Shown here: piece after piece, positions 1 to 60,810 of the stretch
How positions within the stretch are numbered: the first letter of the stretch is position 1
Layout: every line of letters begins with the position of its first letter
Origin: an uncultured Planctomycetales bacterium
Lineage (GTDB): Bacteria > Planctomycetota > SZUA-567 > JAFGNG01
Length of the DNA stretch: 60,810 bases
NCBI GenBank assembly: GCA_964577825.1
Contig: CAZOBJ010000006.1
Location: 1 to 60,810 of the forward strand
Reading direction: 5' to 3'
The notes under the pieces: generated by a model
What the model saw: only the letters and a program-made list of their open reading frames with translations
The model's database searches: none
What the model was told of the DNA's origin: nothing
Translations under genes and position numbers: made by a program

Positions 1-1002
1 CGCGGCCCACATCTGCAGGATCGCGTCGCTGAACCCGAACTCGAAGATCCCGCCGGTGATGGTCGGGAACGCAGTCTCGTGCCCCATGTCGATCCGCTGC
101 CAGACCTGCTCGCCCCCCGCATATTCGAGAAGATCGAGTCGACGCGGGTTCTTGGTCGAGAACCGCGCCGCGGCGCGCGTGCCCTTGACCACCAGCGTCC
201 AGGTGTTCGTCTCCCCGGGCGCAATGCGCTGGGTCTTGAGCGTCAACGGAAACGCCTCGCCCGCCCCGTCGTCGGCCTCGCACAACAGGGTCGCGTTGTC
301 CCAGGTCTCGCACGGCACGCGGCCGCCCTTGCCGTCCGGGCGCTCGGTCATGATGTTCGAGAGCACGGCGCGCACGTTCTTCGGCCGCCAGCCCGCGCGG
401 AAGGGCACGTGGCACACGTGCATGCCCAGGTCGCCCATGCACCCGTACGCGCCGTTGGCGGCCAGCATCCGCTTCCAGTTGATCGGCTTGTCCGGGTTGA
501 GGTCCGAGCTGTGCAGGAACGCGCCCTCGGCCTCGATCACTCGGCCGAACGCGCCGGCATCGAGCAGGTCGCCGATGCGCTGCACGGCCGGGAAAAACGG
601 GAACTCGGACGAGCAGCGCACGAACGCGTCGGGGTGCTCGTTCATGCACGCGAGGATCGCGTCGTTGGCCGCCTTGTCGATGCCGAAGGGCTTCTCGCCC
701 ATCAGGTGCTTGCCCGCGGCGATGACCGCGCAGTAGACCTCCTCGTGCAGGTTGTGGGGCAGGGCCACGTACACCGCGTCCAGGCCCTGGTGCGCGACGA
801 GCTCGCGGTAGTCGTTGGTCGCGAGCCCGATGCCCGGGAAGTTGGCGGTGAACCACTCCATGGCCGCGTCGTTCTTGTCGCACACGGCCGCGAGCTCGGG
901 GCGCACGTCCATGTCCTGCAAATGGCACCAGCGCGCGCACGCGCTGGCGAACTCGCGGCCCATGAGTCCGCAGCCGATGACCCCGAAACGGATGGTGCGC
1001 AT
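1..1002 (-). CDS. Gfo/Idh/MocA family NAD(P)-dependent oxidoreductase, 3' end runs off the window
   Basis: Not in the ORF track (no stop in window). My translation from ATG at 1002 (RBS AAGGAG): MRTIRFGVIGCGLMGREF... with a Rossmann GxGxxG motif and the GKHLMGEKP motif typical of the family. Confidence 0.85.
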   Translation of the reverse strand, partial: MRTIRFGVIGCGLMGREFASACARWCHLQDMDVRPELAAVCDKNDAAMEWFTANFPGIGLATNDYRELVAHQGLDAVYVALPHNLHEEVYCAVIAAGKHLMGEKPFGIDKAANDAILACMNEHPDAFVRCSSEFPFFPAVQRIGDLLDAGAFGRVIEAEGAFLHSSDLNPDKPINWKRMLAANGAYGCMGDLGMHVCHVPFRAGWRPKNVRAVLSNIMTERPDGKGGRVPCETWDNATLLCEADDGAGEAFPLTLKTQRIAPGETNTWTLVVKGTRAAARFSTKNPRRLDLLEYAGGEQVWQRIDMGHETAFPTITGGIFEFGFSDAILQMWAA

Positions 1003-1024
1003 GGTCCGCTCCTTTGCTTGCCGT

Positions 1025-2395
1025 CTACGCGTAGCCGAGGTCTCGCTCAGTCTCGCCGATCGCCTCGTCCACGAGGTCCATGCCCAGCTTCGCCTCGTCG
1101 AGGTCCATGACGATGGGCGGGCTCAGTCGCAGGATGTGCCCGGCCGGGATCCACGCCAGCCCCTTGCGGAATGCCTTCTGGTACACCAGGCGGCCCGCCT
1201 CGTCCAGCGGCTCCTTGGTAGCCCGGTCCTTGACGAGCTCGATGCCCAGCAAGCACCCCTTCACCCGGGTGTGCCCGACGATGGGGTGGGCCTGTTGCAT
1301 CTCGGCCAGGCGCTTGGCGAAGTAGTCCTCCAGGCGCTGGGCGTTCTCGAGCAGGCTCTCCTGCTCGATCGTCTCCAGACACGCCAGCCCGGCCGCGCAG
1401 GCCATGGGGTTGCCCCCGTAGCTGGTGGAGGCGCTGATCGCCTCGAAGGCCTCGGCGTACGGCTCGCGCACGCACATGGCGGTGACCGGGAACCCGTTCC
1501 CCAGGCCCTTGCCCAGGGTCACCACGTCCGGCACCACGCCGTAATGTTCCATGGCCAGCCACGCGCCGGTGCGGCCCATGCAGGTGAGCACCTCGTCGGC
1601 GAAGAGCAGGATCCCCAGCTCCTCGCACAGGGCCTTCAGCTTCCGGAAAAAGTCCTCCGGCGGAAACACGCTCCCCGCCCAGCCCTGCATGGGCTCCAGC
1701 ACGAACGCGGCCACCCGGTTCGTGGTGCCCTCGGCCAGGAACTCGCGGTAGAAGTCGATGTACGCGTCAGTGTCGATGGCCCCGTCCGAGGTGGTGAACA
1801 GCGGCCGGTACGGGTCCGGCCTGGGCACCACGTAGAAGCCCTGGGCCCGGCCCGCGCCGTAGCTCTGTTTCATGCGCCCCAGAGAAGCCGCGTGCCCGGT
1901 CTTGCCGTGGAAGTCGCGGTAGCAGCTCACGAACTCAAATCGATCCGTGGCCGCCCGGCAAGCCCGCAGGCCCGCCTCCACGGCCGTGGTGCCCGAGTCG
2001 TATACCTGTACGCCGCCGCCCAGGTCGCCCGGGAGCACGGACTTGAGCTTCTCCAGGAACCGCATCTTGATGGGCGTGGAGAAGTCGTGGCAGTTCATGA
2101 GCGTGCCCGCGTACTCGCGCACCGCCTCGGTGACGCGGGGATGGCAATGGCCCAGGTTGGTGACGTAGATCCCGCTCGAGAAGTCGAGGAAGCAGTTCCC
2201 GTCCGCGTCGCGCAGATGCGTGCCCTGCCCTTCCGCGAACACCACCGGAAAGAGCTTCACCTGTCCGGAGTAGCCCTTCATGATCTGCGCGGTGCGCTCG
2301 TGGATGCGGCGCGACTCGGGCCCGGGAATCTCGTCCGTGACCAGAAGCGGGACCCGCATCTCGCGCAGGTCCGCGCCCGTGTGGGTCTGGGGCAT
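1025..2395 (-). CDS. class III (GabT/ArgD-like) PLP-dependent aminotransferase, 456 aa
   Basis: Start trimmed to ATG 2395 after AAGGAGG. Motifs DFSSGIYVTNLGHCHP, FHGKT, EPMQG, FADEVLTCMGRTG and TLGKGLGNG (PLP lysine). Confidence 0.9.
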   Translation of the reverse strand: MPQTHTGADLREMRVPLLVTDEIPGPESRRIHERTAQIMKGYSGQVKLFPVVFAEGQGTHLRDADGNCFLDFSSGIYVTNLGHCHPRVTEAVREYAGTLMNCHDFSTPIKMRFLEKLKSVLPGDLGGGVQVYDSGTTAVEAGLRACRAATDRFEFVSCYRDFHGKTGHAASLGRMKQSYGAGRAQGFYVVPRPDPYRPLFTTSDGAIDTDAYIDFYREFLAEGTTNRVAAFVLEPMQGWAGSVFPPEDFFRKLKALCEELGILLFADEVLTCMGRTGAWLAMEHYGVVPDVVTLGKGLGNGFPVTAMCVREPYAEAFEAISASTSYGGNPMACAAGLACLETIEQESLLENAQRLEDYFAKRLAEMQQAHPIVGHTRVKGCLLGIELVKDRATKEPLDEAGRLVYQKAFRKGLAWIPAGHILRLSPPIVMDLDEAKLGMDLVDEAIGETERDLGYA

Positions 2396-2466
2396 GTGCT
2401 CGTCCTCCTTGTGTCTGCGTACTGTAGTGTCCGTTCCTTGGCGTCGAGCCAAGCTGCGGGGGTCGA

Positions 2467-3051
2467 TCAGTCCGTGCCATCCGCTTCGTCGTACGGCGCG
2501 CTGGGCCAGGCCTGCGGGGTGTAGGGCCAGTCCAGGGCTTCGCACGCCTTACGCCAGCGCTCGGGCATGTCCGGCGCGAACAGGAACGGCTCGTACCCGA
2601 CGCGCAGGTACGTCTTGACCGCCGGCAGCCGGCCCTCGCCCGTGCTCAGGAAGATCCGGCGGTACCCCGCGCTGATATGGCGCCGCAGCGCCGCGACCGT
2701 GACCGCGCGGCCCAGGTGCTTGCCCCGATGGTCCGGGTGCGCGGCCACCCAGCTGAGCTGTCCGCCGCCCGGATGGCGGCGGCTGGGGGTGTGCGAGGAC
2801 ATGGCCGTGGCCGCAAGCGCGCCCGTGTCCCGATGCTCGGCCAGGAAAAAGCCCTGCGGAAGCTGGTAACTGTACACGATGCCTTCCACCTTCTCCCGGT
2901 CCCATCCCTTGAATCCGGCCGCGGCCATAAGCGCGCAATAGGCCTCCAGGTCCTCGGGGCGATACTGGCGCAGCACATACCCCTCGGCCATGCGCACGGC
3001 GGGGGGCGACGCGAGGCGATTTTCCGGGTAGATCATCTCCAACTGTTCCAT
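2467..3051 (-). CDS. GNAT family N-acetyltransferase, 194 aa
   Basis: Acetyl-CoA binding motif A (VAAHPDHRGKHLG) and AVKTYLRVGY; co-oriented within the operon. Confidence 0.8.
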   Translation of the reverse strand: MEQLEMIYPENRLASPPAVRMAEGYVLRQYRPEDLEAYCALMAAAGFKGWDREKVEGIVYSYQLPQGFFLAEHRDTGALAATAMSSHTPSRRHPGGGQLSWVAAHPDHRGKHLGRAVTVAALRRHISAGYRRIFLSTGEGRLPAVKTYLRVGYEPFLFAPDMPERWRKACEALDWPYTPQAWPSAPYDEADGTD

Positions 3052-3114
3052 CTGTGGTCCGCTCCTCTCTGCCGGGTGGCTGCACGTGCGCCCGCCGCGG
3101 CCCGGCCAAGTGGC

Positions 3115-4314
3115 TCAGCCGGGCGGCTCGCCCCAGTCGGGCACGTCCAGCCGCTCGCCGTCCTTGAGCGCGCTCTGGTGGGCCGTGACGCCTGCGGCCA
3201 TGTACCGCGCCGCCTGCCACACGTTGATGGCCGGCTGGCGCGTGTGCGCGACCGCGTCCACGAACTCGTGCACCAGATACGCGTGCGACCCGCCGTGCCC
3301 GCCGTAGGCTACCGTGCCGTCGGACGTGTCGCGCCAGGCTTCGGCCACGTCCTCGGGCAGGGGGTCGCGCATCTCGTCCATGGTGCACTTCCGGAGCTCC
3401 AGGGGCTTGGCGCTGTCGGCATCGTCTCGGTGGTTCGTCTCCCACCCTCCTTCGCGGTAGCTGCCCTTGGTCCCGTACACGCGGAAGGTCTCGGACATGG
3501 CGCGGGCGACCTCGCGGAACTCGCAAATGCGCATGCTCGCGCCGTTGGCCATCTCGAACAGGGCCACTTCGTTGGAGATGGCGTTGTTGGCGAAGTAGGG
3601 GTCGCCGGTGCGGTTGCGAAACCCATAGCAGGTGGCCTTGGTCGCGGGCACGCCCATCACGCTGATCGGCCCGCTGGTCGAATGCGTGGGATAGTGCATG
3701 GGCCCGCCCTGGCATCCGCGCGCGCGGTACGGCTTCTGCAAGGCCCGCCATTCCTCTCCGGCGCGGCTGGAGAGGCGCGAGGCCTGCACCCTGCGCAGGT
3801 TGCACCCCGCGTCCACGTCGTGGAAGTACTCGCCCTCCGCGTATACGAAGTCGCCGAACGCGCCCTCTGCGGCCTTGTGGCGGCAGAACATGGTCTGCGG
3901 CCGGTAGTAGGTCGTCTCGCCGAGCATATAGTACTGCCCGGTGCGCCGGCAGGTCTCGACCAGCCGGTCCACCCAGCCCAGGATCTCCTGGGAGTCGGGC
4001 ACGGACAGGATGGGCACCGCGCTGTACACGTGCTTGCCCGCCTCCATGGCCTGGACGCACTGGGGCGCGTGCAGCCAGGGCTGGGTCATGACGACAAGCG
4101 CGTCCAGGTCGCTTTCGCAGATCTCGTCCAGGGACGCGTACGCGTCCTTGGGCGCGAACCGCCCCTCAAGGTCCGGATCCTCGGCGAACCGCTGCACCCG
4201 ATCCGGCTCGCGGTCGCACAGCCCGATCCGATCCACGAGCGGATGCCTGGCGAACAGCTTCACGAATCCGCTGCCGAACGCGCCCAGCCCCACCATGCCG
4301 ATGCTGATGCCCAT
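3115..4314 (-). CDS. Gfo/Idh/MocA family oxidoreductase, 399 aa
   Basis: Start trimmed to ATG 4314 (RBS GGAGAG). MGISIGMVGLGAFG Rossmann motif; GKHVYSAVP occupies the usual EKP position; C-terminal HGGSH. Confidence 0.85.
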   Translation of the reverse strand: MGISIGMVGLGAFGSGFVKLFARHPLVDRIGLCDREPDRVQRFAEDPDLEGRFAPKDAYASLDEICESDLDALVVMTQPWLHAPQCVQAMEAGKHVYSAVPILSVPDSQEILGWVDRLVETCRRTGQYYMLGETTYYRPQTMFCRHKAAEGAFGDFVYAEGEYFHDVDAGCNLRRVQASRLSSRAGEEWRALQKPYRARGCQGGPMHYPTHSTSGPISVMGVPATKATCYGFRNRTGDPYFANNAISNEVALFEMANGASMRICEFREVARAMSETFRVYGTKGSYREGGWETNHRDDADSAKPLELRKCTMDEMRDPLPEDVAEAWRDTSDGTVAYGGHGGSHAYLVHEFVDAVAHTRQPAINVWQAARYMAAGVTAHQSALKDGERLDVPDWGEPPG

Positions 4315-4472
4315 GGACCTCTCCTTGCCGTGGGAAAACAGGCGACCGCCCGGAACACGGACGGCCCGCCTGCGACCTTCTACGCGCGCAAGCGCGCCTG
4401 TCAATCGAAAAGCCGCTCCGCGGAGGCGGCGCGCTGCGCGCACGCCCGTTCTTGCGGATCCCCGGAAAAGGC

Positions 4473-4500
4473 TTGCCCTCAGCGCCCGCCTGGATATAAC
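4473..4500 (+). promoter_or_regulatory. putative sigma70-type promoter upstream of trpE
   Basis: TTGCCC-N16-TATAAC. Confidence 0.4.
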
Positions 4501-4670
4501 AGGCCGCGGCGCCGTGTTGTGGGGGCCTCGCGCCCCCGCCTTTGTAGAGCCGGGCGCCGTACAGGGAGGTACCTCGCGCCACGCACCGGCGCCCGCCCGG
4601 CGGCGGCCCTTGGCGCGGCCCCGGTACCCGCACAATGCCTTGTCGTCCATTCGGTTCGAGGCGCGCGACC

Positions 4671-6158
4671 ATGACCGACGCCCCCGCACCGCACGAGTTC
4701 GCCGCACTGGCCGCCCAGGGGAACCTGGTGCCCGTGTATCGCACGCTCATGGCCGACAGCATCACCCCCGTCCTGGCCCTCAGCCGCCTGGGCGAGAGCC
4801 CCTACGCGTTCCTGTACGAGAGCGTGGTCGGCGGCGAGAAGATCGGCCGCTACTCCTTCCTGGGCGCGGACCCGACGCAGGTCTTCCGGGCCACGGACCA
4901 CCAAGTCACGCTCACCGGGTTCGACGGCCCGGGCAGCGTGCGCGAGGAGACCTGCGACCGGCCCCTGGACCGGCTGGAAGAGCTCTTCTCCGAGTACCGG
5001 GGCGTGCACACCCCGGACCTGCCCCGGTTCTGCGGGGGCGCGGTGGGGTATCTGGGCTATGACGTGGTCCGCCAGATCGAGCACCTGCCCAACCCGCCCG
5101 GCCGCGGCCTGGGCCTGCCGGACATCTATGTCGGGTTCTACCGGTCCATGCTCATCTTCGACCACGTCAACCGCACCCTCAAGGTGGTCGCGCACGCGGA
5201 CCTGCGCGAGGCCGACGCGGACACGGCCTACGCCCGCGCCGTGGCGGAGATCGACCGGCTCGTGGACCGTCTGCACGCGCCCGGCGAGATCCCGGTCGAG
5301 TCCGTGCCCCGGTTCCCGGAGGACGACCCGGAATTCGACAGCAACTTTGCCCAGCCGGACTTCGAGCGCGTGGTCGCCGCCTGCCAGGAGTACATCCGCG
5401 CCGGAGACATCTTCCAGGTGGTGCCCAGCCAGCGGCTGCACATGCGCTGCGCGGCCAGCCCCTTCGCGGTGTATCGCGCGCTTCGGACCATCAACCCGAG
5501 CCCGTACATGTTCTACCTCAAGTTCCCGGAGCTGAGCCTCGTGGGCAGCTCCCCGGAGGTCATGGTCCGCCTGGAGGGGCGCAAGATCACCCTGCGGCCC
5601 ATCGCGGGCACGCGGCGGCGCGGGCGCACCCCGCAGGAGGACGAGGCCCTGGCCGCGGAGCTGTTGGCCGACGAGAAGGAGCGCGCCGAGCACGTCATGC
5701 TCGTGGATCTGGGCCGCAACGACGTGGGCCGAGTGAGCGAATACGGGTCCGTGCGCCTGACCGAGCAGATGGTCATCGAGCACTACTCGCACGTCATGCA
5801 CATCGTCACGAACCTGGAGGGACGGCTGCGCGAGGGTCTGAGCGCGTTTCACACCCTGAAGGCGTGCCTGCCCGCGGGCACGGTCTCCGGCGCGCCCAAG
5901 GTGCGGGCCATGGAGATCATCGACGAAATGGAGCCCGACCGCCGCGGCCCGTACGCGGGCGCGGTCGGGTACGTGGACTTCGGCGGGAACATGGACACGT
6001 GCATCGCCATCCGCACGATCTGCATGGTCGGACAGGACGCCTACGTGCAGGCGGGCGGCGGCGTGGTGCTCGACAGCGTGCCCGAGCGCGAGTACCACGA
6101 GACGCGCAGCAAGGCGCGCGCGCTGTTGCAGGCGATCCGCGCGGCCCAGGGCATGTAG
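4671..6158 (+). CDS. trpE: anthranilate synthase component I, 495 aa
   Basis: LYESVVGGEKIGRYSFLG, FQVVPSQR, NPSPYM, SSPE, PIAGTRRRG, EHVMLVDLGRNDVG, SHVMHI, GTVSGAPK, YAGAVG and QAGGGVV. A PabB-type paralogue cannot be fully excluded. Confidence 0.88.
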   Translation: MTDAPAPHEFAALAAQGNLVPVYRTLMADSITPVLALSRLGESPYAFLYESVVGGEKIGRYSFLGADPTQVFRATDHQVTLTGFDGPGSVREETCDRPLDRLEELFSEYRGVHTPDLPRFCGGAVGYLGYDVVRQIEHLPNPPGRGLGLPDIYVGFYRSMLIFDHVNRTLKVVAHADLREADADTAYARAVAEIDRLVDRLHAPGEIPVESVPRFPEDDPEFDSNFAQPDFERVVAACQEYIRAGDIFQVVPSQRLHMRCAASPFAVYRALRTINPSPYMFYLKFPELSLVGSSPEVMVRLEGRKITLRPIAGTRRRGRTPQEDEALAAELLADEKERAEHVMLVDLGRNDVGRVSEYGSVRLTEQMVIEHYSHVMHIVTNLEGRLREGLSAFHTLKACLPAGTVSGAPKVRAMEIIDEMEPDRRGPYAGAVGYVDFGGNMDTCIAIRTICMVGQDAYVQAGGGVVLDSVPEREYHETRSKARALLQAIRAAQGM

Positions 6159-6203
6159 CGGGCGGCGGACAACAAGCACAGAGGACCCTGGAGAGGAGCG
6201 GAC

Positions 6204-8669
6204 ATGCGAAAGACGTACTTGCGCACACTCGCGGCACTGGGCGCATTGGCGGCCACCTTTGGGATGTTCTGCAGCGGCGCGGCGGTCGCGGCCGAGGCGG
6301 GCCCGAGCGCGGAGCGCGCGCTGTTGAACCTGTGGTGGGGCGCGCCCATCGCGGCCCTGCTGGCGCTCGCGGTCGCCTACATCCTCTACCGCAGGATGAT
6401 GCGCGAGGACGAAGGCACCGAGACCATGCGCACCATCGCCCAGCACGTGCGCGAGGGTGCGTATGCGTACCTGTACGCCCAGTACCGGGTGGTCGCGCTC
6501 GTGTTCATCGTGCTGCTGGCCATCCTGGCCGCGCTCGCGTATCTGGGAGTGCAGAACCCGTTCGTGCCCGTGGCGTTCCTGACCGGGGGGTTCTTCTCCG
6601 GGCTGTGCGGGTACCTGGGCATGAAGACCGCGACCCAGGCGAGCGCCCGCACGGCGTACGGCGCCAGCCGCAGCCTGAATGAAGGCCTGCAGGTCGCGTT
6701 CCGCTCCGGCGCGGTGATGGGCCTGGTGGTCGTGGGCTTCGGGCTTCTGGACATCTGCCTGTGGTACCTGGTGCTCGACAACCTGGTCTACACACCCGCG
6801 CACATGACCGAGGGCCTATCCCTTTTGGGCCTGCAGCTCGTGCGCCCCGGCACCACCGAGGCGCACAAGTACGTGGAGATCACCACCACCATGCTCACCT
6901 TCGGCATGGGCGCGTCCACCCAGGCGCTCTTCGCGCGCGTGGGCGGAGGCATCTACACCAAGGCCGCGGACGTGGGCGCGGACCTGGTGGGCAAGATCGA
7001 GGCGGGCATCCCTGAGGACGACCCGCGCAACCCGGCCACCATCGCGGACAACGTGGGCGACAACGTGGGCGACGTGGCCGGCATGGGCGCGGACCTGTAC
7101 GAAAGCTACTGCGGCTCGATCCTGGCCACCGCCGCGCTCGGGGCGGCCTTGGGACGCGGCGTGGGGTTCGTGCTCGCGCCCATGATGGTCGCGGGCATCG
7201 GGATCGTGCTCTCGATCCTGGGCATCTACCTCGTGCGCTGCGAGGAGCAGGCCACCATGAAGGTCCTGCTCAAGGCCCTGGGCCGGGGCGTGTGGGTCTC
7301 CAGCGCCCTGATCGTGGCGGCCGTGGCGGGCCTCGCGGCGGCCGGGATCCTCACCTGGGGCGTGTTCGGGTCCGTGGTGGCCGGGCTCGCCGCGGGTGTG
7401 ATTATCGGCCAGTTCACCGAGCACTACACCTCCGACGAGTTCGCGCCCACCCAGGGCATCGCCGAGCAGGCCAAGTGGGGCCCGGCGACCACGATCATCG
7501 ACGGCCTGGCCGTGGGCATGTTCAGCGCGGGCTGGCCCGTGGTAACCATCGTGGCCGGCATCCTGTGCGCGTTCGGGTTCGCGGGCGGGTTCCACGACTT
7601 CAGCCTGGGGCTCTACGGCGTGGGCTTCGCCGCGGTGGGGCTCTTGGCCACTCTGGGCATCACCCTGGCCACGGACGCGTACGGGCCCATTGCGGACAAC
7701 GCGGGCGGCAATGCCGAGATGTCCGGCCTGGACCCCGAGGTGCGCACGCGCACCGACGCCCTGGATATGCTCGGCAACACCACCGCGGCCACGGGCAAGG
7801 GGTTCGCCATCGGGTCGGCGGCGCTCACGGCCATGGCGCTTTTGGCCGCGTACCTGGAGGAGGTGCGCATCTGGATCGGCAAGCTGGCCCGCGGCGCCAA
7901 CGACGTGTACCAGGTCGGCGACGTGCGGTTCGTAGCCGACCGGGCCCTGGAGGGCATCTACTACGCCGAGGCCTCGGTGTACGACTTCGTGCGCGCCTAC
8001 GACCTGTCGGTCATGAACCCCAAGCTGTTGAGCGGCGTGTTCCTGGGCGCGATGATGGCCTTCGTGTTCTGCGCGATGACCATGAAGGCCGTGGGCCGCG
8101 CCGCGGGCGCCATGGTCGAGGAGGTGCGCCGCCAGTTCCGGGAGGTCCCCGGCATCATGGACCGCACCGCCACGCCCGACTACGCGCGGTGCGTGGCCAT
8201 CAGCACCAAGGGCGCCCAGCGCGAGATGATCCTGCCCAGCTTCCTGGCCATCATCGTGCCGGTGCTCACGGGCGTGGTGCTGGGCGTGGCCGGGGTCACC
8301 GGGCTCCTCGTCGGCGGGCTCACCGCCGGGTTCACGCTCGCGTGCATGCTCAACAACGCGGGCGGGGCCTGGGACAACGCCAAGAAGCACATCGAGAAGC
8401 AGGAGAAGACCTACGCTCCCGAGGACATGGACGGCGACCAGCCCCGCGAGGGCGCCACGCCGCTCACGGGCAAGGGTTCCGATGCGCACGCGGCGGGCGT
8501 GGTCGGCGACACGGTCGGCGACCCGTTCAAGGACACCTCCGGGCCGAGCCTGAACATCCTCATCAAGCTGATGACCATGGTCAGCGTCGTGTTCAGCGGC
8601 GTGGTGGTGGCCTACGGCGACCGCCTGTCGTGGCTCGTGGACCTGATTTCGGGCCTGTTCTCGGACTAG
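6204..8669 (+). CDS. hppA: membrane-bound cation-translocating pyrophosphatase, K+-dependent Na+ or Na+/H+ type, 821 aa
   Basis: [54 protein letters not shown] and [17 protein letters not shown]; many transmembrane segments. Confidence 0.97.
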
Positions 8670-8696
8670 ACGGCCCCCGACCGGCCGCACGGCACA

Positions 8697-8729
8697 CGGG
8701 GCGGCCCGGCGCGGGCCGCCCCGTTTTTT
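8697..8729 (+). terminator. Rho-independent terminator after hppA
   Basis: Perfect 12-bp stem CGGGGCGGCCCG / CGGGCCGCCCCG, 3-nt loop, then TTTTTT. Confidence 0.85.
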
Positions 8730-8759
8730 CGAAGCGCGCAAAAGACCGCGGAGGAGCCT

Positions 8760-10352
8760 GTGAGCGAATCTTCCCAGGTCGCCGGCGGCGCATACCGCTA
8801 CCCGCCCGACCAGGACAAGATCGAGCGCATCCTCGCCCTTCGGGCCCGGCTCGGGGACCGGTTCCCTCGGTACGCCGTGTTCGTGGTCGCGTACAACGCG
8901 CAGAGCACCATCGCCTCGGTGCTCGCGCGCATTCCCCCGCCGATTCTGGACCTGCTCGAAGAGGTGTACGTGTTCGACGACTTCTCCACGGACCGCACCG
9001 CCGCGGTGGCCGAGCGGGTCAAGGCCCGCGCCGGGATCCCGAAGCTCAACATCTACCGCAACCGGCGCAACTACGGGTACGGCGGCAACCAGAAGATCGG
9101 GTACGACTACGCCCTGCGCCGGGGGTACGATTTCGTGATCCTGCTCCACGGCGACGGCCAGTATCCGCCCGAGTACCTCCCGGACCTGATGCTGCCCACC
9201 CTCGAACAGGGGGCCAAGGTGGTCTTCGGCTCCCGGATGCTGGAGAAGGGCGCCAGCCTGCGCGGCGGCATGCCCCTGTACAAGTACGTGGGCAACCGGG
9301 TGCTGACCGTATTCGAGAACTTCGTGCTCCACACCCGCTATTCGGAGTACCACTCCGGGTACCGCTGCTACGCCACCGAGGTGCTCAGGCAGATCGCGTA
9401 CAACCTGAACACCGATGACTTCCACTTCGACACGCAGATCATCACCCAGTGCCGGGCCCTGGGCGTGCCCATCCACGAGGTGCCCGTGCCCACGTTCTAC
9501 GGCAACGAAATCTGCCACGTGAACGGCATGCTGTACGCCCTCAACGTGGTGCTGTCCGTGCTCGACTATCGCCTCCACCAACTCGGGCTCACCCGCAAGG
9601 CCCGGTACGAGATCAAGCGCCTGCCCCGGTACGAGATCAAGCGCCATCCCACGAGCAGCCAGAGCCGCCTCCTCGCCCGCGTGCGCGCGGGCGCGCGGAT
9701 CCTGTACGTGCGCGGGCACGACGAGGCCATTGCCCGCGGCCTGCGGGACAAGGGGTGCACGGTCATCGGCGTGGGCCAGGCCGAGGCGCCCGACGACCCG
9801 GACGCGTTCGACGCGTACCACCCCCGCGACCTGGAGCGCCCCCTGGACCTGCCCGAGCCGCGGCGGTTCGACTACGTGCTCCTGCCCGACGTGATCGAGC
9901 ACGTGCGCAACGCACAGCGTCTGCTCGCAGAGGTGCGCCGGTACCTGGGCCCGGACGGGCGGCTCCTGGCCAGCACCGGGAACATCGCCCTGTGGCTCAT
10001 GCGCCTCTCGCTTCTCTGCGGCCGGTTCGAGTACGGCGAGCGCGGACTGCTCGACCGCACGCACGTGCATCTGTACACCGTGGTGACGTTCCGGGAGCTC
10101 TTGGCCGACGCGGGGTACCGGGTGGTGGACGAGGCGTTCACGCCCGTTCCGTTTGAGCTCGTGTTCCGGTCCACGGGCCGCAGCCGCCTGGTGAGCGCCT
10201 GCACCTACGCCTACCAGGCTTTCGCGCGCGTGTGGCCCAGGCTCTTTGCGTACCAGACCCTGGTCACGGCCGCCGACGCCCTGCTCGCGCCCGAGGCGGG
10301 CGGACCGCCCGACGCGGGCCCCAACCCCGAGCCTTCGCGCGCCGCGCCCTGA
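8760..10352 (+). CDS. GT2 (DPM1/ArnC-like polyprenol-phosphate glycosyltransferase) fused to a C-terminal methyltransferase-like domain, 530 aa
   Basis: GTG start after GGAGGAG. N-terminal VVAYNA, VFDDFSTD, HGDGQY and VFGSRM. C-terminal FDYVLLPDVIEHV and GLLDRTHVHLYT of class I methyltransferase type. Confidence 0.85.
   Translation: MSESSQVAGGAYRYPPDQDKIERILALRARLGDRFPRYAVFVVAYNAQSTIASVLARIPPPILDLLEEVYVFDDFSTDRTAAVAERVKARAGIPKLNIYRNRRNYGYGGNQKIGYDYALRRGYDFVILLHGDGQYPPEYLPDLMLPTLEQGAKVVFGSRMLEKGASLRGGMPLYKYVGNRVLTVFENFVLHTRYSEYHSGYRCYATEVLRQIAYNLNTDDFHFDTQIITQCRALGVPIHEVPVPTFYGNEICHVNGMLYALNVVLSVLDYRLHQLGLTRKARYEIKRLPRYEIKRHPTSSQSRLLARVRAGARILYVRGHDEAIARGLRDKGCTVIGVGQAEAPDDPDAFDAYHPRDLERPLDLPEPRRFDYVLLPDVIEHVRNAQRLLAEVRRYLGPDGRLLASTGNIALWLMRLSLLCGRFEYGERGLLDRTHVHLYTVVTFRELLADAGYRVVDEAFTPVPFELVFRSTGRSRLVSACTYAYQAFARVWPRLFAYQTLVTAADALLAPEAGGPPDAGPNPEPSRAAP
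9601..9645 (+). repeat. in-frame 24-nt tandem duplication (RYEIKRLP-RYEIKRHP)
   Basis: CCCGGTACGAGATCAAGCGCC is identical at 9601-9621 and 9625-9645. Confidence 0.9.
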
Positions 10353-10388
10353 CCGCACCGGGCTACATGGAGCGACCCGGCGCTTCGC

Positions 10389-11723
10389 TCAACTTTCTTC
10401 GGACGTTTTCGAGGTGGCGGCGGATTCGTCCCGCGCCGACCGCGGCGCCCGCGCGAACAGCGCGCCTGCGTACAGCACGGCCACGGGCTCCACGAACGGG
10501 ATCCGGTACCGAAGCTCCGAGAAGACCATCGCGTGCATGAGCCCCGCACCCAGCACCATGAGGAAGAGCCCGGCGAAAAGGGCCCCGTCGCGCCGGGCCC
10601 ATCGCAGCGCGCCCCCCAGGGCCGCGGCGAACAGGATCGAGCCCCAGATCCAGCTCACGGCCACCTTCCACCGCGAGGAGTGGATCCGCCCCGCGGGCAA
10701 GAGCCGCATCCCCGGCTGGAAGAAGTGCGCGAACTTGTACGCGCCCAGGCGCAGCGCGTCCCACGGGTGTTCGCGGATGTAGCGCATCCCCTCAGCCTGG
10801 AACTTGAGCGCACGCTCCCAGGGCGGCAGGTGCTTGTACTTCTCGTACAGCTCGGTGCGGTGCCGGTGCGCGGCCTCGTCGGCGCGGTCGTATGCGTGCG
10901 GGTCGTCGGTCTCGTACATCGTCAACAGCCATGGGTTCCACCCCCAGTACACGTTGTACTGGGCCGCCGTGGTGGTGGGAAGGAACACACCCAGGGTCCG
11001 GCGGTTGTACTCCATCCACGGCGTAAGGGTCACGAACGCGGCCGCGAGCATCCCCGCCACGAGCGCGAGCTCGCGCCGACGCCCCCACAGCGCGCGCACC
11101 GTCCACACGAGGGCGAAGGCCATGCCCACCACAAGCAGCGTGGGCCGAGTCATGCCGGCCGCGCCCAGGCAAACGCCCAGCACCGCCGCGCCCATGACGT
11201 GCGGCCGCTGCAGCGACCGGTGCCAAAACCACAGGCTCGCCACGACCAGGAACGTGGACAGGGTCTCGGTCATCAGCCATCCGGTGTGGTAGATGAGGTA
11301 TGGGCTGGCCGCGCCGAACAGGCCCGCGGCCAGGCCCGCGCGCGGACCCCACCGCTGTGCGGCCAGCCACGCCAGCACGCACACCCCCGCCGCGTCCAGC
11401 ACGGCCTGCGCGACCACGGCCCCGCGCCAGCCCAGGCCCACCTTGTAGAGCAGGCACAGGAACGCCGGGTACAGGGGCGCACGGCCCGTGGCCGCGGGCG
11501 CCTCGTGGGCGGGCCGCGGGCCGAACAGGTTGCGCCCGTCCTGGCGCACGAAACCCCGGCCCGTGCAGATGGCGCGAGCCAGGTCGTCGTACTCCCGGGC
11601 ATCCGCGCGCCCGATCTGCGCCATGGGAATGGTGAGCACGTACGGCAGGCGCGCGGCCAGGGACACGGCAAACACCGCGGCCAGGAGCACGCGCCCGGAG
11701 AGTCGTATCCGCCGGATGGCCAT
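10389..11723 (-). CDS. ArnT/PMT-like GT-C membrane glycosyltransferase (GT39/83-like), 444 aa
   Basis: Start trimmed to ATG 11723. DAREYDDLA after TM1, RAPLYPAFL, MTETLS, TRP, many TM helices and a C-terminal LRYRIP, as in ArnT-like enzymes. Confidence 0.8.
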   Translation of the reverse strand: MAIRRIRLSGRVLLAAVFAVSLAARLPYVLTIPMAQIGRADAREYDDLARAICTGRGFVRQDGRNLFGPRPAHEAPAATGRAPLYPAFLCLLYKVGLGWRGAVVAQAVLDAAGVCVLAWLAAQRWGPRAGLAAGLFGAASPYLIYHTGWLMTETLSTFLVVASLWFWHRSLQRPHVMGAAVLGVCLGAAGMTRPTLLVVGMAFALVWTVRALWGRRRELALVAGMLAAAFVTLTPWMEYNRRTLGVFLPTTTAAQYNVYWGWNPWLLTMYETDDPHAYDRADEAAHRHRTELYEKYKHLPPWERALKFQAEGMRYIREHPWDALRLGAYKFAHFFQPGMRLLPAGRIHSSRWKVAVSWIWGSILFAAALGGALRWARRDGALFAGLFLMVLGAGLMHAMVFSELRYRIPFVEPVAVLYAGALFARAPRSARDESAATSKTSEES

Positions 11724-11781
11724 GGACCTGACTCCGCAAGAGGGCCCGGCGGTCCGCCGGGCCCGGGTCGAGGGCCGCCCA

Positions 11782-11810
11782 ACCGTACGTAGGGCCGCGC
11801 CGCGTGTCAA
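11782..11810 (-). promoter_or_regulatory. putative sigma70 promoter for the ArnT-like gene
   Basis: Minus strand TTGACA-N17-TACGGT. Confidence 0.5.
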
Positions 11811-11826
11811 CCCGGCCCGGTCCGGC

Positions 11827-11855
11827 TTGACTTGCCTCTCCGGGGCGGTCATAAT
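11827..11855 (+). promoter_or_regulatory. putative sigma70 promoter for the RACo operon
   Basis: TTGACT-N17-CATAAT, back-to-back with the divergent promoter. Confidence 0.6.
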
Positions 11856-11920
11856 ACCCGCGTATGCGCTCGCGCCCGTTGCGCGATCCGCCCCGCTCTC
11901 GCGTTCGGAGGGCTTCGCAC

Positions 11921-12124
11921 ATGAGCCCGAAGCAGGATATGCGCGACATCCAGTCCGCCTTGCGCACGATCCGCGACTACCACCGCCGCCAGGCCCCGCA
12001 GGGACGGTGGCGGCTGGATGATCCGGTGTGGAAACTCGCGCTCCAGGGCATGGCGGTCTTCGCCGTCGCCTTTGTGTGCGGCCTCGGCGCGGGCGTGTTG
12101 TACGAGGTTCTGACCGGGGGCTGA
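11921..12124 (+). CDS. small hypothetical protein with one C-terminal TM helix, 67 aa
   Basis: ATG after GGAGG, downstream of a good promoter; hydrophobic C-terminus MAVFAVAFVCGLGAGVLY. Confidence 0.55.
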   Translation: MSPKQDMRDIQSALRTIRDYHRRQAPQGRWRLDDPVWKLALQGMAVFAVAFVCGLGAGVLYEVLTGG

Positions 12125-12157
12125 GGCCCCCGCCCGCGCTGCGAGAAGGCCCGGTCC

Positions 12158-13978
12158 ATGCCCACGGTACGCTTCCTTCCCAGTCAGGCCGCCGGCACGG
12201 TGTCGGCCGGGCTGACGCTGCTCGAGGCCGCCCGCCACCTGGGCGTCGAGATCCCGGCCGCCTGCGGGGGCAAGGGCCTATGCGGCAAGTGCCGGATTCG
12301 CGTGCTCGAAGGCGAGGTCGCGCCCGCCCGCGGGCACGAATGCCCGCTCTCTCCGGCCGAGCTCGCATCGGGTTGGCGACTCGCGTGCCTGGCGCGCGTG
12401 CACGACGACCTGGTGGTCGAGGTCCCGGCCGCGCCCGCGCGCACCGTGATCCTGACCGAGTTCGGCCGCACCGAGGTGCCGCTGGAGACGAACCTGCGCG
12501 CCGCGCGCGTGTCTATGCCCGCGCCGTCCCTGGACGACCAGGCCGCGGATCTGGAGCGCCTGGGCCGCGCGCTCGGGCTGCACGCGGGTCCGAACGCCGC
12601 GGTGCCGGTGCTCCGCGAGCTTCCGCACGTCCTGCGCCGCCACGAATGGGAGGTGCAGGCGGTCCTGCTCGGCGACGAGCTCTTGCATGTGGAGGCCCCG
12701 GACGGCGGGCCCCTCTTGGGCCTGGCCGTGGACCTGGGCACGACCACGGTGGCCGCCGACCTCGTGAACCTGGGAACGGGCGAGGACCTGGCTACGGCGA
12801 GCTGCGCCAATCCCCAGGCCGTGCACGGCGACGACGTCATCAGCCGCATCGAGCACGCCGCCCAGAGCCCGGAGGCGCTCGCCGAGCTCCAGGGCCTGGC
12901 CGCCGAGGCGGTCAACGACGTGGCCGCCCGGGCCGCCGAGGCCGCGGGCGCCGCGCCCGAGCGAATCTTCAAGGTGGTCGTGGCGGGCAATACCACGATG
13001 CAGCACCTGTTCCTGGGCCTCTCGCCCCAAGGCATCGGCCGGACGCCGTTCGTCGCCGTACAGCGCCGGGGCGCGAGCCTGCCCGCCTACGCCCTGGGCC
13101 TGCGCACCGCGCCCCACGCGCGCCTGTACGTCATGCCGTCGATCTCCGGGTACGTGGGCGGAGACGTGGTGGCGGGGCTGCTCGCCCACGAGGTGCACCG
13201 CAGCGCGCACACGATTCTCTACATCGACATCGGCACGAACGGCGAAATCGCCCTGCGCGCGAACGGACAGACCTACGCGTGCAGCACGGCGGCCGGCCCC
13301 GCGTTCGAGGGCGCGCGCATCTCCTGCGGCATGCGCGCGGCGAGCGGCGCCATCCTGCACGTGGCCTCGGACACGGATGACTTGCGCATCGAGACCGTGG
13401 ACCGGGAGCCTGCGCGCGGGATGTGCGGCACGGGCCTGTTGGACGCCGCGGCCACGTTCCTGGACCTGGGGCTCTTGGACGACACCGGCCGCCTGCTTGC
13501 CGACAGCGAGCTGCCCGCGGCCATGCCCGTTGCGGTCCGCGCGCGCATGGACACGGGCGACTCCGGGCCCGGCGTGGTCTTGGCCGCCGCGCCGGGCGGG
13601 CCGCGCGTCGTGCTCACCCAGGCCGACCTGCGCGAGCTGCAGCTGGCCAAGGGCGCGGTGGCGGCCGGGGTGGGGGTGCTTCTCGAACACGCGGGGTGCA
13701 CCGAGGCGGACATCGACACCGTGCTCCTGGCCGGCGCGTTCGGGAGCTACTTGCGCCCGCAGAGCGCGCAGCGGGTCGGCCTCATCCCGCCCGAGGCGAG
13801 GCTCGACCGGGTCGCCTTCGTGGGCAACGCGGCCCTGGCCGGGGCGCGTGCGGCGCTCCTGAACGTCTCGCGCCGCGCCGCGGCCGAGGCGCTCGCCCAG
13901 GAGGTCCGCTACGTCGAGCTCTCCGGGCGGGCGGACTTCCAGGCCCGGTTCATGGAGACCATGCACTTTCCTGCCTGA
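12158..13978 (+). CDS. ASKHA-type ATP-dependent reductive activator of corrinoid enzymes (RACo/RamA-like; 2Fe-2S plus DUF4445), 606 aa
   Basis: N-terminal 2Fe-2S motif CGGKGLCGKC...RLAC. ASKHA motifs VDLGTTTV, IDIGTNGE, AGPAFEG, GMCGTG, LQLAKGA, LAGAFGS and GNAA. Confidence 0.92.
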   Translation: MPTVRFLPSQAAGTVSAGLTLLEAARHLGVEIPAACGGKGLCGKCRIRVLEGEVAPARGHECPLSPAELASGWRLACLARVHDDLVVEVPAAPARTVILTEFGRTEVPLETNLRAARVSMPAPSLDDQAADLERLGRALGLHAGPNAAVPVLRELPHVLRRHEWEVQAVLLGDELLHVEAPDGGPLLGLAVDLGTTTVAADLVNLGTGEDLATASCANPQAVHGDDVISRIEHAAQSPEALAELQGLAAEAVNDVAARAAEAAGAAPERIFKVVVAGNTTMQHLFLGLSPQGIGRTPFVAVQRRGASLPAYALGLRTAPHARLYVMPSISGYVGGDVVAGLLAHEVHRSAHTILYIDIGTNGEIALRANGQTYACSTAAGPAFEGARISCGMRAASGAILHVASDTDDLRIETVDREPARGMCGTGLLDAAATFLDLGLLDDTGRLLADSELPAAMPVAVRARMDTGDSGPGVVLAAAPGGPRVVLTQADLRELQLAKGAVAAGVGVLLEHAGCTEADIDTVLLAGAFGSYLRPQSAQRVGLIPPEARLDRVAFVGNAALAGARAALLNVSRRAAAEALAQEVRYVELSGRADFQARFMETMHFPA

Positions 13979-13996
13979 TCGAAGAGGGAAGAGACC

Positions 13997-14551
13997 ATGC
14001 GCATCATCCGCTTGACACTCGCCGGTTTGCTGGTCCTCGTTTGCGCGGCCTGCGAACCGGAAGGCGACCGGAAGTTCGGCTACCTGCTCGGCGGCCCCAA
14101 GGAGACCGAACCGTATCTGCTCGACACGGTGACCGAGCGACCGGTGCCCCTGCTCCTGGACGAGGAGGCCAGCGACCCGGAGGCCCTGCAGAGCTTCCGC
14201 GCGCTCAAGAAGGGCATCCTGTACGGGAACGCCGACGGCGAGGGCATCTATCTGTTCGGGGAGCGCGACCCGGAGACCGGCCGCCTGGCCCTGCATCACT
14301 GGTATATCGTCACGCCCTTCATCGAGTGGCGGTCCGCGCCCGGGTCCCGTTCGCGCGCTCACTCGCGCACGCAGTTGACCCCGGACGACTTCGCAGTCGA
14401 GCCGTACTGGGACGTGCGCGCCCATCAGAAGACCAAGCAGGAGGAGGACGCCCCCTCCTGGCATCGTCCGGAGAGCTGGGAGGACATGGACATCCGCGGC
14501 GACCGCGACGCCCCGGGCAGCCCCTGGTGGCGCCGGGGAGGACCGTTCTGA
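13997..14551 (+). CDS. hypothetical exported protein, probable lipoprotein, 184 aa
   Basis: RBS GGGAAGAG; basic N-terminus, hydrophobic stretch and AAC (imperfect lipobox); in operon context. Confidence 0.65.
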   Translation: MRIIRLTLAGLLVLVCAACEPEGDRKFGYLLGGPKETEPYLLDTVTERPVPLLLDEEASDPEALQSFRALKKGILYGNADGEGIYLFGERDPETGRLALHHWYIVTPFIEWRSAPGSRSRAHSRTQLTPDDFAVEPYWDVRAHQKTKQEEDAPSWHRPESWEDMDIRGDRDAPGSPWWRRGGPF

Positions 14552-14588
14552 CCGGCCGGACGTCAGCAACAGGAAAGCGGCGCAGACC

Positions 14589-15692
14589 ATGAACGGGGCG
14601 CTGGGACTCGTTTTTTTCGGGCTGTTCGCGGCCGGGCTTCTCGTGTGCGCGATGCTCGTGCCCCTGGCCCGGCGCCTCGCCCTGCGCGTGGGCCTGGTGG
14701 ACCATCCGGGCGCGCGCAAGATCCACGCCCGCCCCATTCCCTACGGCGGCGGCATCGCCATCTTCGTTAGCTTTCTCGTCGTGCTGGTGGGCGCCTACCT
14801 GCTGGCGGTGTTCGGCCAGCGTCTGGCGTGCATGCAGGGGGTGCGCGCGCAGTTCGCGCCCTACCTGGGCGGGCTGGTTCTCGGCGAGACCCTGCGCCGG
14901 GTCGCCGCGCTCCTGGGCGGAGGCGCGCTCGTGTTCGCGCTGGGCCTGGTGGACGACCGCCGCGGCATGGGGAGCGGCCCCAAGCTGGCGGTCCAGTGCC
15001 TGGCCGCGCTCCTGCTGTGGGCCTGTGGGATCCGCATCACCCTGTACCTGGAGAGCACGGTCCTCGGCCTCCTGATCACCGTGCTGTGGGTCGTGGGCAT
15101 CACCAACGCGATGAACCTGCTCGACAATATGGACGGCCTGTCCGCGGGCGTGGGCGCCATCGCCGCGTGCATGCTCTGCGCGGTGGCCCTGCAGACCGGA
15201 CAGATGTTCCTGGCCGCGGTCCTGGTGGTGCTCGTCGGGGTGCTCGCGGGGTTCCTCTTCTACAACTTCGCGCCCGCCAGCGTGTTCATGGGCGACGCGG
15301 GCGCGCTGTTCCTGGGCTACATCCTGGCCGCGCTCGCGGTCGCCGGCGAGTACCGCACCGAGGGCGGCCCGGCGCTGGCGGTGGTCATGCCGCTTGTCGT
15401 GTTCGCCATTCCCATCTTCGACACGGCCACCGTGATGCTCATCCGCTACCGGCGGGGCCGGCCGCTCATGCAGGGAGACCGCAATCACTTCAGCCACCGG
15501 CTGGTGCGCCTGGGCATGACCACGCGCGAAGCGGTGCTCACCATCTACGTGCTCTCCGCGACCGTGGGCCTGTCGGCCGTGCTGCTCGTGCGCCTGGAGG
15601 TCACCGGCGGGGCGCTGGTCCTGTTGCACACCGCCGGGATCCTGGTGGTGGTGGGCCTGCTCGAGCACGCCGCGCGCAGGAGCCGGTCGTGA
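14589..15692 (+). CDS. MraY/WecA/TagO-family polyprenyl-phosphate HexNAc-1-phosphate transferase, 367 aa
   Basis: VDHPGARKIHARPIPYGGG, GLVDD, NAMNLLDNMDGL, FMGDAG and DRNHFSHRL. Confidence 0.92.
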   Translation: MNGALGLVFFGLFAAGLLVCAMLVPLARRLALRVGLVDHPGARKIHARPIPYGGGIAIFVSFLVVLVGAYLLAVFGQRLACMQGVRAQFAPYLGGLVLGETLRRVAALLGGGALVFALGLVDDRRGMGSGPKLAVQCLAALLLWACGIRITLYLESTVLGLLITVLWVVGITNAMNLLDNMDGLSAGVGAIAACMLCAVALQTGQMFLAAVLVVLVGVLAGFLFYNFAPASVFMGDAGALFLGYILAALAVAGEYRTEGGPALAVVMPLVVFAIPIFDTATVMLIRYRRGRPLMQGDRNHFSHRLVRLGMTTREAVLTIYVLSATVGLSAVLLVRLEVTGGALVLLHTAGILVVVGLLEHAARRSRS

Positions 15693-18373
15693 GCGTGCCC
15701 CCGGCCGCCCAGCGCGCCGTGCGCGTGCTCGACCTCGCGCTCCTGCTGCTGCTGGGGCTGCTTATCGTCCAGCGCACCATGACCGGCGGCCTGGACGTGT
15801 GGGAGCCGGGCACCGCGTTCTTCGAGGTGCTCCTGTGGTTCGCGGCCTTTCTGTGGTGCGTGCGGGCCGTGCTCGCGCGCGAGGCGCGGCTCGTGCCCGC
15901 GCCCATCGACCTGCCCCTGGCCGCGTTCCTGGCCCTGGCCGCGTTCCTGGCCCTGGCCGCGCTCGCGGTGCACACCGCCGGCCAGGGCGGGAACGTGGTG
16001 CGCGCCGGACTCCTGTGGCGGCACTGGGCCGCGGACACGCTCTTCTTCCTGCTCCTTCTGCATCACGGCCGCACGCGCGAGCGGCGCGCGTTCCTGTTGG
16101 CCTCGTTCCTCGCGGCCGTGGCCGTGATCAGCCTGTACGCGGTGTACCAGCGCGCCTACGGGCTCGCGTACCTGCGCGCCGCAGTGGAGGCCGAGCCGGA
16201 GATCCTGGACCGCACGGTGGGCGAGGACCCGTCCGCACGGCAGAGCTTGGCCACGCGCGTGGCCAGCGACCGGGTGACCGGGCCCTACGGATACGCGAAC
16301 GCGCTGGCGGGCCTGATTCTGCTGGGCATCGGGCCCCTGTGGTTCGTTGCGCTCGCCGCACGGCGCGGCGCGGGCAAGGTGCGCGCCTGGACGGCACGCT
16401 GGGGCGCGCCCGTCCTCGCGGTGGGCGCCACCGTGGCCCTGGCCTACACCGGAAGCCGCGGCGCCCACCTTGCGTACAAGGTGGTCGAGGTCGGCGCCTT
16501 CGCCCTGCTCGCGCGCCGGTTCGGCCGCCCGCGGCGGCCCTGGGCCGAGGCGTTCTCCTATGTGTTCCTGCTCAGCGCGGCCGGGGCCGTGGTGTCGGTG
16601 GTCGGTTCCTGGGCCTGGCGCGCGGGGCCGGCGCCTGTGTTCACCCACGCCGCCGAGGCCATGCAGGCAAGCCCCGGGCTCGCGTGGCTCCTGCGCGCGC
16701 TCGCGAGCCCCTTGTGGATGGGCCCGCTCCTGTTGGGCCTTGCCTGGGCGGCCGAGATCCCGATCCTCGCGCGCCTTCTCTTCCGCGAGCGCCCGCTGCG
16801 CTGCGCGCGGCCGGCCAAGTGGACGGCGAGCCTGGTGCTCGCGGGGTGCGTGTTCGGCGGGACCTGGTCCTTGAGCGGCGCGCCCGGCGCGCCGCCGGCG
16901 GTGCGCGCCCGGATCAGCGGCGTGCTCGAAGCCCAGTCCCATCAACTGCTCAAGCTCACCACCCGGCGAGACTACTGGATCGCGGGCATCCGCATGGCGC
17001 TCGACCACCCCTGGCGGGGCGTGGGCCTGGACCAGTACGGGGTCTACTACACGCAGTACAAGCCCATCACCGGCTGGGCGGTGCAGCGCGCGCACAACAC
17101 CTACATTCAGCTCGCGGCCGACGGGGGCGTGTTCCTGCTGGCCGCGTGGCTGGCGATCTGGGTCGTGTTCCTGCGCGCGCCCGTGCGCGAGGACGCCCTG
17201 CCGCCCGAGCCCACCGCGCCGGGCGAATCGCAGGCGACCCTGCACAAGCGCCTGTGCTGGTGCGGCGCCGGGGTGGTCATCGCCGCGCTCGGGTTCACCT
17301 ATCTCCTGTTCCGGGGCCTGGGCATCGAGTTCTTCTACCAGGAGCTGTGGGCCCCGTCCTCGGCTCGGGCCGCCGGACGCTACGCGCCGCTCGTGGTCCA
17401 CGGGCTCACGCACCTCGTGCTGTTGCCCGCGGGCGGTGCGGTGGCGTTCGTGGCGGGCCTGCGCGTACTGCTCGGTCCGGAGCACGAGCGCGCGGCGCTC
17501 CTGCTGATCCGGGCGGGGCTCGTGGCGGTGCTCGTGCACCTGACCGTCGACTTCTACTACTACATGCAGATGCACAGCGCACTCATGTGGATGCTCATCG
17601 CCGTGGGCCTCTTATACACGCGCACGGCCACCCGCGAGCGGCGCCTGCGCCTGCCCGCGTCCGAGGCATGGAGCAGCGCGCTCGTGGTCGCGCTCGTCGC
17701 GTTCTTCGGGGTGGGCGGATGGTATGGGCCGCTGGCGATCTGGCGCCAGGCGATCACCCGAGAGGTCGCCGAGTCCCTGCTCAAGGAACGCCAGGTGGGC
17801 AAGGCGCGCCGCCTGTACGAGGAGCTCGCCCGCGAGTCTCCCCAGGATCCGGAGCTCCAGCGCCAGCTCGCCGCGACCTACCTGCACCAGGCCTGGCAGG
17901 CCGCCCGCGCGCTCGTGGGCCCGCGTCCGGGCCTCGCGCCCGGACAGGTGCGCGCACGCACGCGTCTCGCCCTGCCCCGGGTCGACCCGCGCGTGCGCCG
18001 CGCGGCCGTGGCGCACGCGGCTCGCGCCGTGGAGCGTATGCCCGAGCACGGGCCCAGCCACGCATACCTGGGCCGGACCATCCTGGACCTCTTCCCCCAG
18101 GACCGCGCACGGCTGGAGCGCGCCCTGCAGGCCCTGCGCACGGCGCATGAGCTGCATCCGTACAAGCCCGAGTACCTGGCCGACCTCGGCGAGGCCCACG
18201 CCCGCCTGGGCGAGCCGCGCAAGGCCCTGGCCGCCTGGCGACAGGCCCTGGCCCTGGACGCGGACGAGCGCCTGACCGACGAGCGCGCCCAGCTCTCGGA
18301 CGCACGCCGCCGCGGCCTGGAGCGGGCCGTCGAGCGCATGGAGCAAGAGCTCGCCCCCGGTGCCTCGCCCTGA
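15689..18373 (+). CDS. O-antigen ligase/Wzy-like membrane protein with C-terminal TPR-like region, 894 aa
   Basis: GTG overlaps the upstream TGA. Wzy_C-like GPYGYANALAG, YTGSRG, RRDYWIAGIRM...PWRGVG and AHNTYIQLAADGG. TPR-like C-terminal helices (YLADLGEAHARLG...AWRQALALD). Confidence 0.8.
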   Translation: MSVPPAAQRAVRVLDLALLLLLGLLIVQRTMTGGLDVWEPGTAFFEVLLWFAAFLWCVRAVLAREARLVPAPIDLPLAAFLALAAFLALAALAVHTAGQGGNVVRAGLLWRHWAADTLFFLLLLHHGRTRERRAFLLASFLAAVAVISLYAVYQRAYGLAYLRAAVEAEPEILDRTVGEDPSARQSLATRVASDRVTGPYGYANALAGLILLGIGPLWFVALAARRGAGKVRAWTARWGAPVLAVGATVALAYTGSRGAHLAYKVVEVGAFALLARRFGRPRRPWAEAFSYVFLLSAAGAVVSVVGSWAWRAGPAPVFTHAAEAMQASPGLAWLLRALASPLWMGPLLLGLAWAAEIPILARLLFRERPLRCARPAKWTASLVLAGCVFGGTWSLSGAPGAPPAVRARISGVLEAQSHQLLKLTTRRDYWIAGIRMALDHPWRGVGLDQYGVYYTQYKPITGWAVQRAHNTYIQLAADGGVFLLAAWLAIWVVFLRAPVREDALPPEPTAPGESQATLHKRLCWCGAGVVIAALGFTYLLFRGLGIEFFYQELWAPSSARAAGRYAPLVVHGLTHLVLLPAGGAVAFVAGLRVLLGPEHERAALLLIRAGLVAVLVHLTVDFYYYMQMHSALMWMLIAVGLLYTRTATRERRLRLPASEAWSSALVVALVAFFGVGGWYGPLAIWRQAITREVAESLLKERQVGKARRLYEELARESPQDPELQRQLAATYLHQAWQAARALVGPRPGLAPGQVRARTRLALPRVDPRVRRAAVAHAARAVERMPEHGPSHAYLGRTILDLFPQDRARLERALQALRTAHELHPYKPEYLADLGEAHARLGEPRKALAAWRQALALDADERLTDERAQLSDARRRGLERAVERMEQELAPGASP
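15915..15961 (+). repeat. in-frame 18-nt tandem repeat, 2.6 copies (LAAFLA-LAAFLA-LAA)
   Basis: CCCTGGCCGCGTTCCTGG twice, then CCCTGGCCGCG. Confidence 0.85.
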
Positions 18374-18451
18374 CGCAGGCGGCCCGCGCACCCAGTTCGC
18401 TTGTTCAGGGATGGATCGACCTTCGCGAGCCGCGCGATTGGCGGGGCCCGG

Positions 18452-18925
18452 CTAAGAGCGGATCATGGCGATGCGCCCGGTGCGGGCGAGCTCCTTGATG
18501 CCGTAGGGTCGCATCAGCCGGATGAGCGCGTCGATCTTGGCCTCGGGGCCCGTGGTCTCGAGCACCAGGTTGCGCTCGCCCACGTCCACGACCTTGGCGC
18601 GGAACACGTGCGCGATCTCCAGAATCTCGCTGCGCCTGCGCGCGGGCGCGTGCACCTTCAGGAGCATGAGGTCGCGCTCCACGTACTTCTCGCCGGCCAG
18701 GTCCTGGACCTTGAGCACGTCCACCACCTTGCCCAGTTGCTTGCGCACCTGCTCCACGATGGACTCGTCGCCGGCCACGACCACGGTCAGCCGGCTGACG
18801 GCCTCGTCTTCGGTCTCGCCCACGGCCAGGCTTTCGATGTTGAACCCCCGGGCCGCGAACAGCCCCACGATGCGCGCGAGCACGCCCGGCCGGTTCTGGA
18901 CCATCGCGATGATGAGGTGTCGCAT
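18452..18925 (-). CDS. ilvN: acetolactate synthase small (regulatory) subunit, 157 aa
   Basis: ACT domain MVQNRPGVLARIVGLFAARGFNIESLAVG; ERDLMLLKV; ELARTGRIAM. Confidence 0.97.
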   Translation of the reverse strand: MRHLIIAMVQNRPGVLARIVGLFAARGFNIESLAVGETEDEAVSRLTVVVAGDESIVEQVRKQLGKVVDVLKVQDLAGEKYVERDLMLLKVHAPARRRSEILEIAHVFRAKVVDVGERNLVLETTGPEAKIDALIRLMRPYGIKELARTGRIAMIRS

Positions 18926-18950
18926 GCTTTTCCTTTCCTGGGCCGCTTGT

Positions 18951-19400
18951 TTACAGCGGCGCGGACGTCGCCTGCGCGCCCGCAGGCTCCGCGGCCTCGA
19001 AGAGCGCCTTCACCGACGGGCGCAGCAGCACCACCAGGGTGAGCACCCCCAGCGCCGTGCCCACGGGGACGAACACGCACAGAACGACCGCCACGCCCAG
19101 ACAGAAGCCATGGTGTCGATGGCGGGCCAAAAACCAGCCCGCGAGGACCACGCACACGGGCAGCGCAATGCCCACCGCAAGGATCCCGACTCCGATCACG
19201 GCCAGCAGTCCTCCGCCCGCGGCCCAGTGCGGGTCGGCCGGCGTGAATGCGAGAGACAGCAAACCCGACCCGAAAACGACCGCACCCACCCCAAACACGA
19301 AAGCCGTCGGAAACGCCCACAACGCCGCAAGTGGGCCGACCACGTAGTGGGCCACGGAGAGGATGCGCAGGTGCTCTTCGTCCTCGATTCGGCCCACCAT
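18951..19400 (-). CDS. hypothetical membrane protein (about 3-4 TM) between ilvB and ilvN, 149 aa
   Basis: ATG 19400 after GGGAGGACG; EEHLRILSVAHYVVG followed by hydrophobic helices and FVPVGTALGVLTLVVLLRPSVKALF. Confidence 0.7.
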   Translation of the reverse strand: MVGRIEDEEHLRILSVAHYVVGPLAALWAFPTAFVFGVGAVVFGSGLLSLAFTPADPHWAAGGGLLAVIGVGILAVGIALPVCVVLAGWFLARHRHHGFCLGVAVVLCVFVPVGTALGVLTLVVLLRPSVKALFEAAEPAGAQATSAPL

Positions 19401-19414
19401 CGTCCTCCCGGGCG

Positions 19415-21085
19415 TCAGGTCATGCCCATCATCCGGTTGATGGCCTCGCCCGCGGGCACCATGGGGAACACGTTCTCCTCGGCCCCGATCACCACGTCCA
19501 GGACCACCGGGCCCTTGGTGGCGATCATCTTCTTGAGGGCCGGAACCACCTCGCCGCGCCGCTCGACCCGAAGCCCGGTGCAGCCGAACGCCTCGGCCAC
19601 CTTCACGAAGTCCGGATTCGTGTCCCGGAGCAGGGTGCTCGAGTACCGCCGCCGGTAGAAGAGCTCCTGCCACTGGCGCACCATGCCCAGGTACCCGTTG
19701 TTGAGGATGACCACCTTCACGGGCAGGTTGTTGCCCGCGGCGGTGGTGAGCTCCTGGATGTTCATCTGGATGGACCCGTCCCCGGCGATGTCCACGACCA
19801 GGTGGTCGGGCCGGCCCACCTGCGCGCCGAGGGCCGCGGGCAGGCCGAAGCCCATGGTCCCCAGCCCGCCGGAGCTGATCCAGGTGCGCGGCTTGGTATA
19901 CGTGTAGAACTGGGCGGCCCACATCTGGTTCTGGCCGACCTCCGTGGCGATGATGGTCTTGCGCCGCTTGGTGAGCTTGTACAGCTCCTCGACCACGTAC
20001 TGCGGCTTGACCCCCTTGCCGCCGCCCGCCTTGAGGGGGTGGCGCTTCTTCCACTGGTCGATCTGGTCCCACCACTCCTGGCGCGGCAGGTTCTTGAGCT
20101 TCGGCGTGAGCAGTTTCAGCGTCCGCGCCGCGTCGCCGACCACGGGGATGTCCACCTTCACGTTCTTGCTCACGGACGTGGGGTCGATGTCGATGTGGAT
20201 GATCTTGGCCTCGGGCGCGAACGCGGACAGCTTGCCGGTGATCCGGTCGTCGAACCGCGCGCCGATGGCGATCAGGCAGTCCGTGTTCGTGACCGCGAAG
20301 TTCGCGTACACGGTCCCGTGCATGCCCAGCATGTGCAGGGCCTTGCGGTCGGTCTCCGGGAAGGCGCCCAGACCCATGAGCGTGGTCGTCACCGGCAGGT
20401 TGGCCCGCTCGGCCATGCGCTTCACCAGCGCGCTCGCCTCGCTGGCGATCACCCCGCCGCCCACGTACATGACCGGCCGCTCGGACCGGTTGATGAGGTC
20501 CGCGGCCCGCTGGATCTGGCGCGGGTTCGGGTCGTACCGGGGGTGGTATCCCGGCAGGGTGGGCGTGTCGGGCAGCGGAGACTTGATGTCGGCCAGCGTC
20601 ACGTCCACGGGCAGGTCCACGACCACCGGCCCGGGCCGGCCGCTTCGGGCGATGTGGAAGGCCGCGGTCATGATCTCCGGCAGCTCTTCGGGATTCGAGG
20701 CCAGGAAGTTGTGCTTGGTGATCGGCCGGGTGATGCCCGTGATGTCCGCCTCCTGGAAGGCGTCGTTGCCGATCAGGAACGTCTTCACCTGGCCCGTGAG
20801 GCACACCAGGGGGACGGAGTCCATGTACGCGGTGGCGATGGCGGTCACCAGGTTCGTGGCCCCGGGCCCCGAGGTGGCCACGGCCACGCCCACCTTGCCC
20901 GTGGCGCGCGCGTACCCGTCGGCCATGTGCCCGGCGCCCTGCTCGTGCCGGGGCAGGATCACGCGAAGGTCCCGAGCGTCCATCAGCGCGTCGAAGAGGG
21001 GCAGCAGCGCCCCGCCCGGGTAGCCGAACAGGACCTTGACCCCGGCGCGGCGCAGCGCCTGCACGATCACCTCGGTGCCCTTCAT
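19415..21085 (-). CDS. ilvB: acetolactate synthase large subunit, 556 aa
   Basis: FGYPGG, RHEQGA, TSGPGATN, GNDAFQE, LGMHG, RFDDR, GLGTMGFG and the ThDP motif GDGS...NNGYLGMVRQWQ. Confidence 0.97.
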   Translation of the reverse strand: MKGTEVIVQALRRAGVKVLFGYPGGALLPLFDALMDARDLRVILPRHEQGAGHMADGYARATGKVGVAVATSGPGATNLVTAIATAYMDSVPLVCLTGQVKTFLIGNDAFQEADITGITRPITKHNFLASNPEELPEIMTAAFHIARSGRPGPVVVDLPVDVTLADIKSPLPDTPTLPGYHPRYDPNPRQIQRAADLINRSERPVMYVGGGVIASEASALVKRMAERANLPVTTTLMGLGAFPETDRKALHMLGMHGTVYANFAVTNTDCLIAIGARFDDRITGKLSAFAPEAKIIHIDIDPTSVSKNVKVDIPVVGDAARTLKLLTPKLKNLPRQEWWDQIDQWKKRHPLKAGGGKGVKPQYVVEELYKLTKRRKTIIATEVGQNQMWAAQFYTYTKPRTWISSGGLGTMGFGLPAALGAQVGRPDHLVVDIAGDGSIQMNIQELTTAAGNNLPVKVVILNNGYLGMVRQWQELFYRRRYSSTLLRDTNPDFVKVAEAFGCTGLRVERRGEVVPALKKMIATKGPVVLDVVIGAEENVFPMVPAGEAINRMMGMT

Positions 21086-21222
21086 GGAGATCTCCTCAGG
21101 ATGGTCAAGCGGGACCCGCCGCGCGCGGCGCGGCGCCTACCCCGGTGCGGGCGCACGCTGCGCAGTCGCTTCCGCGCCGGCCGCTCGGACAAGCAGCTCT
21201 GACCGAACCGCTATCCGCACAG

Positions 21223-21252
21223 CCTATACCAGCCGGTTGCGCAAGCTGTCAA
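21223..21252 (-). promoter_or_regulatory. putative sigma70 promoter for the ilvB operon
   Basis: Minus strand TTGACA-N18-TATAGG, with an extended -10 TG. Confidence 0.55.
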
Positions 21253-21348
21253 GCGTTTCCTGCAGGCGGCGCCGACGGCTACCCGCGCGTCGACCGCCGC
21301 CTGTCTCGCGCGCCGCGGCGGCCCTCGTTCATTCGACGGACGCCTCAT

Positions 21349-21377
21349 TTGACAGCGCCGCCGACTTCGTCTATGTA
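21349..21377 (+). promoter_or_regulatory. putative sigma70 promoter for the GNAT-amidohydrolase run
   Basis: TTGACA-N17-TATGTA. Confidence 0.45.
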
Positions 21378-21425
21378 CAGGACGTGCCATACGTCCGCGA
21401 GACCGCCGTCAGGAGGATTCCACAC

Positions 21426-22004
21426 ATGCCCAGACCCGGACAGGAGATCGAGACCTACGAGGCCAAGGGCGTACGGATTCTGTTCCGGTACCCCAAGTGG
21501 GACGACGTGCGCGGGGTCCTTGCGTGCGCCAAGGCGATGTACGAGGAGGCCGAGTCCGGCGGCGAACTGTGGCTGCCTACGCCCCAGCTCGACCTGGCGG
21601 GCGCCTGCGACCAGGTCGCCCGGCAGCTCAAGGCGCTGGAGCTGGGCACCGGGGTGCACATCACCGCCGAGCGGGACGGGCGCATCGTGGGCGCGGGCAG
21701 CGTGTCCGCGAAGAGCGGCCAGTTCGGCCAGGGCTACGGGACCCTGGGCCTGCACCTGTTGCGCGAGGTGCGCGGCCTGGGCGCGGGCCGGCGGCTCATG
21801 GAGCTCCTCGAACAAGAGGCCCGCGCGCACCTGGACCTGCGCGCCATCTACCTGACCGTGTCCGCGGCCAACCCGGCCATGCACCTGTATGCGAAGTGCG
21901 GATATCGCGAGATCGGACGCAAACCCCACTTCGTGGCGCCCAGTTGTCGCGACATCCCGTTCGAGGAACGGGCGGACATCGTGGACATGGCCCTGGACCT
22001 GTAA
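21426..22004 (+). CDS. GNAT family N-acetyltransferase, 192 aa
   Basis: Start trimmed to ATG 21426 after AGGAGG; motif A VRGLGAGRRL; N-P-A-M-H-LY-K-GY C-terminal motif. Confidence 0.8.
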   Translation: MPRPGQEIETYEAKGVRILFRYPKWDDVRGVLACAKAMYEEAESGGELWLPTPQLDLAGACDQVARQLKALELGTGVHITAERDGRIVGAGSVSAKSGQFGQGYGTLGLHLLREVRGLGAGRRLMELLEQEARAHLDLRAIYLTVSAANPAMHLYAKCGYREIGRKPHFVAPSCRDIPFEERADIVDMALDL

Positions 22005-22064
22005 CCGCGACGCGTCGGCCCCGCCCCGAGCCGCGGGCCGCCGTCCCCACGCACGGAGTACGCC

Positions 22065-23663
22065 ATGCGATTCATTGATGCGAGCGCGCAAATCGGACAG
22101 GGCAGCGCCTTTCCGGTTAAGGGCCCGCCTGATGACTACACCACCGCGGGGGCGCTCGTGCGCGAGCTCGACCACTTCGGCATCAACGAGGCCGTGGTCG
22201 CGCACGCGGCCGCGCAGCACAACCCGATCGTGGGCAATCGACTCCTCATGCAGGCCATCGCCGACCACCCGCGGCTCTATCCCTGCTGGACGCTCGCGCC
22301 GTTCACCGTGGACGAACAGCGGCGTCCCGCGGCGCTTGTGGACATGATGCGCGCGCACAACGTGCGCATGGTGCGTCTCGCCCATTCCAGGACCGGGGCC
22401 TACAAGGGCCCTCCGCGAGTCTGGGCTTGCGGAGAGCTTCTCGAAGCGCTCGAGCGCGCGCGGATTCCGGTGCTGCTCAACGAGAGCCTGGACACGATCG
22501 CCGAGCTGTGCGCGGCCTTCCCCGAACTTCCGGTCATCAAGGTCGGCTGGGGCTCTCTGCAACTGCACGCGCTCATGGACCGCCGCGAGCATCTGTACGT
22601 CGGCACGGGCCTGTTGTGCGGGCCCAACCGGCTCGCCTTCCTGGTGCGCCGCTTCGGAGCCGACCGACTTGTGTTCGGCACCCTGTTCGGACAGGTCAAC
22701 CACACGAGCCCCGGCGCGGCCCTGACCGTGCTCACCGCGGCCGCCATCTCGGACGAGGACAAGGAGAAGATCGCCGGCGGCAACCTGGCGCGCCTGCTGG
22801 GCCTGCCCGCCGCAAGCCCCGTGGCGGACAAGGCCTTCGACGATCCCTTCGTCGAGCCCGTGCGCGCGGGCCGGCCGCTTGCGGACACCCTGGTCGTGGA
22901 CGCGCACGCGCACGCCACCTCCCCCCAGGAGGTCAATCCCGACGTGGACCGGGACGGCATGGTCCGCGGCATGGACCGCCTGGGCGTGGACGTGGCCTGC
23001 ATCTCCGGCAGCGGGTCGGCCGTGCCCGACGCGCGGTTCATGAACGAGGCCACCATCCAGGCCCTGCGCGCGTATCCTTCGCGGTTCGTGGGCTACACGC
23101 GCATCGCGCCGTGGGACGCATCGCAGGCCGAGGCGCAGCTCGAACACTGTTTCCGGGCCGCGGGCATCCGTCACGTGAAGGTGCACCCGAACATGTACAA
23201 GTACCCGGTCAACGGCGAGGGCTTCCGCCCGGGCTTTGCGTTCGCGCGCAAGCACGGATCCGTGGTGCTGTCGCACAGCGAAGCGCAGACGGACACCTGC
23301 CGACCCGCGGTCTTCGACGAGACGGCGCGCACCTACCCGGACCTCCAGATCATCATCGGGCATGCGGGCAACTGGGGCGAGGCCTACAAGGAGACCGTGG
23401 ACGTGATGAAGCGCCACCCCAACCTGTGGCTGGACACCTCGGGCTGGTGCATGACCAGTCTCGGCGTGCTCGAGTGGGTGGTCGGCCAAATCGGCCCGGA
23501 CCGCGTGCTCATGGGCACGGACTTCGTGGCCATTTCGGCCGCGTACGGCCTGGGTCCGATCCTGTACGCGCGCCTGTCCGCCGAGGACAAGCGCAAGATC
23601 CTGGGCCGGAACGCAGCGCGCCTGTTCGGCCTGGACGGCGGCGCCGGCTCGCAGAACGCCTAG
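22065..23663 (+). CDS. two-domain amidohydrolase-2 family protein, 532 aa
   Basis: C-terminal barrel has DAHAH, KVHP, SHS, GHAG, DTSG and MGTDF. The N-terminal half is a similar barrel lacking these ligands. Confidence 0.82.
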   Translation: MRFIDASAQIGQGSAFPVKGPPDDYTTAGALVRELDHFGINEAVVAHAAAQHNPIVGNRLLMQAIADHPRLYPCWTLAPFTVDEQRRPAALVDMMRAHNVRMVRLAHSRTGAYKGPPRVWACGELLEALERARIPVLLNESLDTIAELCAAFPELPVIKVGWGSLQLHALMDRREHLYVGTGLLCGPNRLAFLVRRFGADRLVFGTLFGQVNHTSPGAALTVLTAAAISDEDKEKIAGGNLARLLGLPAASPVADKAFDDPFVEPVRAGRPLADTLVVDAHAHATSPQEVNPDVDRDGMVRGMDRLGVDVACISGSGSAVPDARFMNEATIQALRAYPSRFVGYTRIAPWDASQAEAQLEHCFRAAGIRHVKVHPNMYKYPVNGEGFRPGFAFARKHGSVVLSHSEAQTDTCRPAVFDETARTYPDLQIIIGHAGNWGEAYKETVDVMKRHPNLWLDTSGWCMTSLGVLEWVVGQIGPDRVLMGTDFVAISAAYGLGPILYARLSAEDKRKILGRNAARLFGLDGGAGSQNA

Positions 23664-23690
23664 GCGCGGCACCCACATCGCGGAGCGACC

Positions 23691-24857
23691 ATGAAGCGCG
23701 TGGTCCAGTTCGGCGCGGGCAATATCGGCCGGGGGTTCCTGGGGCAGCTCTACAGCGCCTCGGGGTGGCACACGACCTACGTGGACGTGGACCCCGAGCT
23801 CGTGCAGGCGCTCAATCGCGAACAGGGCTTCGCCATCCACATCGTGGGCCCGGGCGCGACCACGATCCGGGTGGAGAACGTGTCCGCGGTCCACGGCCGG
23901 GACCTCGACGCGGTCGCGGCAGCGGTGGACGAAGCGGACCTGGTGGGCACAAGCGTGGGCGTGAACGCGCTCGGCCACATCGTGGACCCGCTCGCCGCGG
24001 GCCTGGCGCGCCGGGCGCGGCGCGGGGCCGGGGTGGACGTGCTCATCTGCGAGAACCTGCTCCATGCGGCCGACTTTCTGCAAACGCGGCTGCGAGCGGC
24101 CCTGGACCCGGAAGCGCACGAGTTCCTGGCCCGGCGGGTCGGGCTCGTGGAGACGGTGGTCAGCCGCATGATCCCGGTGGTCGAGCCCGAGCGTCGCGCG
24201 GCCGAGCCCCTGGCCGCCTGGGTGGAGGCCTACAACATCCTGCCCGTGGATCGCAGCGCCTTGCGCAACGGCCTGCCCGAAATCCAGGGGCTCGAGTTTA
24301 TCGACGACATCACGGCCTACGAGGAGCGCAAGCTCTTCTGCCACAACTGCATGCACGCACTCGCGAGCTACTTCGGCTACGAGCGCGGGTACCGGTTCAT
24401 CTACCAGGTCATGGAGGACGCGGCCCTGCGCGACCGGGTGCGCGCGGGCGCCTGGGAGGCGGGCGAAGGGCTTGTGCAGCGCCACGGGTTCACCCGCGAC
24501 CAGCACGAGGCCCACATCCAGGACCTGCTCGCCCGGTTCGCGAACCGCGCGCTCGCGGACACCGTGGCCCGGTGCGGGGGCGACCCGGTGCGCAAGCTCG
24601 GACACCACGACCGGCTGGTGGGCGCGGCGCTGCTGGCCCTGGAGTACGGAGTCGAACCCGAGGTGCTCGCCGAGGGCATCGCCGCGGCCATGCGGTTCGC
24701 CCCGCCCGGCGACCCGTCGGCGCCCAGGCTTCAGGACCTGCTGCGACGCGAGGGCGTGGAACACGTGCTCCGGGAGCTCTGCGGCCTGCGCCCGGACGAG
24801 CCCCTGTACGCGATGGTCCTGGCCGCGGCCGATGCGCGGGGTCTGCCGGCCGGGTAG
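23691..24857 (+). CDS. mtlD: mannitol-1-phosphate 5-dehydrogenase-like long-chain polyol dehydrogenase, 388 aa
   Basis: QFGAGNIGRGF, CEN, ERKLFCHNCMHA, RFANRALADTVARCGGDPVRKLGHHDRLV. Substrate not certain. Confidence 0.8.
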   Translation: MKRVVQFGAGNIGRGFLGQLYSASGWHTTYVDVDPELVQALNREQGFAIHIVGPGATTIRVENVSAVHGRDLDAVAAAVDEADLVGTSVGVNALGHIVDPLAAGLARRARRGAGVDVLICENLLHAADFLQTRLRAALDPEAHEFLARRVGLVETVVSRMIPVVEPERRAAEPLAAWVEAYNILPVDRSALRNGLPEIQGLEFIDDITAYEERKLFCHNCMHALASYFGYERGYRFIYQVMEDAALRDRVRAGAWEAGEGLVQRHGFTRDQHEAHIQDLLARFANRALADTVARCGGDPVRKLGHHDRLVGAALLALEYGVEPEVLAEGIAAAMRFAPPGDPSAPRLQDLLRREGVEHVLRELCGLRPDEPLYAMVLAAADARGLPAG

Positions 24858-24950
24858 CGGGCCGTGGCACGTGTTTTGCTTCGCTTGCGATGAGACGCTT
24901 GATGCGAATGCGCGCCTGATCTGAGCCGAAAGACAGAAACGGAGGCCGGT

Positions 24951-26000
24951 ATGAGTGCGCTCGAACCGAATCCGGACCTGTACGGACTGCCCTTTACCAT
25001 CGACGAGTTCCGCGGCATGCCCTACCGCCGCCTGGGCGCGACCGGGCTTCGATGCTCGGCCGTGGGCCTGGGGACCTGGAAAATGGGCCTGCCCGAAACG
25101 GGCGACGAGGCGCGCACGGACGAGAAGACCTCGCACCGAATCCTGGACCGCGCCCTGGAGCTGGGGGTCACCTTCTGGGACACGGCGAACCGGTACAACA
25201 GCGCCAGCGGCAACGCAGAGCGCGTGATCGGCCGGTGGCTGGCGGCCAACCCGAGCGAGCGTCGCAACGTGGTCCTGGCCACCAAGGCCTTCGGGTCCAT
25301 GGACGGGCGCACGCCCAACCACTCCCGGCTGGGACGAGCCAACATACTCGCCGCCGCGCAGGCGAGCCTCAAACGGATGCAGACCGACTATGTGGACCTC
25401 TTCTACTTCCATCGGTTCGACCCCGAGACCCCGGCCGAGGAGAGCCTGGCCGCGGTGGAGGACCTGGTCCGCCAGGGGATGGTGCGCTATTTCGCGGTGT
25501 CCAACTTCACGGTGGACGAGCTCAAGCTCTACCGCGCGCTGGAGGAGTCGCTGTCCGTGCGCTGCCGCGTCGCGGCGGTGCAGAACCGGTTCAACGTGCT
25601 CCAGGGCGAGAGCCAGGCCGCCCCGGGCGTGCTCGAGTTCTGCGCGCGCGCGGACATCGCGTTCGTGCCCTACAGCCCGCTGGCCAAGGGGCTGTTGACC
25701 CGCCGGTATCTCGATCCCAAGGACGCAGGCCCGGGCGACCGGCTCTACGACGAGGGCACGCTCGGCAACGTGGCCACGCCCGAGGTCCTGGACCGATTGC
25801 GTAGGCTGAACGCCCTGGCCGAGCGCATGGACCTCATCCTCAGCCAGCTCGCGCTCGCCTACACTCTGTCTCTGCCCGGCATGGGGCCGGTGATCCCGTC
25901 GGCCTCCAAGGTCGAGCAGGTGGACCTCAACGCCGCGGCCGGCAAGGTGACGCTCACCGCCGGCCAGCAGGCGGAAGTCCGGGACATCCTGGAGGCCTGA
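24951..26000 (+). CDS. aldo/keto reductase, 349 aa
   Basis: GLGTW, WDTANRY (Asp/Tyr), LATK (Lys), YFHRFD (His) and PYSPLAKGLL. Confidence 0.92.
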   Translation: MSALEPNPDLYGLPFTIDEFRGMPYRRLGATGLRCSAVGLGTWKMGLPETGDEARTDEKTSHRILDRALELGVTFWDTANRYNSASGNAERVIGRWLAANPSERRNVVLATKAFGSMDGRTPNHSRLGRANILAAAQASLKRMQTDYVDLFYFHRFDPETPAEESLAAVEDLVRQGMVRYFAVSNFTVDELKLYRALEESLSVRCRVAAVQNRFNVLQGESQAAPGVLEFCARADIAFVPYSPLAKGLLTRRYLDPKDAGPGDRLYDEGTLGNVATPEVLDRLRRLNALAERMDLILSQLALAYTLSLPGMGPVIPSASKVEQVDLNAAAGKVTLTAGQQAEVRDILEA

Positions 26001-26002
26001 CC

Positions 26003-26422
26003 ATGCAAGAGTCCGCCACCGTGGCCGAGAACAACGGCGCCTGCGTCACGTTGCGCATGGACGCGGGCCACCACTCCGCCTGCGGCAGATGCGGACTGTG
26101 CTCGGCGGGCCCGGGCGGGGACCGGTTTCTGGACCTGCCCGCGGACGGCCCCTTGCGCGAGGCCAAGCCCGGCGATCGCGTAGACATAGAGCTCACCGCA
26201 CCCAATGCGGCAGTCGTGGCGCTCGTGGTATTCGGTCTGCCGCTCCTCGGCCTGGTGGCGGGCGCGCTCGTGGGCGTGCAGTGGTACGCGGACGCGGGTC
26301 TGTTGGTCGGCGGGGCCGTGGGGCTGGGCGTTGGCGCCGGGCTCACCTGGGCGGTGAGCCGCGCCCTACAGCGAAGCGGCCGCGTGGGCGCGCGCGTCGT
26401 GTCCGTGGAGCCCCGCGCCTGA
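26003..26422 (+). CDS. RseC/MucC family membrane protein, 139 aa
   Basis: N-terminal CGRCGLC cysteine cluster, AKPGDRVDI, and a C-terminal pair of TM helices with VFGLPLL. Confidence 0.72.
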   Translation: MQESATVAENNGACVTLRMDAGHHSACGRCGLCSAGPGGDRFLDLPADGPLREAKPGDRVDIELTAPNAAVVALVVFGLPLLGLVAGALVGVQWYADAGLLVGGAVGLGVGAGLTWAVSRALQRSGRVGARVVSVEPRA

Positions 26423-26507
26423 CTGCAAGCGAGGCGCACCGCGGGAAGCCCGAACACGCACCGCGAGTACGGGCGCACCGAGTGTTCCGGGCCAGGGAGG
26501 AGGGTAG

Positions 26508-26900
26508 ATGCGTCCGCCGGGCAGCCTGCTCCCTGAGATCTATTCGGTGCGATTCCACCAGTGGCTCGCGCGCGCGCTGGTGTTGACCGCGTACGTTCTC
26601 CTCCTGTCCGCGCTCTTCGCCTTGCTCGGCGACATCACCCAGACGCCGCCTGCGACCGAGCCACCTGCGACCGCCCAGTTCCCGAGCACGCGGGACCGAA
26701 TCCTGGACGCGGCGCGCGCCGCGCTTCGCGACCGGGACATCGACCCCGGCGCTCTTACCGAGCGGGCCATCCTGGAGGACGCGCAAGAGCTGCACGGCCT
26801 CTTGGCGCCCGAGGACCGCGCCGCGCTCAAGGAACGCGCCGAAGACGTGGCCGAGCAAATCCTCGACCGAGACCGGGTCGCCCCTCTCGACACGCCCTGA
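26508..26900 (+). CDS. hypothetical single-TM protein, 130 aa
   Basis: RBS GGAGGG; one hydrophobic helix and an acidic helical C-terminus; no family recognised. Confidence 0.55.
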   Translation: MRPPGSLLPEIYSVRFHQWLARALVLTAYVLLLSALFALLGDITQTPPATEPPATAQFPSTRDRILDAARAALRDRDIDPGALTERAILEDAQELHGLLAPEDRAALKERAEDVAEQILDRDRVAPLDTP

Positions 26901-26916
26901 CCCGCCGCGCGCCGGG

Positions 26917-26945
26917 TTGACCTCGCCGCGGCGCGGCCGTATGCT
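26917..26945 (+). promoter_or_regulatory. putative sigma70 promoter for nadB-dtd
   Basis: TTGACC-N17-TATGCT, 33 nt before the GTG start. Confidence 0.6.
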
Positions 26946-26978
26946 GGCCCAATCGACTCGCGATGCGGAGGCGCAGGC

Positions 26979-28583
26979 GTGCACCGGTATCTTCTCGCCA
27001 CGGACCTGGGCGCCATTCCCAGCCTGCGGCCCGAGGTCGTGGTGGTCGGCGCGGGGATCGCCGGGCTCTCGGCTGCCCTCGCCGCCGCGCAGGACGCGCG
27101 CGTTTTGGTGCTGGCCAAGGCCGGGCTGGAGGAGAGCAGCACCTACCACGCCCAGGGCGGCATCGCCGCGGCCCTGCAGGAGCCCTCGTGGGAGGGCCAT
27201 CTACAGGACACCCTGTCCGCGGGCGCGGGCCTGTGCGACGAGGACGCGGTGCGCGTGCTCGTGAGCGAAGGCAAGGAGCGCGTGCGCGAGCTCGTGGCCC
27301 GCGGGGTGCCCTTCGACCGCGAGGCCGAGGCCCTGGCCCTGACCCTGGAGGGCGGACACTCCGAGCGGCGCGTGCTGCACGCGGCCGGCGACGCCACCGG
27401 CCGGGCCATCCACGAGACCCTGGTCCGCGCACTGCGCGCGCACGAGCGCATCCAGGTCCTGGAAGACCACTTCGTGGTCGACTGCCTGCACCACGGGGGC
27501 GTGGTCTACGGGCTCTTGTGCCTGGACACGCGCTACGGGCGGCTGTTGCGCGTGGACGCGTCGTCCACGATCCTGGCCACCGGCGGCATGGGCCGCGTGT
27601 ACCGCGAGACCACGAACCCGGAGGTCGCCACCGGCGACGGGTACGCCCTGGGCCTGCGCGCGGGCGCCGAGCTCGCGGACATGGAGTTCGTCCAGTTTCA
27701 TCCGACCACCCTGTACCTGGCCGGCGCGCCGCGGTTCTTGATCAGCGAGGCGGTGCGCGGCGAAGGCGCGCACCTCGTCACCCGGGCGGGCGAGCGGTTC
27801 ATGCCCGACGAGCATCCGCTCGCCGAGCTCGCGCCGCGCGACGTGGTCAGCCAAACCATCATGCGCACCCTGCGCGAGACCGGCGACAGCCACGTGCTCC
27901 TGGACCTGCGCCACCTGCCCCAGGACCGGGTGCGCGAGCGGTTCCCCACGATCGTCTCCCTGTGCGCGGAGTACGGCATCGACACGGCTAAGGACACGAT
28001 CCCGGTGCGGCCCGCGGTGCACTACATGATGGGCGGGTTGCGCACGGACCTCGTGGGCCGCACGTCCGTGGCCGGGCTGTACGCCTGCGGCGAGATCGCG
28101 TGCACCGGGGTCCACGGCGCGAACCGGCTGGCGAGCAACTCTCTGCTCGAGGGCCTGGTCTTCGGCCACCGGGCTGGCCGCCACGCGGTCCAGGCCGCTG
28201 AGGGGCCGGCGGAGGCCTTCCCGCTGCCCGTCACGCGCGCGCATACCCGCAACAAGCACGTGCCCCTGAACCTGGACGACGTCACCCAGAGTCTGCGCGC
28301 GCTCGCGTGGCGCGCGCTGGGCGTGTACCGCCGCGAGGACCAGCTCGCCGAGGCCGAGCGGACCATCGCGTTCTGGGGCCGGTACGTGCTCGCCGAGGAG
28401 TTCACCGCACGCGCCGGGTTCGAGGTGCAGAACATGCTCACCGTGGCCAAGGTCATCGCGCGGGCCGCGCGACTGCGGCGCGAGAGCCGCGGCGCGCACC
28501 AGCGCCTCGACTTTCCGGAGACCGACGACGAACACTGGCGCCGGCACCTCGCCGTCACGATCGACGCGTTCGAGGACGACTGA
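26979..28583 (+). CDS. nadB: L-aspartate oxidase, 534 aa
   Basis: VVGAGIAG, AQGGIAA, EGGHSERRVLHA, ATGG, MEFVQFHPT, SEAVRGEG, ELAPRDVV, HYMMGG, HGANRLASNSLLEG and ESRGAH. Confidence 0.93.
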   Translation: MHRYLLATDLGAIPSLRPEVVVVGAGIAGLSAALAAAQDARVLVLAKAGLEESSTYHAQGGIAAALQEPSWEGHLQDTLSAGAGLCDEDAVRVLVSEGKERVRELVARGVPFDREAEALALTLEGGHSERRVLHAAGDATGRAIHETLVRALRAHERIQVLEDHFVVDCLHHGGVVYGLLCLDTRYGRLLRVDASSTILATGGMGRVYRETTNPEVATGDGYALGLRAGAELADMEFVQFHPTTLYLAGAPRFLISEAVRGEGAHLVTRAGERFMPDEHPLAELAPRDVVSQTIMRTLRETGDSHVLLDLRHLPQDRVRERFPTIVSLCAEYGIDTAKDTIPVRPAVHYMMGGLRTDLVGRTSVAGLYACGEIACTGVHGANRLASNSLLEGLVFGHRAGRHAVQAAEGPAEAFPLPVTRAHTRNKHVPLNLDDVTQSLRALAWRALGVYRREDQLAEAERTIAFWGRYVLAEEFTARAGFEVQNMLTVAKVIARAARLRRESRGAHQRLDFPETDDEHWRRHLAVTIDAFEDD

Positions 28584-28613
28584 TCTGTCCCGCCGTCCCA
28601 CGGGAGGAGAGAC

Positions 28614-29051
28614 ATGCGACTCGTGATCCAGCGCGTGCGTGACTCATCCGTCACGGTCGAAGGCAAGGTGACCGGAGCCATCGACCACGGGCTCCTGGTG
28701 CTCGTGGGCGTGGCCCGAGAGGACACGGACGAGACCGCGCGCGCGCTCGCGGGCAAGGTGGCGCGCCTGCGGGTGTTCGAGGACGACGCGGGCAAGATGA
28801 ACCGGTCCGTGCGCGACGTGGGCGGGGGCGTGCTGGCGGTGAGCCAGTTCACCCTGCTCGCGGACACGCGCAAGGGCAACCGCCCCTCGTTCGTGCCCGC
28901 GGCCCCGCCCGAACAGGCCCGGCCGCTGTGCGACGTGTTCTGCGAGGCCCTGCGCGTGGAGGGCGTGCCCGTGGCGGAGGGCGTGTTCGGCGCGCGCATG
29001 GACGTGCGCCTGGTCAACGACGGGCCGGTGACCATCCTCCTGGAAGCCTGA
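28614..29051 (+). CDS. dtd: D-aminoacyl-tRNA deacylase, 145 aa
   Basis: [20 protein letters not shown] and NDGPVT. Confidence 0.97.
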
Positions 29052-29082
29052 GCGGGCCGCCGGCCGTTCGAGGAGGTGTGCC

Positions 29083-30111
29083 ATGTCTGTGCGCGTGGGC
29101 GTGATCGGATGCGGGATCATGGGAAGCGCGGTCGCGCGCGTATACGCGATGCTGGACAGCGTCCGGCTCGTCGCGCTCGCGGACGTGCGCGAGGACGCGG
29201 TGAACGCGCTCGGCGACGAGCTGGACGTGGCGGCCCGATACACGGACTACCGACGCATGCTCGAACGCGAGTCCCTGGACGCGGTCAGCGTCGCCACCCC
29301 GGACGCCGCGCACACCGAGCCCGTGCTCGCGGCCCTGGAGGCGGGTTGCCACGTGCTCGTGGAGAAGCCCCTGGCCACCCGCCAGGCGCAGGCCGAGGCG
29401 ATCCGCCGCGCGGTCGCGCAGACCGGGCGCAAGCTCCAAGTCGCATACAATCACCGGTGGCTCGCGCCCTACCACAAGGTCAAGGAGCTGGCCGCAAGCG
29501 GCGAGCTCGGCGACCCGGTGCTGGCCTCGGCGCGAAAGAACAACCCGATCTCCGTGCCCACGGACATGATCCGCGCTTGGTCGGCGAAAACCACCCCCGC
29601 GTGGTTCCTGTCCTGCCACGACATGGACCTGGTCTCGTGGTGGTTTGACGCGGACCCGGTGGAGGCCTATGCCCGGGGCGTGAAGCGCGTGCTCGCCGAC
29701 CAAGGGTTCGACACCTACGACGCGATCCAGTCCCTGGTGACCTTTGCGGGCGGGCGCACCGCGACCTTCGAGGCCGCGTGGATCTACCCGAATTCCTCGC
29801 CGTACATGCCCGACAGCTTCATGGAGCTCGTGGGCACCCGGGGCACCACGCAGATCGACCGCAGCGCCGAGGCGATCGACGCCATGCTTGCGGACCGGTT
29901 CGTGTGCCCGCGCACCTTCCTCCAGTACCAGGTGTTCGACGAGTGGCAGGGCGCGTTCCCGGCCTGCATCCGGGCGTTCGTGCGCGCCGTCGAGCAGGAC
30001 ACCGAGCCGTATGTGACCGCGCGCGACGGCCTGCGCGTGACCGCGATCCTCGAGGCCGTGCACCGGTCCTTGGAGACGGGCCGGCCCGAGCGCATCCGCC
30101 TGGGAGTCTAA
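29083..30111 (+). CDS. Gfo/Idh/MocA family oxidoreductase, 342 aa
   Basis: GVIGCGIMG, VATPD...H, VEKP and CHDMD. Confidence 0.9.
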   Translation: MSVRVGVIGCGIMGSAVARVYAMLDSVRLVALADVREDAVNALGDELDVAARYTDYRRMLERESLDAVSVATPDAAHTEPVLAALEAGCHVLVEKPLATRQAQAEAIRRAVAQTGRKLQVAYNHRWLAPYHKVKELAASGELGDPVLASARKNNPISVPTDMIRAWSAKTTPAWFLSCHDMDLVSWWFDADPVEAYARGVKRVLADQGFDTYDAIQSLVTFAGGRTATFEAAWIYPNSSPYMPDSFMELVGTRGTTQIDRSAEAIDAMLADRFVCPRTFLQYQVFDEWQGAFPACIRAFVRAVEQDTEPYVTARDGLRVTAILEAVHRSLETGRPERIRLGV

Positions 30112-30169
30112 GGCCTGCTTCGCACACCTGTCGCTTTCTTCGTTTTCGCTGCCTGGCCGAGCAATGCGC

Positions 30170-31255
30170 TCACAGGCAAGCTGCCCGGCCGTACGTGCGG
30201 CAGGCGTCCAGGTACGCCTCGATGTTCTGCCAGGGGACGTCCGGTTCGATCACGTGCGTGGGCTCGATGTACAGCCCCCCGCCGCGGCCGACAACCTCCA
30301 CCAGGTGCTTGACCGCGGCGCGCACCTCGTCGGGCGTGCCGAAGGGAAGCGTCGTCTGCGTGCCCACCCCGCCCCAGAAGGACAGGCGGTCGCCGTACCG
30401 GCGCTTGAGCTCGTCGATATCCATGCACTCGGGCTGCACGGGGTTGAGGATATCCAGTCCGATCTCGATGAGCTCGGGCACGATGGCGGTCACGTCGCCG
30501 TCGGAGTGATACCACACCAGGGCCTCGGGATTGGCCTGCTTGACCGCGGCGAACTGCCGCGCGAGCCGCTCCTTGAGGAACGTGCGCCAGACCTCGGGCG
30601 CGATCATCATGCCCTGCTGCGTGCCCACGTCGTCCCCGAACCGCACGACGTCCGCGCCCGCACGCGCCGCGGCCGCGGCCAGCGCGCAGTTGATCCGGGT
30701 GATCCGCTCAAGCAGCGCGTGCGCGAGCTCGGGCGCCTCGTAGAAGTCCATCAAGAGGTCTTCCATGCCCCGGATTTGCCACGCGCGTTCGAACACGTTC
30801 CCGGCGAACAGGGCGACCGCCATGCCTCGCTCGTGCGCGCGGGCCGCATCCGCGGCAAAGGCCTCGTGCCGGTACGCGGCGTCGCGGTCGTCGAGGGGGT
30901 AGATCTCGATCTCTTCCAGGCTGGGCTCGCGCCCGGCGAGCGGGCTGACCACATGCGTGAAGTGCTCGAATCCCGCGGGTTCGCGCGCCACCCCGTCCGC
31001 GGTGAGTGCCGTGCCCGGCTTGAGGGTCCGATTCTCGTAGTAGCGCGCATAGTCATGCTCGGCCCGGCTCGGGCCCAGGGCCACGGCCTCGTGGCACGTC
31101 TCGCACACGTCGCCGAGCATCGGCTCGCGGCCCAAGCGCGGGCGGTAGCGCTCCTTGAACTCGCGGCGCATGCGCGGGGTGAAACTCAAACCGAACGGGA
31201 TGAACTCCCCGCCCCGGCGCCGAAGCACGGCCAGCAGGTTCTCGCGCTTAGTCAC
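30170..31255 (-). CDS. uroporphyrinogen decarboxylase / MtaA-CmuA methyltransferase superfamily protein, 361 aa
   Basis: GTG 31255 start. FERAWQIRGMEDLLMD, FGDDVGTQ, WYHSDG, ILNPVQPE, FWGGVGTQ..LPFGTPDEV and PTH. Not a canonical HemE. Confidence 0.8.
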   Translation of the reverse strand: MTKRENLLAVLRRRGGEFIPFGLSFTPRMRREFKERYRPRLGREPMLGDVCETCHEAVALGPSRAEHDYARYYENRTLKPGTALTADGVAREPAGFEHFTHVVSPLAGREPSLEEIEIYPLDDRDAAYRHEAFAADAARAHERGMAVALFAGNVFERAWQIRGMEDLLMDFYEAPELAHALLERITRINCALAAAAARAGADVVRFGDDVGTQQGMMIAPEVWRTFLKERLARQFAAVKQANPEALVWYHSDGDVTAIVPELIEIGLDILNPVQPECMDIDELKRRYGDRLSFWGGVGTQTTLPFGTPDEVRAAVKHLVEVVGRGGGLYIEPTHVIEPDVPWQNIEAYLDACRTYGRAACL

Positions 31256-31302
31256 CGGATTCCCCTGTGCGCGGCCCGTTGCGCGAACTCGCCCGAGTCG
31301 GC

Positions 31303-32673
31303 TCACCCGGTCTCGAAGAACCGCGGCAGGTACGGCCTGGACGCCTCCAGGAGCTCGTCGAGCATCTCTTGCGCGCGGTCGGGCCAAATGGCCATCTCGT
31401 CCAGGATCAGGGCCTGCAGCGCCGCGGCCCGGTCGCCTTTGGCCGCGGCGTCGGCCACGAGCTCCTGCCAGGCGAACCGCTTCTCCAGGATGCCCTTCAG
31501 CGCCCGCGGCGCCGGGCCCATGGTCACCGGCCGCGCGCCGCGCCAGGTGGTGACCGCCTCGACCTCCACCTCCGCGTCCAGGGGGAGGTTGGGCACCGCG
31601 CCCTGGTTGGCGAGGTTGGCCACGAACACGTGCCGCTTGCCCGTGGCCATGGCCCCGAGGGCGAGCCCCGTGTTCTCGCCCTCGAATGTGCGCGCCTCGG
31701 GCAGGGCCATCTGGTCGAGCGTCTCCTGAAAGGCGGCGAGCATCCTCTCGCGCGCGTCGGCGGGGAACGCGGCCACCGGCCCTTCGGGAAAGTAGTCCGC
31801 ATGCATCTCGTCGATGCGCCGCAGGGTCCAGTACGGCGCGTTGCCCCGGTCCGGGTAGGTGTCCACCTGTGCGAGGAAGGGGTAGAACTCCAGGATGTGG
31901 TTGTCCTCCGGGTACACGGTCTGGAACCCGTGGATGCGCGACAGGTCCGCGGCCAGCCGCTGGCGGTCCCCGGCCCGGGCCTGCATGGCCGCGCGCACCC
32001 GGTCGTACACGTCCTCGCCGCGAAGGCGGATGGCGGTGAACCAGTAGTAGTGGTTCGTGCCCACCCAGGTGCACGAGAGCTCTTCCGGCGGCACGTCCAG
32101 CAGCTTGGCCACGAACGCGATGCCCTCCTGCACGCCGTGGCAGATGCCCACCACCTGCACGGCCGTGTACTTGCGGACGGCGCGGCAGATGACGCTCATG
32201 GGGTTGGCGTGGTTGAAGAGCACCGCGCCCGGGCAGCGCCTCTCCATGGCCGCGCAGACCTCCAGGAACGCGGGCACGGACCGCAGGCCCATCATCAGGG
32301 CCGCCGGCCCGCCCGTGTCGCCGGTGAGCTGGTAGATGCCGTACTTCGCTGGGATGAACCGGTCGGCCCTGTGGATGGGCGACTGGTGCACGCCCGCGGT
32401 GGGCTCGGTGCCGCTGCCGCCGATGGACGCGAGCACGAAGTCCGCGCCCTCCAGCGCCTCATCCAGGGTCGCAACCGCGCGTACGGTCATGCCGGTGCCC
32501 GCATCCTCGGCCAGGCGCGCGGCCCTGGCCCGCATGCGCGCGGCGCGCTCCCCGTCCAGGTCATAGAGCACGATCTCGGACTCGGCCAGGTCCTCGGTGA
32601 CGAGCAGGTCCGGGAGCGCGCGCCGGTAGTACCGGCTGCCCGCGCCCACGCAAGCGATCTTGGTTGCGGCCAT
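31303..32673 (-). CDS. family 4 glycoside hydrolase (NAD+/metal-dependent), 456 aa
   Basis: ACVGAGS NAD-binding motif, GDTGGP, NHANP, GICH (conserved Cys), GTNH, NQGAVPNLP..AEVEV. Confidence 0.88.
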   Translation of the reverse strand: MAATKIACVGAGSRYYRRALPDLLVTEDLAESEIVLYDLDGERAARMRARAARLAEDAGTGMTVRAVATLDEALEGADFVLASIGGSGTEPTAGVHQSPIHRADRFIPAKYGIYQLTGDTGGPAALMMGLRSVPAFLEVCAAMERRCPGAVLFNHANPMSVICRAVRKYTAVQVVGICHGVQEGIAFVAKLLDVPPEELSCTWVGTNHYYWFTAIRLRGEDVYDRVRAAMQARAGDRQRLAADLSRIHGFQTVYPEDNHILEFYPFLAQVDTYPDRGNAPYWTLRRIDEMHADYFPEGPVAAFPADARERMLAAFQETLDQMALPEARTFEGENTGLALGAMATGKRHVFVANLANQGAVPNLPLDAEVEVEAVTTWRGARPVTMGPAPRALKGILEKRFAWQELVADAAAKGDRAAALQALILDEMAIWPDRAQEMLDELLEASRPYLPRFFETG

Positions 32674-32714
32674 GGCGGACTCCCCCTGTGCACGGACGCG
32701 GCACTGTGCGCACC

Positions 32715-32743
32715 CACCTAGCCGGTCGTGCGCAGCGTGTCAA
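32715..32743 (-). promoter_or_regulatory. putative sigma70 promoter for the GH4/URO-D operon
   Basis: Minus strand TTGACA-N17-TAGGTG. Confidence 0.4.
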
Positions 32744-32759
32744 GGTCGGTCGGGCTGGG

Positions 32760-33848
32760 TCAGGGGGTCGGGGGTTGCGGAAGGTCGGCGCGACCCGCGC
32801 CCGCGCGCAGTTCCGGGCGCCAGGAGTGGTCGCGCGCGTCGGGGAGGTTGCGGCGCACCACGGTCTCCGCTTCGGGCAAGGGCACGCCCGGGTCCACGAG
32901 CGCGCGCACGCGGTCGAGCACGCCCTGGCGCTCGGCCTCGCGGCGCTGCGCCTGGGCCTGGGCGCGGTCCAGGGCCTCCCTGGCCGCCCGGTCGCGCGCG
33001 CGCAGGAACGCCTTGCTCAACGACCCGCCCACGAACGCGTAGAAGTGGTCCATGCTGCGCAGGTAGATCTCCGCGTCATAGGGCCGCGACTCGGTGTGGT
33101 GGTCGCGCGCGAACAGGTACACCTCGCGCGCTGCGGACCCGTGGCGCGTGTCAAAGACCTGCTGGCGGTACCAGAGCACCCCCGGCGGCGCGCCCAGGCC
33201 TCGTGGCACGCCCCATTGCACCAGGTCCACGAGCGCCTGGGCGGCCGCCTCCGTGCGGCCCGTGGCCACCACGCGCACCGTGGCCGTCAGGCGCGGCCGG
33301 TAGTACGGGTCGAAGTCGGTGGCCACGCCCGTGACCACCGCGTCCACGCCCAGCATGCGGCCGACCTTGATGGCGTCGTCGCGGTTGTGCGTGGGATCGA
33401 GAACCGGCTTGGCCACGGGCTCGCCGGGGCTCGCTTCGCGTTCCTCGGTCTTTGCGGGCCGCACGCCCAAGAGCGCGTTGCGATGCACCTGGGCGTTGTG
33501 CCGCCGGATGGCCCGGTTCTCCGCCTCCACGGCGGCGGCCACCTCGGCTGGAAAGACGACTTTCAGCTCGCCCTCGCCGGCCAGCTGAGCAGCCATCGAT
33601 TGGGCGAACCGGTCCGCATCGAACGAGGAGTCGCCGGTCAGGTCCTCGAAGGGCAGCACCGCCACCCGCTTGAGCGTGCTCAGGGCCGCGGGGTCGCCCT
33701 CACGCTCCTCATAGGACTGCACGGGTTGCAGGGACCGGGTCGCCGAGCGCGTCAGCCACGGCTCGCCGCACCCGGCCAGCGCCGCGCAGGCCAGGCCCAC
33801 GCCCGCAAGCCGCATCCACAGGTTCGCGCGCCCGCGTGTCCGGCGCAT
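32760..33848 (-). CDS. lipoprotein with CsgG/TolB-N/LpoB-like alpha-beta domain, 362 aa
   Basis: ATG 33848 after GGAG; lipobox LAGC. KRVAVLPFEDLTG and AIKVGRMLGVDAVVTG resemble CsgG/TolB-N superfamily motifs. Family call is tentative. Confidence 0.65.
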   Translation of the reverse strand: MRRTRGRANLWMRLAGVGLACAALAGCGEPWLTRSATRSLQPVQSYEEREGDPAALSTLKRVAVLPFEDLTGDSSFDADRFAQSMAAQLAGEGELKVVFPAEVAAAVEAENRAIRRHNAQVHRNALLGVRPAKTEEREASPGEPVAKPVLDPTHNRDDAIKVGRMLGVDAVVTGVATDFDPYYRPRLTATVRVVATGRTEAAAQALVDLVQWGVPRGLGAPPGVLWYRQQVFDTRHGSAAREVYLFARDHHTESRPYDAEIYLRSMDHFYAFVGGSLSKAFLRARDRAAREALDRAQAQAQRREAERQGVLDRVRALVDPGVPLPEAETVVRRNLPDARDHSWRPELRAGAGRADLPQPPTP

Positions 33849-33884
33849 GGTTGTCTCCACAGGTGCAGATGCCCTACGGTCCGG

Positions 33885-35147
33885 CTACTCGGCCGGCATC
33901 GCCTCGTCGGGCGCGGTCGCTCCCTCCGCCTCCTCAGGCATGGGGCTCGCGTGCGCGACCATGCCCGCCACCACGGGCTGCAGGCTCCACACGTTCTCGT
34001 GCCCGTTGCGCAGGCTGTGGAAGAAAAGCCGCCCCGGCCGGCTTCCGTTCGCCGGGTCCGGCCCCCAGGCCGGGCCCCAGTCCGGGGCGCTGTGGCTCGT
34101 GATCTGGGTGAGGTCCTCGCCCTGTTCGTGGACCACCCAGATGTCGTCGGCCTTGTAGATGCGCGCCTCCCACTGCGCGCCCGGGCTCTTGCGCACGCTG
34201 GCGAACGCGATGTAGTGCCCGTCCGGGCTCCAGCAGGGGTTGATGGCCGCCCACTGGTCGCTGAACACCACGTCGCGCGGCGCGCCCGCCAGCTCCACGG
34301 CCCCGTTGTCGTCCACGACCAGGGGAATCGTCCAGATGCCGTACCAGGGCACCCGGCGCTCGCGGTGCTTCTGGTACACGAGCGTGTAGAGCATCCGCCC
34401 GTCGGGGCCCGCCTCCGCCACGGGGCGGAACTCGGGGAACAGCCCCTCCGTGACCGCGCTCATGAACCGGGTCTGCATGTCCAGGACCCAGATGCGCCAG
34501 ATCCCGTCCATGCTGCTGTACCGGCTGAACGCGAGCAGCCGCCCGTCCGGGCTCCAGGACGGGTGGATCTCGTCCTCCGCGCTGCGGGTGAGCTGGCGTG
34601 GACGCGTGCGCGGCGTGCGGTCGGCCGCGGCGACCAGGATGTCCCAGTTGCCGTACCGGTTCGAGCACCAGGCGATCTGGTCCCCGTCGGGGCTGAACTT
34701 GGGCATCATGTCGCTGGCCGGGTCGCTCGTGTACAGGGTGACGGTCTTGCCGGCCACCGACTGGGTCACGATGTCCGGGTTGCGGCTGTAGCGCGTGGTG
34801 GCAAAGGCCATCCGCTTGCCCGTGCGGTCCACGTCCACGTCGTAGTCGCCGCCGCCCTCGGCAAAGGTCTGCTGGGAGATGCCGTCGAACCCGGTGCTGG
34901 TGATCATGTTCTCGAGCTCGTCCGGCCGGTAGGCCCCCTCCTGGAAGAGCTGCGGATCGTAATGGAAGCCCATCTGCCGCTTCTCTTCGGGGTCCACCGG
35001 GTCGCGGCGGGGCGCGGGCGCCTCGGCGGGCTCTTCGGCCGCGGGCTCCGGCCGGTCAAAGGGCTTGGTGAACGCGTCCGCGAGCATGCAGCCCGACAGG
35101 CCCGCACATGCCAGGGCCGCGGCGGCGAGGCCGGTCCAGCGCTTCAT
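33885..35147 (-). CDS. TolB-like beta-propeller (PD40 repeat) lipoprotein, 420 aa
   Basis: ATG 35147 after GGAGAG; lipobox LSGC; repeats PKFSPDG, PSWSPDG, PCWSPDG and PAWGP. Confidence 0.85.
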   Translation of the reverse strand: MKRWTGLAAAALACAGLSGCMLADAFTKPFDRPEPAAEEPAEAPAPRRDPVDPEEKRQMGFHYDPQLFQEGAYRPDELENMITSTGFDGISQQTFAEGGGDYDVDVDRTGKRMAFATTRYSRNPDIVTQSVAGKTVTLYTSDPASDMMPKFSPDGDQIAWCSNRYGNWDILVAAADRTPRTRPRQLTRSAEDEIHPSWSPDGRLLAFSRYSSMDGIWRIWVLDMQTRFMSAVTEGLFPEFRPVAEAGPDGRMLYTLVYQKHRERRVPWYGIWTIPLVVDDNGAVELAGAPRDVVFSDQWAAINPCWSPDGHYIAFASVRKSPGAQWEARIYKADDIWVVHEQGEDLTQITSHSAPDWGPAWGPDPANGSRPGRLFFHSLRNGHENVWSLQPVVAGMVAHASPMPEEAEGATAPDEAMPAE

Positions 35148-35380
35148 GAGCAGCTCTCCTCCCAAACGATGAGGCGGCTTGGCCGCAGCTTCCGGTCCAG
35201 GTGACCGCCGGCTTGCGGCGCAGCCTGTGTGTGTTATCGGTCAACGAGCCGGGAATCCTTCAACGGAATTCGGAAAGACTCGCGCCCGGGCCCGCCCGAC
35301 TTGCGGCGATCCGCCCTGCGCGCGCGCCGCCGCGGTCCGGGGCCTGGGCGCCGCGCGCGCAAAAACTGGAATCAATGCGT

Positions 35381-35408
35381 TTGACAGGCCGCAAACCGAC
35401 GATATAGT
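35381..35408 (+). promoter_or_regulatory. near-consensus sigma70 promoter for the small ORF and FliD-like gene
   Basis: TTGACA-N16-TATAGT. Confidence 0.65.
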
Positions 35409-35469
35409 GTGATTGTACAGGCTGTAACGCGGCCCGGGTTATCGGACCTGTGTCATAAGGAGAGACGGC

Positions 35470-35676
35470 GTGGCGCTCGAGCCGGTCGATGCAGGCACCA
35501 GGGCCCCGGCGGCCTACTCGGAACTCTCCCAGACCTCCCAGCAACTGGACCGCGCCGAACAGGCCCAGCGGCGCCCGCCCCCGGAGGAGACCGATCGGGA
35601 GCGCGAAGAGGCCCGCGCCGAGGAGCCGCCGCCGCCCCAGGAGCATCTGGGCAGGCAGATCGACGTGCTCGCGTAA
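35470..35676 (+). CDS. small protein with YjfB-like C-terminus, 68 aa
   Basis: GTG after AAGGAG; Glu/Pro-rich; ends HLGRQIDVLA, resembling the GxxIDxxA terminus of YjfB-type small motility-associated proteins. Confidence 0.6.
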   Translation: MALEPVDAGTRAPAAYSELSQTSQQLDRAEQAQRRPPPEETDREREEARAEEPPPPQEHLGRQIDVLA

Positions 35677-35734
35677 CGAACCGGCCGCCACGGACGGTGG
35701 CCGCAACACGTCATCCACGGAAGGATGACCCACT

Positions 35735-37966
35735 ATGCGAGTTCCCCCGCCGGCCCCTGTCGCGGGACGCGCGGCCCTGGCGCAGGCCCTCGGCCTGGCA
35801 GGCGCCTATGCGCGCCCCAGGGCCAACCGCAACGCGCAGCCCCGACCCCAGGGCGGACGCCTCCACCCAACGCACACGACGCATCGACGCGATCCGCTCG
35901 GCGCACTGCGCAGCGCGCATGTGCAGGTCAATGCGCCGGACGCGAACGCCGCTCCTTCGTCCCGGCGCGCCCAGTCTGCCGACGGGCAGTCCGCCCTGCC
36001 CCGGGACGCCGGGGCCCAGCCGGCGGCCGACGAGGCGCAGTCGCTCGAGCCGCCCCTCGAGTACGAGGTGCCCCTGGGCGAGAGCGGCGTGGGCGACGTG
36101 GGCGATCCGCGGCTGGCCACCGCGCTCCTGCGCCTGTTCGCGTTCGAGGCCCAGCACGCCGCGGCCCAACGTCGCAAGGCCGTCGAACAAGGCGTGATCC
36201 GGCCCCGCACGAACATCGAGCTGCACACGGTCCTGGACGAGTCCGCGCGTCCCGTGCCCGTGGCCGGCAAGACCGAGACCACGGGCGACACGAACGGCAA
36301 CGGCGCACACGAGACCGTGATGCGCGAACTCGCGTATTTGAGCGACCGGCGGCGCCTATTCATCCAGCAGGGCGGCCTGCTCTACGGCCTTCAGTCGCGG
36401 CCCATGCCCCGGATCCTGCACGCGGGCACCGCGGCGAGTGCGCGCAGCGTGTACGACGCGCGCGCGCAGCTGCGCCGCGTGAACCGCCCCACCGGCGTGG
36501 AGGTGGTCCGGGGACTCGCGTCCGAGGAACTGAACCGCACCCTGGAGGCCCTCGGCCCGGTGGAGAAGGCCCTGCGCGAGCTGTCCGAGACCCTGCACGA
36601 ATTGACTGCGGACGAAGCCCTGGCCGCGGCGTCTGTGGACAGCGACTCCCCCGCGGTGCGGGCGAGCTTGCGCGCGCGCACCGCGCCCGTGGGCGCGTAC
36701 CAGGTCCGCGCAGAACAGGTCGCCACTGCACACACCGTGGAGAGCGACTACTTCCCCGCGCGCAGCCTCACCGACGACCCTCTGGGTCTGTCGGGCAGCT
36801 TTACACTCAACGGCACGACCGTGACCGTGGAGGCCGAGGACACGCTCTGGGACCTGGCCGAGGCCATCACCTGGGGCGAGGACCGCAATCGCAACGGCGC
36901 CCTGGACCGGGCCGAGGACTTCTACGGCCCCGACGCGGAGGACTACGCCGAGGACCGGAACGACAACGGCCGGCTCGACGGCGGCACGCGCGCGCACGGG
37001 GTGCGTGCCGAGGTGCGCGACCGGCGGCTGCGCCTGACCGCGGCCCAACCCGGGCCCGAGCCAATCCAGGTCACGGATCCCGACGGCATCCTCGCCGAGC
37101 TCGGGCTCGTCGACACGGTGGACGGGCGCCTCCAGTTCGCGCACGAGGTCACGGCGCCCGCGCGCGCGCGCCTGTCCGTCGACGGGCAGGCCCTGGAGGC
37201 GGCCACGAACACGGTGGACGAGGCCATCGACGGCGTTCGCCTGACCCTCCACGAAGCGACCGATTCGCCGGTGGAGGTGACGGTTTCCGCGGACGCCGAG
37301 GCCCTGGCCGAGGAACTGAGCGGTCTCGTGGACACGTTCAACAACGCCATGCGCGCGCTCAACCGTGCTCTCGACTCGCAGACCGGGCTCTTGCACGACG
37401 TGGAGCACGTGGCCCGCGTTCGCATCGACCTGCGCGACCAGAGCACCGCGCCCGTGCCCGCGCAGCCGGCCGCCTACGACGAGCCCGAGGAGGCGGGCCT
37501 GTCCGCGCAGCCGGGGCGGCCGATCACGTTCCACCGCGCGCAGCTGGGCGCGGCCCTCCAGGACCTGAAGATGCGCCTCACCGGCCTGGGCGAAGACCTG
37601 CGGCCTCTCCAGCGCCAGACGGGCACGGCCTCGGTGTACAACGCCCTGGACCGGATCGGCATCACCGCGGCCGACGACGACACCCTGGCCCTGGACCGGG
37701 ACAAGCTCGCCCAGGCCGTGGCCGACGACCTGCCGGCCGTGCGCGGCCTGTTCGGCAAGCCGGAGGGGTACGTGCCCCGGCTCGCGCGCACCGTGGACGG
37801 GGCCGTGCGCACGGACTCCGGGCTCCTGCCCCTTGCGCGCGCGCGCACCGAGCAACTTCTCCGAGCCGTCACCGTCACCCGCCTGCGCGAGGCCTGGATT
37901 GGCGCCCAGCGAAGCGCGCTCAGCCCTGCGGGCGAGTCTCGGCTGCTCCTGCGCGCCTTGGCCTAG
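35735..37966 (+). CDS. FliD-like (flagellar cap-like) protein with a long novel N-terminal extension, 743 aa
   Basis: FliD-N-like GAYQVRAEQVATAH; flagellin-IN-like GSFTLNGTTVTVEAEDTL; FliD-C-like VDGQALEAATNTVDEAIDGVRLTL, SGLVDTFN and IGITAADDDTLALDRDKLAQAV...VRGLFG. Confidence 0.72.
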   Translation: MRVPPPAPVAGRAALAQALGLAGAYARPRANRNAQPRPQGGRLHPTHTTHRRDPLGALRSAHVQVNAPDANAAPSSRRAQSADGQSALPRDAGAQPAADEAQSLEPPLEYEVPLGESGVGDVGDPRLATALLRLFAFEAQHAAAQRRKAVEQGVIRPRTNIELHTVLDESARPVPVAGKTETTGDTNGNGAHETVMRELAYLSDRRRLFIQQGGLLYGLQSRPMPRILHAGTAASARSVYDARAQLRRVNRPTGVEVVRGLASEELNRTLEALGPVEKALRELSETLHELTADEALAAASVDSDSPAVRASLRARTAPVGAYQVRAEQVATAHTVESDYFPARSLTDDPLGLSGSFTLNGTTVTVEAEDTLWDLAEAITWGEDRNRNGALDRAEDFYGPDAEDYAEDRNDNGRLDGGTRAHGVRAEVRDRRLRLTAAQPGPEPIQVTDPDGILAELGLVDTVDGRLQFAHEVTAPARARLSVDGQALEAATNTVDEAIDGVRLTLHEATDSPVEVTVSADAEALAEELSGLVDTFNNAMRALNRALDSQTGLLHDVEHVARVRIDLRDQSTAPVPAQPAAYDEPEEAGLSAQPGRPITFHRAQLGAALQDLKMRLTGLGEDLRPLQRQTGTASVYNALDRIGITAADDDTLALDRDKLAQAVADDLPAVRGLFGKPEGYVPRLARTVDGAVRTDSGLLPLARARTEQLLRAVTVTRLREAWIGAQRSALSPAGESRLLLRALA

Positions 37967-38146
37967 ACGGCCCGCGCGCCGCCTTCCCCGGCAGGCCGCA
38001 TTCCCTACAATACGCGCGCAGGAACGCGCACCCGCGCGCGACAGTAAGTGCGGACTCCCGCCCACAGGGGGCATGGCGCGCCATGGCGTGCGCGCGCACA
38101 GGGCTCTACTGCGATTGGCCCAAGAGCTCACCACGCGGAGACGGCA

Positions 38147-38902
38147 GTGACTCGCATCGTGTCCTGGAACGTGAACGGCCTGCGCGCGGCCCTGCGCAAG
38201 GGGTTCCTGGACTTCGTGGCCGCCGAGAATCCGGACATCCTGTGCCTTCAGGAGGTGCGCGCCACCCCGGACCAGGTCGCCATCGACCTGCCCGGCTACG
38301 CCGCGCATTGGCACCCGGCCCGGCGCAAGGGGTATGCGGGCACCGCGGTCTTCACCAAAACCGCCCCGCTTGCGGTCGACCGGGGCCTGGGCGAACGGGC
38401 GCCGGATACCGAGGGCCGGGTGCTCACCCTGGACTATCCGCGGTTCGCCCTGGTCACCGTGTACACCCCGAACGTGGGCCGCACGCTCGCGCGGCTCGCG
38501 TACCGCGCGCGCACCTGGGACCCGGCCTTCCGCGCGCACGTGTGCGAGCTCGCAGCGCGCAAGCCCGTGGTGTTCTGCGGGGACCTGAACGTCGCCCACC
38601 AGGAGATCGACCTCGCCGACCCGGACGGCAACCGCGGCAACGCCGGGTTCACGGACGAAGAGCGCGCCGGGTTCGACGCTCTGCTCGCCGAGGGATTCCT
38701 GGACACGTTTCGCCAGTTTACGACGCAGGGCGGCCACTACACCTGGTGGAGCTACTGGGGCAAGGCCCGGTCGGCCAACCACGGATGGCGCATCGACTAC
38801 GTGTGCGTGTCGCCCCAACTGCGCGCCGGTCTCGCGCGCGCGGACATCCTCGGAGACGTGACCGGCTCCGACCACGCGCCTGTGGCCGTGACCCTGGACT
38901 AG
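38147..38902 (+). CDS. xth: exodeoxyribonuclease III / AP endonuclease, 251 aa
   Basis: GTG 38147 after GGAG; SWNVNG, LCLQE, GDLNVAH, YTWWSY, WRIDY and GSDHAP. Confidence 0.95.
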   Translation: MTRIVSWNVNGLRAALRKGFLDFVAAENPDILCLQEVRATPDQVAIDLPGYAAHWHPARRKGYAGTAVFTKTAPLAVDRGLGERAPDTEGRVLTLDYPRFALVTVYTPNVGRTLARLAYRARTWDPAFRAHVCELAARKPVVFCGDLNVAHQEIDLADPDGNRGNAGFTDEERAGFDALLAEGFLDTFRQFTTQGGHYTWWSYWGKARSANHGWRIDYVCVSPQLRAGLARADILGDVTGSDHAPVAVTLD

Positions 38903-38935
38903 GGCCGAAGACGCAGAATCCGTTTCCGCTCTCCG

Positions 38936-38964
38936 TTGAAACGGACCGGCCGGTTGCGTACCAT
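38936..38964 (+). promoter_or_regulatory. putative sigma70 promoter for the ABC operon
   Basis: TTGAAA-N17-TACCAT; the -35 overlaps an 8-bp inverted repeat. Confidence 0.5.
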
Positions 38965-39011
38965 GGATCGGCCACAAAACCCAGGCGACGCCCAGGCAGA
39001 GAAGTAAAGGT

Positions 39012-39965
39012 ATGATCGACGTCGAACATCTCTCCAAGTCCTACGGGCCCCGGCCCGCGCTCGTGGACCTGAACCTCCACGTGTCCGCAGGGGGCGTGGT
39101 GGGGTTGCTGGGCGTCAACGGCGCGGGCAAGACCACGCTCATGCGCATCCTCACCGGGTTCCTGACCCCGACCGCGGGCCGCGCGCGCGTGTGCGGGTAC
39201 GACGTGGAGGCCGACCCCCTGGCCGTGAAGCGCCGGGTGGGATACCTGCCCGAGACCACGCCTCTGCATCCGGAGCTTCGGGTCACCGAGTTCCTGGCCT
39301 ACCGGGCCCGGCTCAAGGGGCTCGCCCGCTCCGCGGCGCGCGACGCCGTGGCCCGCGCAATCGACCGCGCCGGGCTGCGCGAGGTGGCGGACCGGATCAT
39401 CGGCCAGCTCTCGCGCGGCTACCGGCAGCGCACCGGGCTCGCCGAGTGCCTGCTCGTGGACGCGCCCCTGCTCGTGCTCGACGAGCCCACCGCCGGGCTC
39501 GACCCGCACCAGGCCCGCGAGACCCGGGCGCTCGTAACCGAGCTCGGGCGCGACCATACCGTGCTCCTGTCCACGCACATCCTGCATGACGCGGAGCTCA
39601 TGTGCCAGGAGGTGGTGATCATCCACGAGGGCCGTCTCGTGGCCGTGGACAGTCCCCAGGCCCTGTGCGCGCGCCGGCCCGGCCCGCGGGCCCTGCTCGT
39701 GGCCGTGGGCGCGCCGCAGGGGGCCCGGGTGGCCGAGGCGCTCACGGGCCTCTCGGGCGTGCGCGCGGCCGACGAGGTCGCGGGCACGGACGAGGCGCGG
39801 CGGTGGCGGCTGTCCGTCGACCGGACCGAACAGGCCCGCCAAGCCGTGCCCGGCCTGTGCGCCCAGCAGGGCTGGACCCTGTGCGAGCTGCGGCTCGAGC
39901 CCGTGCGCCTGGAGGACATCTTCGCGGACCTGACCGCCGCTTCGCAGCGCGAGGGCGTGTCGTGA
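39012..39965 (+). CDS. ABC transporter ATP-binding protein (GldA-like), 317 aa
   Basis: Walker A GVNGAGKT, signature LSRGYRQR, Walker B LVLDEPTAG and H-loop STH. Confidence 0.93.
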   Translation: MIDVEHLSKSYGPRPALVDLNLHVSAGGVVGLLGVNGAGKTTLMRILTGFLTPTAGRARVCGYDVEADPLAVKRRVGYLPETTPLHPELRVTEFLAYRARLKGLARSAARDAVARAIDRAGLREVADRIIGQLSRGYRQRTGLAECLLVDAPLLVLDEPTAGLDPHQARETRALVTELGRDHTVLLSTHILHDAELMCQEVVIIHEGRLVAVDSPQALCARRPGPRALLVAVGAPQGARVAEALTGLSGVRAADEVAGTDEARRWRLSVDRTEQARQAVPGLCAQQGWTLCELRLEPVRLEDIFADLTAASQREGVS

Positions 39966-42478
39966 TCGAACCTGCGGGCCTCGGCGACCTGATGGTGCGG
40001 ATTCTGACTCTGCGGGCGTTCCCGTTCCTGTCCGCGGCCTGGGTGGTGTTCCTCGTGGTGCGAGCGCTTGTGCTCGCGCCGATCGTGGGCCTCTTCGTGA
40101 GCGCCCAGATGCGCCGGGAGTGCCTGTCCATCGCCGTGGCGCCGGTCACCTACATCGTGGCCACCCTGTTTGTGTTCATCACCTCGCTCGTCTTCTATCT
40201 CGCGCCGCTGGAGAACCCGGTGGCGAGCTTCGAGCCGGTGGCCATCTACATCAAGTTCCTGGGCATCTTCTTCGTGCCCCTGTTGACCATGCGGCTGGTG
40301 GCCGAGGAGCGGCGCAGCGGCACGATCGAGCTCCTGCTCACCGCGCCCGTGCGCATCCGGGAGGTGGTGCTCGCCAAGTTCGGCGCGGGGTTCTTGTTCT
40401 TCCTGGGGATGCTCGCGCCGTGCGCGGTGTATGCGGCGCTTCTGATGTGGATGGGCGACCTGGACGGCGGCGAGACGCTCGCCAGCCTGGCCGGGCTCGC
40501 GCTGCTGGGCGCGGCCTACACCTCGATCGGGCTCTTCGCCTCGAGCTGCACCCGCAGCCAGGTGGCCGCGGCCATGAGCGCGACCGCGGTCTCGCTCGTT
40601 TTGTGGCTCGTGTGGCACCTCGGCGACGAGGCGACCGTCCTGGGCCGGATCTGGCAGGGGCTCAGCTTCAAGGGGCACCTGGACACCTCGTTCACCAAGG
40701 GCGTGGTGGACAGCGCGGACGCCCTGTACTTCCTGAGCGTAACCGGGTTCTTCCTGTTCCTGGCCGGGGCGGTGCTGCGCGCGGGCGCGGCGCTCGGGGC
40801 CGGGCTGCGCGGACCGGGCCCGCGGCGCCCGTTCGCGGCGCTCGTGGCCGCCGTGGTGGGCGGCGAGGCGCTCCTCTTCCTGGTCGCGGTCCTGCATGTG
40901 ACGGGGCTCTCCCTGGCGCAGGTGCCGCAGGTGTGGCGCGCGGCGGCGTGGCCGGTTCTCGTCTGGATCGTCGCACCCGCCGCGGTGGCCATGGCCGGGG
41001 GCCTGACAACGCTTCTTCTCTTGCGGCGCGCGATGGCCGCGCGCGTGCGCCGGCTCGCGGCGCAGACCCGCCTGCCCGCCACCCTGGTGGGGGCGACGGG
41101 CGCGCTCCTCGTGCTTGTGAACGCGAACGTACTCGCCGGATGGTTCGCCTGGCGCCAGGACGTAAGCGAAGCGCGCCTGCACGCGCTCAGCCCGCAGACC
41201 GAGCGCGTACTCGACGCGCTCGATGAGCCCGTGCACATCACCGTGTTCTACAGCAGCCAGGACCGGTACGACGGATATCCGCTGCTCAAGCGCACCCGCG
41301 GCCTGCTGGAGGAGTACACCGCCCGCTCGTCCCAGGTGCTCGTCACCTACCTGGACCCGGACGCTTCGCTTGAGCGCGCGGCGCGCGTGGCCAGAGAAAA
41401 GGGCCTGGACCTCGAGCGGCTCGCGGAGTTCGCGCTCGTGGAGCACCGCGGACGCCGCACCGTGGTCCCCTGGGTGTACGTGGCCCACGAGCAGCGCGAC
41501 CTGCGCGGGCGCAGCAACCGGGTGTTCCGCGGCGAGCTCGCGTTCACCAACGCGATCCAGCAACTGCGCACCACCCGCACCCCGCACGTGTACGTGACCG
41601 AGGAACACGGCGAGTACAACGCCTTCAGCCACGTGCACGCCGACCGGAGCATGGGCGCGTTCGCGCGGGAGCTGCGCCGCAACGGGTGCGAGGTTCACCG
41701 CCTGGGCCTGGTGCCGGAGACCGAGATTCCCGCCGACTGCGACATGCTGGTCCTGGCCGGTCCGTCCCGACCCTTCGGCACGCCCGAGCGCACGGCCCTG
41801 CGCGCGTACCTGGACAACGGCGGACGGGCCTTGTTCCTCGTGGACCCGCCGCCCGCGCCCGGGCTCTCGTACGGGCTGGACAAGGTTTTGGCCCGCTACG
41901 GCGCGCTTCTGCAGCAGGACCTTGTCTACGATCCGCGCAACGCGGTCGGCGGACGCCAGGGCATCGTGCTCGCGGAGGGCAGCACCGAGCACCCGATCAC
42001 CCGGCTCGAAGGGGGGCTCGTCTGCTACCTGCGCGCGGCCCAGTCCGTGGGCGTGCGCAGCGCCCCGGGCGTGTCCGAGGACTGGAACCTCTCGTATCTG
42101 TTGGCCACGGGGCCGAGCGCGATCTCCGTGACCCTGCAACGGTCCGGCGACGAGAAGCCGCGCACCCGGCGGGGCTCGTTCCCCTGCGCGGCCGCGCTCC
42201 AGGGGCCAAAGGGCGCCCGGATCGTGGTCGTGGGCGATGCGGACCTGGCGGGCAACCCGGACATCGACAAGGCGCACAACCGCGTGTTTCTCGTCTCCGC
42301 GGTGCAGTGGCTGCTTGATCGGAAGGACACCTTGTCCATTCCCTCGCGTGCGGACCGCAGCCGGCGGCTGGAGTACACCGCCCTGCGGCGGCGGACGGTC
42401 TTCTGGACGGCGGTGGTGGGCGTGCCGCAGATCTATCTGCTCGTCGGCGCGCTCGTGTGGTGGCGGCGGCGACAGTAG
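39962..42478 (+). CDS. ABC-2 permease (GldF-like) fused to a GldG-like periplasmic domain, 838 aa
   Basis: GTG overlaps the upstream TGA. TMRLVAEERRSGTIELLLTAP...VLAKF. Then DVSEARLHALSPQT, GEL.FTNAI, EEHGE, LAGP...F and VVGDAD; C-terminal TM. Confidence 0.82.
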   Translation: MIEPAGLGDLMVRILTLRAFPFLSAAWVVFLVVRALVLAPIVGLFVSAQMRRECLSIAVAPVTYIVATLFVFITSLVFYLAPLENPVASFEPVAIYIKFLGIFFVPLLTMRLVAEERRSGTIELLLTAPVRIREVVLAKFGAGFLFFLGMLAPCAVYAALLMWMGDLDGGETLASLAGLALLGAAYTSIGLFASSCTRSQVAAAMSATAVSLVLWLVWHLGDEATVLGRIWQGLSFKGHLDTSFTKGVVDSADALYFLSVTGFFLFLAGAVLRAGAALGAGLRGPGPRRPFAALVAAVVGGEALLFLVAVLHVTGLSLAQVPQVWRAAAWPVLVWIVAPAAVAMAGGLTTLLLLRRAMAARVRRLAAQTRLPATLVGATGALLVLVNANVLAGWFAWRQDVSEARLHALSPQTERVLDALDEPVHITVFYSSQDRYDGYPLLKRTRGLLEEYTARSSQVLVTYLDPDASLERAARVAREKGLDLERLAEFALVEHRGRRTVVPWVYVAHEQRDLRGRSNRVFRGELAFTNAIQQLRTTRTPHVYVTEEHGEYNAFSHVHADRSMGAFARELRRNGCEVHRLGLVPETEIPADCDMLVLAGPSRPFGTPERTALRAYLDNGGRALFLVDPPPAPGLSYGLDKVLARYGALLQQDLVYDPRNAVGGRQGIVLAEGSTEHPITRLEGGLVCYLRAAQSVGVRSAPGVSEDWNLSYLLATGPSAISVTLQRSGDEKPRTRRGSFPCAAALQGPKGARIVVVGDADLAGNPDIDKAHNRVFLVSAVQWLLDRKDTLSIPSRADRSRRLEYTALRRRTVFWTAVVGVPQIYLLVGALVWWRRRQ

Positions 42479-42492
42479 CCCGGGGAGAGTTC

Positions 42493-44331
42493 ATGCGCTG
42501 GCGAACCGCACTCACACTCCTGGCCGCAGGCCTTGCGCTCACCGCGGTGAGCGCCGGGGTGGCCGTGTACCGCACCCACGCGCGCGCACAGGCCGCCCGG
42601 CAGGAACGGCTCGTGCCCGTGCGCATGCGCGAGGTCGTCTCCTTCATCCGCAGGGTACCGGGCGCCGGGGAGGTGTCTTGCCGCCGGGACAAGGACGGAA
42701 CCTGGTGGGTGGACGCGCCCTTCCGGGACCTGGCCAGCCAGGGGGTGATCGAGGAGCTCGCCGCCCTGGTCGAGTACGGCCGCGGCGAGCCCGTGCCTGC
42801 GGTCGACACACCCGCCTTCGACGCGCCCGAGGCGACCCTGATCTTGCGCACGTCCGAACAGGAGGTCTCCGTAGACTTCGCGCAGGCCGAGGACGAGGAT
42901 ACTGTATTCGCCCGCGTATCGGAGGCGCCGGACCGCGTCTACGCCCTGGACCCGGAGCTCGCCCGCGCGGCGTTGCGCCCGGCCGCGGCGTACCGGAGCC
43001 TGCAACTCTTCCCTCGCGGCCTGGAACAGGCCCAGGCCCTCACCCTGGAGGGCGTGCCCGGCGGCACCGTGCTCCTGCGCCGCGGGGCCAAGGGCTGGAC
43101 GCTCCGCGCGCCGGTGGCCTGGCCCGCGGACGCGCCCCGGGTGGACAAGCTCCTGCGCCGCTGCGCCACCCTGCGCGCGACCGGCGTCATCGCCCAGGGC
43201 CCACAGGCGCGCCTCCCCGAGGAGACCGAGGGCACGGTGCTCGTGCGCGCGGAGCTCCCCGAGGCCGCGGCACAGGTGCGGCTCGCCCCGCCCGAGCCCG
43301 GCCAGGAGCACGGTCGCGCCTGGGTGGTCGACCGAGACGTCCTCTTCGCAGTGCCCGACCGATTGCGATCGGTCCTGGCCCGCCGTCCGGTGGACCAGTA
43401 CCGCCGCCACCGGCTCGACTTGCTCGCGTCCCTGGACCTGCCCGAGGCGCTGCGCGCGCGCACCAAGCCCGAGGATCGGCTCGGGTACCTGGTGGAGCGC
43501 ATCAGCGAAATCCGCCTCGAACATCCCGGCCAGCGGGTGCGCCTGGTCCACGGCGCCATGCACTGGCAGGCCACCGCGCCCGAGCGATTCCCTGTGGACC
43601 GGCAGGTCCTCACCGCGCTCGTTCGCACCCTGCGCGACCTGGAGGCGCAGGACTTCGCCCCCGAGGCGCAGGCATCCGCGCACGAGCTGGACGACCCGTT
43701 CCTGGTCGCGCGCGTGTTCGACGAGACGGGCACCGAGGCGGCGGTCCTGCGCGTGGGCGCGCGCACGGACCGGGGCACCCGCTTTGCCGCGACGGGCGCG
43801 CGGTCGGCCGTGTTCACCCTCTCCGCGCGGGACGTCGCGGTCCTCTCGCAGCCCTGGCCCCAGTTCCATGAGCGGCGGCTGTGCGCGGTCCACCCCAAGC
43901 ACCCGGTGCGCCTGAGCGTCTTTCGGAACGGCACGGAGACCCGGTACCGGCGCGCGCGCGGCGACTCGTGGCAGATGGTCCTGCCCAAGACCCTGCCCGT
44001 GGACAACTGGGCCTTCTACACCGGGCCGCTGAGCCAACAGGGGTTCGGGGGCCTGAAGGCCGTGGCCGTGGCCGCGCCCGCCGCCGGGGATCTGGCCCGA
44101 TTTGGCCTTGACCCTCCCCGGCTGCGTGTGGTATTGGAATACGCTTCGCCCGAACAGGCGCAGCGGCAACAGACCTCAACGTTCACGCTGGCGATCGGCG
44201 GGCCTGCCAAACACCACGGCGAGGAGGCCCGATACGCCCGCGTTCCCGGCAGCAAGGTCGTGGTGGTCGTGCCGGGCGAGTTCGTGGACATGCTGGAGAA
44301 GGATTACACCGACCCGTCCCTGCTCGAGTGA
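42493..44331 (+). CDS. DUF4340-like membrane-anchored periplasmic protein with repeated domains, 612 aa
   Basis: N-terminal TM; repeated W..P....AD and FGLDPPRLRV-like segments; typical position after GldG-like genes. Confidence 0.65.
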   Translation: MRWRTALTLLAAGLALTAVSAGVAVYRTHARAQAARQERLVPVRMREVVSFIRRVPGAGEVSCRRDKDGTWWVDAPFRDLASQGVIEELAALVEYGRGEPVPAVDTPAFDAPEATLILRTSEQEVSVDFAQAEDEDTVFARVSEAPDRVYALDPELARAALRPAAAYRSLQLFPRGLEQAQALTLEGVPGGTVLLRRGAKGWTLRAPVAWPADAPRVDKLLRRCATLRATGVIAQGPQARLPEETEGTVLVRAELPEAAAQVRLAPPEPGQEHGRAWVVDRDVLFAVPDRLRSVLARRPVDQYRRHRLDLLASLDLPEALRARTKPEDRLGYLVERISEIRLEHPGQRVRLVHGAMHWQATAPERFPVDRQVLTALVRTLRDLEAQDFAPEAQASAHELDDPFLVARVFDETGTEAAVLRVGARTDRGTRFAATGARSAVFTLSARDVAVLSQPWPQFHERRLCAVHPKHPVRLSVFRNGTETRYRRARGDSWQMVLPKTLPVDNWAFYTGPLSQQGFGGLKAVAVAAPAAGDLARFGLDPPRLRVVLEYASPEQAQRQQTSTFTLAIGGPAKHHGEEARYARVPGSKVVVVVPGEFVDMLEKDYTDPSLLE

Positions 44332-44363
44332 CGGGCACAACGTCACGGAAGGAGACCGGCTAC

Positions 44364-45248
44364 ATGGCAGCGAAGGCCCGCGACAAGAGGACCTCCGCAA
44401 AGAAGTCCAGCGCGAAGAAGCGCCCGGCGCGCAAGCCCGCGTCCGGCAAGCGGCGCGCGGCGAAGAAGGCGTCTCCGAAGAAGAAGGCCGCCAAGCGCAA
44501 GCCGGCCCGCAAGAAGACCGTGCGCAAGGGAACCGCAAAGGCGAAGAAGAAGGCGGCCAAGAAGCCCGCCAAGAGGGCCGCGAAGAAGACGGCGAAGAGG
44601 ACCGCCAAGAAGCCCACGAAGCGAGCCGCCAAGAAGCGCGCCAAGAAGACGCCCAAGCGCACGGCCAAGGCTCCGGCAAAGAAGCGCACCACCGCGCCGC
44701 GCAAGAAGAGCAAGTTCGCCATCACCGGCGCACCCAAGGCGCGCAGGCGCGAGGTCCCGCCCGGCGTGCGCATTGAGAAGCCCCAGGGCCAGGCCGCTTC
44801 CGGCGCGCGCGCCGAGGCCCCGCCGCCCAAGCTCACGGCCAAGGAGCTGCGCGAACTGCGCGGACAGCTGCAGGAGAAGCGCGACAACATCCTTTCCGAG
44901 ATCCGCCACGAGGTCGGCGACTCGCTGTCGCGCACGAGCGTGGTGCGCACCGACGCGGCCGACCGGGCCAGCGACGTGTACGACGGGTCCGTGAGCTACG
45001 AGGTGGCGGCCACCGGCCACAAGGACCTCCAGGAGATCCAGGCGGCCCTGGACAAGATCGACAACAAGACCTACGGGGTCTGCGAGGGCTGCGGCGGGGC
45101 CATCAGCGCCTCGCGACTCAAGGCCAAGCCCTTCGCTACCCTGTGCGCGGCCTGCCGCGAGCAGATCGAGCGCGAGGGCCCCGGCGGAGGGGGCGACACG
45201 ATCTGGGGCTTTCTCGACGCAGACGCCACGGACAACGCCGAAGAGTAG
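44364..45248 (+). CDS. TraR/DksA family C4 zinc-finger regulator with histone-like Lys/Ala/Arg-rich N-terminus, 294 aa
   Basis: ATG 44364 after AAGGAG; coiled-coil tip DAADRA (DxxDxA); zinc finger CEGC...LCAAC; about 130 N-terminal residues of KKxAK-type repeats. Confidence 0.88.
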   Translation: MAAKARDKRTSAKKSSAKKRPARKPASGKRRAAKKASPKKKAAKRKPARKKTVRKGTAKAKKKAAKKPAKRAAKKTAKRTAKKPTKRAAKKRAKKTPKRTAKAPAKKRTTAPRKKSKFAITGAPKARRREVPPGVRIEKPQGQAASGARAEAPPPKLTAKELRELRGQLQEKRDNILSEIRHEVGDSLSRTSVVRTDAADRASDVYDGSVSYEVAATGHKDLQEIQAALDKIDNKTYGVCEGCGGAISASRLKAKPFATLCAACREQIEREGPGGGGDTIWGFLDADATDNAEE

Positions 45249-45326
45249 CCCGTCCCAGCCGCCTGCGGGCGGGCTGGGTGGTCCTCTCTCCTTGAAGCCG
45301 CCCGCCCTGCCCCCGGAGGAGGCCGC

Positions 45327-46058
45327 ATGAGCACGCAGGCCGGGTACGTCCTGGCGCTCACGACCGCGGCCGAGCCCGGTGGCGTGGCCCTGATCGACGG
45401 CCGGGGCGCGGTGCGGGCGGTGCGCGCCCTGGCTGCGCAGTTGCGCGGCGGACGGGGCCTCCTGCCCGCGGTCACCGACTGTCTGGACCATGCCGGTGTG
45501 GGACTCCAGGACCTCGCCGGAATCGCCGCGGACACGGGTCCGGGGTCGTTTACCGGGCTGCGCGTGGGCGTGATGACGGCCAAGACCCTGGCCTGGGCGC
45601 GGAGCTTGCCGATCGTGGGGGTGACAAGCCTCGACGCCCTGGCCTGGGAGGCGCGCGACCGGGCCCGGGTCGTGGCCGCGGTGCTGCGCGCGCGCCGGGC
45701 CGAGGTCTACGCCGCGGTGTACGACTGCTCTGCGCAGCGTATCGAGCGCCGCGGCCCGGTGCAGGCCCTCAGCCCCGAAGTCCTCTCCGAACAACTTGCC
45801 GCGCTCGAGCCGGGCGCCAAACTCGTGGGCAATCCGGGCGAGACCCTGGACCCGGACGAGCTGCGCACGCATACGCACATCGAGGGCTTGCCCGACCCGG
45901 CTGGGCCCTCGGCCCAGGCCGTGGCCGAGCTCGGATGGCGGGCCCTGCGCGACCGGCCCGCAGGTGACGACCTGCACGCCCTGCAACCCGTGTATCCGCG
46001 CCGGGCGGACCGGCCCATGCCCGTGCTCGGCGAGCCGCCCACGGACGACACCCCATGA
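45327..46058 (+). CDS. tsaB: tRNA threonylcarbamoyladenosine biosynthesis protein TsaB, 243 aa
   Basis: GPGSFTGLRVG, SLDALA, ARRAEVY and PVY; RBS GGAGG. Confidence 0.88.
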   Translation: MSTQAGYVLALTTAAEPGGVALIDGRGAVRAVRALAAQLRGGRGLLPAVTDCLDHAGVGLQDLAGIAADTGPGSFTGLRVGVMTAKTLAWARSLPIVGVTSLDALAWEARDRARVVAAVLRARRAEVYAAVYDCSAQRIERRGPVQALSPEVLSEQLAALEPGAKLVGNPGETLDPDELRTHTHIEGLPDPAGPSAQAVAELGWRALRDRPAGDDLHALQPVYPRRADRPMPVLGEPPTDDTP

Positions 46059-47686
46059 ACGTGGGACAGCGCATCCTGCGCGCGTCGCTTGTGGTGATGC
46101 TCGCGCACGTCATCTTCAAGTTCGCAGGCCTCGTCCAGTTCAAGGCCCTGGGCCACTACTGCGATCCCGTGACCCTGGACCTCTTCATCTTCTCGTTCGT
46201 CGGGGTGCTGTGGACCTTTTACCTGATCGGCGAGGAAGGGCTCGGGCCCGCGTTCCTGCCCGTGTTCATGGAGGCCTTTGACAAGAAGAGCGAGCGCGAC
46301 GCCTGGCGGTTCGCCAGCAGCGTCATCACCGTGCAGGTCCTGGTCATCGCCGTGGTGGTGAGCCTCGTGGCCGCGTTCCCCGAGACCGTGGTGCGGCTCT
46401 TCTCGGACTGGGACGACCCCGAGGCCCTGGCCGCGTACATGCAGCGCGCGCCGCGCATGGTCCGCGGCATGATCCCCGCGCTCTTCGGCCTGTCGGTCGG
46501 GTCGACCACCTACCTCGTGCTCAACGGGTACAAGCGCTTCTTCCTGGCTGCGTTCGGCGACTCCGTGGTCAAGTTCGCCATCATCGCGGGCGTGCTCGCG
46601 AGCGTGGCCACGGGCGGGTCGCTGACCGACTGCCTGATCGCGGGCGTGCTCGTGGGCGGATTCGCCAAGGTGGCCACGCACTTGTTGGGTCTGCGCCGCG
46701 AGCTCTGGCAGTTGCGGCCCAACCTGAATCTGCGCACCCGGGCCTGGCGGCGGTTCGCGTTCCTGGTGGCGCCGCTTCTTTTGGGGATTCTCTTCGGCAA
46801 GGTGCGCGACGTGTTCAACAACATCTGGGTCCTCTCGCACACGCACGAGGCGGGCCTGGTGGCCTACAACGAGTTCGGCCGCAAGATCTTCAACGCGATC
46901 GGGTACCTGGTGCCCTACTCGGTGAGCATCGCCATGTACCCGTTCTTCTGCGAGCTCGTGGACCGCGAGGAGCGCGGCGAGATGGCGCGCCTGGTGACCC
47001 GCAGCGGGCAGATTCTGTGGGTGCTGGTCGTCCCGGTGACCGCGCTCGTGGTCGCGCTCTCGCTCCCCTTGGCGCGGCTCATCTTCCAGGGCGGGCAGTT
47101 CGACCTGGAGGCCGCGCGCCTGGCGGCCACGGCCAATGCGTGCTACACCCTGGTCCTGCCCTTCTTCACGCTCGAGTACGTGTTCATGCAGACCTTTTTC
47201 AGCCATCGGCGCATGGTCACGCCCATCGTGCTGGGGCTCGTGTTCAGTACGCTGAGCATGGTCCTCAGCTGGCTGGGCGTGGTCGCGTACGGGCTCACGG
47301 GCGCGGCGGCCGTAGCCGCGGTGGCGCTCGCGTATGCGCTCAGCCGGACGCTGAAGACCGTGAGCCTGGGCGTGCTCCTGCGCCGGTTCCTGCCGGACCT
47401 CGACGGCGCGCACGCGGGCTCCTTCGCCCTGCGCATGGCCGCGGCCGGGCTCGCGACCGGGGGCGCCGCGTACCTGGCCCGCAAGGGGTGCGAGGCCGTG
47501 ACCGACGTGTATGCCGGCCAGACCGTCGCCGAGGTCGCGGCGGCCGTGGTGCCCTGCCTCGCGTCGGGGTCGGTCGCGGGCGGGGCGGTGTACCTCGCCG
47601 CGCTGCGTGTGCTTTGCCCGGCCGAGTGGCGCGAGGCGGTGCGCTGGATCCGCGCGCGCCTGGCCGCGCGCCGCGCGGGCCGGTAG
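46055..47686 (+). CDS. murJ: MurJ/MviN family lipid-linked glycan flippase, 543 aa
   Basis: About 14 TM; GEEGLGPAFLPVF, LNGYKRFF, YPFF, IFQGGQFD and F(S)HRRMVTP. The ATG overlaps the tsaB stop. Confidence 0.82.
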   Translation: MNVGQRILRASLVVMLAHVIFKFAGLVQFKALGHYCDPVTLDLFIFSFVGVLWTFYLIGEEGLGPAFLPVFMEAFDKKSERDAWRFASSVITVQVLVIAVVVSLVAAFPETVVRLFSDWDDPEALAAYMQRAPRMVRGMIPALFGLSVGSTTYLVLNGYKRFFLAAFGDSVVKFAIIAGVLASVATGGSLTDCLIAGVLVGGFAKVATHLLGLRRELWQLRPNLNLRTRAWRRFAFLVAPLLLGILFGKVRDVFNNIWVLSHTHEAGLVAYNEFGRKIFNAIGYLVPYSVSIAMYPFFCELVDREERGEMARLVTRSGQILWVLVVPVTALVVALSLPLARLIFQGGQFDLEAARLAATANACYTLVLPFFTLEYVFMQTFFSHRRMVTPIVLGLVFSTLSMVLSWLGVVAYGLTGAAAVAAVALAYALSRTLKTVSLGVLLRRFLPDLDGAHAGSFALRMAAAGLATGGAAYLARKGCEAVTDVYAGQTVAEVAAAVVPCLASGSVAGGAVYLAALRVLCPAEWREAVRWIRARLAARRAGR

Positions 47687-47705
47687 CCGGTTCGAGGACC
47701 CAGAC

Positions 47706-48854
47706 ATGCGACCCGTGCGCGTGCTCCACTGCCTGGAGGCCACCCGCGGGGGCACGGCCCGCCACCTGGAGATCGCCGCGCGCACCCTGCCCGGCCTGGG
47801 CGTGGACCTGCACGCCGCGGTGAGCCCCACGCGCAATCCCGAATTCCCCGGCGCCCTGCGCGCGCTTCTGGGCCCCGAGCGCGTGCACGTGGTGCCCATG
47901 GGCCGGTCCATCCGCCCCGGGCGCGACGCAGCCGCGTATCGTGCGCTCGTGCGCGTGGTGCGCGCGGTCCGTCCGGACCTTGTGCACACGCACGCGAGCA
48001 AGGCCGGGTTCCTGGGCCGGCGGGCCGCGCACGCCTGCGGCCTCCCGGCGGTGCACACGCCGCACGTGTACGCCACGCACTGGGCGCGCGGCGCGCGCAA
48101 GGGCCTGTACGCGGTGCTCGAGCGCGTGGCCGCCCGGTGGACGAGCGCGCTTGTGGCGCTGCACGAGGAACAGGTGCACGCCGCGCGCGCGCTTGGCGTG
48201 CCCGAGGCGCGGATCGCGTGCATCCCCAACGGCGTGGAGACCGACCGCTTCGCCCCGCCCAGCCCCGCACAGCGGGCGCGCATCCGCCAGGAATACGGGT
48301 TCAACCCTCAGACCCGGGTGGTGGGCACGCTGTCTCGGCTCGACGCGCAAAAGGGCGTGGACGTATTCCTGCGCGCGGCAGCGGCCACGCGTCGCGCCTT
48401 CCCCTACGCCCGGTTCCTGATCGCGGGCTCGGGTCCGCTGGAGGGCGAGCTGCGCGCCCAGGCGCGCGCCATGCGCTTCGGCGACCAGGTGCGGTTCCTG
48501 GGCCCGCGCGAGGACGTGCAGGCCCTGTATCACGGCCTGGACGTGTTCGCGCTCACGAGCCGCTGGGAGGGCATGCCCTACGCGATCCTGGAGGCCATGG
48601 CCTGCGGTCTGCCCGTGGTGGCCACGGGCACGGCGGGCGCGCGCGCGCTCGTGGCGCCCGGACACACCGGCAGCCTGGCCCCGGTCGGCGACGTGGAGGC
48701 CCTGGCCGGCGCGATCTGCGCGTATCTCGGGGACGCGCGCCTGCGCGAGCGCGAGGGCCGGCGCGCGCGCGAGCTCGTGTGCGCACGGTACACGGCCCGG
48801 GCCTGGGCCCGAGCGCACCTGGAGCTGTATCAGCAAGTCTTGGCAGGCGACTGA
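47706..48854 (+). CDS. GT4 glycosyltransferase, 382 aa
   Basis: GGTARH, HTHASKAG, PNGV, KG, and E-x7-E motif EGMPYAILE. Confidence 0.9.
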   Translation: MRPVRVLHCLEATRGGTARHLEIAARTLPGLGVDLHAAVSPTRNPEFPGALRALLGPERVHVVPMGRSIRPGRDAAAYRALVRVVRAVRPDLVHTHASKAGFLGRRAAHACGLPAVHTPHVYATHWARGARKGLYAVLERVAARWTSALVALHEEQVHAARALGVPEARIACIPNGVETDRFAPPSPAQRARIRQEYGFNPQTRVVGTLSRLDAQKGVDVFLRAAAATRRAFPYARFLIAGSGPLEGELRAQARAMRFGDQVRFLGPREDVQALYHGLDVFALTSRWEGMPYAILEAMACGLPVVATGTAGARALVAPGHTGSLAPVGDVEALAGAICAYLGDARLREREGRRARELVCARYTARAWARAHLELYQQVLAGD

Positions 48855-48871
48855 CGGCCGGCGGCAGGCCG

Positions 48872-49756
48872 CTACGGTTCCGCCGGGGCCGGAAGGTCTT
48901 TGAGCAGGTCGCGGGCGACCTCGCGCTCGGGCGCACGGCCCTTGCGGTCCTCGGTGAGTTCCAGGTACCTGCGCAGGTGGCGTGCGGCACGGTTGCGGAA
49001 CCGGTCGCCGTCCGGGCGCTCGCTCATGGCATGATACGCGAGGCCCAGATTGTACTGGGCGCTGGCAAGGTCCCGGTCGAGCATGACCGCGTTCTCGAAG
49101 TGTTTGCGCGCCTGGGCGGGCTGGCGCGCGTGCGCATAGGCCTCGCCCAGGTCGTTGTGCATGCGCGCGCGCAGTTCGTTGCTCACGCGATCCTGCGGAT
49201 ACCCCTCCTCTCGGCGGATGGCCTCTTCCAGCGTCTCGATGGCCTGGAGGGCCTGTCCCTTCTCTCGGTAGATGAATCCCAGGTGGTAGTAGGCGCGCGC
49301 GGAGGGCTTCAGCTCGATCGCGTTCTCCAGCGCCTCTTGGGCCGGAGCGAGCCCCTCGGCGGGGATGCGATACGCCTCGCCTTTGCGAACCGCCTCGGCG
49401 CGCTCCTGGCGGTGCTCGTCCTGGACTCGCTGGAGCCGGAATCCGCCGATGAGCATCCAGGCGTCCGCCTCCAGGCCGGTCAACAGGCTCAGCCGCGCCT
49501 TGTCCTCCACGCCCTGGCGGCCACGGCGGGCCACCTCCGCGGCCTGCTCCAGAAGATCCAGGCCCTCGTCGTACTCGCCCTGCTCACAGGCGGTCACGCC
49601 CTGGTTGAGAAGCTCCTCCGCGCGGTTCTTCGGGCGCACGCCCGCCTGGAACCGCGCCCAGGTGAAGTATCCGAGCGCGGCAAGCACCACCGCCACGCCC
49701 AGCACCTTGGCCAGGGTTGCGGTGGAGTCGCGTTCGCGTTCATGAGGCTGGGGCAC
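48872..49756 (-). CDS. membrane-anchored TPR protein, 294 aa
   Basis: GTG 49756 after GAGGAG; N-terminal TM; TPRs such as AYYHLGFIY, HNDLGEAY and AQYNLGLAY. Confidence 0.8.
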   Translation of the reverse strand: MPQPHERERDSTATLAKVLGVAVVLAALGYFTWARFQAGVRPKNRAEELLNQGVTACEQGEYDEGLDLLEQAAEVARRGRQGVEDKARLSLLTGLEADAWMLIGGFRLQRVQDEHRQERAEAVRKGEAYRIPAEGLAPAQEALENAIELKPSARAYYHLGFIYREKGQALQAIETLEEAIRREEGYPQDRVSNELRARMHNDLGEAYAHARQPAQARKHFENAVMLDRDLASAQYNLGLAYHAMSERPDGDRFRNRAARHLRRYLELTEDRKGRAPEREVARDLLKDLPAPAEP

Positions 49757-49807
49757 GGGGCCTCCTCGGCGCACAAGGGCGGGCGGAACCGGGCCCCCGA
49801 AGGGCGG

Positions 49808-50158
49808 CTACGGTCCGACGGGCGGAGCGGCGGGTTGCTGGGGCGCCGGGATGGACGGTTGGGGCTCTTCGCCCACGGTCTTGCCGTCCGCGATGCACTC
49901 CTCCATCCGCTTGCCCGGCTTGAAGGTCACGGTCTTGCACGCGGGCACCATCACCTCCTCGCCGGTGCGGGGGTTGCGAGCCTTGCGCGGCCTGCGGTCG
50001 CGGACTTCGAACACGCCGAAATTGCGCAGTTCCAGCCGCCCGTTGGTGGCCAGCGTATTGATCACGCCGTCGAGAGTCATCTGCACGATCTGCTTGACCT
50101 CGGTCTGACGCATGTCCGTCTTGTTCGCAATGTCGAGTACGATATCGTTCTTGGTCAT
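49808..50158 (-). CDS. HU/IHF family nucleoid protein (IHF-beta-like) with Pro-rich tail, 116 aa
   Basis: MTKNDIV..IA, LELRNFGVFEV, RKARNPRTGE and FKPGK. Confidence 0.93.
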   Translation of the reverse strand: MTKNDIVLDIANKTDMRQTEVKQIVQMTLDGVINTLATNGRLELRNFGVFEVRDRRPRKARNPRTGEEVMVPACKTVTFKPGKRMEECIADGKTVGEEPQPSIPAPQQPAAPPVGP

Positions 50159-50280
50159 GGCCAAGCTCCCCTAACCGTTCTCCCATATGCCCGGCGACGT
50201 GCACACTCGGCCGAGCACTCGTGCAGGTCCGTCCCCCTTGTGCCTGTCGGTCTTGCCGCAGGATCGCGGGTGCGCCGCCC

Positions 50281-50308
50281 AGTCTAGGCACGCGACCGGA
50301 CCTGTCAA
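50281..50308 (-). promoter_or_regulatory. putative sigma70 promoter for HU/IHF-TPR
   Basis: Minus strand TTGACA-N16-TAGACT. Confidence 0.55.
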
Positions 50309-50371
50309 GGAAAATCAAAGCCCACAACCTGCGCGCATCCCGCGCCGTCCGCAGCCGCCCGGCCCCTGCGC

Positions 50372-50399
50372 TTGATTCACTCGAATCGATCCATACAAT
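50372..50399 (+). promoter_or_regulatory. putative sigma70 promoter for the EPS cluster
   Basis: TTGATT-N16-TACAAT, with a GATTC-N4-GAATC palindrome overlapping the -35 and spacer. Confidence 0.55.
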
Positions 50400-50471
50400 G
50401 CAGTGTACGAAGCGCTCGACGCGACCGGATTGGGGTGCGGCCGCGCCGGCACGCCAACCTGCGGACACGCC

Positions 50472-52823
50472 ATGCCCACGGATACCTCCCGGCTGCACGT
50501 GGTTTGTCTCGTGGACCGCCTCGGACGAGGGGGCACCCCGGCGCACCTGCGCGTGTTGCTGCCCGCGCTCGCGCGCGCGGGCGCGCGCGTGGACCTCGTG
50601 TGCCTGGCCGACGACCAGGGGCTCGGCCGGGAGTTCACCTCGCAGGGCGTTCCGGTGCGCAGTCTGCACGTGAGGAGCCTCCTGTCTGTGCACGGCTTGC
50701 GCGCCCTGCGCGCGCTGCGGCGCACCTGCATGGCCGGGGCCGCGGACGCGACGGGCACGAGAACCGTACTCGTCGCGTACCTGTACAGCTCCGGGCTGGC
50801 CGGGGCCCTGGTTCGCGCGATCACGCCGCAGGTTCGGTTCGTGCTCGCCTGGCGCGACACGGGCCACTGGCTGGACGGACGCAGGCGGCGCCTGCTGTGT
50901 TGGGCCTCGCGCCGTGCGGACCTCTTGACGGCGAACAGCGCGGCCGTGGAGGCCGCCGCCCGCGAGCTCGCGGGCGAGGACGGCCCGCCCATCCGGCGCA
51001 TCTACAACGGCGTGCCTTTCCCTGAGGCGCCTTCGCGCGGCGCGGAGCCCGATATGGTCGGCATACTCGCCCGGTTCGTGCCGGAGAAGGGGCACGACCT
51101 CCTGGTGCGCGCCGCGGCCCGGGTGCGCGAGCGCGGCCGACCCGTGCGCCTGGTGTTCGGGGGCGAAGGGCCCGAACGAGCGGCAATCGAGCGCCTCGCC
51201 CGGGCCGAGGGCCTGGCCGGCGAGACCACGTTCCTCGGCCGGGTCGACGACGTGGACGCGTTCTATGCGCGCATCGGGTTGTATGCCGCACCCTCGCGCG
51301 CGGAGGGGTTCAGCAACGCGGTGCTCGAGGCCATGGCCCGGGGCCTGCCCGTGGTGGCCGCCTCGGTCGGGGGCCTGCCCGAGGCCGTGCGCGAGGGCGA
51401 GACCGGTCGGCTCGTCGCGCCCGAGGACCCGGACGCCCTGGCCGACGCGATCGAGACCCTGGTCGCGAACCCCGAGCTCGCCCGCCGCATGGGCGCGGCC
51501 GGACGCCGCCGCGCGGCGCAATCTTTCTCCGTAGAGCGCATGGCCGAGGGCACCCTGGCCGCCCTGGCCGAGGCCGCGGGCCTGGACGAGCCCGCGCCGC
51601 GCGCGCACGTGGGGTATGTGGCGAGCCAATTCCCCCGGTACGACGAGACCTTCCTCGCGCGCGAGATGCTTGCCGTGCGCCGCGCCGGGACCGAGGTGAC
51701 GATCTTCTCCGTCAAGCCGTGCCGCGACGCGGTGGTCCATCCCGAGGCCCGGACCCTGGCCGAGCGCGTGGTGCACTGGCCGCTTGTGGGCAGCCTGCGC
51801 GTATGGGCCGGATTCGCGCGCGCGGCCCTTCGTCACCCCGTGCGCTGCACCCGCGCCCTGGCCGAGCTCATGCGCCACAGCACGCCAAGCGGCGGGCTGC
51901 TCGTGCGCGGACTCGCGGCCTTTCCCCAGGCCTGCGCGTACGCGGGCGAGGCCGCCCGGCGGGCATGCACGCACCTGCATGGGACCTGGGCCACGCACCC
52001 GGCGGCCATGGCCCTGGTCATGCATCGGGTCACGGGGCTGCCCTGGAGCTTCACCGGGCACGCGCACGACATCTACGTGGACACGACCGGCCTCGCCTAC
52101 AAGCTGCGCCGCGCCCGGTTCGCGCTCACCTGCACCGCGGCGAACAAGGACTATCTGCTCGGGCTCGCGCCCGGCCTGGACCCACGGCGCGTGCAGGTAA
52201 GTTACCACGGTTTGGACTTGCGTGAGGCGTACACCCCCTCCGCGCCGCCTCCGGGGCCGCCCTTTCGGATCGTGACCGTGGGGTCGCTCTTCGCCTGCAA
52301 GGGGCACGACCGCCTGCTTCGCGCTCTGCGCCTGCTCCTGGACCGCGGCGTGGCGGCCCGGCTCAGGATCGTGGGCGGCGGCCCGCTTGAAGGACAGATC
52401 AAGGATCTTGCGCGCGAGCTCGACCTGACGGCGTCGGTCACCCTCTGCGGGTACGTGAGCCAGGATCGCATGCCCGATCAGTACCGGGGCGCGCACGCCT
52501 TTGCGCTCGCGGCCGTGCCCGAAATCCACTGGGGCATCCCCAACGTGGTGGTGGAGGCCATGGCCTGCGCGCGGCCCGTGGTCGTGACCGCCCTGCCCGC
52601 GCTCCGTGAGGTCATCCCGAACGACGAGGCGGGGATGCTGGTGCCCGCGGCCGAGCCCGAGGCCTTTGCCCGGGCATTGGCGCGCCTGGCCGCGGAGCCT
52701 GAGCTTTGCGTGCGCATGGGCCGAGCGGCGCGTGCGCGCGTGGAGCCCCTCTTCGACCTGACGCGCAACGCGCGGCAAGTCGCGGGCCTCTTTCGCACCC
52801 ACGGACCGGAGGGCCCGGTGTGA
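50472..52823 (+). CDS. tandem GT4-GT4 glycosyltransferase fusion (second domain WcaL-like), 783 aa
   Basis: Domain 1: GRGGTP, NGV, EKG and EGFSNAVLE. Domain 2 from about 51604: VGYVASQFPRYDETF, HLHGTWAT, HAHDIY, YHG and WGIPNVVVE. Confidence 0.88.
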   Translation: MPTDTSRLHVVCLVDRLGRGGTPAHLRVLLPALARAGARVDLVCLADDQGLGREFTSQGVPVRSLHVRSLLSVHGLRALRALRRTCMAGAADATGTRTVLVAYLYSSGLAGALVRAITPQVRFVLAWRDTGHWLDGRRRRLLCWASRRADLLTANSAAVEAAARELAGEDGPPIRRIYNGVPFPEAPSRGAEPDMVGILARFVPEKGHDLLVRAAARVRERGRPVRLVFGGEGPERAAIERLARAEGLAGETTFLGRVDDVDAFYARIGLYAAPSRAEGFSNAVLEAMARGLPVVAASVGGLPEAVREGETGRLVAPEDPDALADAIETLVANPELARRMGAAGRRRAAQSFSVERMAEGTLAALAEAAGLDEPAPRAHVGYVASQFPRYDETFLAREMLAVRRAGTEVTIFSVKPCRDAVVHPEARTLAERVVHWPLVGSLRVWAGFARAALRHPVRCTRALAELMRHSTPSGGLLVRGLAAFPQACAYAGEAARRACTHLHGTWATHPAAMALVMHRVTGLPWSFTGHAHDIYVDTTGLAYKLRRARFALTCTAANKDYLLGLAPGLDPRRVQVSYHGLDLREAYTPSAPPPGPPFRIVTVGSLFACKGHDRLLRALRLLLDRGVAARLRIVGGGPLEGQIKDLARELDLTASVTLCGYVSQDRMPDQYRGAHAFALAAVPEIHWGIPNVVVEAMACARPVVVTALPALREVIPNDEAGMLVPAAEPEAFARALARLAAEPELCVRMGRAARARVEPLFDLTRNARQVAGLFRTHGPEGPV

Positions 52824-54796
52824 GCGCCCCCGAGCACGGACTCCGGGTTCTCCATCTCGTGTGGGGCCTGGCCCCGGGCGGGGCCGAGCGCCAGGTCGTC
52901 ACCCTGGCCAAGGACCAGGCCGCGGACCACCGGGTGCGCGTGTGCTGCCTCTGCGAGTCCGGGCCCCTGGCCGCGGAGCTCGAACAAAGCAATGTGCCCG
53001 TGACCGTGCTCGGCAAGGGCCGCGGGCCGGACCTGCGCGCGCTCCTGCGCCTGGCGCGCCTCTTGCGCGAGCAAGAGATCGACCTCCTGCACGCGCACAT
53101 CTGGGACGCGAACGCCTACGGCCGGCTGGCCGCGGTTCTGGCCCGCACGCCCGTGCGCGTCATCCACAGGCACAGCACCTTCGGGCTGGAGCGCTGGACG
53201 CGCCGCGCCGTGGACGCGATGCTCGCGCCGTTCACGGACGCGGCCGTGTGCGTGAGCGCGCAGATCGCCCGCCGGTCCGAGCGCGCCTGCGGCCTGGGCC
53301 CGGACCAGGTGGTGCTCATCCGCAACGGGATCGAGCTCGACCGGCTAGCCTGGGCGCGCCAACGCCGCGAGCAAGGGCCGCTCCCCACGCCGCCCCGGGT
53401 GCTGGCCGTAGGCGCGCTCGAGCCGCGCAAGGACCATGCGACCTTTGTCCGCGCGGCCAACGTGCTGCTCCAGGCGGGGGTGCAGGCCCGGTTCCTGATC
53501 GCCGGGGACGGCCCGCTGCGCGACGAGCTCGCGGACCTCGTCCGGTCCCTGGGCCACGAGGAGGCGATCGAGCTCCTGGGCGCGCGGGGGGACGTGGACC
53601 GGCTCCTTGCCGAGGCCACGGTCTACGTGTCCTCCTCGCGCACCGAAGGGGTGAGCCTCGCGCTCCTGGAGGCCATGGCCGTGGGCGTGCCCGTGGTGGC
53701 CACGGCCGTGGGCGGCACGGTGGAGGTGGCCGCCGAGGGCCGCAGGCTTGTGCTCGTGCCCGCAGGCGACGCCCAGGCCCTGGCCGAGGGCATCCGCGCG
53801 TACCTGGACTGCACGGGTGTGGGCCCGGTGCTTGCCGAACGCGCCCGCACCGAGGTCGCCCGCCGGTTCGACGCGCGCACCATGACGCACCGCGTCCAGG
53901 GCCTGTACCGGGACCTGGCCGCGCGCGCCCGCGTGCCCGCCCGCGAGCGGGTCGCCCGCCTGCCCCGCCGCGCGGCGCGGTGGCTGGCCACGCGCAGGCA
54001 CCTCGTGCGCGCGCCCAGCCTGACGCGGGGGCTGCCGGCGAATACCCTACGCGTACTCACCTACCACCGCGTGCGCGACGGCGCGGTCCACGATCGATTG
54101 AGCGTGTCCACCGCACAGCTCGCCCGGCACCTCTTTCTCTTGCACCGGCACCACATTCCCGTGTTCTCCCTGGCGCAGGCCTGCGAGCGGCTCGCGAGCG
54201 GCGACCTCCAGCCCGGGGCCGTGGCTCTGACCTTTGACGACGGGTACGCCGAGCTCCTGACCGAGGCCGCGCCCGTGCTGCGCGAGTTCGGCGCCGTGGC
54301 GACCCTGTGCCTGCCCACCGCGCTCGTGGACACGGGCGGGACGATCGACCGGTACCGGGGCGAGCCCGACGCGGGTCGGCTGTTGACCTGGGACGAGGCC
54401 CTGGAGCTGCGCGACCAGGGCTGGGAGCTCGCCGGTCACGGCCGCACGCACATCGACCTCGTGGCCGCGGACCAGGCCACCCTGGAGCGAGAGGTCGTGG
54501 GCTCGCGCGCGGACCTGGCCGACCGCCTCGGCGAGGCGCCCGCGAGCTTCGCGTATCCGTTCGGCCGCCTCTCGCGCGAGGTCCTGGCTGCGGTGCGCGA
54601 GGCCGGGTACGACCATGCGGTCACCGTCTGGCCCGGGGCGAACGACGCGCACACCCCGCGGCTCGTTCTGCGGCGCACCGAGGTGAGCGGCGAGGACACG
54701 GTCGCGGACCTCGCCTGCAAGCTGCGCGGCGGGTTCGACCCCCTGCACCGGCGCATGCAGCGGGGCACGACCATGGACCCGGAGGGGGTGGCATGA
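52820..54796 (+). CDS. GT4 glycosyltransferase fused to a NodB-type (CE4) polysaccharide deacetylase, 658 aa
   Basis: GTG overlaps the upstream TGA. GT4: GGAERQ and EGVSLALLE. CE4: LTYH, TFDDG, HGRTH and FAYPFG. Confidence 0.88.
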   Translation: MSAPEHGLRVLHLVWGLAPGGAERQVVTLAKDQAADHRVRVCCLCESGPLAAELEQSNVPVTVLGKGRGPDLRALLRLARLLREQEIDLLHAHIWDANAYGRLAAVLARTPVRVIHRHSTFGLERWTRRAVDAMLAPFTDAAVCVSAQIARRSERACGLGPDQVVLIRNGIELDRLAWARQRREQGPLPTPPRVLAVGALEPRKDHATFVRAANVLLQAGVQARFLIAGDGPLRDELADLVRSLGHEEAIELLGARGDVDRLLAEATVYVSSSRTEGVSLALLEAMAVGVPVVATAVGGTVEVAAEGRRLVLVPAGDAQALAEGIRAYLDCTGVGPVLAERARTEVARRFDARTMTHRVQGLYRDLAARARVPARERVARLPRRAARWLATRRHLVRAPSLTRGLPANTLRVLTYHRVRDGAVHDRLSVSTAQLARHLFLLHRHHIPVFSLAQACERLASGDLQPGAVALTFDDGYAELLTEAAPVLREFGAVATLCLPTALVDTGGTIDRYRGEPDAGRLLTWDEALELRDQGWELAGHGRTHIDLVAADQATLEREVVGSRADLADRLGEAPASFAYPFGRLSREVLAAVREAGYDHAVTVWPGANDAHTPRLVLRRTEVSGEDTVADLACKLRGGFDPLHRRMQRGTTMDPEGVA

Positions 54797-55539
54797 CGGG
54801 CGCGCTCGTGCTCATGTACCATGCCCTCTGCCAGGCCGGGCGGTTCGCGCGCGAGGACCTGAATCCCGACGACCGGGACTACGCCCTGCCCGCGGAGCTG
54901 TTCGACAGCCACCTGCGCGCGGCCCGAGACGCGGACCGCCGCGTGGTGTGGACCTTTGACGACAGTTGGGCCAGCCACCTGCGGGTGGCCGCACCGCTCT
55001 TGGCCGGGGCGCAGGCGACCGGGGTCTTTTTCCTGACCGTGGACCAGCTCGGACGCGACCACATGCTCACTCGCGCCGAGGCGCGCGAGCTCGCCGACGG
55101 CGGTGCGCAGATCGGCGCCCACGGCATGCGCCACCGTTACTTCAACGACTGTACGGCCCACGCCCTGGCCGCAGAGCTGCGCGAGGCGCGCCGCGCCCTG
55201 GAGGACCTGACCGGCCGGCCCGTCACCTGGCTCGCCCTGCCCGGGGGACGTGGGCACCCGCGCCTGAACGACCTCGCGCGCGAGGCCGGGTACACGCAGG
55301 TCTTCGGGTCGCGGCCCGGGCTGTGGACAGGGGGCGAGTCCGTGGCCCCGCGGCTGGCCGTGACCGAACGCCTGGACGCGGACCGCCTGGCGCGCCTGCT
55401 GGCCCGGCCCGGCCGGGCGCTTGTTCCCTTGCGCGTGCGCCACGGCGCGCTGTCCCTCGCGCGCACGATGCTGGGCAACCGCGCGTACGACCGGGCGCGC
55501 GCCGCGGCCTTGACCGCATGCAGAGGACGCCGAGCATGA
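54793..55539 (+). CDS. polysaccharide deacetylase (CE4), 248 aa
   Basis: ATGA overlap; LMYH, TFDDS, HGMRH and LPGG. Confidence 0.85.
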   Translation: MTGALVLMYHALCQAGRFAREDLNPDDRDYALPAELFDSHLRAARDADRRVVWTFDDSWASHLRVAAPLLAGAQATGVFFLTVDQLGRDHMLTRAEARELADGGAQIGAHGMRHRYFNDCTAHALAAELREARRALEDLTGRPVTWLALPGGRGHPRLNDLAREAGYTQVFGSRPGLWTGGESVAPRLAVTERLDADRLARLLARPGRALVPLRVRHGALSLARTMLGNRAYDRARAAALTACRGRRA

Positions 55540-56999
55540 TCCCCCGCCGGCCCCAGACCAAGGCGCGCGTGCTGGCCGTGGTGGTGGACACCGCGCTCTT
55601 CAACCTGGCGCTTCTGGGCGGGTATCTGTTGGGCGGGCTTCCGCATGGACGGCTCCTCTTGGCCGAAGAGGCGTTCGACGCGTACCAGGACCTCTTCTGG
55701 ATTCCGCTGGTCGCGGTGCCGGCGGGCCTGTACTTCTGCGGCCTGTACCGGCGCGACCCATACCGGCTGCTCGTGCGCTCCGCGGAAAAGGCCTTCATGG
55801 GATGCGTGACCGCCACGGGCCTGGTGCTCGCGCTCACCTGGGTGTTGCGCGGGCACCTGACCGCGCTGCGCGCAAGCGACATCGCGGGCACCACCACCGC
55901 CCAGCTGAGCCGCCTGCACTGGGGCATCAGCCTCTCGGCCCTGGCCATCGCGCTCGCGCTCGGGCCCGTGGCCATCACCCTGTGGCGCTTCGGCGCCAAC
56001 CGGATGGAGAGCGCCCTGTTCGGCTGGAGCCGGGTGCGCCAGCGCCTGGTGGTCGCCGGGTGGCTGGACCCCCGCGATCTGGAGCGCCTGGGCCGCCAGC
56101 ACTCGCCCTGCTACACGATCCTCGGCCACCTGGCCCCGGACGGACCGAGCCCCGGACGACCCTCGATCCGGCGGCTGGGCAGCCTGGATGAGGCGGGCGA
56201 GGTGCTCGCGCGCGAGCACGCGGACGAGCTCCTCCTCGTGGCCAGCCAACTGGGCCGGGACCGGATGCTTGCGCTCCTCGATGCCGCGGCCGCGCACGAC
56301 GTGCGCGTCTGGGTGGTGGCCGACGTGTACGGCGCCACCCTCTCCGCAGTGGGCCCGGGCCTGCGCGACCGCCTGCCCCTCCTGGAGGTGCGCAAGACCC
56401 GAATCTCCGGATGGACCCTGGTCGTCAAGCGCCTCCTGGACATCGGGGTGAGCCTGGTGGCGCTCGCGTTCGCCGCGCCGCTTCTGCTCCTGCCCGCGTG
56501 CGTGGCCATTGTGGTCGAGTCCAAGGGGTTCCCCATCTTCAGCCAGGACCGGGTCGGCCAGGGCGGGCAGGTCTTTCGCCTGTACAAGCTGCGCACCATG
56601 GTCGCGGACGCGCCCTGGCAGGGCCCGGCCCTCACCCAGCAACACGACGAGCGCATCACCCGGATCGGGCGGCTGTTGCGGCGCACGAGCATCGACGAGA
56701 TCCCGCAGCTGTGGAACGTGCTGCGCGGCGACATGAGCCTGGTGGGCCCGCGCGCGGTGGTCCCGTACGTGGTGGCCCGCTACGAGGACTGGGAACGCGC
56801 CACCCTGAACGTGAAGCCCGGACTCACGGGCCTAGCGCAGGTCTCGGGGCGCGACGCGGTCGGGTTCCGCGAGAAGAGCCTGCTCAACCTGTACTACGTG
56901 CGCAACTACTCCCTGTGGCTGGACCTGCGCATCCTGTTCGCCACCGCCTGGGTTGTGCTAAGCGGCGAGGGCACCGGAGGGACCCCGGATCATGGATGA
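55536..56999 (+). CDS. WcaJ/WbaP-like polyprenyl phosphoglycosyl transferase (priming transferase), 487 aa
   Basis: Four N-terminal TM; KRLLD, QDRVG, YKLRTM, D.RIT..G..LR, IDEIPQLWNVLRGDMSLVGPR, KPGLTGLAQV and YVRNYSLWLD. Confidence 0.92.
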   Translation: MIPRRPQTKARVLAVVVDTALFNLALLGGYLLGGLPHGRLLLAEEAFDAYQDLFWIPLVAVPAGLYFCGLYRRDPYRLLVRSAEKAFMGCVTATGLVLALTWVLRGHLTALRASDIAGTTTAQLSRLHWGISLSALAIALALGPVAITLWRFGANRMESALFGWSRVRQRLVVAGWLDPRDLERLGRQHSPCYTILGHLAPDGPSPGRPSIRRLGSLDEAGEVLAREHADELLLVASQLGRDRMLALLDAAAAHDVRVWVVADVYGATLSAVGPGLRDRLPLLEVRKTRISGWTLVVKRLLDIGVSLVALAFAAPLLLLPACVAIVVESKGFPIFSQDRVGQGGQVFRLYKLRTMVADAPWQGPALTQQHDERITRIGRLLRRTSIDEIPQLWNVLRGDMSLVGPRAVVPYVVARYEDWERATLNVKPGLTGLAQVSGRDAVGFREKSLLNLYYVRNYSLWLDLRILFATAWVVLSGEGTGGTPDHG

Positions 57000-59538
57000 A
57001 CGCACCGCGTTCCAGCTCTTCGTCGGGGCGCTCGCGCTCCTGGGTTACACCTACGCGGGGTATCCGGTTCTCATCCTGGCCCTGGAGCGGATCCTGTACC
57101 GCCCGGTGCGCAAGCAGCCGTGCACGCCGCCGGTGACCGTGCTCTTGCCCGCGTACAACGAGGAGCACACGATCGGCGCGAAGCTCGAGAACCTGCTCGA
57201 CCTCGACTACCCGCCCGAGAACCTGCGCATCGTGGTCGCCACGGACGGAGCCACGGACCGCACCGCCCAGATCGTGCGAGACTATGCCGACCGGAGCGTG
57301 GTCCTGCACGAACACCCCGTGCGCCGAGGCAAGGCCATGGTGCTCAACGACGAGGTGCCGCAATGCGAGACGGACATCGTGGTCCTGGTCGACGCGCGCC
57401 AGCGCCTGGCCCCGGACGCGCTGCGCGCACTGGCGGCCGACTTCGCGGACCCGCAGGTCGGCGCGGCGAGCGGCGAGCTCGTGCTCCAGCCGCCCGCGCA
57501 CGGCGGCATGGGCCGCGGCGTGGGCCTGTACTGGCGGTACGAGAAGCGCATCCGCAAGGCCGAAAGCGGCATCCACTCCACGGTCGGGGCCACGGGGGCG
57601 CTGTTGGCGTTCCGCCGCGCGCTGTGGCGGGGCCTGCCCGCGCGCACCGTGGTCGACGACATGGTGCTTCCCTTCCAGATCGTGCGCCAGGGGTACCGAG
57701 TGGTCCTGGAGGAGGACGCGCTCGTGTTCGACCGGGCCGGCGACTCGTGGGAGCGCGAGTTCGTGCGCAAGTCCCGGACCCTGGCGGGCAACTTCCAGAT
57801 CCTGCGCCATCCCATGCGCATGGCCGCGCCGCTGTTCAATCGGCTCACCTTCCAGTACCTCTCGCACAAGGTGCTGCGCCTGCTGGGCCCCCTGGCCCTG
57901 GTGGTGCTCTTCTGGTCGAACTACTTTCTGTTGCGCCACGCACAGATGCGCGACGACGCGACCGCGACCGCGGCGTACAACGCCGGCCTGCTCGTCCAGG
58001 GCCTCGCGTACGCGGGCGCGCTCGTGGGGTTCCTGGCCGAGCGGCTGCGCGCGCGCGTGCCCCTGGCGAGCCTGGCCTACAGCTTCGTGCTCACCCAGGT
58101 CGCCGTGGTGTGCGGATTCCTGCGGTTCGGATCCGGCCGCGACGACGCGGTGTGGGAGCGCACGCTGGCCGCGGACGCGGGCGGGCTGTACGAACGGCTG
58201 GTGCGGCTCGTGTTCGACTCGGTTCTGTTCTGCTTCGGGATCGCGGTCGCGTTCTACGTGCGCTACGGCGGGGCGCCGCCGCGGCACATCTTCCAGCTCT
58301 ACGAGAACCTGATCCCGCGCATGGACGTGGCCGGCACCACGATCGCGGTGCCGCTGGTCATGCTCGTGCCGCTCACGGTCCTGTACTTCTTCCGCGTGAA
58401 CGAACGGCGCACCATGGACGTGGACCCGGAGTTCGTGCTGCGCATCATCCACGCGGTAGCCGTGTGCACGCTCGTGGTGATGCTCCTCATCTACAAGTTC
58501 CGCACGAGCTTCACCATCGCGCACGAAGGCCGGGTGGCGAGCTTCCCCACCATGGTGCTTCTCCTCTCGTTCGTGATCAACAGCGCGGCGCTCTCGGCCT
58601 GGCGGCTGGGGTACAAGGCCCTGCGCTACTCGGCCCTGTCGGCCGAGGGTGCGTGGCGCTCGTCCGTGCTCTTCGCCCGCACCCGTGCGGACGCGGTGGT
58701 GCGCCGCGCCGTGGAGGCCAACCCCGCCACGCCCACGCGGCTCACGGCCATCGTCGCCCCCGAGGCCCCGCGCCCCCCCTCGGTGCAGGCGGGCGGCGAA
58801 CCGGGCCTCAACCGCACGCTCGTGGAGCGCCGCGCGGACGAGCTGCTCGTGGCCGCGGGCGCCCTCTCGCGGTCCGAGGTCCTGGGCGCGCTGGAGGCCG
58901 CCGACCGCGTGGGCGCGCAGGCGTCCCTCCTGCCCGGCGAGTACGAGCTCCTGTTCGGGGCCACGCCCCTACAGCTGCACAGCTACATCCCGGTCACGCC
59001 GCTCGAACGCAACGGAGCCGGCGAGCCCACGCGCTGGTGCAAGCGGACCCTGGATTGCACGGCCGGGCTGCTCTTCATGATCGCGGGCCTGCCCGGCGCG
59101 CTTGCCCAGGTTTTCCGACATGGCCGCGGCGCGGTGCGCGGCGTGGCCCGGCACGGCCGGCACGGGCGGCGCCTGCGCCTGCTGCGGCCCGCGTGCCCGA
59201 GGCCGAGACCCTCCGGATGGACGCGGCGCGGACTTCGCAAGTCGCTTCTGGGCTGGCACCTCTTGAAGGGAGACCTCGCCCTGGTGGGCCCGCCGGCCTT
59301 GACGCCGCGCGCGTGGCGGCGCGCGAGCGCGTTGGAGCGGCGCCTGTGCACGCAGCGCCCCGGCCTCGTGGGGCCCCGCCGGGTGGTGCTCGTGGGACGC
59401 ACGCGCCTGCGCCGGGCGCTTCGGCCCGCGCTCGTGTTGCGCGCGGCGCCCGGCGGCAGCCTGGAGCTCGCTTACACCGCCCGGTGGCTGCGGGGCCTGT
59501 GGCCGTTCTCTTCTCGATCTCGGAAAGGTTCCGGTTGA
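56992..59538 (+). CDS. GT2 glycosyltransferase fused to a degenerate WcaJ-like module, 848 aa
   Basis: GT2 motifs PAYNEE, TDGATD, VDA, DD and RK.RTLAG; then a WcaJ-type membrane domain and a remnant KRTLD...KGDLALVGP...PGLVG. Confidence 0.82.
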   Translation: MDERTAFQLFVGALALLGYTYAGYPVLILALERILYRPVRKQPCTPPVTVLLPAYNEEHTIGAKLENLLDLDYPPENLRIVVATDGATDRTAQIVRDYADRSVVLHEHPVRRGKAMVLNDEVPQCETDIVVLVDARQRLAPDALRALAADFADPQVGAASGELVLQPPAHGGMGRGVGLYWRYEKRIRKAESGIHSTVGATGALLAFRRALWRGLPARTVVDDMVLPFQIVRQGYRVVLEEDALVFDRAGDSWEREFVRKSRTLAGNFQILRHPMRMAAPLFNRLTFQYLSHKVLRLLGPLALVVLFWSNYFLLRHAQMRDDATATAAYNAGLLVQGLAYAGALVGFLAERLRARVPLASLAYSFVLTQVAVVCGFLRFGSGRDDAVWERTLAADAGGLYERLVRLVFDSVLFCFGIAVAFYVRYGGAPPRHIFQLYENLIPRMDVAGTTIAVPLVMLVPLTVLYFFRVNERRTMDVDPEFVLRIIHAVAVCTLVVMLLIYKFRTSFTIAHEGRVASFPTMVLLLSFVINSAALSAWRLGYKALRYSALSAEGAWRSSVLFARTRADAVVRRAVEANPATPTRLTAIVAPEAPRPPSVQAGGEPGLNRTLVERRADELLVAAGALSRSEVLGALEAADRVGAQASLLPGEYELLFGATPLQLHSYIPVTPLERNGAGEPTRWCKRTLDCTAGLLFMIAGLPGALAQVFRHGRGAVRGVARHGRHGRRLRLLRPACPRPRPSGWTRRGLRKSLLGWHLLKGDLALVGPPALTPRAWRRASALERRLCTQRPGLVGPRRVVLVGRTRLRRALRPALVLRAAPGGSLELAYTARWLRGLWPFSSRSRKGSG

Positions 59539-59614
59539 CCCCCTTGCGCGGGCCCGAGACCCCAGGCCGGTTTGATCGGTCGCCCTCTCGCATCCTGCGG
59601 AGACCGCACTCGCC

Positions 59615-60810
59615 ATGACCCACGACCGCGCCGTGTTGCGCGAACTGGCTGCGCGCTACGCCGAGGTCGCCGCGTCTGCGGATATGGACCGCCGCCGGGC
59701 CCTGTGGCGCGATCTGCACGCCCTCCGGCCGGTCCGGCCGCCCATCTACGTGCGCGCATGCGCATGGAAGGAACTACGCGAGGTCCTGCCCGAGGCGGAG
59801 TGCGAGTGCCACGATCCCTGGCTGCGTGAGCATGAGGACTGGCTGCGGTACATGCTCTTCCGCAGCACGCTCGGCGACGACTGGGTGTTTGAACCCTACT
59901 ATCCTTTGCGGGCCGTGTTCACGCTGCACGATTCGGATCGGCGCTGGGGCCTGCCGCTGGGCAGACAGCGCCCCACACAGGCGGGCGGATCGTACAAGAT
60001 CGATCCAGCCCTCAAGTCCCCCGAAGACTTGCAGCGTCTGGACTCGTTCCCGGGCACCATCGACGAGACGGCAACCGAGCGTGCGTTTACACGGCTGTCC
60101 GAAACCTTCGGCGATGCCCTGCCCGTAGTGGTGGACCGGTCGCCCTTCTGGTGGCGGTGGCGAGGCGACCTGTCCGCGAACCTCGGATTCCTGCGGGGCA
60201 TCGATCATCTCATGCTCGACATGGTAGACCGGCCGGACTGGCTGCACGCGTTGATGGGACGCTTGCGCGACACCGTGCTTGCAAGCCATGACCGAGCCGA
60301 GGACGCGGGCGACTGGCAGGCAATGGCGAGCTTCAACCAGGCGGTCCCGTACGCGGAGGAGACCGCCCACGCGGCCCTTGGCGGGCAGCCGGTGCCTCGC
60401 AAGCGACTGTGGGCGTTTGCGGCCGCGCAAGAGTTGACCCTGGTGAGCCCCGCCATGCACGAGGAATTCATGCTTGCCTACCAGCGGCCCATCCTGGAGC
60501 GGTTTCGCTGGTCGGCCTATGGATGTTGTGAGGACCTGACCAACAAGATCGACATGCTCCGTTCGATCCGCAACCTGCGCCGCATCGCAGTCGCGCCGGT
60601 GGCCGACCCCGGCCGCTGCGCTCGCCAGGTGGGGGCGGAGTACGTCCTCTCCTATCGCCCCAGCCCTGCGGAGACTGTTTCCTGTGGGTGGCGTCCTGAG
60701 CGGGTGCGCGAACGGCTGCGCGCTGACCTCGCCTCCATGCGGGGATGCCGGATCGACATCACGCTCAAGGACGTGGAGACCGTAGAGCGCGACCCCGACC
60801 GGGTGCGGGC
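59615..60810 (+). CDS. URO-D/methyltransferase-like TIM-barrel hypothetical protein, 3' end runs off the window
   Basis: Not in the ORF track (no stop). My translation: MTHDRAVLRELAARYAE..., FLRGIDHLMLDMVDRPDWLH, VSPAMHEEF...YQRPI, YGCCEDL and DITLKDVET. Confidence 0.7.
   Translation, partial: MTHDRAVLRELAARYAEVAASADMDRRRALWRDLHALRPVRPPIYVRACAWKELREVLPEAECECHDPWLREHEDWLRYMLFRSTLGDDWVFEPYYPLRAVFTLHDSDRRWGLPLGRQRPTQAGGSYKIDPALKSPEDLQRLDSFPGTIDETATERAFTRLSETFGDALPVVVDRSPFWWRWRGDLSANLGFLRGIDHLMLDMVDRPDWLHALMGRLRDTVLASHDRAEDAGDWQAMASFNQAVPYAEETAHAALGGQPVPRKRLWAFAAAQELTLVSPAMHEEFMLAYQRPILERFRWSAYGCCEDLTNKIDMLRSIRNLRRIAVAPVADPGRCARQVGAEYVLSYRPSPAETVSCGWRPERVRERLRADLASMRGCRIDITLKDVETVERDPDRVR

Follow-up and report, generated by a model that had tools for sequence, protein, structure and literature searches.

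A conserved UroD/MtaA-fold protein with a predicted His-x-Asp/Glu/His metal site, encoded next to a GH4 glycosidase gene in an uncultured Planctomycetales bacterium

Introduction

What does a protein of the UroD/MtaA fold do beside a glycosidase in a sugar-degrading bacterium, and are the functions of the two proteins connected? This question is raised by a stretch of DNA of 60,810 nucleotides (hereafter the window) from an uncultured Planctomycetales bacterium, which carries a GH4 glycosidase gene followed by a gene encoding a URO-D-like protein. Thousands of genes named 'uroporphyrinogen decarboxylase' are present in sugar degraders, yet their products are not haem enzymes and do not belong to the known zinc-thiol methyltransferases either. 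Such mislabelled genes occur in Planctomycetota, Verrucomicrobiota, Armatimonadota, Chloroflexota, Acidobacteriota, and gut Clostridia. In aerobes, P450 monooxygenases demethylate O-methyl sugars. We know of no route by which O-methyl groups are removed from sugars in anaerobes.

Results and Discussion

The gene pair and its surroundings

The two genes are located on the minus strand at the coordinates given in the earlier note on this DNA, and both have Pfam matches (Table 1). The URO-D-like gene lies downstream of the GH4 gene, and given the 47-bp gap, the two genes are likely co-transcribed in this genome. A second possible start of the URO-D-like gene, a GTG at position 31306, would overlap the GH4 stop codon. 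The start at 31255 is favored because homologues begin at the MT(K/S)RE position. The earlier note had also assigned a promoter of its own to the pair. A perfect TTGACA, a spacer of 17 nt, and an RBS were indeed read upstream of the GH4 gene, but the TAGGTG element is weak and the lipoprotein gene upstream ends just 87 bp away. The consensus scan of the unit called neither promoter nor terminator, and the promoter is therefore regarded as a candidate only. The sugar-type oxidoreductase family encoded by the convergent neighboring gene was found again beside URO-D-like orthologues in the neighbor Pfam analysis.

Table 1. Coordinates of the features discussed in the window
Feature	Position	Strand	Length	Details
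RACo-type corrinoid activator	12158-13978	+		Pfam Fer2, RACo_linker, Raco_middle and RACo_C_ter; sole copy in the genome
GFO/IDH/MocA sugar-type oxidoreductase	29083-30111	+		Convergent; 58 bp from the URO-D-like stop; Pfam
UroD/MtaA-fold gene	30170-31255	-	361 aa	PF01208, E 6.6e-26, residues 142-355
Predicted metal-site codons	30254-30508	-		H250 30506-30508; D252 30500-30502; E276 30428-30430; H334 30254-30256
Spacer between GH4 and URO-D-like genes	31256-31302	-	47 bp	RBS-like GGGGA 5' of the GTG start
GH4 glycosidase gene	31303-32673	-	456 aa	PF02056, E 2.3e-37; PF11975, E 7.7e-30
Region upstream of GH4	32674-32759	-		Candidate promoter: TTGACA 32743-32738, TAGGTG 32720-32715, RBS GGGGGAG 32686-32680
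Truncated ORF at contig end	59576-60808	+		Custom paralogue HMM, E 2.7e-4; hhalign probability 51%, E 1.5e-4

The GH4 glycosidase

The GH4 protein is cytoplasmic and contains the PF02056 and PF11975 domains, the N-terminal GxGS NAD site (GAGS, residues 10–13), and the Cys and His metal ligands, found in 'GICHG' (Cys178-His179) and 'GTNHYYW' (His208). Cys178 and His208 align with those of solved GH4 enzymes. The best full-length alignment was obtained with the alpha-galacturonidase LplD (3fef; E 4.7e-38). LplD and AglA have in common with the GH4 protein the two Pfam domains, the NAD motif GxGS, the Cys-His pair, and the His that binds the metal. Identity is about 30%. In the same alignment, the residues from the Cys onward read C-H-G-V, compared with C-H-E in LplD, C-N-V-P in 6-P-beta-glucosidase, and C-D-M-P in GlvA. 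Hall, Pikis and Thompson reportedly proposed in 2009 that CN[VI]P and CDMP mark GH4 enzymes acting on phospho-sugars, and the CH-type those acting on unphosphorylated substrates. Our literature search on GH4 motifs found nothing relevant. Judged from these motifs, the protein is an intact NAD+/Mn2+-type GH4 enzyme of the 'Cys-His' kind and may resemble enzymes that act on non-phosphorylated glycosides. Its orthologous group, with 50–60% identity in Armatimonadota, Phycisphaerae, Kiritimatiellae, and Latescibacteria, contains no characterized member. The name 'alpha-galactosidase' is an automatic label only.

Fold, metal site and family of the URO-D-like protein

Automatic annotation names the URO-D-like protein a uroporphyrinogen decarboxylase (HemE). 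Its PF01208 match exceeds the cut-off, and a Foldseek search with its AF2 model (pLDDT 94.6) retrieved UroD and MtaA structures with TM scores of 0.65–0.71 (0.65–0.70 for the UroD structures), in agreement with this name. Against it, the Pfam match covers only the C-terminal two thirds (profile positions 134–346, residues 142–355) and lacks the N-terminal substrate-binding third, and P. aeruginosa UroD scores just 24.9 bits. The 3.5-Mb genome contains 17 PF01208 matches, not a single-copy haem gene, the neighboring genes are sugar and corrinoid genes and not haem genes, and UroD lacks the metal-site motif that is nearly invariant here. HemE (EC 4.1.1.37) was rejected on the partial Pfam match, the bit score, the copy number, and the H/D/E/H site, and a genuine uroporphyrinogen decarboxylase is almost inconceivable.

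Among solved structures, the MtaA structure 4ay7 is the best sequence match (E 2.3e-8). It was also matched by Foldseek (4ay7_A; E 4.6e-13, TM 0.67/0.71), and the UroD-type (beta/alpha)8 barrel is present, with an identity of only 17–18% in the structural alignment. HSDG (residues 250–253) and PTH (residues 332–334) are exactly aligned to HiCG and PGCG of Methanosarcina mazei MtaA, which bears out the claim that they occupy the MtaA zinc-ligand positions. The MtaA zinc ligands His-x-Cys...Cys correspond to His250-x-Asp252...His334, and Glu276 is retained. Both zinc cysteines of MtaA are replaced (Cys to Asp and Cys to His), which makes thiol activation unlikely. The site is nearly invariant among 66 orthologues of more than 12 phyla (H250 in 65/65, D252 in 62/65, E276 in 65/65, and H334 in 64/64). 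In the other three orthologues, Cys takes the place of the Asp, which fits a role of this position as a metal ligand. In the AF2 model, the four residues are placed at the C-terminal ends of barrel strands. Their spacing is similar to that of the MetE zinc site (H618-x-C620/E642/C704; PMC539065), and metal binding at this H/D/E/H site is predicted.

Identity to orthologues in the various phyla is 43–65%, and the family comprises 945 clusters at 50% identity (E≤1e-30). No paper on the His-x-Asp/Glu/His family was found in the literature search. Nothing relevant was retrieved on URO-D-like enzymes in combination with glycoside hydrolases or on corrinoid demethylation of methylated sugars, and the ESM Atlas gave only URO-D clusters with generic names. 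By sequence and modeled fold, the URO-D-like protein is a member of a large, conserved, uncharacterized branch of the UroD/MtaA superfamily with a rebuilt His-x-Asp/Glu/His site.

A second URO-D-like gene had been reported in the window, but PF01208 detects only one on the contig. The sole candidate, a truncated ORF with which the contig ends, has no match in the Pfam search and only weak profile matches (Table 1). It may be the gene meant in the earlier note, and its sequence is possibly that of a very remote URO-D-superfamily relative.

Conservation of the pair

The earlier note had proposed that the GH4 enzyme and the URO-D-like protein form a dedicated two-step unit. This proposal was not borne out by genomic comparison, with the probable exception of the nearest relative. 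A GH4 gene adjoins a URO-D-like orthologue in just one of 80 loci, where the identity of the GH4 protein is no more than 32%. In none of the 26 other Planctomycetota genomes with the orthologue are a GH4 gene and the URO-D-like gene on one contig. The two GH4 orthologues with more than 50% identity have no adjoining URO-D gene, and unrelated genes flank the GH4 orthologues of G042 and G067. The neighbors of URO-D-like orthologues in relatives are scattered, and sequence clustering of neighbors across the 80 loci revealed no conserved partner (at most 10/80 loci). The single adjacent GH4 gene, the absence of shared contigs, and the unrelated or scattered neighbors favor a chance neighborhood in a genome poorly organized into operons, where the GH4 product is not the substrate of the URO-D-like protein. 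The same-strand arrangement with its short gap argues against chance, as does the nearest relative, in which the best matches of both proteins (P0002 and P0122) are probably on one 10,975-bp contig. URO-D paralogues also lie within 3–15 kb of GH4 genes in several genomes, and a GH4 gene heads the L015 operon, an amino-sugar-like locus that also contains PfkB, SIS, DeoR, and GH114 genes. A chance neighborhood is a serious contender, although we put it somewhat below an even chance. A scan of metagenome contigs with a single protein yielded five loci only, which were distant or short. The GH4 pairing is specific to this lineage and by itself is of little general importance.

Corrinoid proteins and RACo

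The window does contain a RACo gene, as had been stated, with four RACo/Fer2 Pfam domains. It is located 16 kb from the pair among envelope-biosynthesis genes. A local functional link to the pair was rejected because of this distance and the unrelated envelope genes around it. RACo is the likely partner in trans. The genome encodes one MtaC-like corrinoid protein with B12-binding_2 and B12-binding domains (contig C22, 36124-36828), and the genes for this protein, RACo, and the URO-D-like protein are mutually unlinked. CFeSP/CdhD was not found in the genome.

The suggestion of a possibly corrinoid-linked step holds up, although its support comes from other genomes and not from the window context. 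RACo was detected in 25/26 Planctomycetota genomes with the orthologue and in 120/374 without it (Fisher p 4e-11, uncorrected for kinship). Outside Planctomycetota, it was detected in 28/30 orthologue-bearing genomes compared with 1/14 control genomes, so that 53 of the 56 other orthologue-bearing genomes encode RACo. Canonical H-x-C...C paralogues are present in the same genomes (for example G433, and contig C41 here), and the RACo co-occurrence may stem from them.

An MtaC-like corrinoid protein gene was found within 10 kb in seven of the 80 orthologue loci, against about one expected, and the remaining 73 loci have no corrinoid protein within this distance. In two Acidobacteriota (L020 and L032), the corrinoid-protein and orthologue genes overlap stop to start. 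In L086, they are separated by 12 bp, with genes for an MttB-family methyltransferase and a corrinoid protein directly upstream. L024 contains, in this order, genes for a corrinoid protein, a Hcy S-methyltransferase (PF02574), a DUF1638 protein, the orthologue, two URO-D paralogues, and RACo. A natural fusion protein (P0389) combines a B12-binding domain, which contains DxHxxG, with a URO-D-like domain that has H-x-C/E/H and shares 43% identity with the URO-D-like protein of the window. It is a paralogue with Cys as the second ligand, not an orthologue. P0389 was the only fusion recovered by the exhaustive search, and a word-index search for longer forms gave none. A second candidate, P0374 (686 aa), was rejected as a B12 fusion on examination. 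The expansion of URO-D genes around a single corrinoid carrier, with 17 copies here, is a recurring genome design.

Proposed function

Sequence comparison and genomic links point, with a little better than even confidence, to the URO-D-like protein being a corrinoid-protein-dependent methyltransferase whose substrate is not a thiol and may be a methylated sugar or aglycone. The analysis establishes the two genes, the fold, the replacement and conservation of the ligands, and links across genomes with corrinoid proteins and RACo. From these we infer metal binding, transfer of a methyl group in a given direction, and the kind of donor. The hard-ligand H/D/E/H site would bind an O- or N-linked methyl compound, and the methyl group would pass between this site and the Co(I)/CH3-Co(III) center of the single MtaC-like corrinoid protein, which RACo would keep reduced. 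The methyl donor might be a methylated sugar or methoxylated aglycone freed by GH4. The URO-D-like protein is probably the substrate-specific half (MT-I) of such a system.

The genes around orthologues include GH2/35/42, ABC sugar transport, AraC, GFO_IDH_MocA, and GH114 genes, and are frequently, not always, sugar genes. These surroundings would also suit a metal enzyme independent of B12, for instance a hydrolase, a decarboxylase, or an isomerase. It would directly convert a sugar derivative supplied by the neighboring carbohydrate enzymes and use the His/Asp/Glu/His site as a Lewis acid. Hard N/O ligands typify hydrolytic or lyase metal sites and not thiol-alkylating zinc sites (PMC539065), most orthologue loci have sugar genes and no corrinoid protein, and the L015 operon is amino-sugar-like. 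Such an enzyme would leave the presence of RACo in nearly all orthologue-bearing genomes, the translational coupling of corrinoid proteins to orthologues, and the fusion of a 43% identical paralogue to a B12 domain unaccounted for, and we consider it unlikely.

Alternatively, the protein may act as an MT-II enzyme, which would pass the methyl group from the corrinoid protein to a non-thiol acceptor, comparable to the transfer to coenzyme M by MtbA after MttB. The upstream MttB-family methyltransferase and corrinoid protein in L086 fit this alternative, as does the closest solved relative by sequence, the MT-II enzyme MtaA. On the other hand, both thiol-activating Cys ligands are gone, L024 has an MT-II candidate of its own (PF02574), and 17 divergent paralogues against one corrinoid protein are better suited to substrate-specific MT-I components. 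An MT-II role is quite improbable. The genomic contexts conflict on the direction of transfer, as the upstream MttB-type MT-I in L086 would make the orthologue an MT-II, while L024 has a separate MT-II candidate.

For the preferred corrinoid-dependent methyltransferase, a more specific and rather doubtful proposal is that the His-x-Asp/Glu/His branch provides the MT-I of an oxygen-independent corrinoid O-demethylase for methylated sugars or methoxylated aglycones, with GH4 releasing the substrate. If true, this would account for the handling of O-methyl sugars by anaerobic glycan degraders of more than 12 phyla. The orthologous group is now defined by its 945 clusters, H/D/E/H site, and ties to B12 carriers and activases, making it a candidate for anaerobic non-thiol demethylation.

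Comparison with known systems

The MT-II enzymes MtaA, MtbA, and MtsA (4ay7/4ay8) share the barrel fold (TM 0.67–0.71) and co-linear metal-site positions with the URO-D-like protein. They use a corrinoid protein of the MtaC type together with an activase that depends on ATP, and the genome studied here has genes for both. They differ in their low identity (17–18%) and in the N-terminal 130 residues, which are unrelated in the URO-D-like protein. The hosts of MtaA are methanogens, whereas the host of the URO-D-like protein is a sugar-degrading bacterium.

OdmB, VdmB, and MtvB are UroD-superfamily MT-I components of corrinoid-dependent O-demethylases (PMC10418091). By description, they move methyl from ether oxygens onto a corrinoid protein, and many substrate-specific paralogues share the carrier and the activator. 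Their known substrates are phenyl methyl ethers, and in acetogens and Desulfitobacterium their genes are clustered, whereas the genes here are dispersed and found in carbohydrate contexts.

Type 1 mlp clusters encode MtaA-like proteins with a corrinoid protein and Ram/RACE, and Mlps, mostly from Firmicutes, by definition have more than 25% identity to CoM methyltransferases (PMC10418091). The URO-D-like protein falls below this identity with 4ay7, and its genome has no corrinoid/activase cluster. Both combine, in non-methanogens, several UroD-superfamily paralogues of unassigned substrate with a single corrinoid protein and a reductive activase, and the layout of L024 is similar. The URO-D-like family is more distant, has another metal site, and is usually unclustered.

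The C-terminal barrel of MetE has a four-ligand site at equivalent strand ends with like spacing (PMC539065), although the fold match is weak. MetE has two barrels, takes its methyl group straight from methyl-folate, and binds a thiol, whereas the URO-D-like protein has one barrel, and Cys is absent from its predicted ligands.

The GH4/URO-D-like gene pair

The window is contig C6 of MAG G000 (3.5 Mb, 87% complete, approximately 71% G+C). The earlier note placed a GH4 glycosidase gene and a URO-D-fold gene together on its minus strand, and ORF reading and Pfam agree on both. The genes, delimited by codon-position GC and ORF reading, are separated by a 47-bp spacer. The URO-D-like gene has a GTG start preceded by GGGGA; another possible GTG at 31306 would overlap the GH4 stop, and homologues start at the MT(K/S)RE position, not there. 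On the 5' side of GH4, 87 bp separate it from genes for a lipoprotein and a PD40/TolB-like protein in the same orientation, and a convergent GFO/IDH/MocA oxidoreductase gene lies 58 bp 3' of the URO-D-like gene. The promoter proposed for the pair is at most weakly borne out: a perfect TTGACA and a 17-nt spacer are readable, but the following TAGGTG is poor and a consensus scan of the unit called zero promoters and zero terminators.

The GH4 motifs GAGS, Cys178-His179 and His208 are intact, and the best full-length alignment among solved structures is with LplD. CN/CD residues mark phospho-glycosidases; the window GH4 lacks these residues, which phospho-glycosidases show in the same alignments.

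Coordinates of the pair and of other features
Feature	Coordinates	Strand	Remarks
GH4 family-4 glycoside hydrolase, 456 aa	31303-32673	-	PF02056 (E 2.3e-37), PF11975 (E 7.7e-30)
URO-D-like protein, 361 aa	30170-31255	-	PF01208 (E 6.6e-26), residues 142-355 only
Region upstream of RACo	10389-12125		long ORFs overlapping on both strands, no clear Pfam call
RACo	12158-13978	+	PF14574
190-aa ORF directly after RACo	13979-14551		no Pfam match
411-aa ORF running off contig end	59576-60808	+	no Pfam match; marginal URO-D-like candidate
Canonical paralogue locus, G000 contig C41	1-8457		paralogue adjoins DeoR regulator, class-III aminotransferase, FGGY sugar kinase, Amidohydro_2 protein
Orthologue locus L015 (Anaerolineales MAG)	38-13214		GH4, PfkB kinase, URO-D paralogue, DeoR, SIS-domain protein, solute-binding protein, four permeases, URO-D orthologue, GH114, unknown
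Orthologue loci L020; L032 (Acidobacteriota)	9294-11074; 9450-11074		amino-acid permease, MtaC-like corrinoid protein, URO-D orthologue, penicillin-amidase-family hydrolase

Fold and predicted metal site

Among solved structures, phmmer matched the URO-D-like protein to Methanosarcina mazei MtaA (4ay7; E 2.3e-8) and Pseudomonas UroD (E 8.9e-5). AlphaFold modelling from 24 orthologues gave a confident structure (pLDDT 94.6). Foldseek matched it equally to UroD and MtaA (TM 0.65-0.71) and found no nearer structure, so that the proposed URO-D/MtaA fold is confirmed. The reading of HSDG and PTH in place of the MtaA-type HxC and C is also correct by the 4ay7 alignment, where WYHSDG lies over HiCG and EPTHV over PGCG. 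The MtaA zinc ligands His-x-Cys...Cys correspond to His250-x-Asp252...His334, and QPE276 falls on the VEE stretch. In the model, the predicted site residues sit directly after consecutive barrel strands.

Orthologues share 43-65% identity over the whole length and occur in Planctomycetota, Chloroflexota, Armatimonadota, Verrucomicrobiota, Kiritimatiellota, Acidobacteriota, Ignavibacteriota, Poribacteria, WS1 and Clostridia. An exhaustive search retrieved 945 clusters (50% identity) at E<=1e-30 and 9,917 at E<=1e-3. Over 66 orthologues counted, H250 and E276 (65/65 each) and H334 (64/64) are invariant, D252 is found in 62 with Cys in the remaining three, and C277 is found in 64; D208, D209, Q213, E156 and W159 are nearly fixed too. 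Every member is labelled 'uroporphyrinogen decarboxylase (family protein)' in databases, and a literature search found no paper on the group.

Genomic neighbourhoods

The GH4/URO-D pairing is not conserved. Within 10-kb flanks, GH4 adjoins the orthologue in one of 80 loci (L073, Armatimonadota, with a GH4 only 32% identical) and lies ~9.6 kb away in two others. Across 37 genomes of the order, orthologues of 40-49% identity occur on ~9 contigs, none with GH4; in a sample of 401 genomes of the phylum, 27 carry the orthologue and 16 carry GH4 (E<=1e-50), and no contig has both. The two GH4 orthologues of >50% identity, in genomes G042 and G067, have no URO-D gene beside them, their neighbours being an isopropylmalate-dehydrogenase-like gene, ExbD and a GDSL lipase. 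The best matches to the URO-D-like protein (P0002, 65%) and to GH4 (P0122, 59%) are both Logan singletons, each with a longest contig of 10,975 bp; this equal length makes it probable that they lie on one contig and that the nearest relative keeps both genes close. In some genomes GH4 lies 3-15 kb from URO-D paralogues.

The orthologue is associated with carbohydrate loci generally, not with GH4. Zn-ADH, GFO/IDH/MocA, ABC sugar permeases and binding proteins, AraC regulators, GH2, GH35, GH42 and SSF/MFS transporters lead a tally of 108 same-strand neighbours from 65 loci, in which B12-binding and DUF1638 each appear twice. Planctomycetota relatives have scattered neighbours, including AraC, LacI-type sugar-binding domain, GH2 beta-galactosidase, xylose-isomerase-like barrel and other URO-D paralogues. 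Locus L015 is a long same-strand operon headed by GH4 with two URO-D-fold enzymes, and has the appearance of a locus for using amino sugars (galactosamine-type).

URO-D paralogues and corrinoid genes in G000

G000 contains 17 PF01208 matches in 3.5 Mb (contigs C1, C3, C7, C12, C13, C19, C20, C24, C28, C41, C50, C59, C66, C82, C157 and C203, plus the window). Metal-site classes of the paralogues are HLCG..C, HSCG..H, H[ST]DG..H, D[SC]DG..DH and degenerate forms; among the 17, only the C41 match keeps His-x-Cys...Cys. One MtaC-like corrinoid protein (contig C22) and one RACo were found, and searches of the genome for DUF1638 and CdhD/CFeSP found none. The RACo gene noticed earlier in the window is verified by Pfam; it lies 16 kb from the pair amid glycosyltransferase and envelope genes, and its relevance is genome-wide, not local. 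The sole Pfam trace in the region upstream is a weak PMT_2 glycosyltransferase match in a minus-strand ORF overlapping the RACo start.

The second URO-D-like gene claimed for the window is not detected by Pfam on the contig. The ORF at the contig end resembles the URO-D-like family weakly but co-linearly (hhalign 51%), carries YGCC at the HSDG position, and has a 228-aa homologue at locus L092, 3.4 kb from the URO-D orthologue.

Proposed link to corrinoid proteins

RACo occurs in 25 of 26 other orthologue-bearing Planctomycetota genomes versus 120 of 374 without the orthologue (Fisher p 4e-11, overstated because kinship links the genomes; 12 families are represented among the 26), and in 28/30 orthologue-bearing genomes of other phyla versus 1/14 control genomes. 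Canonical paralogues of the same genomes could carry this signal; genome G433 has just two URO-D genes, one canonical and one orthologue-type.

Of the 80 loci, 7 have an MtaC-like corrinoid protein <=10 kb from the orthologue, against ~1 expected from 1-4 MtaC-like genes in 3.3-5.6 Mb genomes. Most of the 80 loci have no corrinoid gene nearby, which counts against a corrinoid role. At L020 and L032 the corrinoid protein stop overlaps the ATG of the orthologue; RACo had no match in the L032 genome. The sole free-standing corrinoid protein of the Armatimonadota genome carrying locus L044 is the one at that locus.

The 586-aa metagenomic protein P0389 naturally joins a URO-D-like domain (43% identity with the window protein across 213 residues; site His-x-Cys, Glu, His) to a C-terminal cobalamin-binding domain (41% identity to the G000 corrinoid protein; DxHxxG present). 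It is a paralogue, not an orthologue, which weakens its weight for the corrinoid link. Its domain order is the reverse of the coupled gene order in Acidobacteriota. The corrinoid-linked step suggested in the earlier note thus draws support from co-occurrence, coupled genes and this fusion, but not from the distant window RACo.

Predicted function and comparison with known systems

The most economical prediction is that the URO-D-like protein is a corrinoid-protein-dependent methyltransferase. The soft His/Cys/Cys site of thiol alkylators is replaced by predicted hard N/O ligands, which indicates a non-thiol substrate. At L086, where an MttB-family methyltransferase gene lies upstream of corrinoid protein and orthologue genes 12 bp apart, the arrangement argues that the protein acts in the direction opposite to MT-I. 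The candidate MT-I role, from substrate to corrinoid, is favoured because many divergent paralogues face one carrier, locus L024 has an MT-II candidate of its own, and thiol activation is lost. For the putative methyl donor, a methylated sugar is a reasonable candidate, as is a methoxylated aglycone that GH4 would free.

The group is an uncharacterised, widespread branch of candidate UroD-superfamily corrinoid methyltransferases. New here are the defined orthologous group and its conserved His/Asp/Glu/His site, together with the counts of RACo co-occurrence, the corrinoid genes coupled to orthologues and the B12-domain fusion.

The four-position site is spaced like that of MetE, also of the UroD/MtaA superfamily, which holds zinc by His-x-Cys, Glu and Cys (PMC539065). 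The L024 layout (corrinoid protein, homocysteine S-methyltransferase, DUF1638, orthologue, URO-D paralogue, unknown gene, URO-D paralogue, RACo) resembles split-MetH-like clusters (PMC9324843) and mlp clusters (PMC10418091).

What the first reader, a model, noticed from the sequence alone, without database searches (positions are those of the whole stretch)
32760..37966. Candidate undescribed surface-appendage or export locus: two lipoproteins divergent from a YjfB-like peptide and an orphan FliD-like protein
Seen: a TolB-like propeller lipoprotein and a CsgG/TolB-N-like lipoprotein are transcribed divergently, across a 322-nt promoter region, from a 68-aa YjfB-like ORF and a 743-aa FliD-like gene. 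No flagellin, fliS or other flagellar gene is in the window. Known: fliD normally lies beside fliC/fliS/flaG; CsgG-type lipoproteins can form outer-membrane secretion rings. Inference: a shared-promoter module for a modified filament cap or a non-flagellar fibre with its own envelope assembly factors. This is my top candidate for a new system, but the linkage is unproven.
Basis: partly seen in the sequence, partly recalled or inferred. Interest (0 to 1): 0.72.

Follow-up and report, generated by a model that had tools for sequence, protein, structure and literature searches.

The report
Planctomycete flagellar-cap and lipoprotein gene neighbourhood
An uncultured planctomycete keeps a divergent flagellar cap gene and a small conserved peptide gene back-to-back with two outer-membrane lipoprotein genes that carry a flagellar-type (sigma-28) promoter, so the lipoproteins are probably undescribed flagellum-associated envelope parts and not a new kind of fibre or secretion system.

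Summary
All four ORFs exist as described, and no other flagellar gene lies in the 60.8-kb window. The 743-aa protein is a true but divergent FliD. It has a full-length cap fold plus a conserved N-terminal domain of about 120 aa, also present in at least 16 other 50%-identity clusters. The 68-aa peptide is conserved, but no profile supports the YjfB label. One lipoprotein is a TolB-type beta-propeller. The other has a PelC/TolB-N/LpoB/FlgT-type alpha/beta domain followed by a long helix.

The linkage is real but graded:
- The full four-gene arrangement recurs in two other Planctomycetota genomes with unrelated flanking genes.
- Peptide(s) plus the lipoprotein pair, without FliD, occur in two more.
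- Peptide plus FliD, without the lipoproteins, occur in one more.

The new observation is a promoter-like motif upstream of the propeller gene, GTTGAAG-N15-G(A/G)CCGATAA. It is present in all 7 independent loci where that region is available (GC 43-71%), and its -10 element matches the sigma-28/FliA consensus. The peptide-FliD unit has a sigma-70-type promoter instead.

Best reading: this is a late-flagellar regulon module, in which the lipoprotein pair is a candidate envelope or outer-membrane accessory of the flagellum. A non-flagellar fibre is not supported. The rest of the genome could not be searched for flagellin or sigma-28.

The parts
32760..33860 (-). Lipoprotein gene (366-aa ORF; the database cluster starts at ATG 33848, 362 aa). 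It has a PelC/TolB-N/LpoB/FlgT-type alpha/beta domain (about aa 44-233) followed by a long C-terminal helix (aa 259-318).
   Evidence: ORF; lipobox LAGC. No Pfam, NCBIfam or PDB sequence hit. AF2 pLDDT 71.5. Foldseek PDB: PelC 5t0z E 4.7e-6, TolB, LpoB, 8z5n LPHT ring, CsgG, FlgT. Eight family members, the named ones from Planctomycetota MAGs.
33885..35165 (-). TolB-like beta-propeller (PD40) lipoprotein gene. Probable start ATG 35147 (420 aa). It lies 24 nt upstream of the lipoprotein gene on the same strand, so the two likely form an operon.
   Evidence: PD40 E 2.9e-26; TIGR02800 94 bits, below cutoff 343. PDB TolB propeller E 4e-10. Directly upstream of the lipo366 homologue in 8 of 9 loci with enough flank.
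35234..35276 (-). Sigma-28/FliA-type promoter-like motif for the PD40-lipoprotein operon: TTTCCG-N6-GTTGAAG-N15-GACCGATAA. The -10 element lies about 85 nt upstream of ATG 35147.
   Evidence: Single occurrence in the window, 0 expected in 100 shuffles. Present upstream of the PD40 gene in L013, L014, L016, L017, L020 and L024. Invariant blocks sit in otherwise unconserved DNA. Consensus -10 GCCGATAA taken from PMC12784957.
35381..35408 (+). Sigma-70-type promoter for the peptide-FliD unit: TTGACA-16-TATAGT.
   Evidence: 11/12 match, the only hit in 32.5-38.3 kb. Equivalent TTGAC(A/T/G)-N17-TAnAnT is seen upstream of the peptide gene in L013, L014, L016, L001 and L024. No conserved sigma-54 site.
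35437..35445 (+). Conserved TTATCGGAC element in the 5' leader of the peptide mRNA. The reverse strand reads GTCCGATAA. Role unknown.
   Evidence: Present in the three GC-rich four-gene loci only.
35470..35676 (+). 68-aa conserved peptide gene (GTG start, SD AAGGAGAG). N-terminus MA(I/L)xP(V/I)xG; C-terminus PxG(K/L)Gxx(I/V)D(I/V)xA; variable, charged middle that looks disordered.
   Evidence: ORF. Homologues in L013, L024, L001, L014 (two copies) and L016 (two copies). No family or PDB hit. Annotated hypothetical.
35682..35729 (+). Two RNA hairpins between the peptide and FliD genes. The second (35710-35729, GUCAUCC-ACGGAA-GGAUGAC) holds the FliD Shine-Dalgarno region and has an A-N-GGA loop (CsrA-site-like).
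   Evidence: MFE -27.1 kcal/mol, z -4.15. The motif CAUCC-A(C/G)GGA(A/G)-GGAUG is conserved before the FliD start in L013, L001 and L024. Covariation is not significant with 4 sequences.
35735..37966 (+). Divergent FliD (filament cap) gene, 743 aa. Layout: variable leader (about aa 1-105), conserved N-terminal extra domain (about aa 105-235), then the FliD D0-D1-D2-D3 core (aa about 235-743) with an Asp/Asn/Gly-rich insert (aa 381-418).
   Evidence: Pfam and NCBIfam. PDB FliD profile hits at 5e-19. AF2 core pLDDT 85-95, Foldseek 9gnz E 5e-20. The N-domain is shared with P0002, P0014, P0021 and at least 12 further clusters.

Best explanation
This locus is a late-flagellar gene neighbourhood of an uncultured Planctomycetota lineage, made of two divergent transcription units.

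Unit 1 has a sigma-70-type promoter. It encodes a small conserved peptide that looks intrinsically disordered, then a divergent but complete filament-cap protein, FliD. That FliD carries a clade-specific N-terminal domain. Its ribosome-binding site sits in a conserved hairpin with an ANGGA loop, which suggests translational control of the CsrA type (inferred).

Unit 2 has a sigma-28/FliA-type promoter. It encodes two lipoproteins: a TolB-like beta-propeller, and a PelC/TolB-N/LpoB/FlgT-fold protein with a long helix.

Inferred mechanism: once sigma-28 becomes active late in flagellar assembly, or in the motile swarmer phase, the two lipoproteins are made. They assemble at the inner face of the outer membrane around or near the flagellar exit site. 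There they would act as a collar or H-ring-like accessory, or help outer-membrane passage or sheath formation, while FliD caps the growing filament. The peptide is most likely a small late-flagellar factor that works with FliD or with this regulatory switch.

Shown: the gene identities and folds, the conserved synteny, and the conserved promoter motifs. Inferred: which sigma factor is used, where the lipoproteins sit, their ring-forming role, and the peptide's function.
For: FliD identity: FliD_C 75 bits; PDB FliD hits at 5e-19; full-length fold match to the cap-filament complex 9gnz at E 5e-20, 503 aligned columns. Nitrospina relatives lie next to flagellin and FlgN. NCBI names the L013 orthologue FliD.

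Synteny: the four-gene arrangement occurs in the window, L013 and L024 with different flanks. Peptides plus the lipoprotein pair occur in L014 and L016. Peptide plus FliD occur in L001.

Promoter: TGAAG-N15-G(A/G)CCGATAA lies upstream of the PD40 gene in 7 of 7 independent loci spanning 43-71% GC. Spacing is fixed and the spacer is not conserved. L017, L020 and L024 have the exact GCCGATAA. The sigma-28 consensus is from PMC12784957.

Fold of lipo366: it belongs to a family that includes ring-forming outer-membrane lipoproteins (PelC, CsgG) and the Vibrio flagellar H-ring protein FlgT and LPHT ring. The H-ring helps outer-membrane penetration of sheathed flagella, and some planctomycetes are reported to have sheathed flagella (PMC7175336).

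CsrA occurs in Planctomycetia (PMC12316311).
Against: Only 3 of the 7 lipoprotein-pair loci whose upstream region is available have FliD adjacent. The two most distant (L017, L020) have neither peptide nor FliD and lie beside phage-like genes. L015 has the lipoprotein alone, without the motif.

The -35 element is TGAAG rather than TAAAG, and the spacer is 2 nt longer than in P. aeruginosa fliC. An ECF or other group-3 sigma factor cannot be excluded.

No bona fide flagellar gene from the same lineage could be checked for the motif. No flagellin, fliA or basal-body gene is in any fetched locus.

lipo366 matches FlgT only weakly (E 1.5e-2, TM about 0.3) and has no FlgT, FlgO or FlgP profile hit. 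Its best match, PelC, is a polysaccharide-export protein. No multimer or localisation evidence exists.
Confidence: 0.5

Rival explanations
1. The FliD gene and the peptide gene are ordinary dispersed flagellar genes. The lipoprotein pair is a general envelope system, either a split TolB-like / Tol-Pal-type maintenance module or a PelC-like polysaccharide-export accessory. It is expressed from an alternative-sigma promoter, for example for swarmer-cell envelope remodelling, without being part of the flagellum. On this view the adjacency reflects co-regulation or ancestry only.
For: The best fold match is PelC, then the TolB N-domain and LpoB. The propeller is TolB-like. The pair occurs without FliD in L014, L016, L017 and L020. 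The window is rich in polysaccharide-synthesis genes. Sigma-28-family factors also control non-flagellar genes in Chlamydia and Streptomyces (abstracts listed).
Against: No pel, tol-pal or polysaccharide-export gene is conserved next to the pair in any locus; the flanks all differ. The only recurrent neighbours are the peptide and FliD. The -10 element is the flagellar sigma-28 type.
Confidence: 0.3
2. The four genes encode a non-flagellar surface fibre or export device. Here the FliD-like protein caps or forms a different filament and the lipoproteins form its outer-membrane ring.
For: No flagellin or T3SS gene is in the window or in any related locus. The FliD has an unusual N-terminal domain and leader. 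lipo366 shares a fold with ring-forming secretion lipoproteins.
Against: The protein retains the whole D0-D3 cap architecture. The same FliD clade in Nitrospina is flanked by flagellin and FlgN. The promoter is of the flagellar type. No candidate fibre subunit or export ATPase is conserved nearby. No Sec signal peptide is apparent by eye on the FliD N-termini (not run through a predictor).
Confidence: 0.07
3. The adjacency has no functional meaning. It is inherited gene order within one clade, and the conserved intergenic motif is a regulator site unrelated to sigma-28.
For: All full four-gene loci come from fairly related GC-rich Planctomycetota. The linkage is broken in several loci.
Against: Flanks on both sides differ in every locus while the core persists at 43-64% protein identity. 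The motif has the two-block, fixed-spacer anatomy of a promoter at the right distance from the start codon, and it survives a shift from 43% to 71% GC.
Confidence: 0.1

Closest known systems
FliD / HAP2 flagellar filament cap (Pfam FliD_N PF02465, FliD_C PF07195; structures 9gnz, 6sih, 5h5v)
   Same: FliD_C domain above threshold. The predicted D0-D1-D2-D3 fold aligns over about 500 columns with the Salmonella and Campylobacter caps.
   Different: About 235 extra N-terminal residues: a variable leader plus a conserved 120-aa domain with YxVPxGESG and RL(F/Y)xFExxHAAA motifs that match no known family. An Asp/Asn/Gly-rich insert in the head. Far below every NCBIfam FliD equivalog cutoff (66 vs 387 bits). 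No fliS, fliT, flaG or flagellin neighbour. Preceded by a small peptide gene.
Vibrio H-ring / LPHT-ring proteins FlgT, FlgO, FlgP (3w1e, 8z5n)
   Same: Periplasmic or outer-membrane-associated flagellar accessory proteins built on a TolB-N-like alpha/beta domain. lipo366 hits 8z5n chain 0 (E 5.7e-4) and FlgT 3w1e (E 1.5e-2). Late-flagellar-type regulation is inferred here.
   Different: No sequence-profile match to FlgT, FlgO or FlgP. TM-scores are only about 0.25-0.3. Here the partner is a PD40 beta-propeller lipoprotein, which is not a described H-ring component to my knowledge. No basal-body genes are nearby.
PelC (Pel polysaccharide export lipoprotein, dodecameric ring; 5t0z, 5t10, 9h80)
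   Same: Best structural match for the alpha/beta domain of lipo366 (E 4.7e-6, TM on target 0.55-0.66). Both are lipoproteins.
   Different: lipo366 is more than twice as long, with an inserted helix and loop, a conserved C-terminal region and a 60-residue helix. No pelA-G genes are nearby and sequence identity is 10-14%.
TolB (Tol-Pal system)
   Same: The PD40 propeller is most similar to the TolB propeller. lipo366 resembles the TolB N-terminal domain. Together the two genes look like a TolB split into two lipoproteins.
   Different: The TIGR02800 score is 94 against a cutoff of 343. Both proteins are lipid-anchored, whereas TolB is soluble. No tolQRA or pal genes are nearby. The promoter is sigma-28-type.
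YjfB 'putative motility protein' family (PF14070)
   Same: Similar size (60-70 aa), a motility-gene context and, from my memory of the family, a C-terminal (L/K)Gxx(I/V)D(I/V) motif.
   Different: No hit to the Pfam profile at E<=10 for any of 8 peptides. The promoter is sigma-70-type, not sigma-D/28-type. NCBI annotates the homologues as hypothetical.

Membership tests
FliD (flagellar filament cap) | FliD_C domain above Pfam gathering score | tested here: met
   75 bits against a cutoff of 25.4, residues 478-698
FliD (flagellar filament cap) | FliD_N domain / N-terminal D0-D1 helices | tested here: inconclusive
   FliD_N 21.1 bits, just under the 24.8 cutoff, covering profile positions 28-97 only. 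AF2 predicts helices 233-292 that align with the FliD D0/D1 helices.
FliD (flagellar filament cap) | Overall D0-D1-D2-D3 fold | tested here: met
   Foldseek 9gnz_U E 5.3e-20, TM on target 0.62; 36 PDB hits at E<=1e-3, all of them FliD
FliD (flagellar filament cap) | Encoded beside flagellin, fliS, fliT or flaG | tested here: not met
   None in the window or in L001, L013, L021 or L024. Met for the Nitrospina relatives.
FliD (flagellar filament cap) | Oligomeric cap on a flagellin filament in the same organism | not testable with these tools
   The rest of the genome could not be reached, and no multimer prediction was available.
YjfB putative motility protein (PF14070) | Match to the family profile | tested here: not met
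   No hit at E<=10 for 8 peptides in Pfam or NCBIfam
TolB | TolB equivalog score, with the N-terminal alpha/beta domain and the propeller in one soluble protein | tested here: not met
   TIGR02800 93.9 bits against a cutoff of 343, propeller part only. The protein is a lipoprotein, and the N-domain-like fold is on the neighbouring gene product.
CsgG / PelC ring-forming outer-membrane lipoproteins | Sequence family membership and operon context (csg or pel genes) | tested here: not met
   No Pfam hit and no csg or pel genes nearby. Only fold similarity: PelC E 4.7e-6, CsgG E 1.2e-2.
CsgG / PelC ring-forming outer-membrane lipoproteins | Oligomeric ring | not testable with these tools
   Only a monomer prediction was possible.
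FlgT/FlgO/FlgP flagellar H-ring proteins | Profile match or clear structural equivalence | tested here: inconclusive
   No FlgT, FlgO or FlgP Pfam hit at E<=1. Foldseek 8z5n_0 E 5.7e-4 and 3w1e E 1.5e-2, with TM about 0.25-0.3.
Sigma-28 (FliA)-dependent promoter | -10 element GCCGATAA | tested here: met
   ACCGATAA in the window, L013, L014 and L016; exact GCCGATAA in L017, L020 and L024. Consensus from PMC12784957.
Sigma-28 (FliA)-dependent promoter | -35 element TAAA(G) at the canonical spacing | tested here: inconclusive
   TGAAG (4/5 match) is invariant, but the spacer is 2 nt longer than in P. aeruginosa fliC. The cited paper states that the sigma-28 spacer is not conserved in length.
Sigma-28 (FliA)-dependent promoter | A FliA-family sigma factor in the genome, and the same motif upstream of flagellin or che genes | not testable with these tools

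The most novel reading that the evidence does not exclude
The TolB-like propeller lipoprotein and the PelC/TolB-N-fold lipoprotein form a previously unrecognised, sigma-28-controlled outer-membrane collar of the planctomycetal flagellum. It would be an H-ring analogue, possibly tied to outer-membrane penetration or a flagellar sheath. It would work together with an N-terminally extended FliD and a small conserved peptide that links the two units, for example as an exported regulator of the divergent sigma-28 promoter.
Probability: 0.3. Interest if true: 0.7.

Novelty: new variant of a known kind. Interest (0 to 1): 0.55.

Why it matters
As far as I know and as far as my searches found, the regulation and accessory components of flagella in Planctomycetota have not been characterised experimentally. 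This locus offers three concrete, testable leads:
- A sigma-28-type promoter motif that can be used to define the late-flagellar or swarmer regulon of the phylum.
- Two candidate envelope components of the flagellar machine, built from TolB-like parts.
- A widespread FliD subfamily with an extra N-terminal domain, plus a companion peptide of unknown function.

If the lipoproteins turn out to be motor or exit-site components, they would be another independent case of TolB-N-fold proteins being recruited to build periplasmic flagellar rings. That bears on how motor diversity evolved. If they are not flagellar, the motif still marks a conserved alternative-sigma regulon in an understudied phylum.

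Tried and rejected
- The first whole-protein homology search timed out.
- A GTDB genome scan with the single FliD sequence found nothing. With a 5-sequence profile it found only Nitrospina FliDs and two spurious Asp/Asn/Gly-motif hits.
- An exact-match lookup of the PD40 protein with the TTG start failed.
- The YjfB, FlgM and other family assignments for the peptide were rejected. No hit in Pfam, NCBIfam or PDB profiles.
- No CsgG, FlgT, FlgO or FlgP profile membership for lipo366.
- A sigma-54 promoter in the intergenic regions: no conserved site.
- Covariation support for the FliD-RBS hairpin is not significant with four sequences (127/500 shuffles). It is reported only as a conserved sequence motif with a plausible fold.
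- An alternative FliD start at GTG 35921, suggested by GC3 and by shorter homologues, was rejected. The hairpin-SD-ATG arrangement before 35735 is conserved in L013, L001 and L024.
- Literature searches for a planctomycete sigma-28 consensus or motor structure found nothing directly relevant.
- The extra motif hit at L016:16862-16889 lies inside an opposite-strand ORF with no downstream gene and is taken as chance.

Full report
**1.

The window is about 71% GC. The four ORFs are at the stated coordinates and show strong third-position GC of 0.87-0.96, as expected for real genes in this genome.

- Both minus-strand products have lipoprotein signal peptides (…LAGC, …LSGC).
- The propeller gene most likely starts at ATG 35147, behind GGGAGGAG.
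- The 68-aa ORF starts at GTG 35470, behind AAGGAGAG.
- Pfam scans of the other candidate ORFs picked across the window by length and GC3 found amino-acid, cofactor and sugar metabolism, an H+-pyrophosphatase, a GldG-like ABC transporter cluster and many glycosyltransferases. They found no flagellin, FliS, hook, basal-body or chemotaxis gene. ORFs under about 60-80 aa outside the locus were not scanned.

**2. What each gene is**

FliD-like protein (743 aa):
- It has a FliD_C domain well above threshold and a sub-threshold FliD_N. It falls far below the NCBIfam FliD equivalog cutoffs.
- A 7-sequence profile hits only FliD chains in the PDB (5e-19).
- The AlphaFold model has pLDDT 85-95 across residues about 260-575 and 635-730. 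It aligns over about 500 columns with FliD in the Salmonella cap-filament complex (E 5e-20). It is therefore a complete cap protein, not a fragment or a FliD-domain fusion.
- In front of the core lie a poorly conserved leader (about 105 aa here; 10-112 aa in relatives) and a conserved domain of about 120 aa. That domain carries the motifs YxVPxGESG and RL(F/Y)xFExxHAAA. It has no Pfam match and was not confidently modelled.
- An exhaustive HMMER search found 44 representative clusters at E<=1e-30. At least 16 carry these motifs. This is a sizeable, undescribed FliD subfamily rather than a one-off.
- The nearest relatives lacking the N-domain are Nitrospina/Nitrospinales FliDs. Those sit beside flagellin and an FlgN-family gene.

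Propeller protein:
- It has PD40 repeats and is most similar to the TolB propeller, but it scores far below the TolB equivalog cutoff. It has no TolB N-domain.

366-aa lipoprotein:
- It has no sequence-level relatives in Pfam, NCBIfam or the PDB.
- Its AlphaFold model (pLDDT 71.5) places its alpha/beta domain in the PelC / TolB-N / LpoB / GNA1162 / CsgG / FlgT fold group. PelC is the best match (E 4.7e-6). A chain of the Vibrio flagellar LPHT ring (E 5.7e-4) and FlgT (E 1.5e-2) are among the hits.
- A 60-residue helix follows the domain.

68-aa peptide:
- It belongs to a small conserved family. The N-terminus is MA(I/L)xP(V/I)xG, the C-terminus is PxG(K/L)Gxx(I/V)D(I/V)xA, and the middle is variable and charged.
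- None of eight members hits YjfB or any other Pfam or NCBIfam model at E<=10, nor any PDB chain.
- NCBI annotates the homologues as hypothetical. The YjfB label is not supported.

**3. Is the linkage real?**

Homologues of the 366-aa lipoprotein were found only in Planctomycetota MAGs and metagenomes. I recovered their contigs and mapped the four window proteins onto them.

- The propeller gene lies directly upstream of the lipoprotein gene in 8 of 9 loci with enough flank.
- One or two small peptide genes lie divergently upstream in 5 of the 7 lipoprotein-pair loci where that side is available: the window, L013, L024, L014 and L016.
- An N-extended FliD follows the peptide in 3 of them: the window, L013 (GCA_043802275.1) and L024.
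- In these three loci the proteins are only 43-64% identical and the genes flanking the block on both sides are unrelated (glycosidase / exonuclease III; nitroreductase-transketolase / poly(A) polymerase; metallo-beta-lactamase fold). Inherited gene order alone is therefore an unlikely explanation.
- L001 has peptide plus FliD without the lipoproteins. L021 has the FliD at a contig end.
- The two most distant pairs (L017, L020) have neither peptide nor FliD and lie next to phage-like genes. L015 has the lipoprotein alone.

The neighbourhood is conserved but modular, and the peptide is the common link.

**4. Regulatory anatomy (new)**

Sigma-28-type motif:
- Aligning the DNA upstream of the propeller gene from genomes of 43-71% GC shows three invariant blocks in otherwise unconserved sequence: TTTCCG, GTTGAAG and GACCGATAA. 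The 15-nt spacer has fixed length but no conserved sequence.
- The pattern TGAAG-N13-18-CCGATAA occurs once in the window (35234-35262, minus strand; 0 of 100 shuffles).
- Among the fetched loci it lies upstream of the propeller gene in L013, L014, L016, L017, L020 and L024. In L017, L020 and L024 the -10 block is exactly GCCGATAA. That makes 7 of 7 independent loci where the region is present.
- GCCGATAA is the consensus -10 element of sigma-28/FliA promoters. P. aeruginosa fliC reads TCTAAAG-N14-GCCGATAA, and the same paper notes that the sigma-28 spacer is not conserved in length (PMC12784957).
- Here the -35 block is TGAAG (4/5 match) and the spacer is 2 nt longer. I call the motif sigma-28-type and treat the assignment of the sigma factor as an inference.

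Sigma-70-type promoter:
- The peptide gene is preceded by TTGACA-16-TATAGT, an 11/12 match and the only such site in 5.8 kb.
- Equivalent TTGAC(A/T/G)-N17-TAnAnT sites occur in the other five loci.
- No conserved sigma-54 site exists.

RNA hairpins:
- Two hairpins lie between the peptide and FliD genes (z -4.15 in the window).
- The second has the sequence CAUCC-A(C/G)GGA(A/G)-GGAUG, directly before the start codon. It is conserved in the window, L013, L001 and L024. It includes the Shine-Dalgarno region and presents A-N-GGA in its loop, which is the form of a CsrA site.
- With four sequences the covariation is not significant. CsrA genes are reported in Planctomycetia (PMC12316311).

**5. Interpretation**

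The most economical reading is a late-flagellar module.
- FliD is the filament cap of a flagellum whose other genes are elsewhere. That its genes are dispersed is a feature of planctomycete genomes I know from the literature generally; I did not test it here.
- The lipoprotein pair is a member of the sigma-28-type regulon.
- The pair is built from a TolB-like propeller and a TolB-N/PelC/FlgT-fold domain, and both are lipid-anchored. It therefore most plausibly acts at the inner face of the outer membrane, at or near the flagellar exit. It could be a collar or H-ring-like structure, or a factor for outer-membrane passage or sheath formation.
- In Vibrio the H-ring proteins FlgT and FlgO, which share this fold group, are needed for outer-membrane penetration of the sheathed flagellum. 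Some planctomycetes are reported to have sheathed flagella (PMC7175336).

I put this at about 0.5. The main rival (0.3) is that the pair is a general envelope or polysaccharide-export accessory under an alternative sigma factor and merely neighbours flagellar genes. A separate non-flagellar fibre (0.07) is disfavoured by three findings: the intact cap architecture, the flagellin-linked relatives, and the absence of any conserved fibre subunit or export gene. Meaningless adjacency (0.1) is disfavoured by the changing flanks and the conserved promoter.

**6. Limits**

On present evidence it is the likelier situation. It would not undo the conserved link to the lipoprotein operon.
- The homology search is word-limited and missed known relatives; for example, the L013 FliD was not returned. 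Family sizes are therefore lower bounds.
- The structure models rest on shallow alignments of 7-8 sequences.

**7. Verdict**

The 'new surface-appendage or export system' interpretation is replaced by a new variant of flagellar accessory and regulon organisation in Planctomycetota. It contains three uncharacterised components (the lipoprotein pair, the peptide, and the FliD N-domain) and a usable promoter motif.

Noticed in passing
window 35437-35445 (+); L013 about 8330-8346; L024 peptide leader: The element ATTATCGGAC(A)C is conserved in the 5' leader of the peptide gene in the three GC-rich four-gene loci. On the opposite strand it reads GTCCGATAA, which is sigma-28 -10-like, but no conserved -35 accompanies it. 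It is absent from the AT-rich loci L014 and L016. It could be a second start site, an operator or an RNA element.
   Followed up: partly
window 36875-36988 (FliD aa 381-418); also L003, L005, L011, L012: An Asp/Asn/Gly-rich insert, GEDxNxNGxLD…EDxNxNGRLDGGT, lies in the FliD head domain. It is invariant across the planctomycete and Nitrospina FliDs. It resembles calcium-binding loops (from memory, untested). The same motif alone drew weak hits in Planctomyces and Kuenenia contigs.
   Followed up: no
L014 7673-8134 (-); L016 7534-7999 (-): In the two AT-rich loci the FliD position is taken by a second small peptide gene (67-69 aa) ending in EPGKGxxIDIxA. The first peptide there ends in G(R/H)(Q)INF(V/L)F. 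This is a tandem paralogous peptide pair with no FliD nearby.
   Followed up: partly
L017 1-6100; L020 1-2900: In the most distant relatives the propeller-lipoprotein pair keeps its sigma-28-type motif, yet it lies directly downstream of phage-like genes. These include a 'phage tail repeat' hit and large ORFs with a shared C-terminus NIGMTPAIYLG.
   Followed up: partly
L016 1434-6138 and L021 6554-9662: The peptide/lipoprotein locus of L016 and the FliD locus of L021 each lie a few kb from the infB/DUF503/rbfA genes (L016 also has nusA upstream). This hints at an older common chromosomal position for the whole block.
   Followed up: no
window 39012-44331 (+): Downstream operon: an ABC ATPase, a fused ABC-2 permease with a GldG-like auxiliary domain, and a DUF4340 protein. 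It is annotated elsewhere as gliding-associated ABC transport. It is not conserved next to the four-gene block in other genomes.
   Followed up: no
window 45300-60810 and 8760-18400: Two large cell-surface polysaccharide gene sets: MurJ-like flippase, many GT4/GT2 glycosyltransferases, a polysaccharide deacetylase fusion, an initiating sugar transferase, and a Wzy_C/TPR protein. They are relevant to the PelC-like rival reading but are not syntenic with the lipoproteins elsewhere.
   Followed up: no
L024 3422-3748 (-): A called 108-aa ORF lies between the sigma-70-type promoter and the peptide gene. It has no counterpart in other loci and is probably a spurious call within a leader of about 330 nt.
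   Followed up: no
L003 8895-9977, 7883-8479; L005; L022: In Nitrospina the related FliD is preceded by a DUF8042/TP0873_N protein and an unannotated 180-360-aa protein, and followed by an FlgN-family gene and a 61-156-aa ORF. This is a different but also non-canonical set of fliD neighbours.
   Followed up: no

Follow-up and report, generated by a model that had tools for sequence, protein, structure and literature searches.

The window analysed here, a 60,810-nucleotide stretch of DNA from an uncultured Planctomycetales bacterium, carries two overlapping genes on its forward strand: an intact large priming transferase (Lg-PGT) and, directly downstream, a fusion of a glycosyltransferase family 2 (GT2) module to a second Lg-PGT copy. 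The upstream gene (55536 to 56999) encodes 487 residues that score 207 bits against Bac_transf and 317 bits against TIGR03025 (cut-off 295.6), match the WbaP structures 9s7s and 8t53 at E ~1e-36, and contain a complete set of motifs, KLRTM, DEIPQ, GPR and D-X12-P (D302 to P315). From these motifs we presume it to be the active partner of the pair; its AF2 model includes a low-confidence β-hairpin at residues 272 to 285. The downstream gene (56992 to 59538, forward strand) is a single open frame of 848 codons encoding the GT2 and pseudo-Lg-PGT modules, and its full-length homologues share 33-58 % identity with it. The AlphaFold (AF2) model of the fusion has a mean pLDDT of 84.5 and a pTM of 0.67, and resembles both PcManGT and WbaP. 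The stop of the PGT gene and the start of the fusion, as read from the sequence, overlap by 8 nt (ATGGATGA, 56992 to 56999, forward strand), with GGAGGGA 9-15 nt upstream, an arrangement that suggests translational coupling and is also evident as 8-nt or 4-nt overlaps in the loci L001, L002, L084 and L088.

The first 385 residues of the fusion (56992 to 58146, forward strand) form the GT2 module, an N-terminal TM helix, a GT-A domain, and interface and TM helices, ending at a conserved SGRDDAVWE junction. Pfam GT2 (PF00535) matches residues 46 to 324 above threshold (E 6e-17, 62.5 bits, cut-off 23.3). Residues D85, D134, D223, R259, R262, H292 and K293 are invariant in 46 fused and lone homologues, D222 and K260 nearly so, and judged by these residues the module looks catalytically competent. 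Its best solved relative, the top match in both sequence (E 2e-29) and fold (Foldseek E 3e-17, TM-score 0.78 on the target), is 6yv7, the Pyrobaculum calidifontis mannosyltransferase PcManGT, a minimal cellulose-synthase-like GT2. At 26 % identity PcManGT differs in being archaeal, stand-alone, about 350 residues long and without a PGT-like extension. The lone GT2 homologues, of about 395 residues, are likewise without the pseudo-PGT module. The GT-A domain is followed by three hydrophobic helices; were the chain to cross the membrane a fourth time, the bundle would be inverted, and this leaves a parity problem in the membrane topology.

Residues 398 to 848 show the full Lg-PGT order of parts, a 4-TM bundle, a Rossmann-like DUF and a monotopic PGT-like domain, in profile matches, the AF2 model and hhalign. 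The hhalign alignment of the module to active Lg-PGTs is collinear over 424 columns (probability 100 %, E 6.5e-66), and Foldseek aligns it to WbaP 8t53 over 465 columns (E 2e-9). The four-helix bundle (58183 to 58644, forward strand, residues 398-551) has its helices at 398-425, 455-466, 479-502 and 520-551 in the AF2 model. The DUF that follows (58645 to 58959, forward strand, residues 552-656) is modelled as alternating β-α elements, and hhalign places it on the DUF of active Lg-PGTs. Bundle and DUF are the part of large PGTs aligned by NCBIfam TIGR03025 (EPS_sugtrans; residues 447-705 to profile positions 27-279 of 445, E 9e-14) and TIGR03023 (WcaJ; residues 430-701, E 2e-9), the TIGR03025 score of 51.6 bits lying below the cut-off of 295.55; in the relative P0016 the Pfam family CoA_binding_3 is also detected (35.8 bits, cut-off 25), with sub-threshold matches in P0162 and P0003. 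Between the DUF and the PGT-like domain lies a segment (58960 to 59022, forward strand, residues 657-677) that hhalign aligns with the WbaP-type β-hairpin, here with residues 268-288 of P0002, which AF2 models as a hairpin. It carries an S-Y-I-P-V patch within a conservation peak at 661-670, Y665, I666 and P667 being invariant in the alignment A1, and is low-confidence coil in the fusion's own model. The monotopic PGT-like domain itself (59023 to 59535, forward strand, residues 678-848) is predicted with pLDDT ~90-97 over residues 681-790, falling to ~77-84 by residue 830, and has profile matches to WbaP and to PglC 8e37/8g1n (8e37 over positions 8-183). Pfam Bac_transf (PF02397) reaches only residues 755-798 at 17.0 bits, under its 27-bit gathering cut-off; relatives score 25.7-80 bits, chiefly over the C-terminal half of the profile.

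In this domain the catalytic motifs are absent. The Asp-Glu dyad (PglC D93-E94), the Lys of K-x-R-T-M (PglC K59) and the Arg of G-P-R (PglC R111) are catalytic or substrate-orienting residues in PglC and WbaP (PMC12802240). At the dyad site (59227 to 59265, forward strand, residues 746-758) the fusion reads RGLRKSLLGWHLL, with no acidic residue; there is no Asp or Glu in the 17 residues preceding the G-D-L-A-L-V-G-P anchor (residues 744-760), and counting back from that anchor the dyad register falls on R749-K750. The same register in relatives is RR, RA, RT, RW, AR, NL, NS or NF. The K-x-R-T-M site is likewise lost, LRLLRPA (59173 to 59193, forward strand, residues 728-734, register uncertain by up to 2) standing in place of YKLRTM; the six closest homologues all keep R732, and one basic residue may thus persist at this position. 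G-D-L-A-L-V-G-P is kept (59269 to 59295, forward strand) and is followed by Pro rather than Arg (VGPP versus VGPR) at the equivalent of PglC R111. The PglC R88-type Arg, five residues before the dyad, could correspond to R746 or R749 in the aligned RGLRK, where a deletion of 4-5 residues blurs the register; R746 is invariant in A1. The helix-stabilising Asp of the PglC D168 type is Glu here (S-L-E825-L) and Asp in nearly all relatives (S-L-x-L-D). Also retained are the D-X12-P motif (D688 to P701; 59053 to 59094, forward strand), which marks the re-entrant membrane helix of monoPGTs (PglC D11/P24, WbaP D284/P297; PMC12802240), and the G-x-x-S-L-V-G-P and R-P-G motifs. D-X12-P is exact in several relatives and off by one residue in P0013 and P0016; P0007 is without the Asp and P0017 without the Pro.

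Residues 398-848 are, by their motifs, a catalytically dead PGT copy. The module could in principle still be an active PGT, or perform a new reaction, through non-canonical residues, given that its fold and re-entrant helix are preserved and that a Glu lies near the dyad position in some members (LLGAELL, LLGSELL). We consider this highly improbable, as the domain has no acidic residue that is invariant across the family, the Asp position is Arg, Asn or Ala, the pattern of conservation is that of a relaxed domain and an intact PGT is encoded next door. An earlier, sequence-only reading of this DNA had begun the feature at 58170, which is approximately residue 394, the junction after the GT2 module, and had quoted the strings KRTLD, KGDLALVGP, PGLVG and YTARW, all of which are found in the translation. 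It described a WcaJ-type 4-TM block, a Rossmann-like linker and a PGT part, as the TIGR03025 and TIGR03023 alignments, AF2 and hhalign now bear out, and it noted correctly that the K(F/L)RTM and DE(L/I)PQ motifs missing from the remnant (LRLLRPA and R749-K750) are intact upstream (KLRTM and DEIPQ). Its central claim of a whole, in-frame and catalytically dead PGT copy directly 3' of an intact one is upheld by the domains, the motifs and hhalign.

The dead copy is not peculiar to this genome. The same in-frame architecture occurs in some 16 relatives, which come from independent assemblies and include four of low GC, and in every one the dyad is absent. In the tree a 100/100 branch sets the dead modules apart, and this single clade indicates that catalysis was lost once, long ago; the low-GC members still score 63-80 bits against Bac_transf. 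A frameshifted intact PGT was ruled out, as a six-frame scan of 58000-59800 found the PGT HMM matched solely by the fusion's own frame and the homologues are collinear, in agreement with the earlier statement that the open frame does not reflect a frameshift. A neutrally decaying remnant, or an artefact of assembly or gene calling, would be consistent with the high GC content, which leaves frames open by chance, and with the state of the window's copy, the most eroded in the family (GPP in place of GPR, no Y-x-R-N, Glu for the helix-stabilising Asp, and 17 bits against Bac_transf), with a dN/dS of 0.59 against its closest relative. It is nonetheless barely credible given the independent assemblies, the low-GC members in which chance open frames are rare, the single ancient origin of the loss, the confident AF2 fold and the lack of any other PGT-like frame. 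The check that had been proposed, whether the remnant is decaying neutrally or unique to this assembly, thus found neither, given the relatives, their one ancient clade and the domain-wise conservation described below. A word-based search with the C-terminal half recovered the closest relative only, its candidates being dominated by low-complexity matches. In a phylum-wide profile search the strong additional matches were ordinary active Lg-PGTs rather than free-standing dead copies, and matches of about 800 residues in which two stretches aligned (P0018 among them) were GT2-GT2 tandems and not PGT fusions.

Since dS shows saturation and a GC3 bias, the family's dN/dS values of 0.2-0.6 serve only as upper bounds, and constraint was judged instead from domain-wise identity relative to the active paralogue. 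Over the same genome pairs the TM bundle is the best-conserved part of the dead module, at a mean pairwise identity of 49 % versus 38 % in the active partner. The catalytic domain, at 72 % the best-kept part of real Lg-PGTs, is reduced to 34 % in the dead module, which equals the 34 % of the active enzyme's DUF, and the least conserved part of the module is its own DUF, at 28 %. Constraint has shifted within the module. A pseudoenzyme, defined operationally, is an enzyme homologue that is without the catalytic residues yet stays under selection, and this describes the module. We accordingly read residues 398-848 as a pseudoenzyme, an Lg-PGT paralogue that now serves a structural role at the C-terminal end of a working membrane GT2.

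The relaxed domain has also changed in charge. The remnant had been called Arg-rich, and the dead catalytic domain (residues 678-848) is indeed 19.9 % Arg and 2.9 % Asp+Glu, against 8.8 % and 8.8 % in the catalytic domain of the same genome's active PGT; over the aligned residues 678-836 its net charge is +30 (Arg 20.1 %). In every PGT-adjacent member the dead domain carries +11 to +30, whereas the range for active catalytic domains is +2 to +9. A GC artefact as sole cause was ruled out, as the active PGT of the same genome is at +6 and the dead domain of the low-GC member P0015 at +22. The Arg-richness is thus more than an effect of GC content or decay. In P0016 and P0017, the two members without an adjoining PGT, the dead-domain charge is only +4 and +5. 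This pattern bears on the view that the dead domain acts in cis as a lipid-carrier receptor, binding Und-P or Und-PP-sugar and presenting the acceptor to the fused GT2 with no need of protein-protein contact. The loss of acidic and gain of basic residues, the core fold predicted at pLDDT ~90-97, and the retention of D-X12-P, G-x-x-S-L-V-G-P and R-P-G all argue for such a role, which is compatible with the explanation we favour. As the explanation in its own right it is quite unlikely, since the family does not conserve the substrate-orienting residues of the K59 and R111 types, the catalytic-like domain evolves at about the rate of the DUF, and P0016 and P0017 are without the charge.

The dead module is closely linked to an active one. 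An intact Lg-PGT lies directly upstream of the fusion in 10 of 12 contexts, with a 4- or 8-nt overlap in five, P0016 and P0017 again having none adjoining. These adjacent PGTs form a clade of their own (100/100) whose branching mirrors that of the dead modules. As a negative control, among the loci returned by a search with the full fusion alignment, which are mostly lone GT2s, a PGT lies within 6 kb of the lone GT2 homologue in just 1 of 63. As the dead copy is conserved and is found nearly always just after a working PGT, we suggest that it probably serves to dock the second enzyme of the pathway, the GT2, onto the first, the PGT. The idea of a scaffold or docking module, already put forward in the sequence-only reading, fits the 10/12 linkage, the congruent trees, the conservation of the TM bundle, the homodimers of Lg-PGTs and the basic domain.

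Our best reading, to which we give about an even chance, is that this pseudoenzyme and the active PGT pair in the manner of the WbaP dimer, that the pseudoenzyme binds the lipid-linked product, or both. WbaP is a homodimer formed through TM helix 3 and a swap of the DUF β-hairpin, with its active sites 77 Å apart (PMC10942596), and dimerisation of EpsZ is tied to its activity (PMC12802240). The dead module keeps the parts by which Lg-PGTs dimerise, the 4-TM bundle, which is its most conserved part, and a DUF with the hairpin segment, whose SYIPV patch is a conservation peak, and could pair with the active Lg-PGT from the adjoining upstream gene, with which it would be co-translated. The resulting complex would be asymmetric, having a single working priming site and a single GT2; in it the PGT would produce Und-PP-sugar and the GT2 held beside it would attach the second sugar. 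Having lost acidic residues and gained basic ones, the dead site may bind the anionic product, a pyrophosphate-lipid, or else the membrane surface while the hand-over takes place. Both the heterodimer and the hand-over we infer from the observed homology, fold, linkage and charge. In its strongest form the proposal is an obligate heterodimer in which the dead protomer replaces one WbaP-type protomer, brings in the GT2 and receives Und-PP-sugar in a basic pocket, which would make it a hard-wired channelling initiation complex and the first monoPGT pseudoenzyme described. This form is possible, and on present evidence doubtful. The absence of an adjoining PGT in P0016 and P0017, the coil predicted for the hairpin segment, the low conservation of the DUF and the parity problem in topology all speak against a heterodimer.

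Some of these observations would be expected if the module served self-association or anchoring, forming a (GT2-pseudoPGT)2 homodimer or orienting the GT2 in the membrane, without contact to the active PGT and with gene adjacency reflecting no more than a shared pathway. Lg-PGTs are homodimeric (PMC10942596), two members have no adjoining PGT, and a fusion homodimer would account for the conserved TM bundle equally well; the pTM of 0.67 suggests, moreover, that GT2 and bundle pack in cis. We nevertheless regard it as unlikely, as it leaves unexplained the upstream PGTs in 10 of 12 contexts, the frequent overlaps, the congruent trees, and the retention and basic charge of the dead catalytic domain, and lone GT2 homologues of about 395 residues manage without the module. 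The dead protomer might otherwise be a regulatory subunit, activating or limiting the active PGT through the dimer or through nucleotide sensing by the DUF, much as EpsW does. Such a role would accord with the tie between Lg-PGT activity and dimerisation (PMC12802240), with the regulatory function proposed for the WbaP DUF (PMC10942596), and with the matched protein amounts that the gene overlap suggests through translational coupling. It is very unlikely given that the DUF is the least conserved part, that no sensory domain or signal is evident and that fusion to a GT2 points to coupling linked to catalysis rather than to control. Docking onto the active PGT therefore remains the explanation we prefer.

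Comparison with known systems places the fusion near several of them. The Lg-PGTs (WbaP, WcaJ and EpsZ; TIGR03025/TIGR03023; 8t53 and 9s7s) share the module's order of parts, its 424 collinear columns and its fold. The module differs from them in having no Asp-Glu dyad, K-x-R-T-M or GPR Arg, in its TIGR03025 score of 51.6 bits, far under the cut-off of 295.6, in its basic and fast-evolving catalytic domain, and in its position behind a GT2. In the Myxococcus xanthus EpsW-EpsZ pair an accessory protein favours the dimeric active Lg-PGT (PMC12802240), but EpsW is a response regulator, and unlike the fusion it is neither a PGT paralogue nor a carrier of a glycosyltransferase. The sequence-only reading had not known the architecture from described systems. 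This stands only in part, as GT-PGT fusions are a described class, the 'Bi-PGTs', in the account given by PMC10942596 citing O'Toole 2021. Bi-PGTs likewise join a pathway enzyme to a monoPGT domain. Examples are P0211, P0212 and P0268 (Agarivorans sp. JK6), in which a GT2 of this subfamily precedes an active small PGT in one polypeptide; their PGT domain scores 200-224 bits against Bac_transf and has KFR[ST]M, DELPQ and PRP. This N-terminal fusion to a monoPGT-type domain implies a joint function of the GT2 and the priming step. In those fusions the PGT part is intact, small and without TM bundle or DUF; here it is a full Lg-PGT, dead, the activity coming from a separate neighbouring gene. Our literature search for a dead or pseudo PGT found no paper, O'Toole 2021 being taken through PMC10942596. 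The GT2-pseudo-Lg-PGT would thus be a variant of the GT-PGT fusions, the dead full-length Lg-PGT part being the element for which our search gave no description. An inactive paralogue is kept for a working complex with an active one in the eukaryotic cis-prenyltransferase of NgBR/Nus1 and DHDDS, which is of unrelated fold and pathway; in the present case the heteromer is proposed.

Little is understood of how the priming transferase hands Und-PP-sugar, the first membrane-committed product, to the following glycosyltransferase, or of what the TM bundle and DUF contribute to Lg-PGTs. On both points the family offers a natural experiment, an Lg-PGT scaffold kept without its chemistry, joined to the next enzyme and long maintained beside a live partner. 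If the heterodimer is real, it would be a tractable system for the physical coupling of steps 1 and 2 in Wzx/Wzy-type glycan assembly, and would allow the structural and catalytic roles of the Lg-PGT accessory domains to be separated. Such genes are at present annotated just as 'glycosyltransferase family 2 protein', and the above-threshold Bac_transf match in relatives could pass for a second priming activity.

The 848-residue open reading frame P0001 (56992-59538, +) closes a run of overlapping genes on the + strand of the window (G+C ~73 %), in which a GT4-GT4 protein (50403-52823, +), a GT4-polysaccharide-deacetylase protein (52706-54796, +), a second deacetylase (54763-55539, +) and the 487-residue P0002 (55536-56999, +) precede it. 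P0002 has the sequence hallmarks of a textbook large monotopic phosphoglycosyl transferase (Lg-PGT): Bac_transf, the Pfam profile of the PGT catalytic domain, scores 207 bits and the NCBIfam large-PGT profile TIGR03025 317 bits (cut-off 295.6), the KLRTM, DEIPQ, GPR and D-X12-P motifs are all present, and WbaP structures are matched at E ~1e-36. Its stop codon and the P0001 start share an 8-nt overlap (ATGGATGA), with GGAGGGA just 5' of it. Downstream, a 398-residue open frame (59615-60808) with no Pfam match at E 1e-3 runs off the window end, and G+C around it falls to ~0.65-0.68.

P0001 joins a GT2 domain (residues 46-324, Pfam E 6e-17) to a PGT-like module. TIGR03025 aligns residues 447-705 with profile positions 27-279 of 445 (E 9e-14), as does the WcaJ profile TIGR03023 in similar fashion, a stretch corresponding to the four-helix bundle and Rossmann-like domain (DUF) of large PGTs; Bac_transf matches residues 755-798 only, at 17 bits and under threshold. 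When the C-terminal halves of ten proteins of the family are aligned, profile against profile, with 13 active Lg-PGTs, the probability is 100 % (E 6.5e-66) over 424 columns that begin at the first TM helix and finish where the catalytic domain does, and BLASTP shows P0001 collinear with its neighbour P0002 (26 % identity). In an AlphaFold2 model built from 46 sequences (mean pLDDT 84.5, pTM 0.67; ~90-97 over the core of the PGT-like domain, residues 681-790), Foldseek matches the N-terminal module to PcManGT, a membrane mannosyltransferase of archaeal origin (6yv7, E 3e-17, TM-score 0.78), and the C-terminal module to S. enterica WbaP (8t53, E 2e-9, 465 columns). Profile, BLASTP and fold matches therefore confirm that the GT2-PGT architecture described in the sequence-only reading is real, and the start assigned there, 58170, proves to be the domain junction. 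Three hydrophobic helices (at 299-351, plus residues 359-381) separate the GT-A domain from the four-helix bundle. Were all three to be membrane-spanning, the outer side would receive both the DUF and the dead PGT domain; for the bundle to retain the WbaP orientation, one of them has to be interfacial. The positive-inside rule suggests that residues 352-358 and 466-476 are cytoplasmic, and on that ground helix 359-381, within the junction (residues 359-397, 58066-58182), is probably the interfacial one.

Conserved elements of monotopic PGTs are a D-X12-P re-entrant helix motif, a helix-stabilising Asp and an Asp-Glu catalytic dyad, with K59, R88 and R111 (PglC numbering) orienting the substrate (PMC12802240). 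P0001 has the first intact (D688-X12-P701) and keeps the G-D-L-A-L-V-G-P and R-P-G-L-x-G motifs, while the helix-stabilising Asp has become Glu and GPR has become GPP. The 17 positions before G760 hold no acidic residue, leaving the dyad without a counterpart, and R749-K750 occupy its spacing from the G-D-L-A-L-V-G-P anchor. LRLLRPA stands in place of YKLRTM, with a register that differs by up to two residues among three alignments, and one Arg may for that reason persist. The noted loss of K-x-R-T-M and dyad thus holds, and by its motifs the C-terminal module is an Lg-PGT-like scaffold that fails the family's defining catalytic tests; residual or new catalysis, in a module retaining the re-entrant motif without the dyad, is highly improbable. 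A frameshifted PGT gene is ruled out, as was first claimed, because a six-frame scan of the region finds PGT similarity in the frame of P0001 alone.

The sequence-only reading had allowed that the remnant might be unique to this assembly or decaying neutrally. Database searches recover full-length relatives of P0001 in other genomes, namely P0003 (58 %), P0004, P0005, P0006 and P0007, and further P0013, P0015, P0016, P0017, P0162 and P0164, with copies also in relatives' genomes G026, G035, G016 and G002. The named relatives are Planctomycetota metagenome-assembled genomes (MAGs), all members being drawn from metagenomes or MAGs, and the family is rare, being found in 6 of 41 close relatives and, in a phylum-wide sample, in 2 of 401 genomes. 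The dyad is missing in every member recovered, its Asp position holding Arg in the planctomycete clade, Asn in P0016, P0017 and P0162, and Ala in P0015; low-GC members still score 63-80 bits with Bac_transf, and P0001 is the most eroded copy. In a maximum-likelihood tree the dead modules are set apart by a 100/100 branch; catalysis was therefore lost once, before the family lineages split. Over the same 21 genome pairs the active neighbouring PGT averages 38 % identity in the TM bundle, 34 % in the DUF and 72.5 % in the catalytic domain, and the fusion 49 %, 28 % and 34 % in these domains of its dead module and 54 % in GT2. Identity in the dead catalytic domain has fallen as far as that of a true non-catalytic domain and no further, and the TM bundle of the dead module is under tighter constraint than its live counterpart. 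Nei-Gojobori dN/dS is 0.2-0.6 in the dead domain versus 0.14-0.35 in the GT2 core, values that are upper bounds because synonymous sites are saturated and GC3-biased. Neutral decay of the module, eroded as the P0001 copy is, is disfavoured by the domain-wise identities and the single-origin clade, and we regard it as scarcely credible.

Of 12 contexts of the fusion gene, 10 have an intact Lg-PGT (KxRTM and DExPQ) immediately upstream (the window, loci L001, L002, L003, L084, L087 and L088, and genomes G026, G035 and G016), with overlaps of 4 or 8 nt in five of the ten; the exceptions, P0016 and P0017, have genes for an arginyl-tRNA synthetase and a DUF4159 protein upstream. As a control, among 63 loci with lone GT2 homologues (~395 residues, mainly Bacteroidales), just one has a PGT within 6 kb. 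The adjoining PGTs group in a separate clade (100/100) that arises within the ordinary planctomycete Lg-PGTs, and their branching parallels that of the dead modules, so that live PGT and fusion have been passed on as a pair. A second intact Bac_transf gene (181 bits; C23, 20330-20842) lies on a different contig of the window's own genome, so that the cluster's PGT is not its sole priming enzyme. Lying 3-6 kb downstream of P0016 are Poly_export (Wza-like) and GNVR/AAA_31 (Wzc-like) genes (L085, 9652-13597), which suggest Wzx/Wzy-type export as the setting in which the family works. A MurJ/MatE-family gene 236 nt downstream of the P0005 fusion gene (L088, 3024-4682) may encode the pathway flippase, the cluster being without Wzx.

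The Arg-richness remarked on at the outset is also borne out. Net charge in the dead catalytic domain is +11 to +30 wherever a member adjoins a PGT, against +2 to +9 in active catalytic domains of the same loci; the two members that lack such a neighbour have +4 and +5, and several family members, from low-GC hosts, are without Arg-richness. Since the excess extends to low-GC P0015 (+22), Arg-richness is a derived property of the domain, beyond GC pressure alone.

WbaP forms a homodimer through TM helix 3 contacts and a swapped β-hairpin at the DUF end, with active sites 77 Å apart (PMC10942596), and dimer formation is proposed to switch on M. xanthus EpsZ (PMC12802240). The dimer-forming, non-catalytic parts are exactly those that the dead module of P0001 keeps. 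Conservation in the dead modules peaks at the TM helices, an S-Y-I-P-V patch aligned with the hairpin, K-R-x-x-D at the start of the re-entrant helix, GxxSLVGP and RPG; the hairpin-aligned segment is modelled as low-confidence coil in P0001 and low-confidence hairpin in P0002. We propose that the live PGT, translated together with the dead module, serves as its partner, that this would place GT2 beside the site of Und-PP-sugar synthesis, and that the pocket, basic and free of acidic residues, may bind the pyrophosphate-lipid or the membrane surface. The data establish homology and fold, the dead site, selection, the linkage, and the shift in constraint and charge; the heterodimer and the hand-over of Und-PP-sugar we infer, and the whole reading we judge evenly balanced. 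The WbaP homodimer would also suit a self-dimerising anchor for GT2, an unlikely alternative given the adjoining live PGT, and the basic pocket a lipid-carrier receptor in cis, which is rather less likely still. A dead module serving as regulatory protomer is very unlikely.

The supposition that the architecture falls outside described systems survives in part: Lg-PGTs are described and GT-PGT fusions, or Bi-PGTs, are already a recognised class (PMC10942596), but a catalytically dead monotopic PGT was not found in the literature searched, beyond whose reach the main survey papers lay. In P0211, P0212 and P0267-P0269 (one of them from Agarivorans sp. JK6; Bac_transf 200-224 bits) this GT2 subfamily shares its polypeptide with an active small PGT, which ties this GT2 independently to the priming step. 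These proteins are ~600-650 residues long, the Agarivorans sp. JK6 one annotated 'sugar transferase', and on their domain content are genuine bifunctional GT2-PGT enzymes. Tandem GT2-GT2 fusions of ~800 residues (P0018-P0024, P0163 and ~40 more) are common in metagenomes and named 'cellulose synthase/PNAG synthase-like' by their sources, and P0208 (962 residues) combines the same GT2 with an exosortase D (VPLPA-CTERM-specific) domain. In P0009, P0010 and P0214-P0256 (~950 residues, Acidobacteria and others) it makes up the N-terminal 45 %, the C-terminal ~550 residues having no Pfam domain on record. A lone GT2 homologue of Prolixibacter bellariivorans (L080, 3290-7197) lies between LptF/LptG permease and GT4 genes and a riboflavin gene, a neighbourhood suggesting that lone members may act without a PGT in an LPS- or lipid-linked context.
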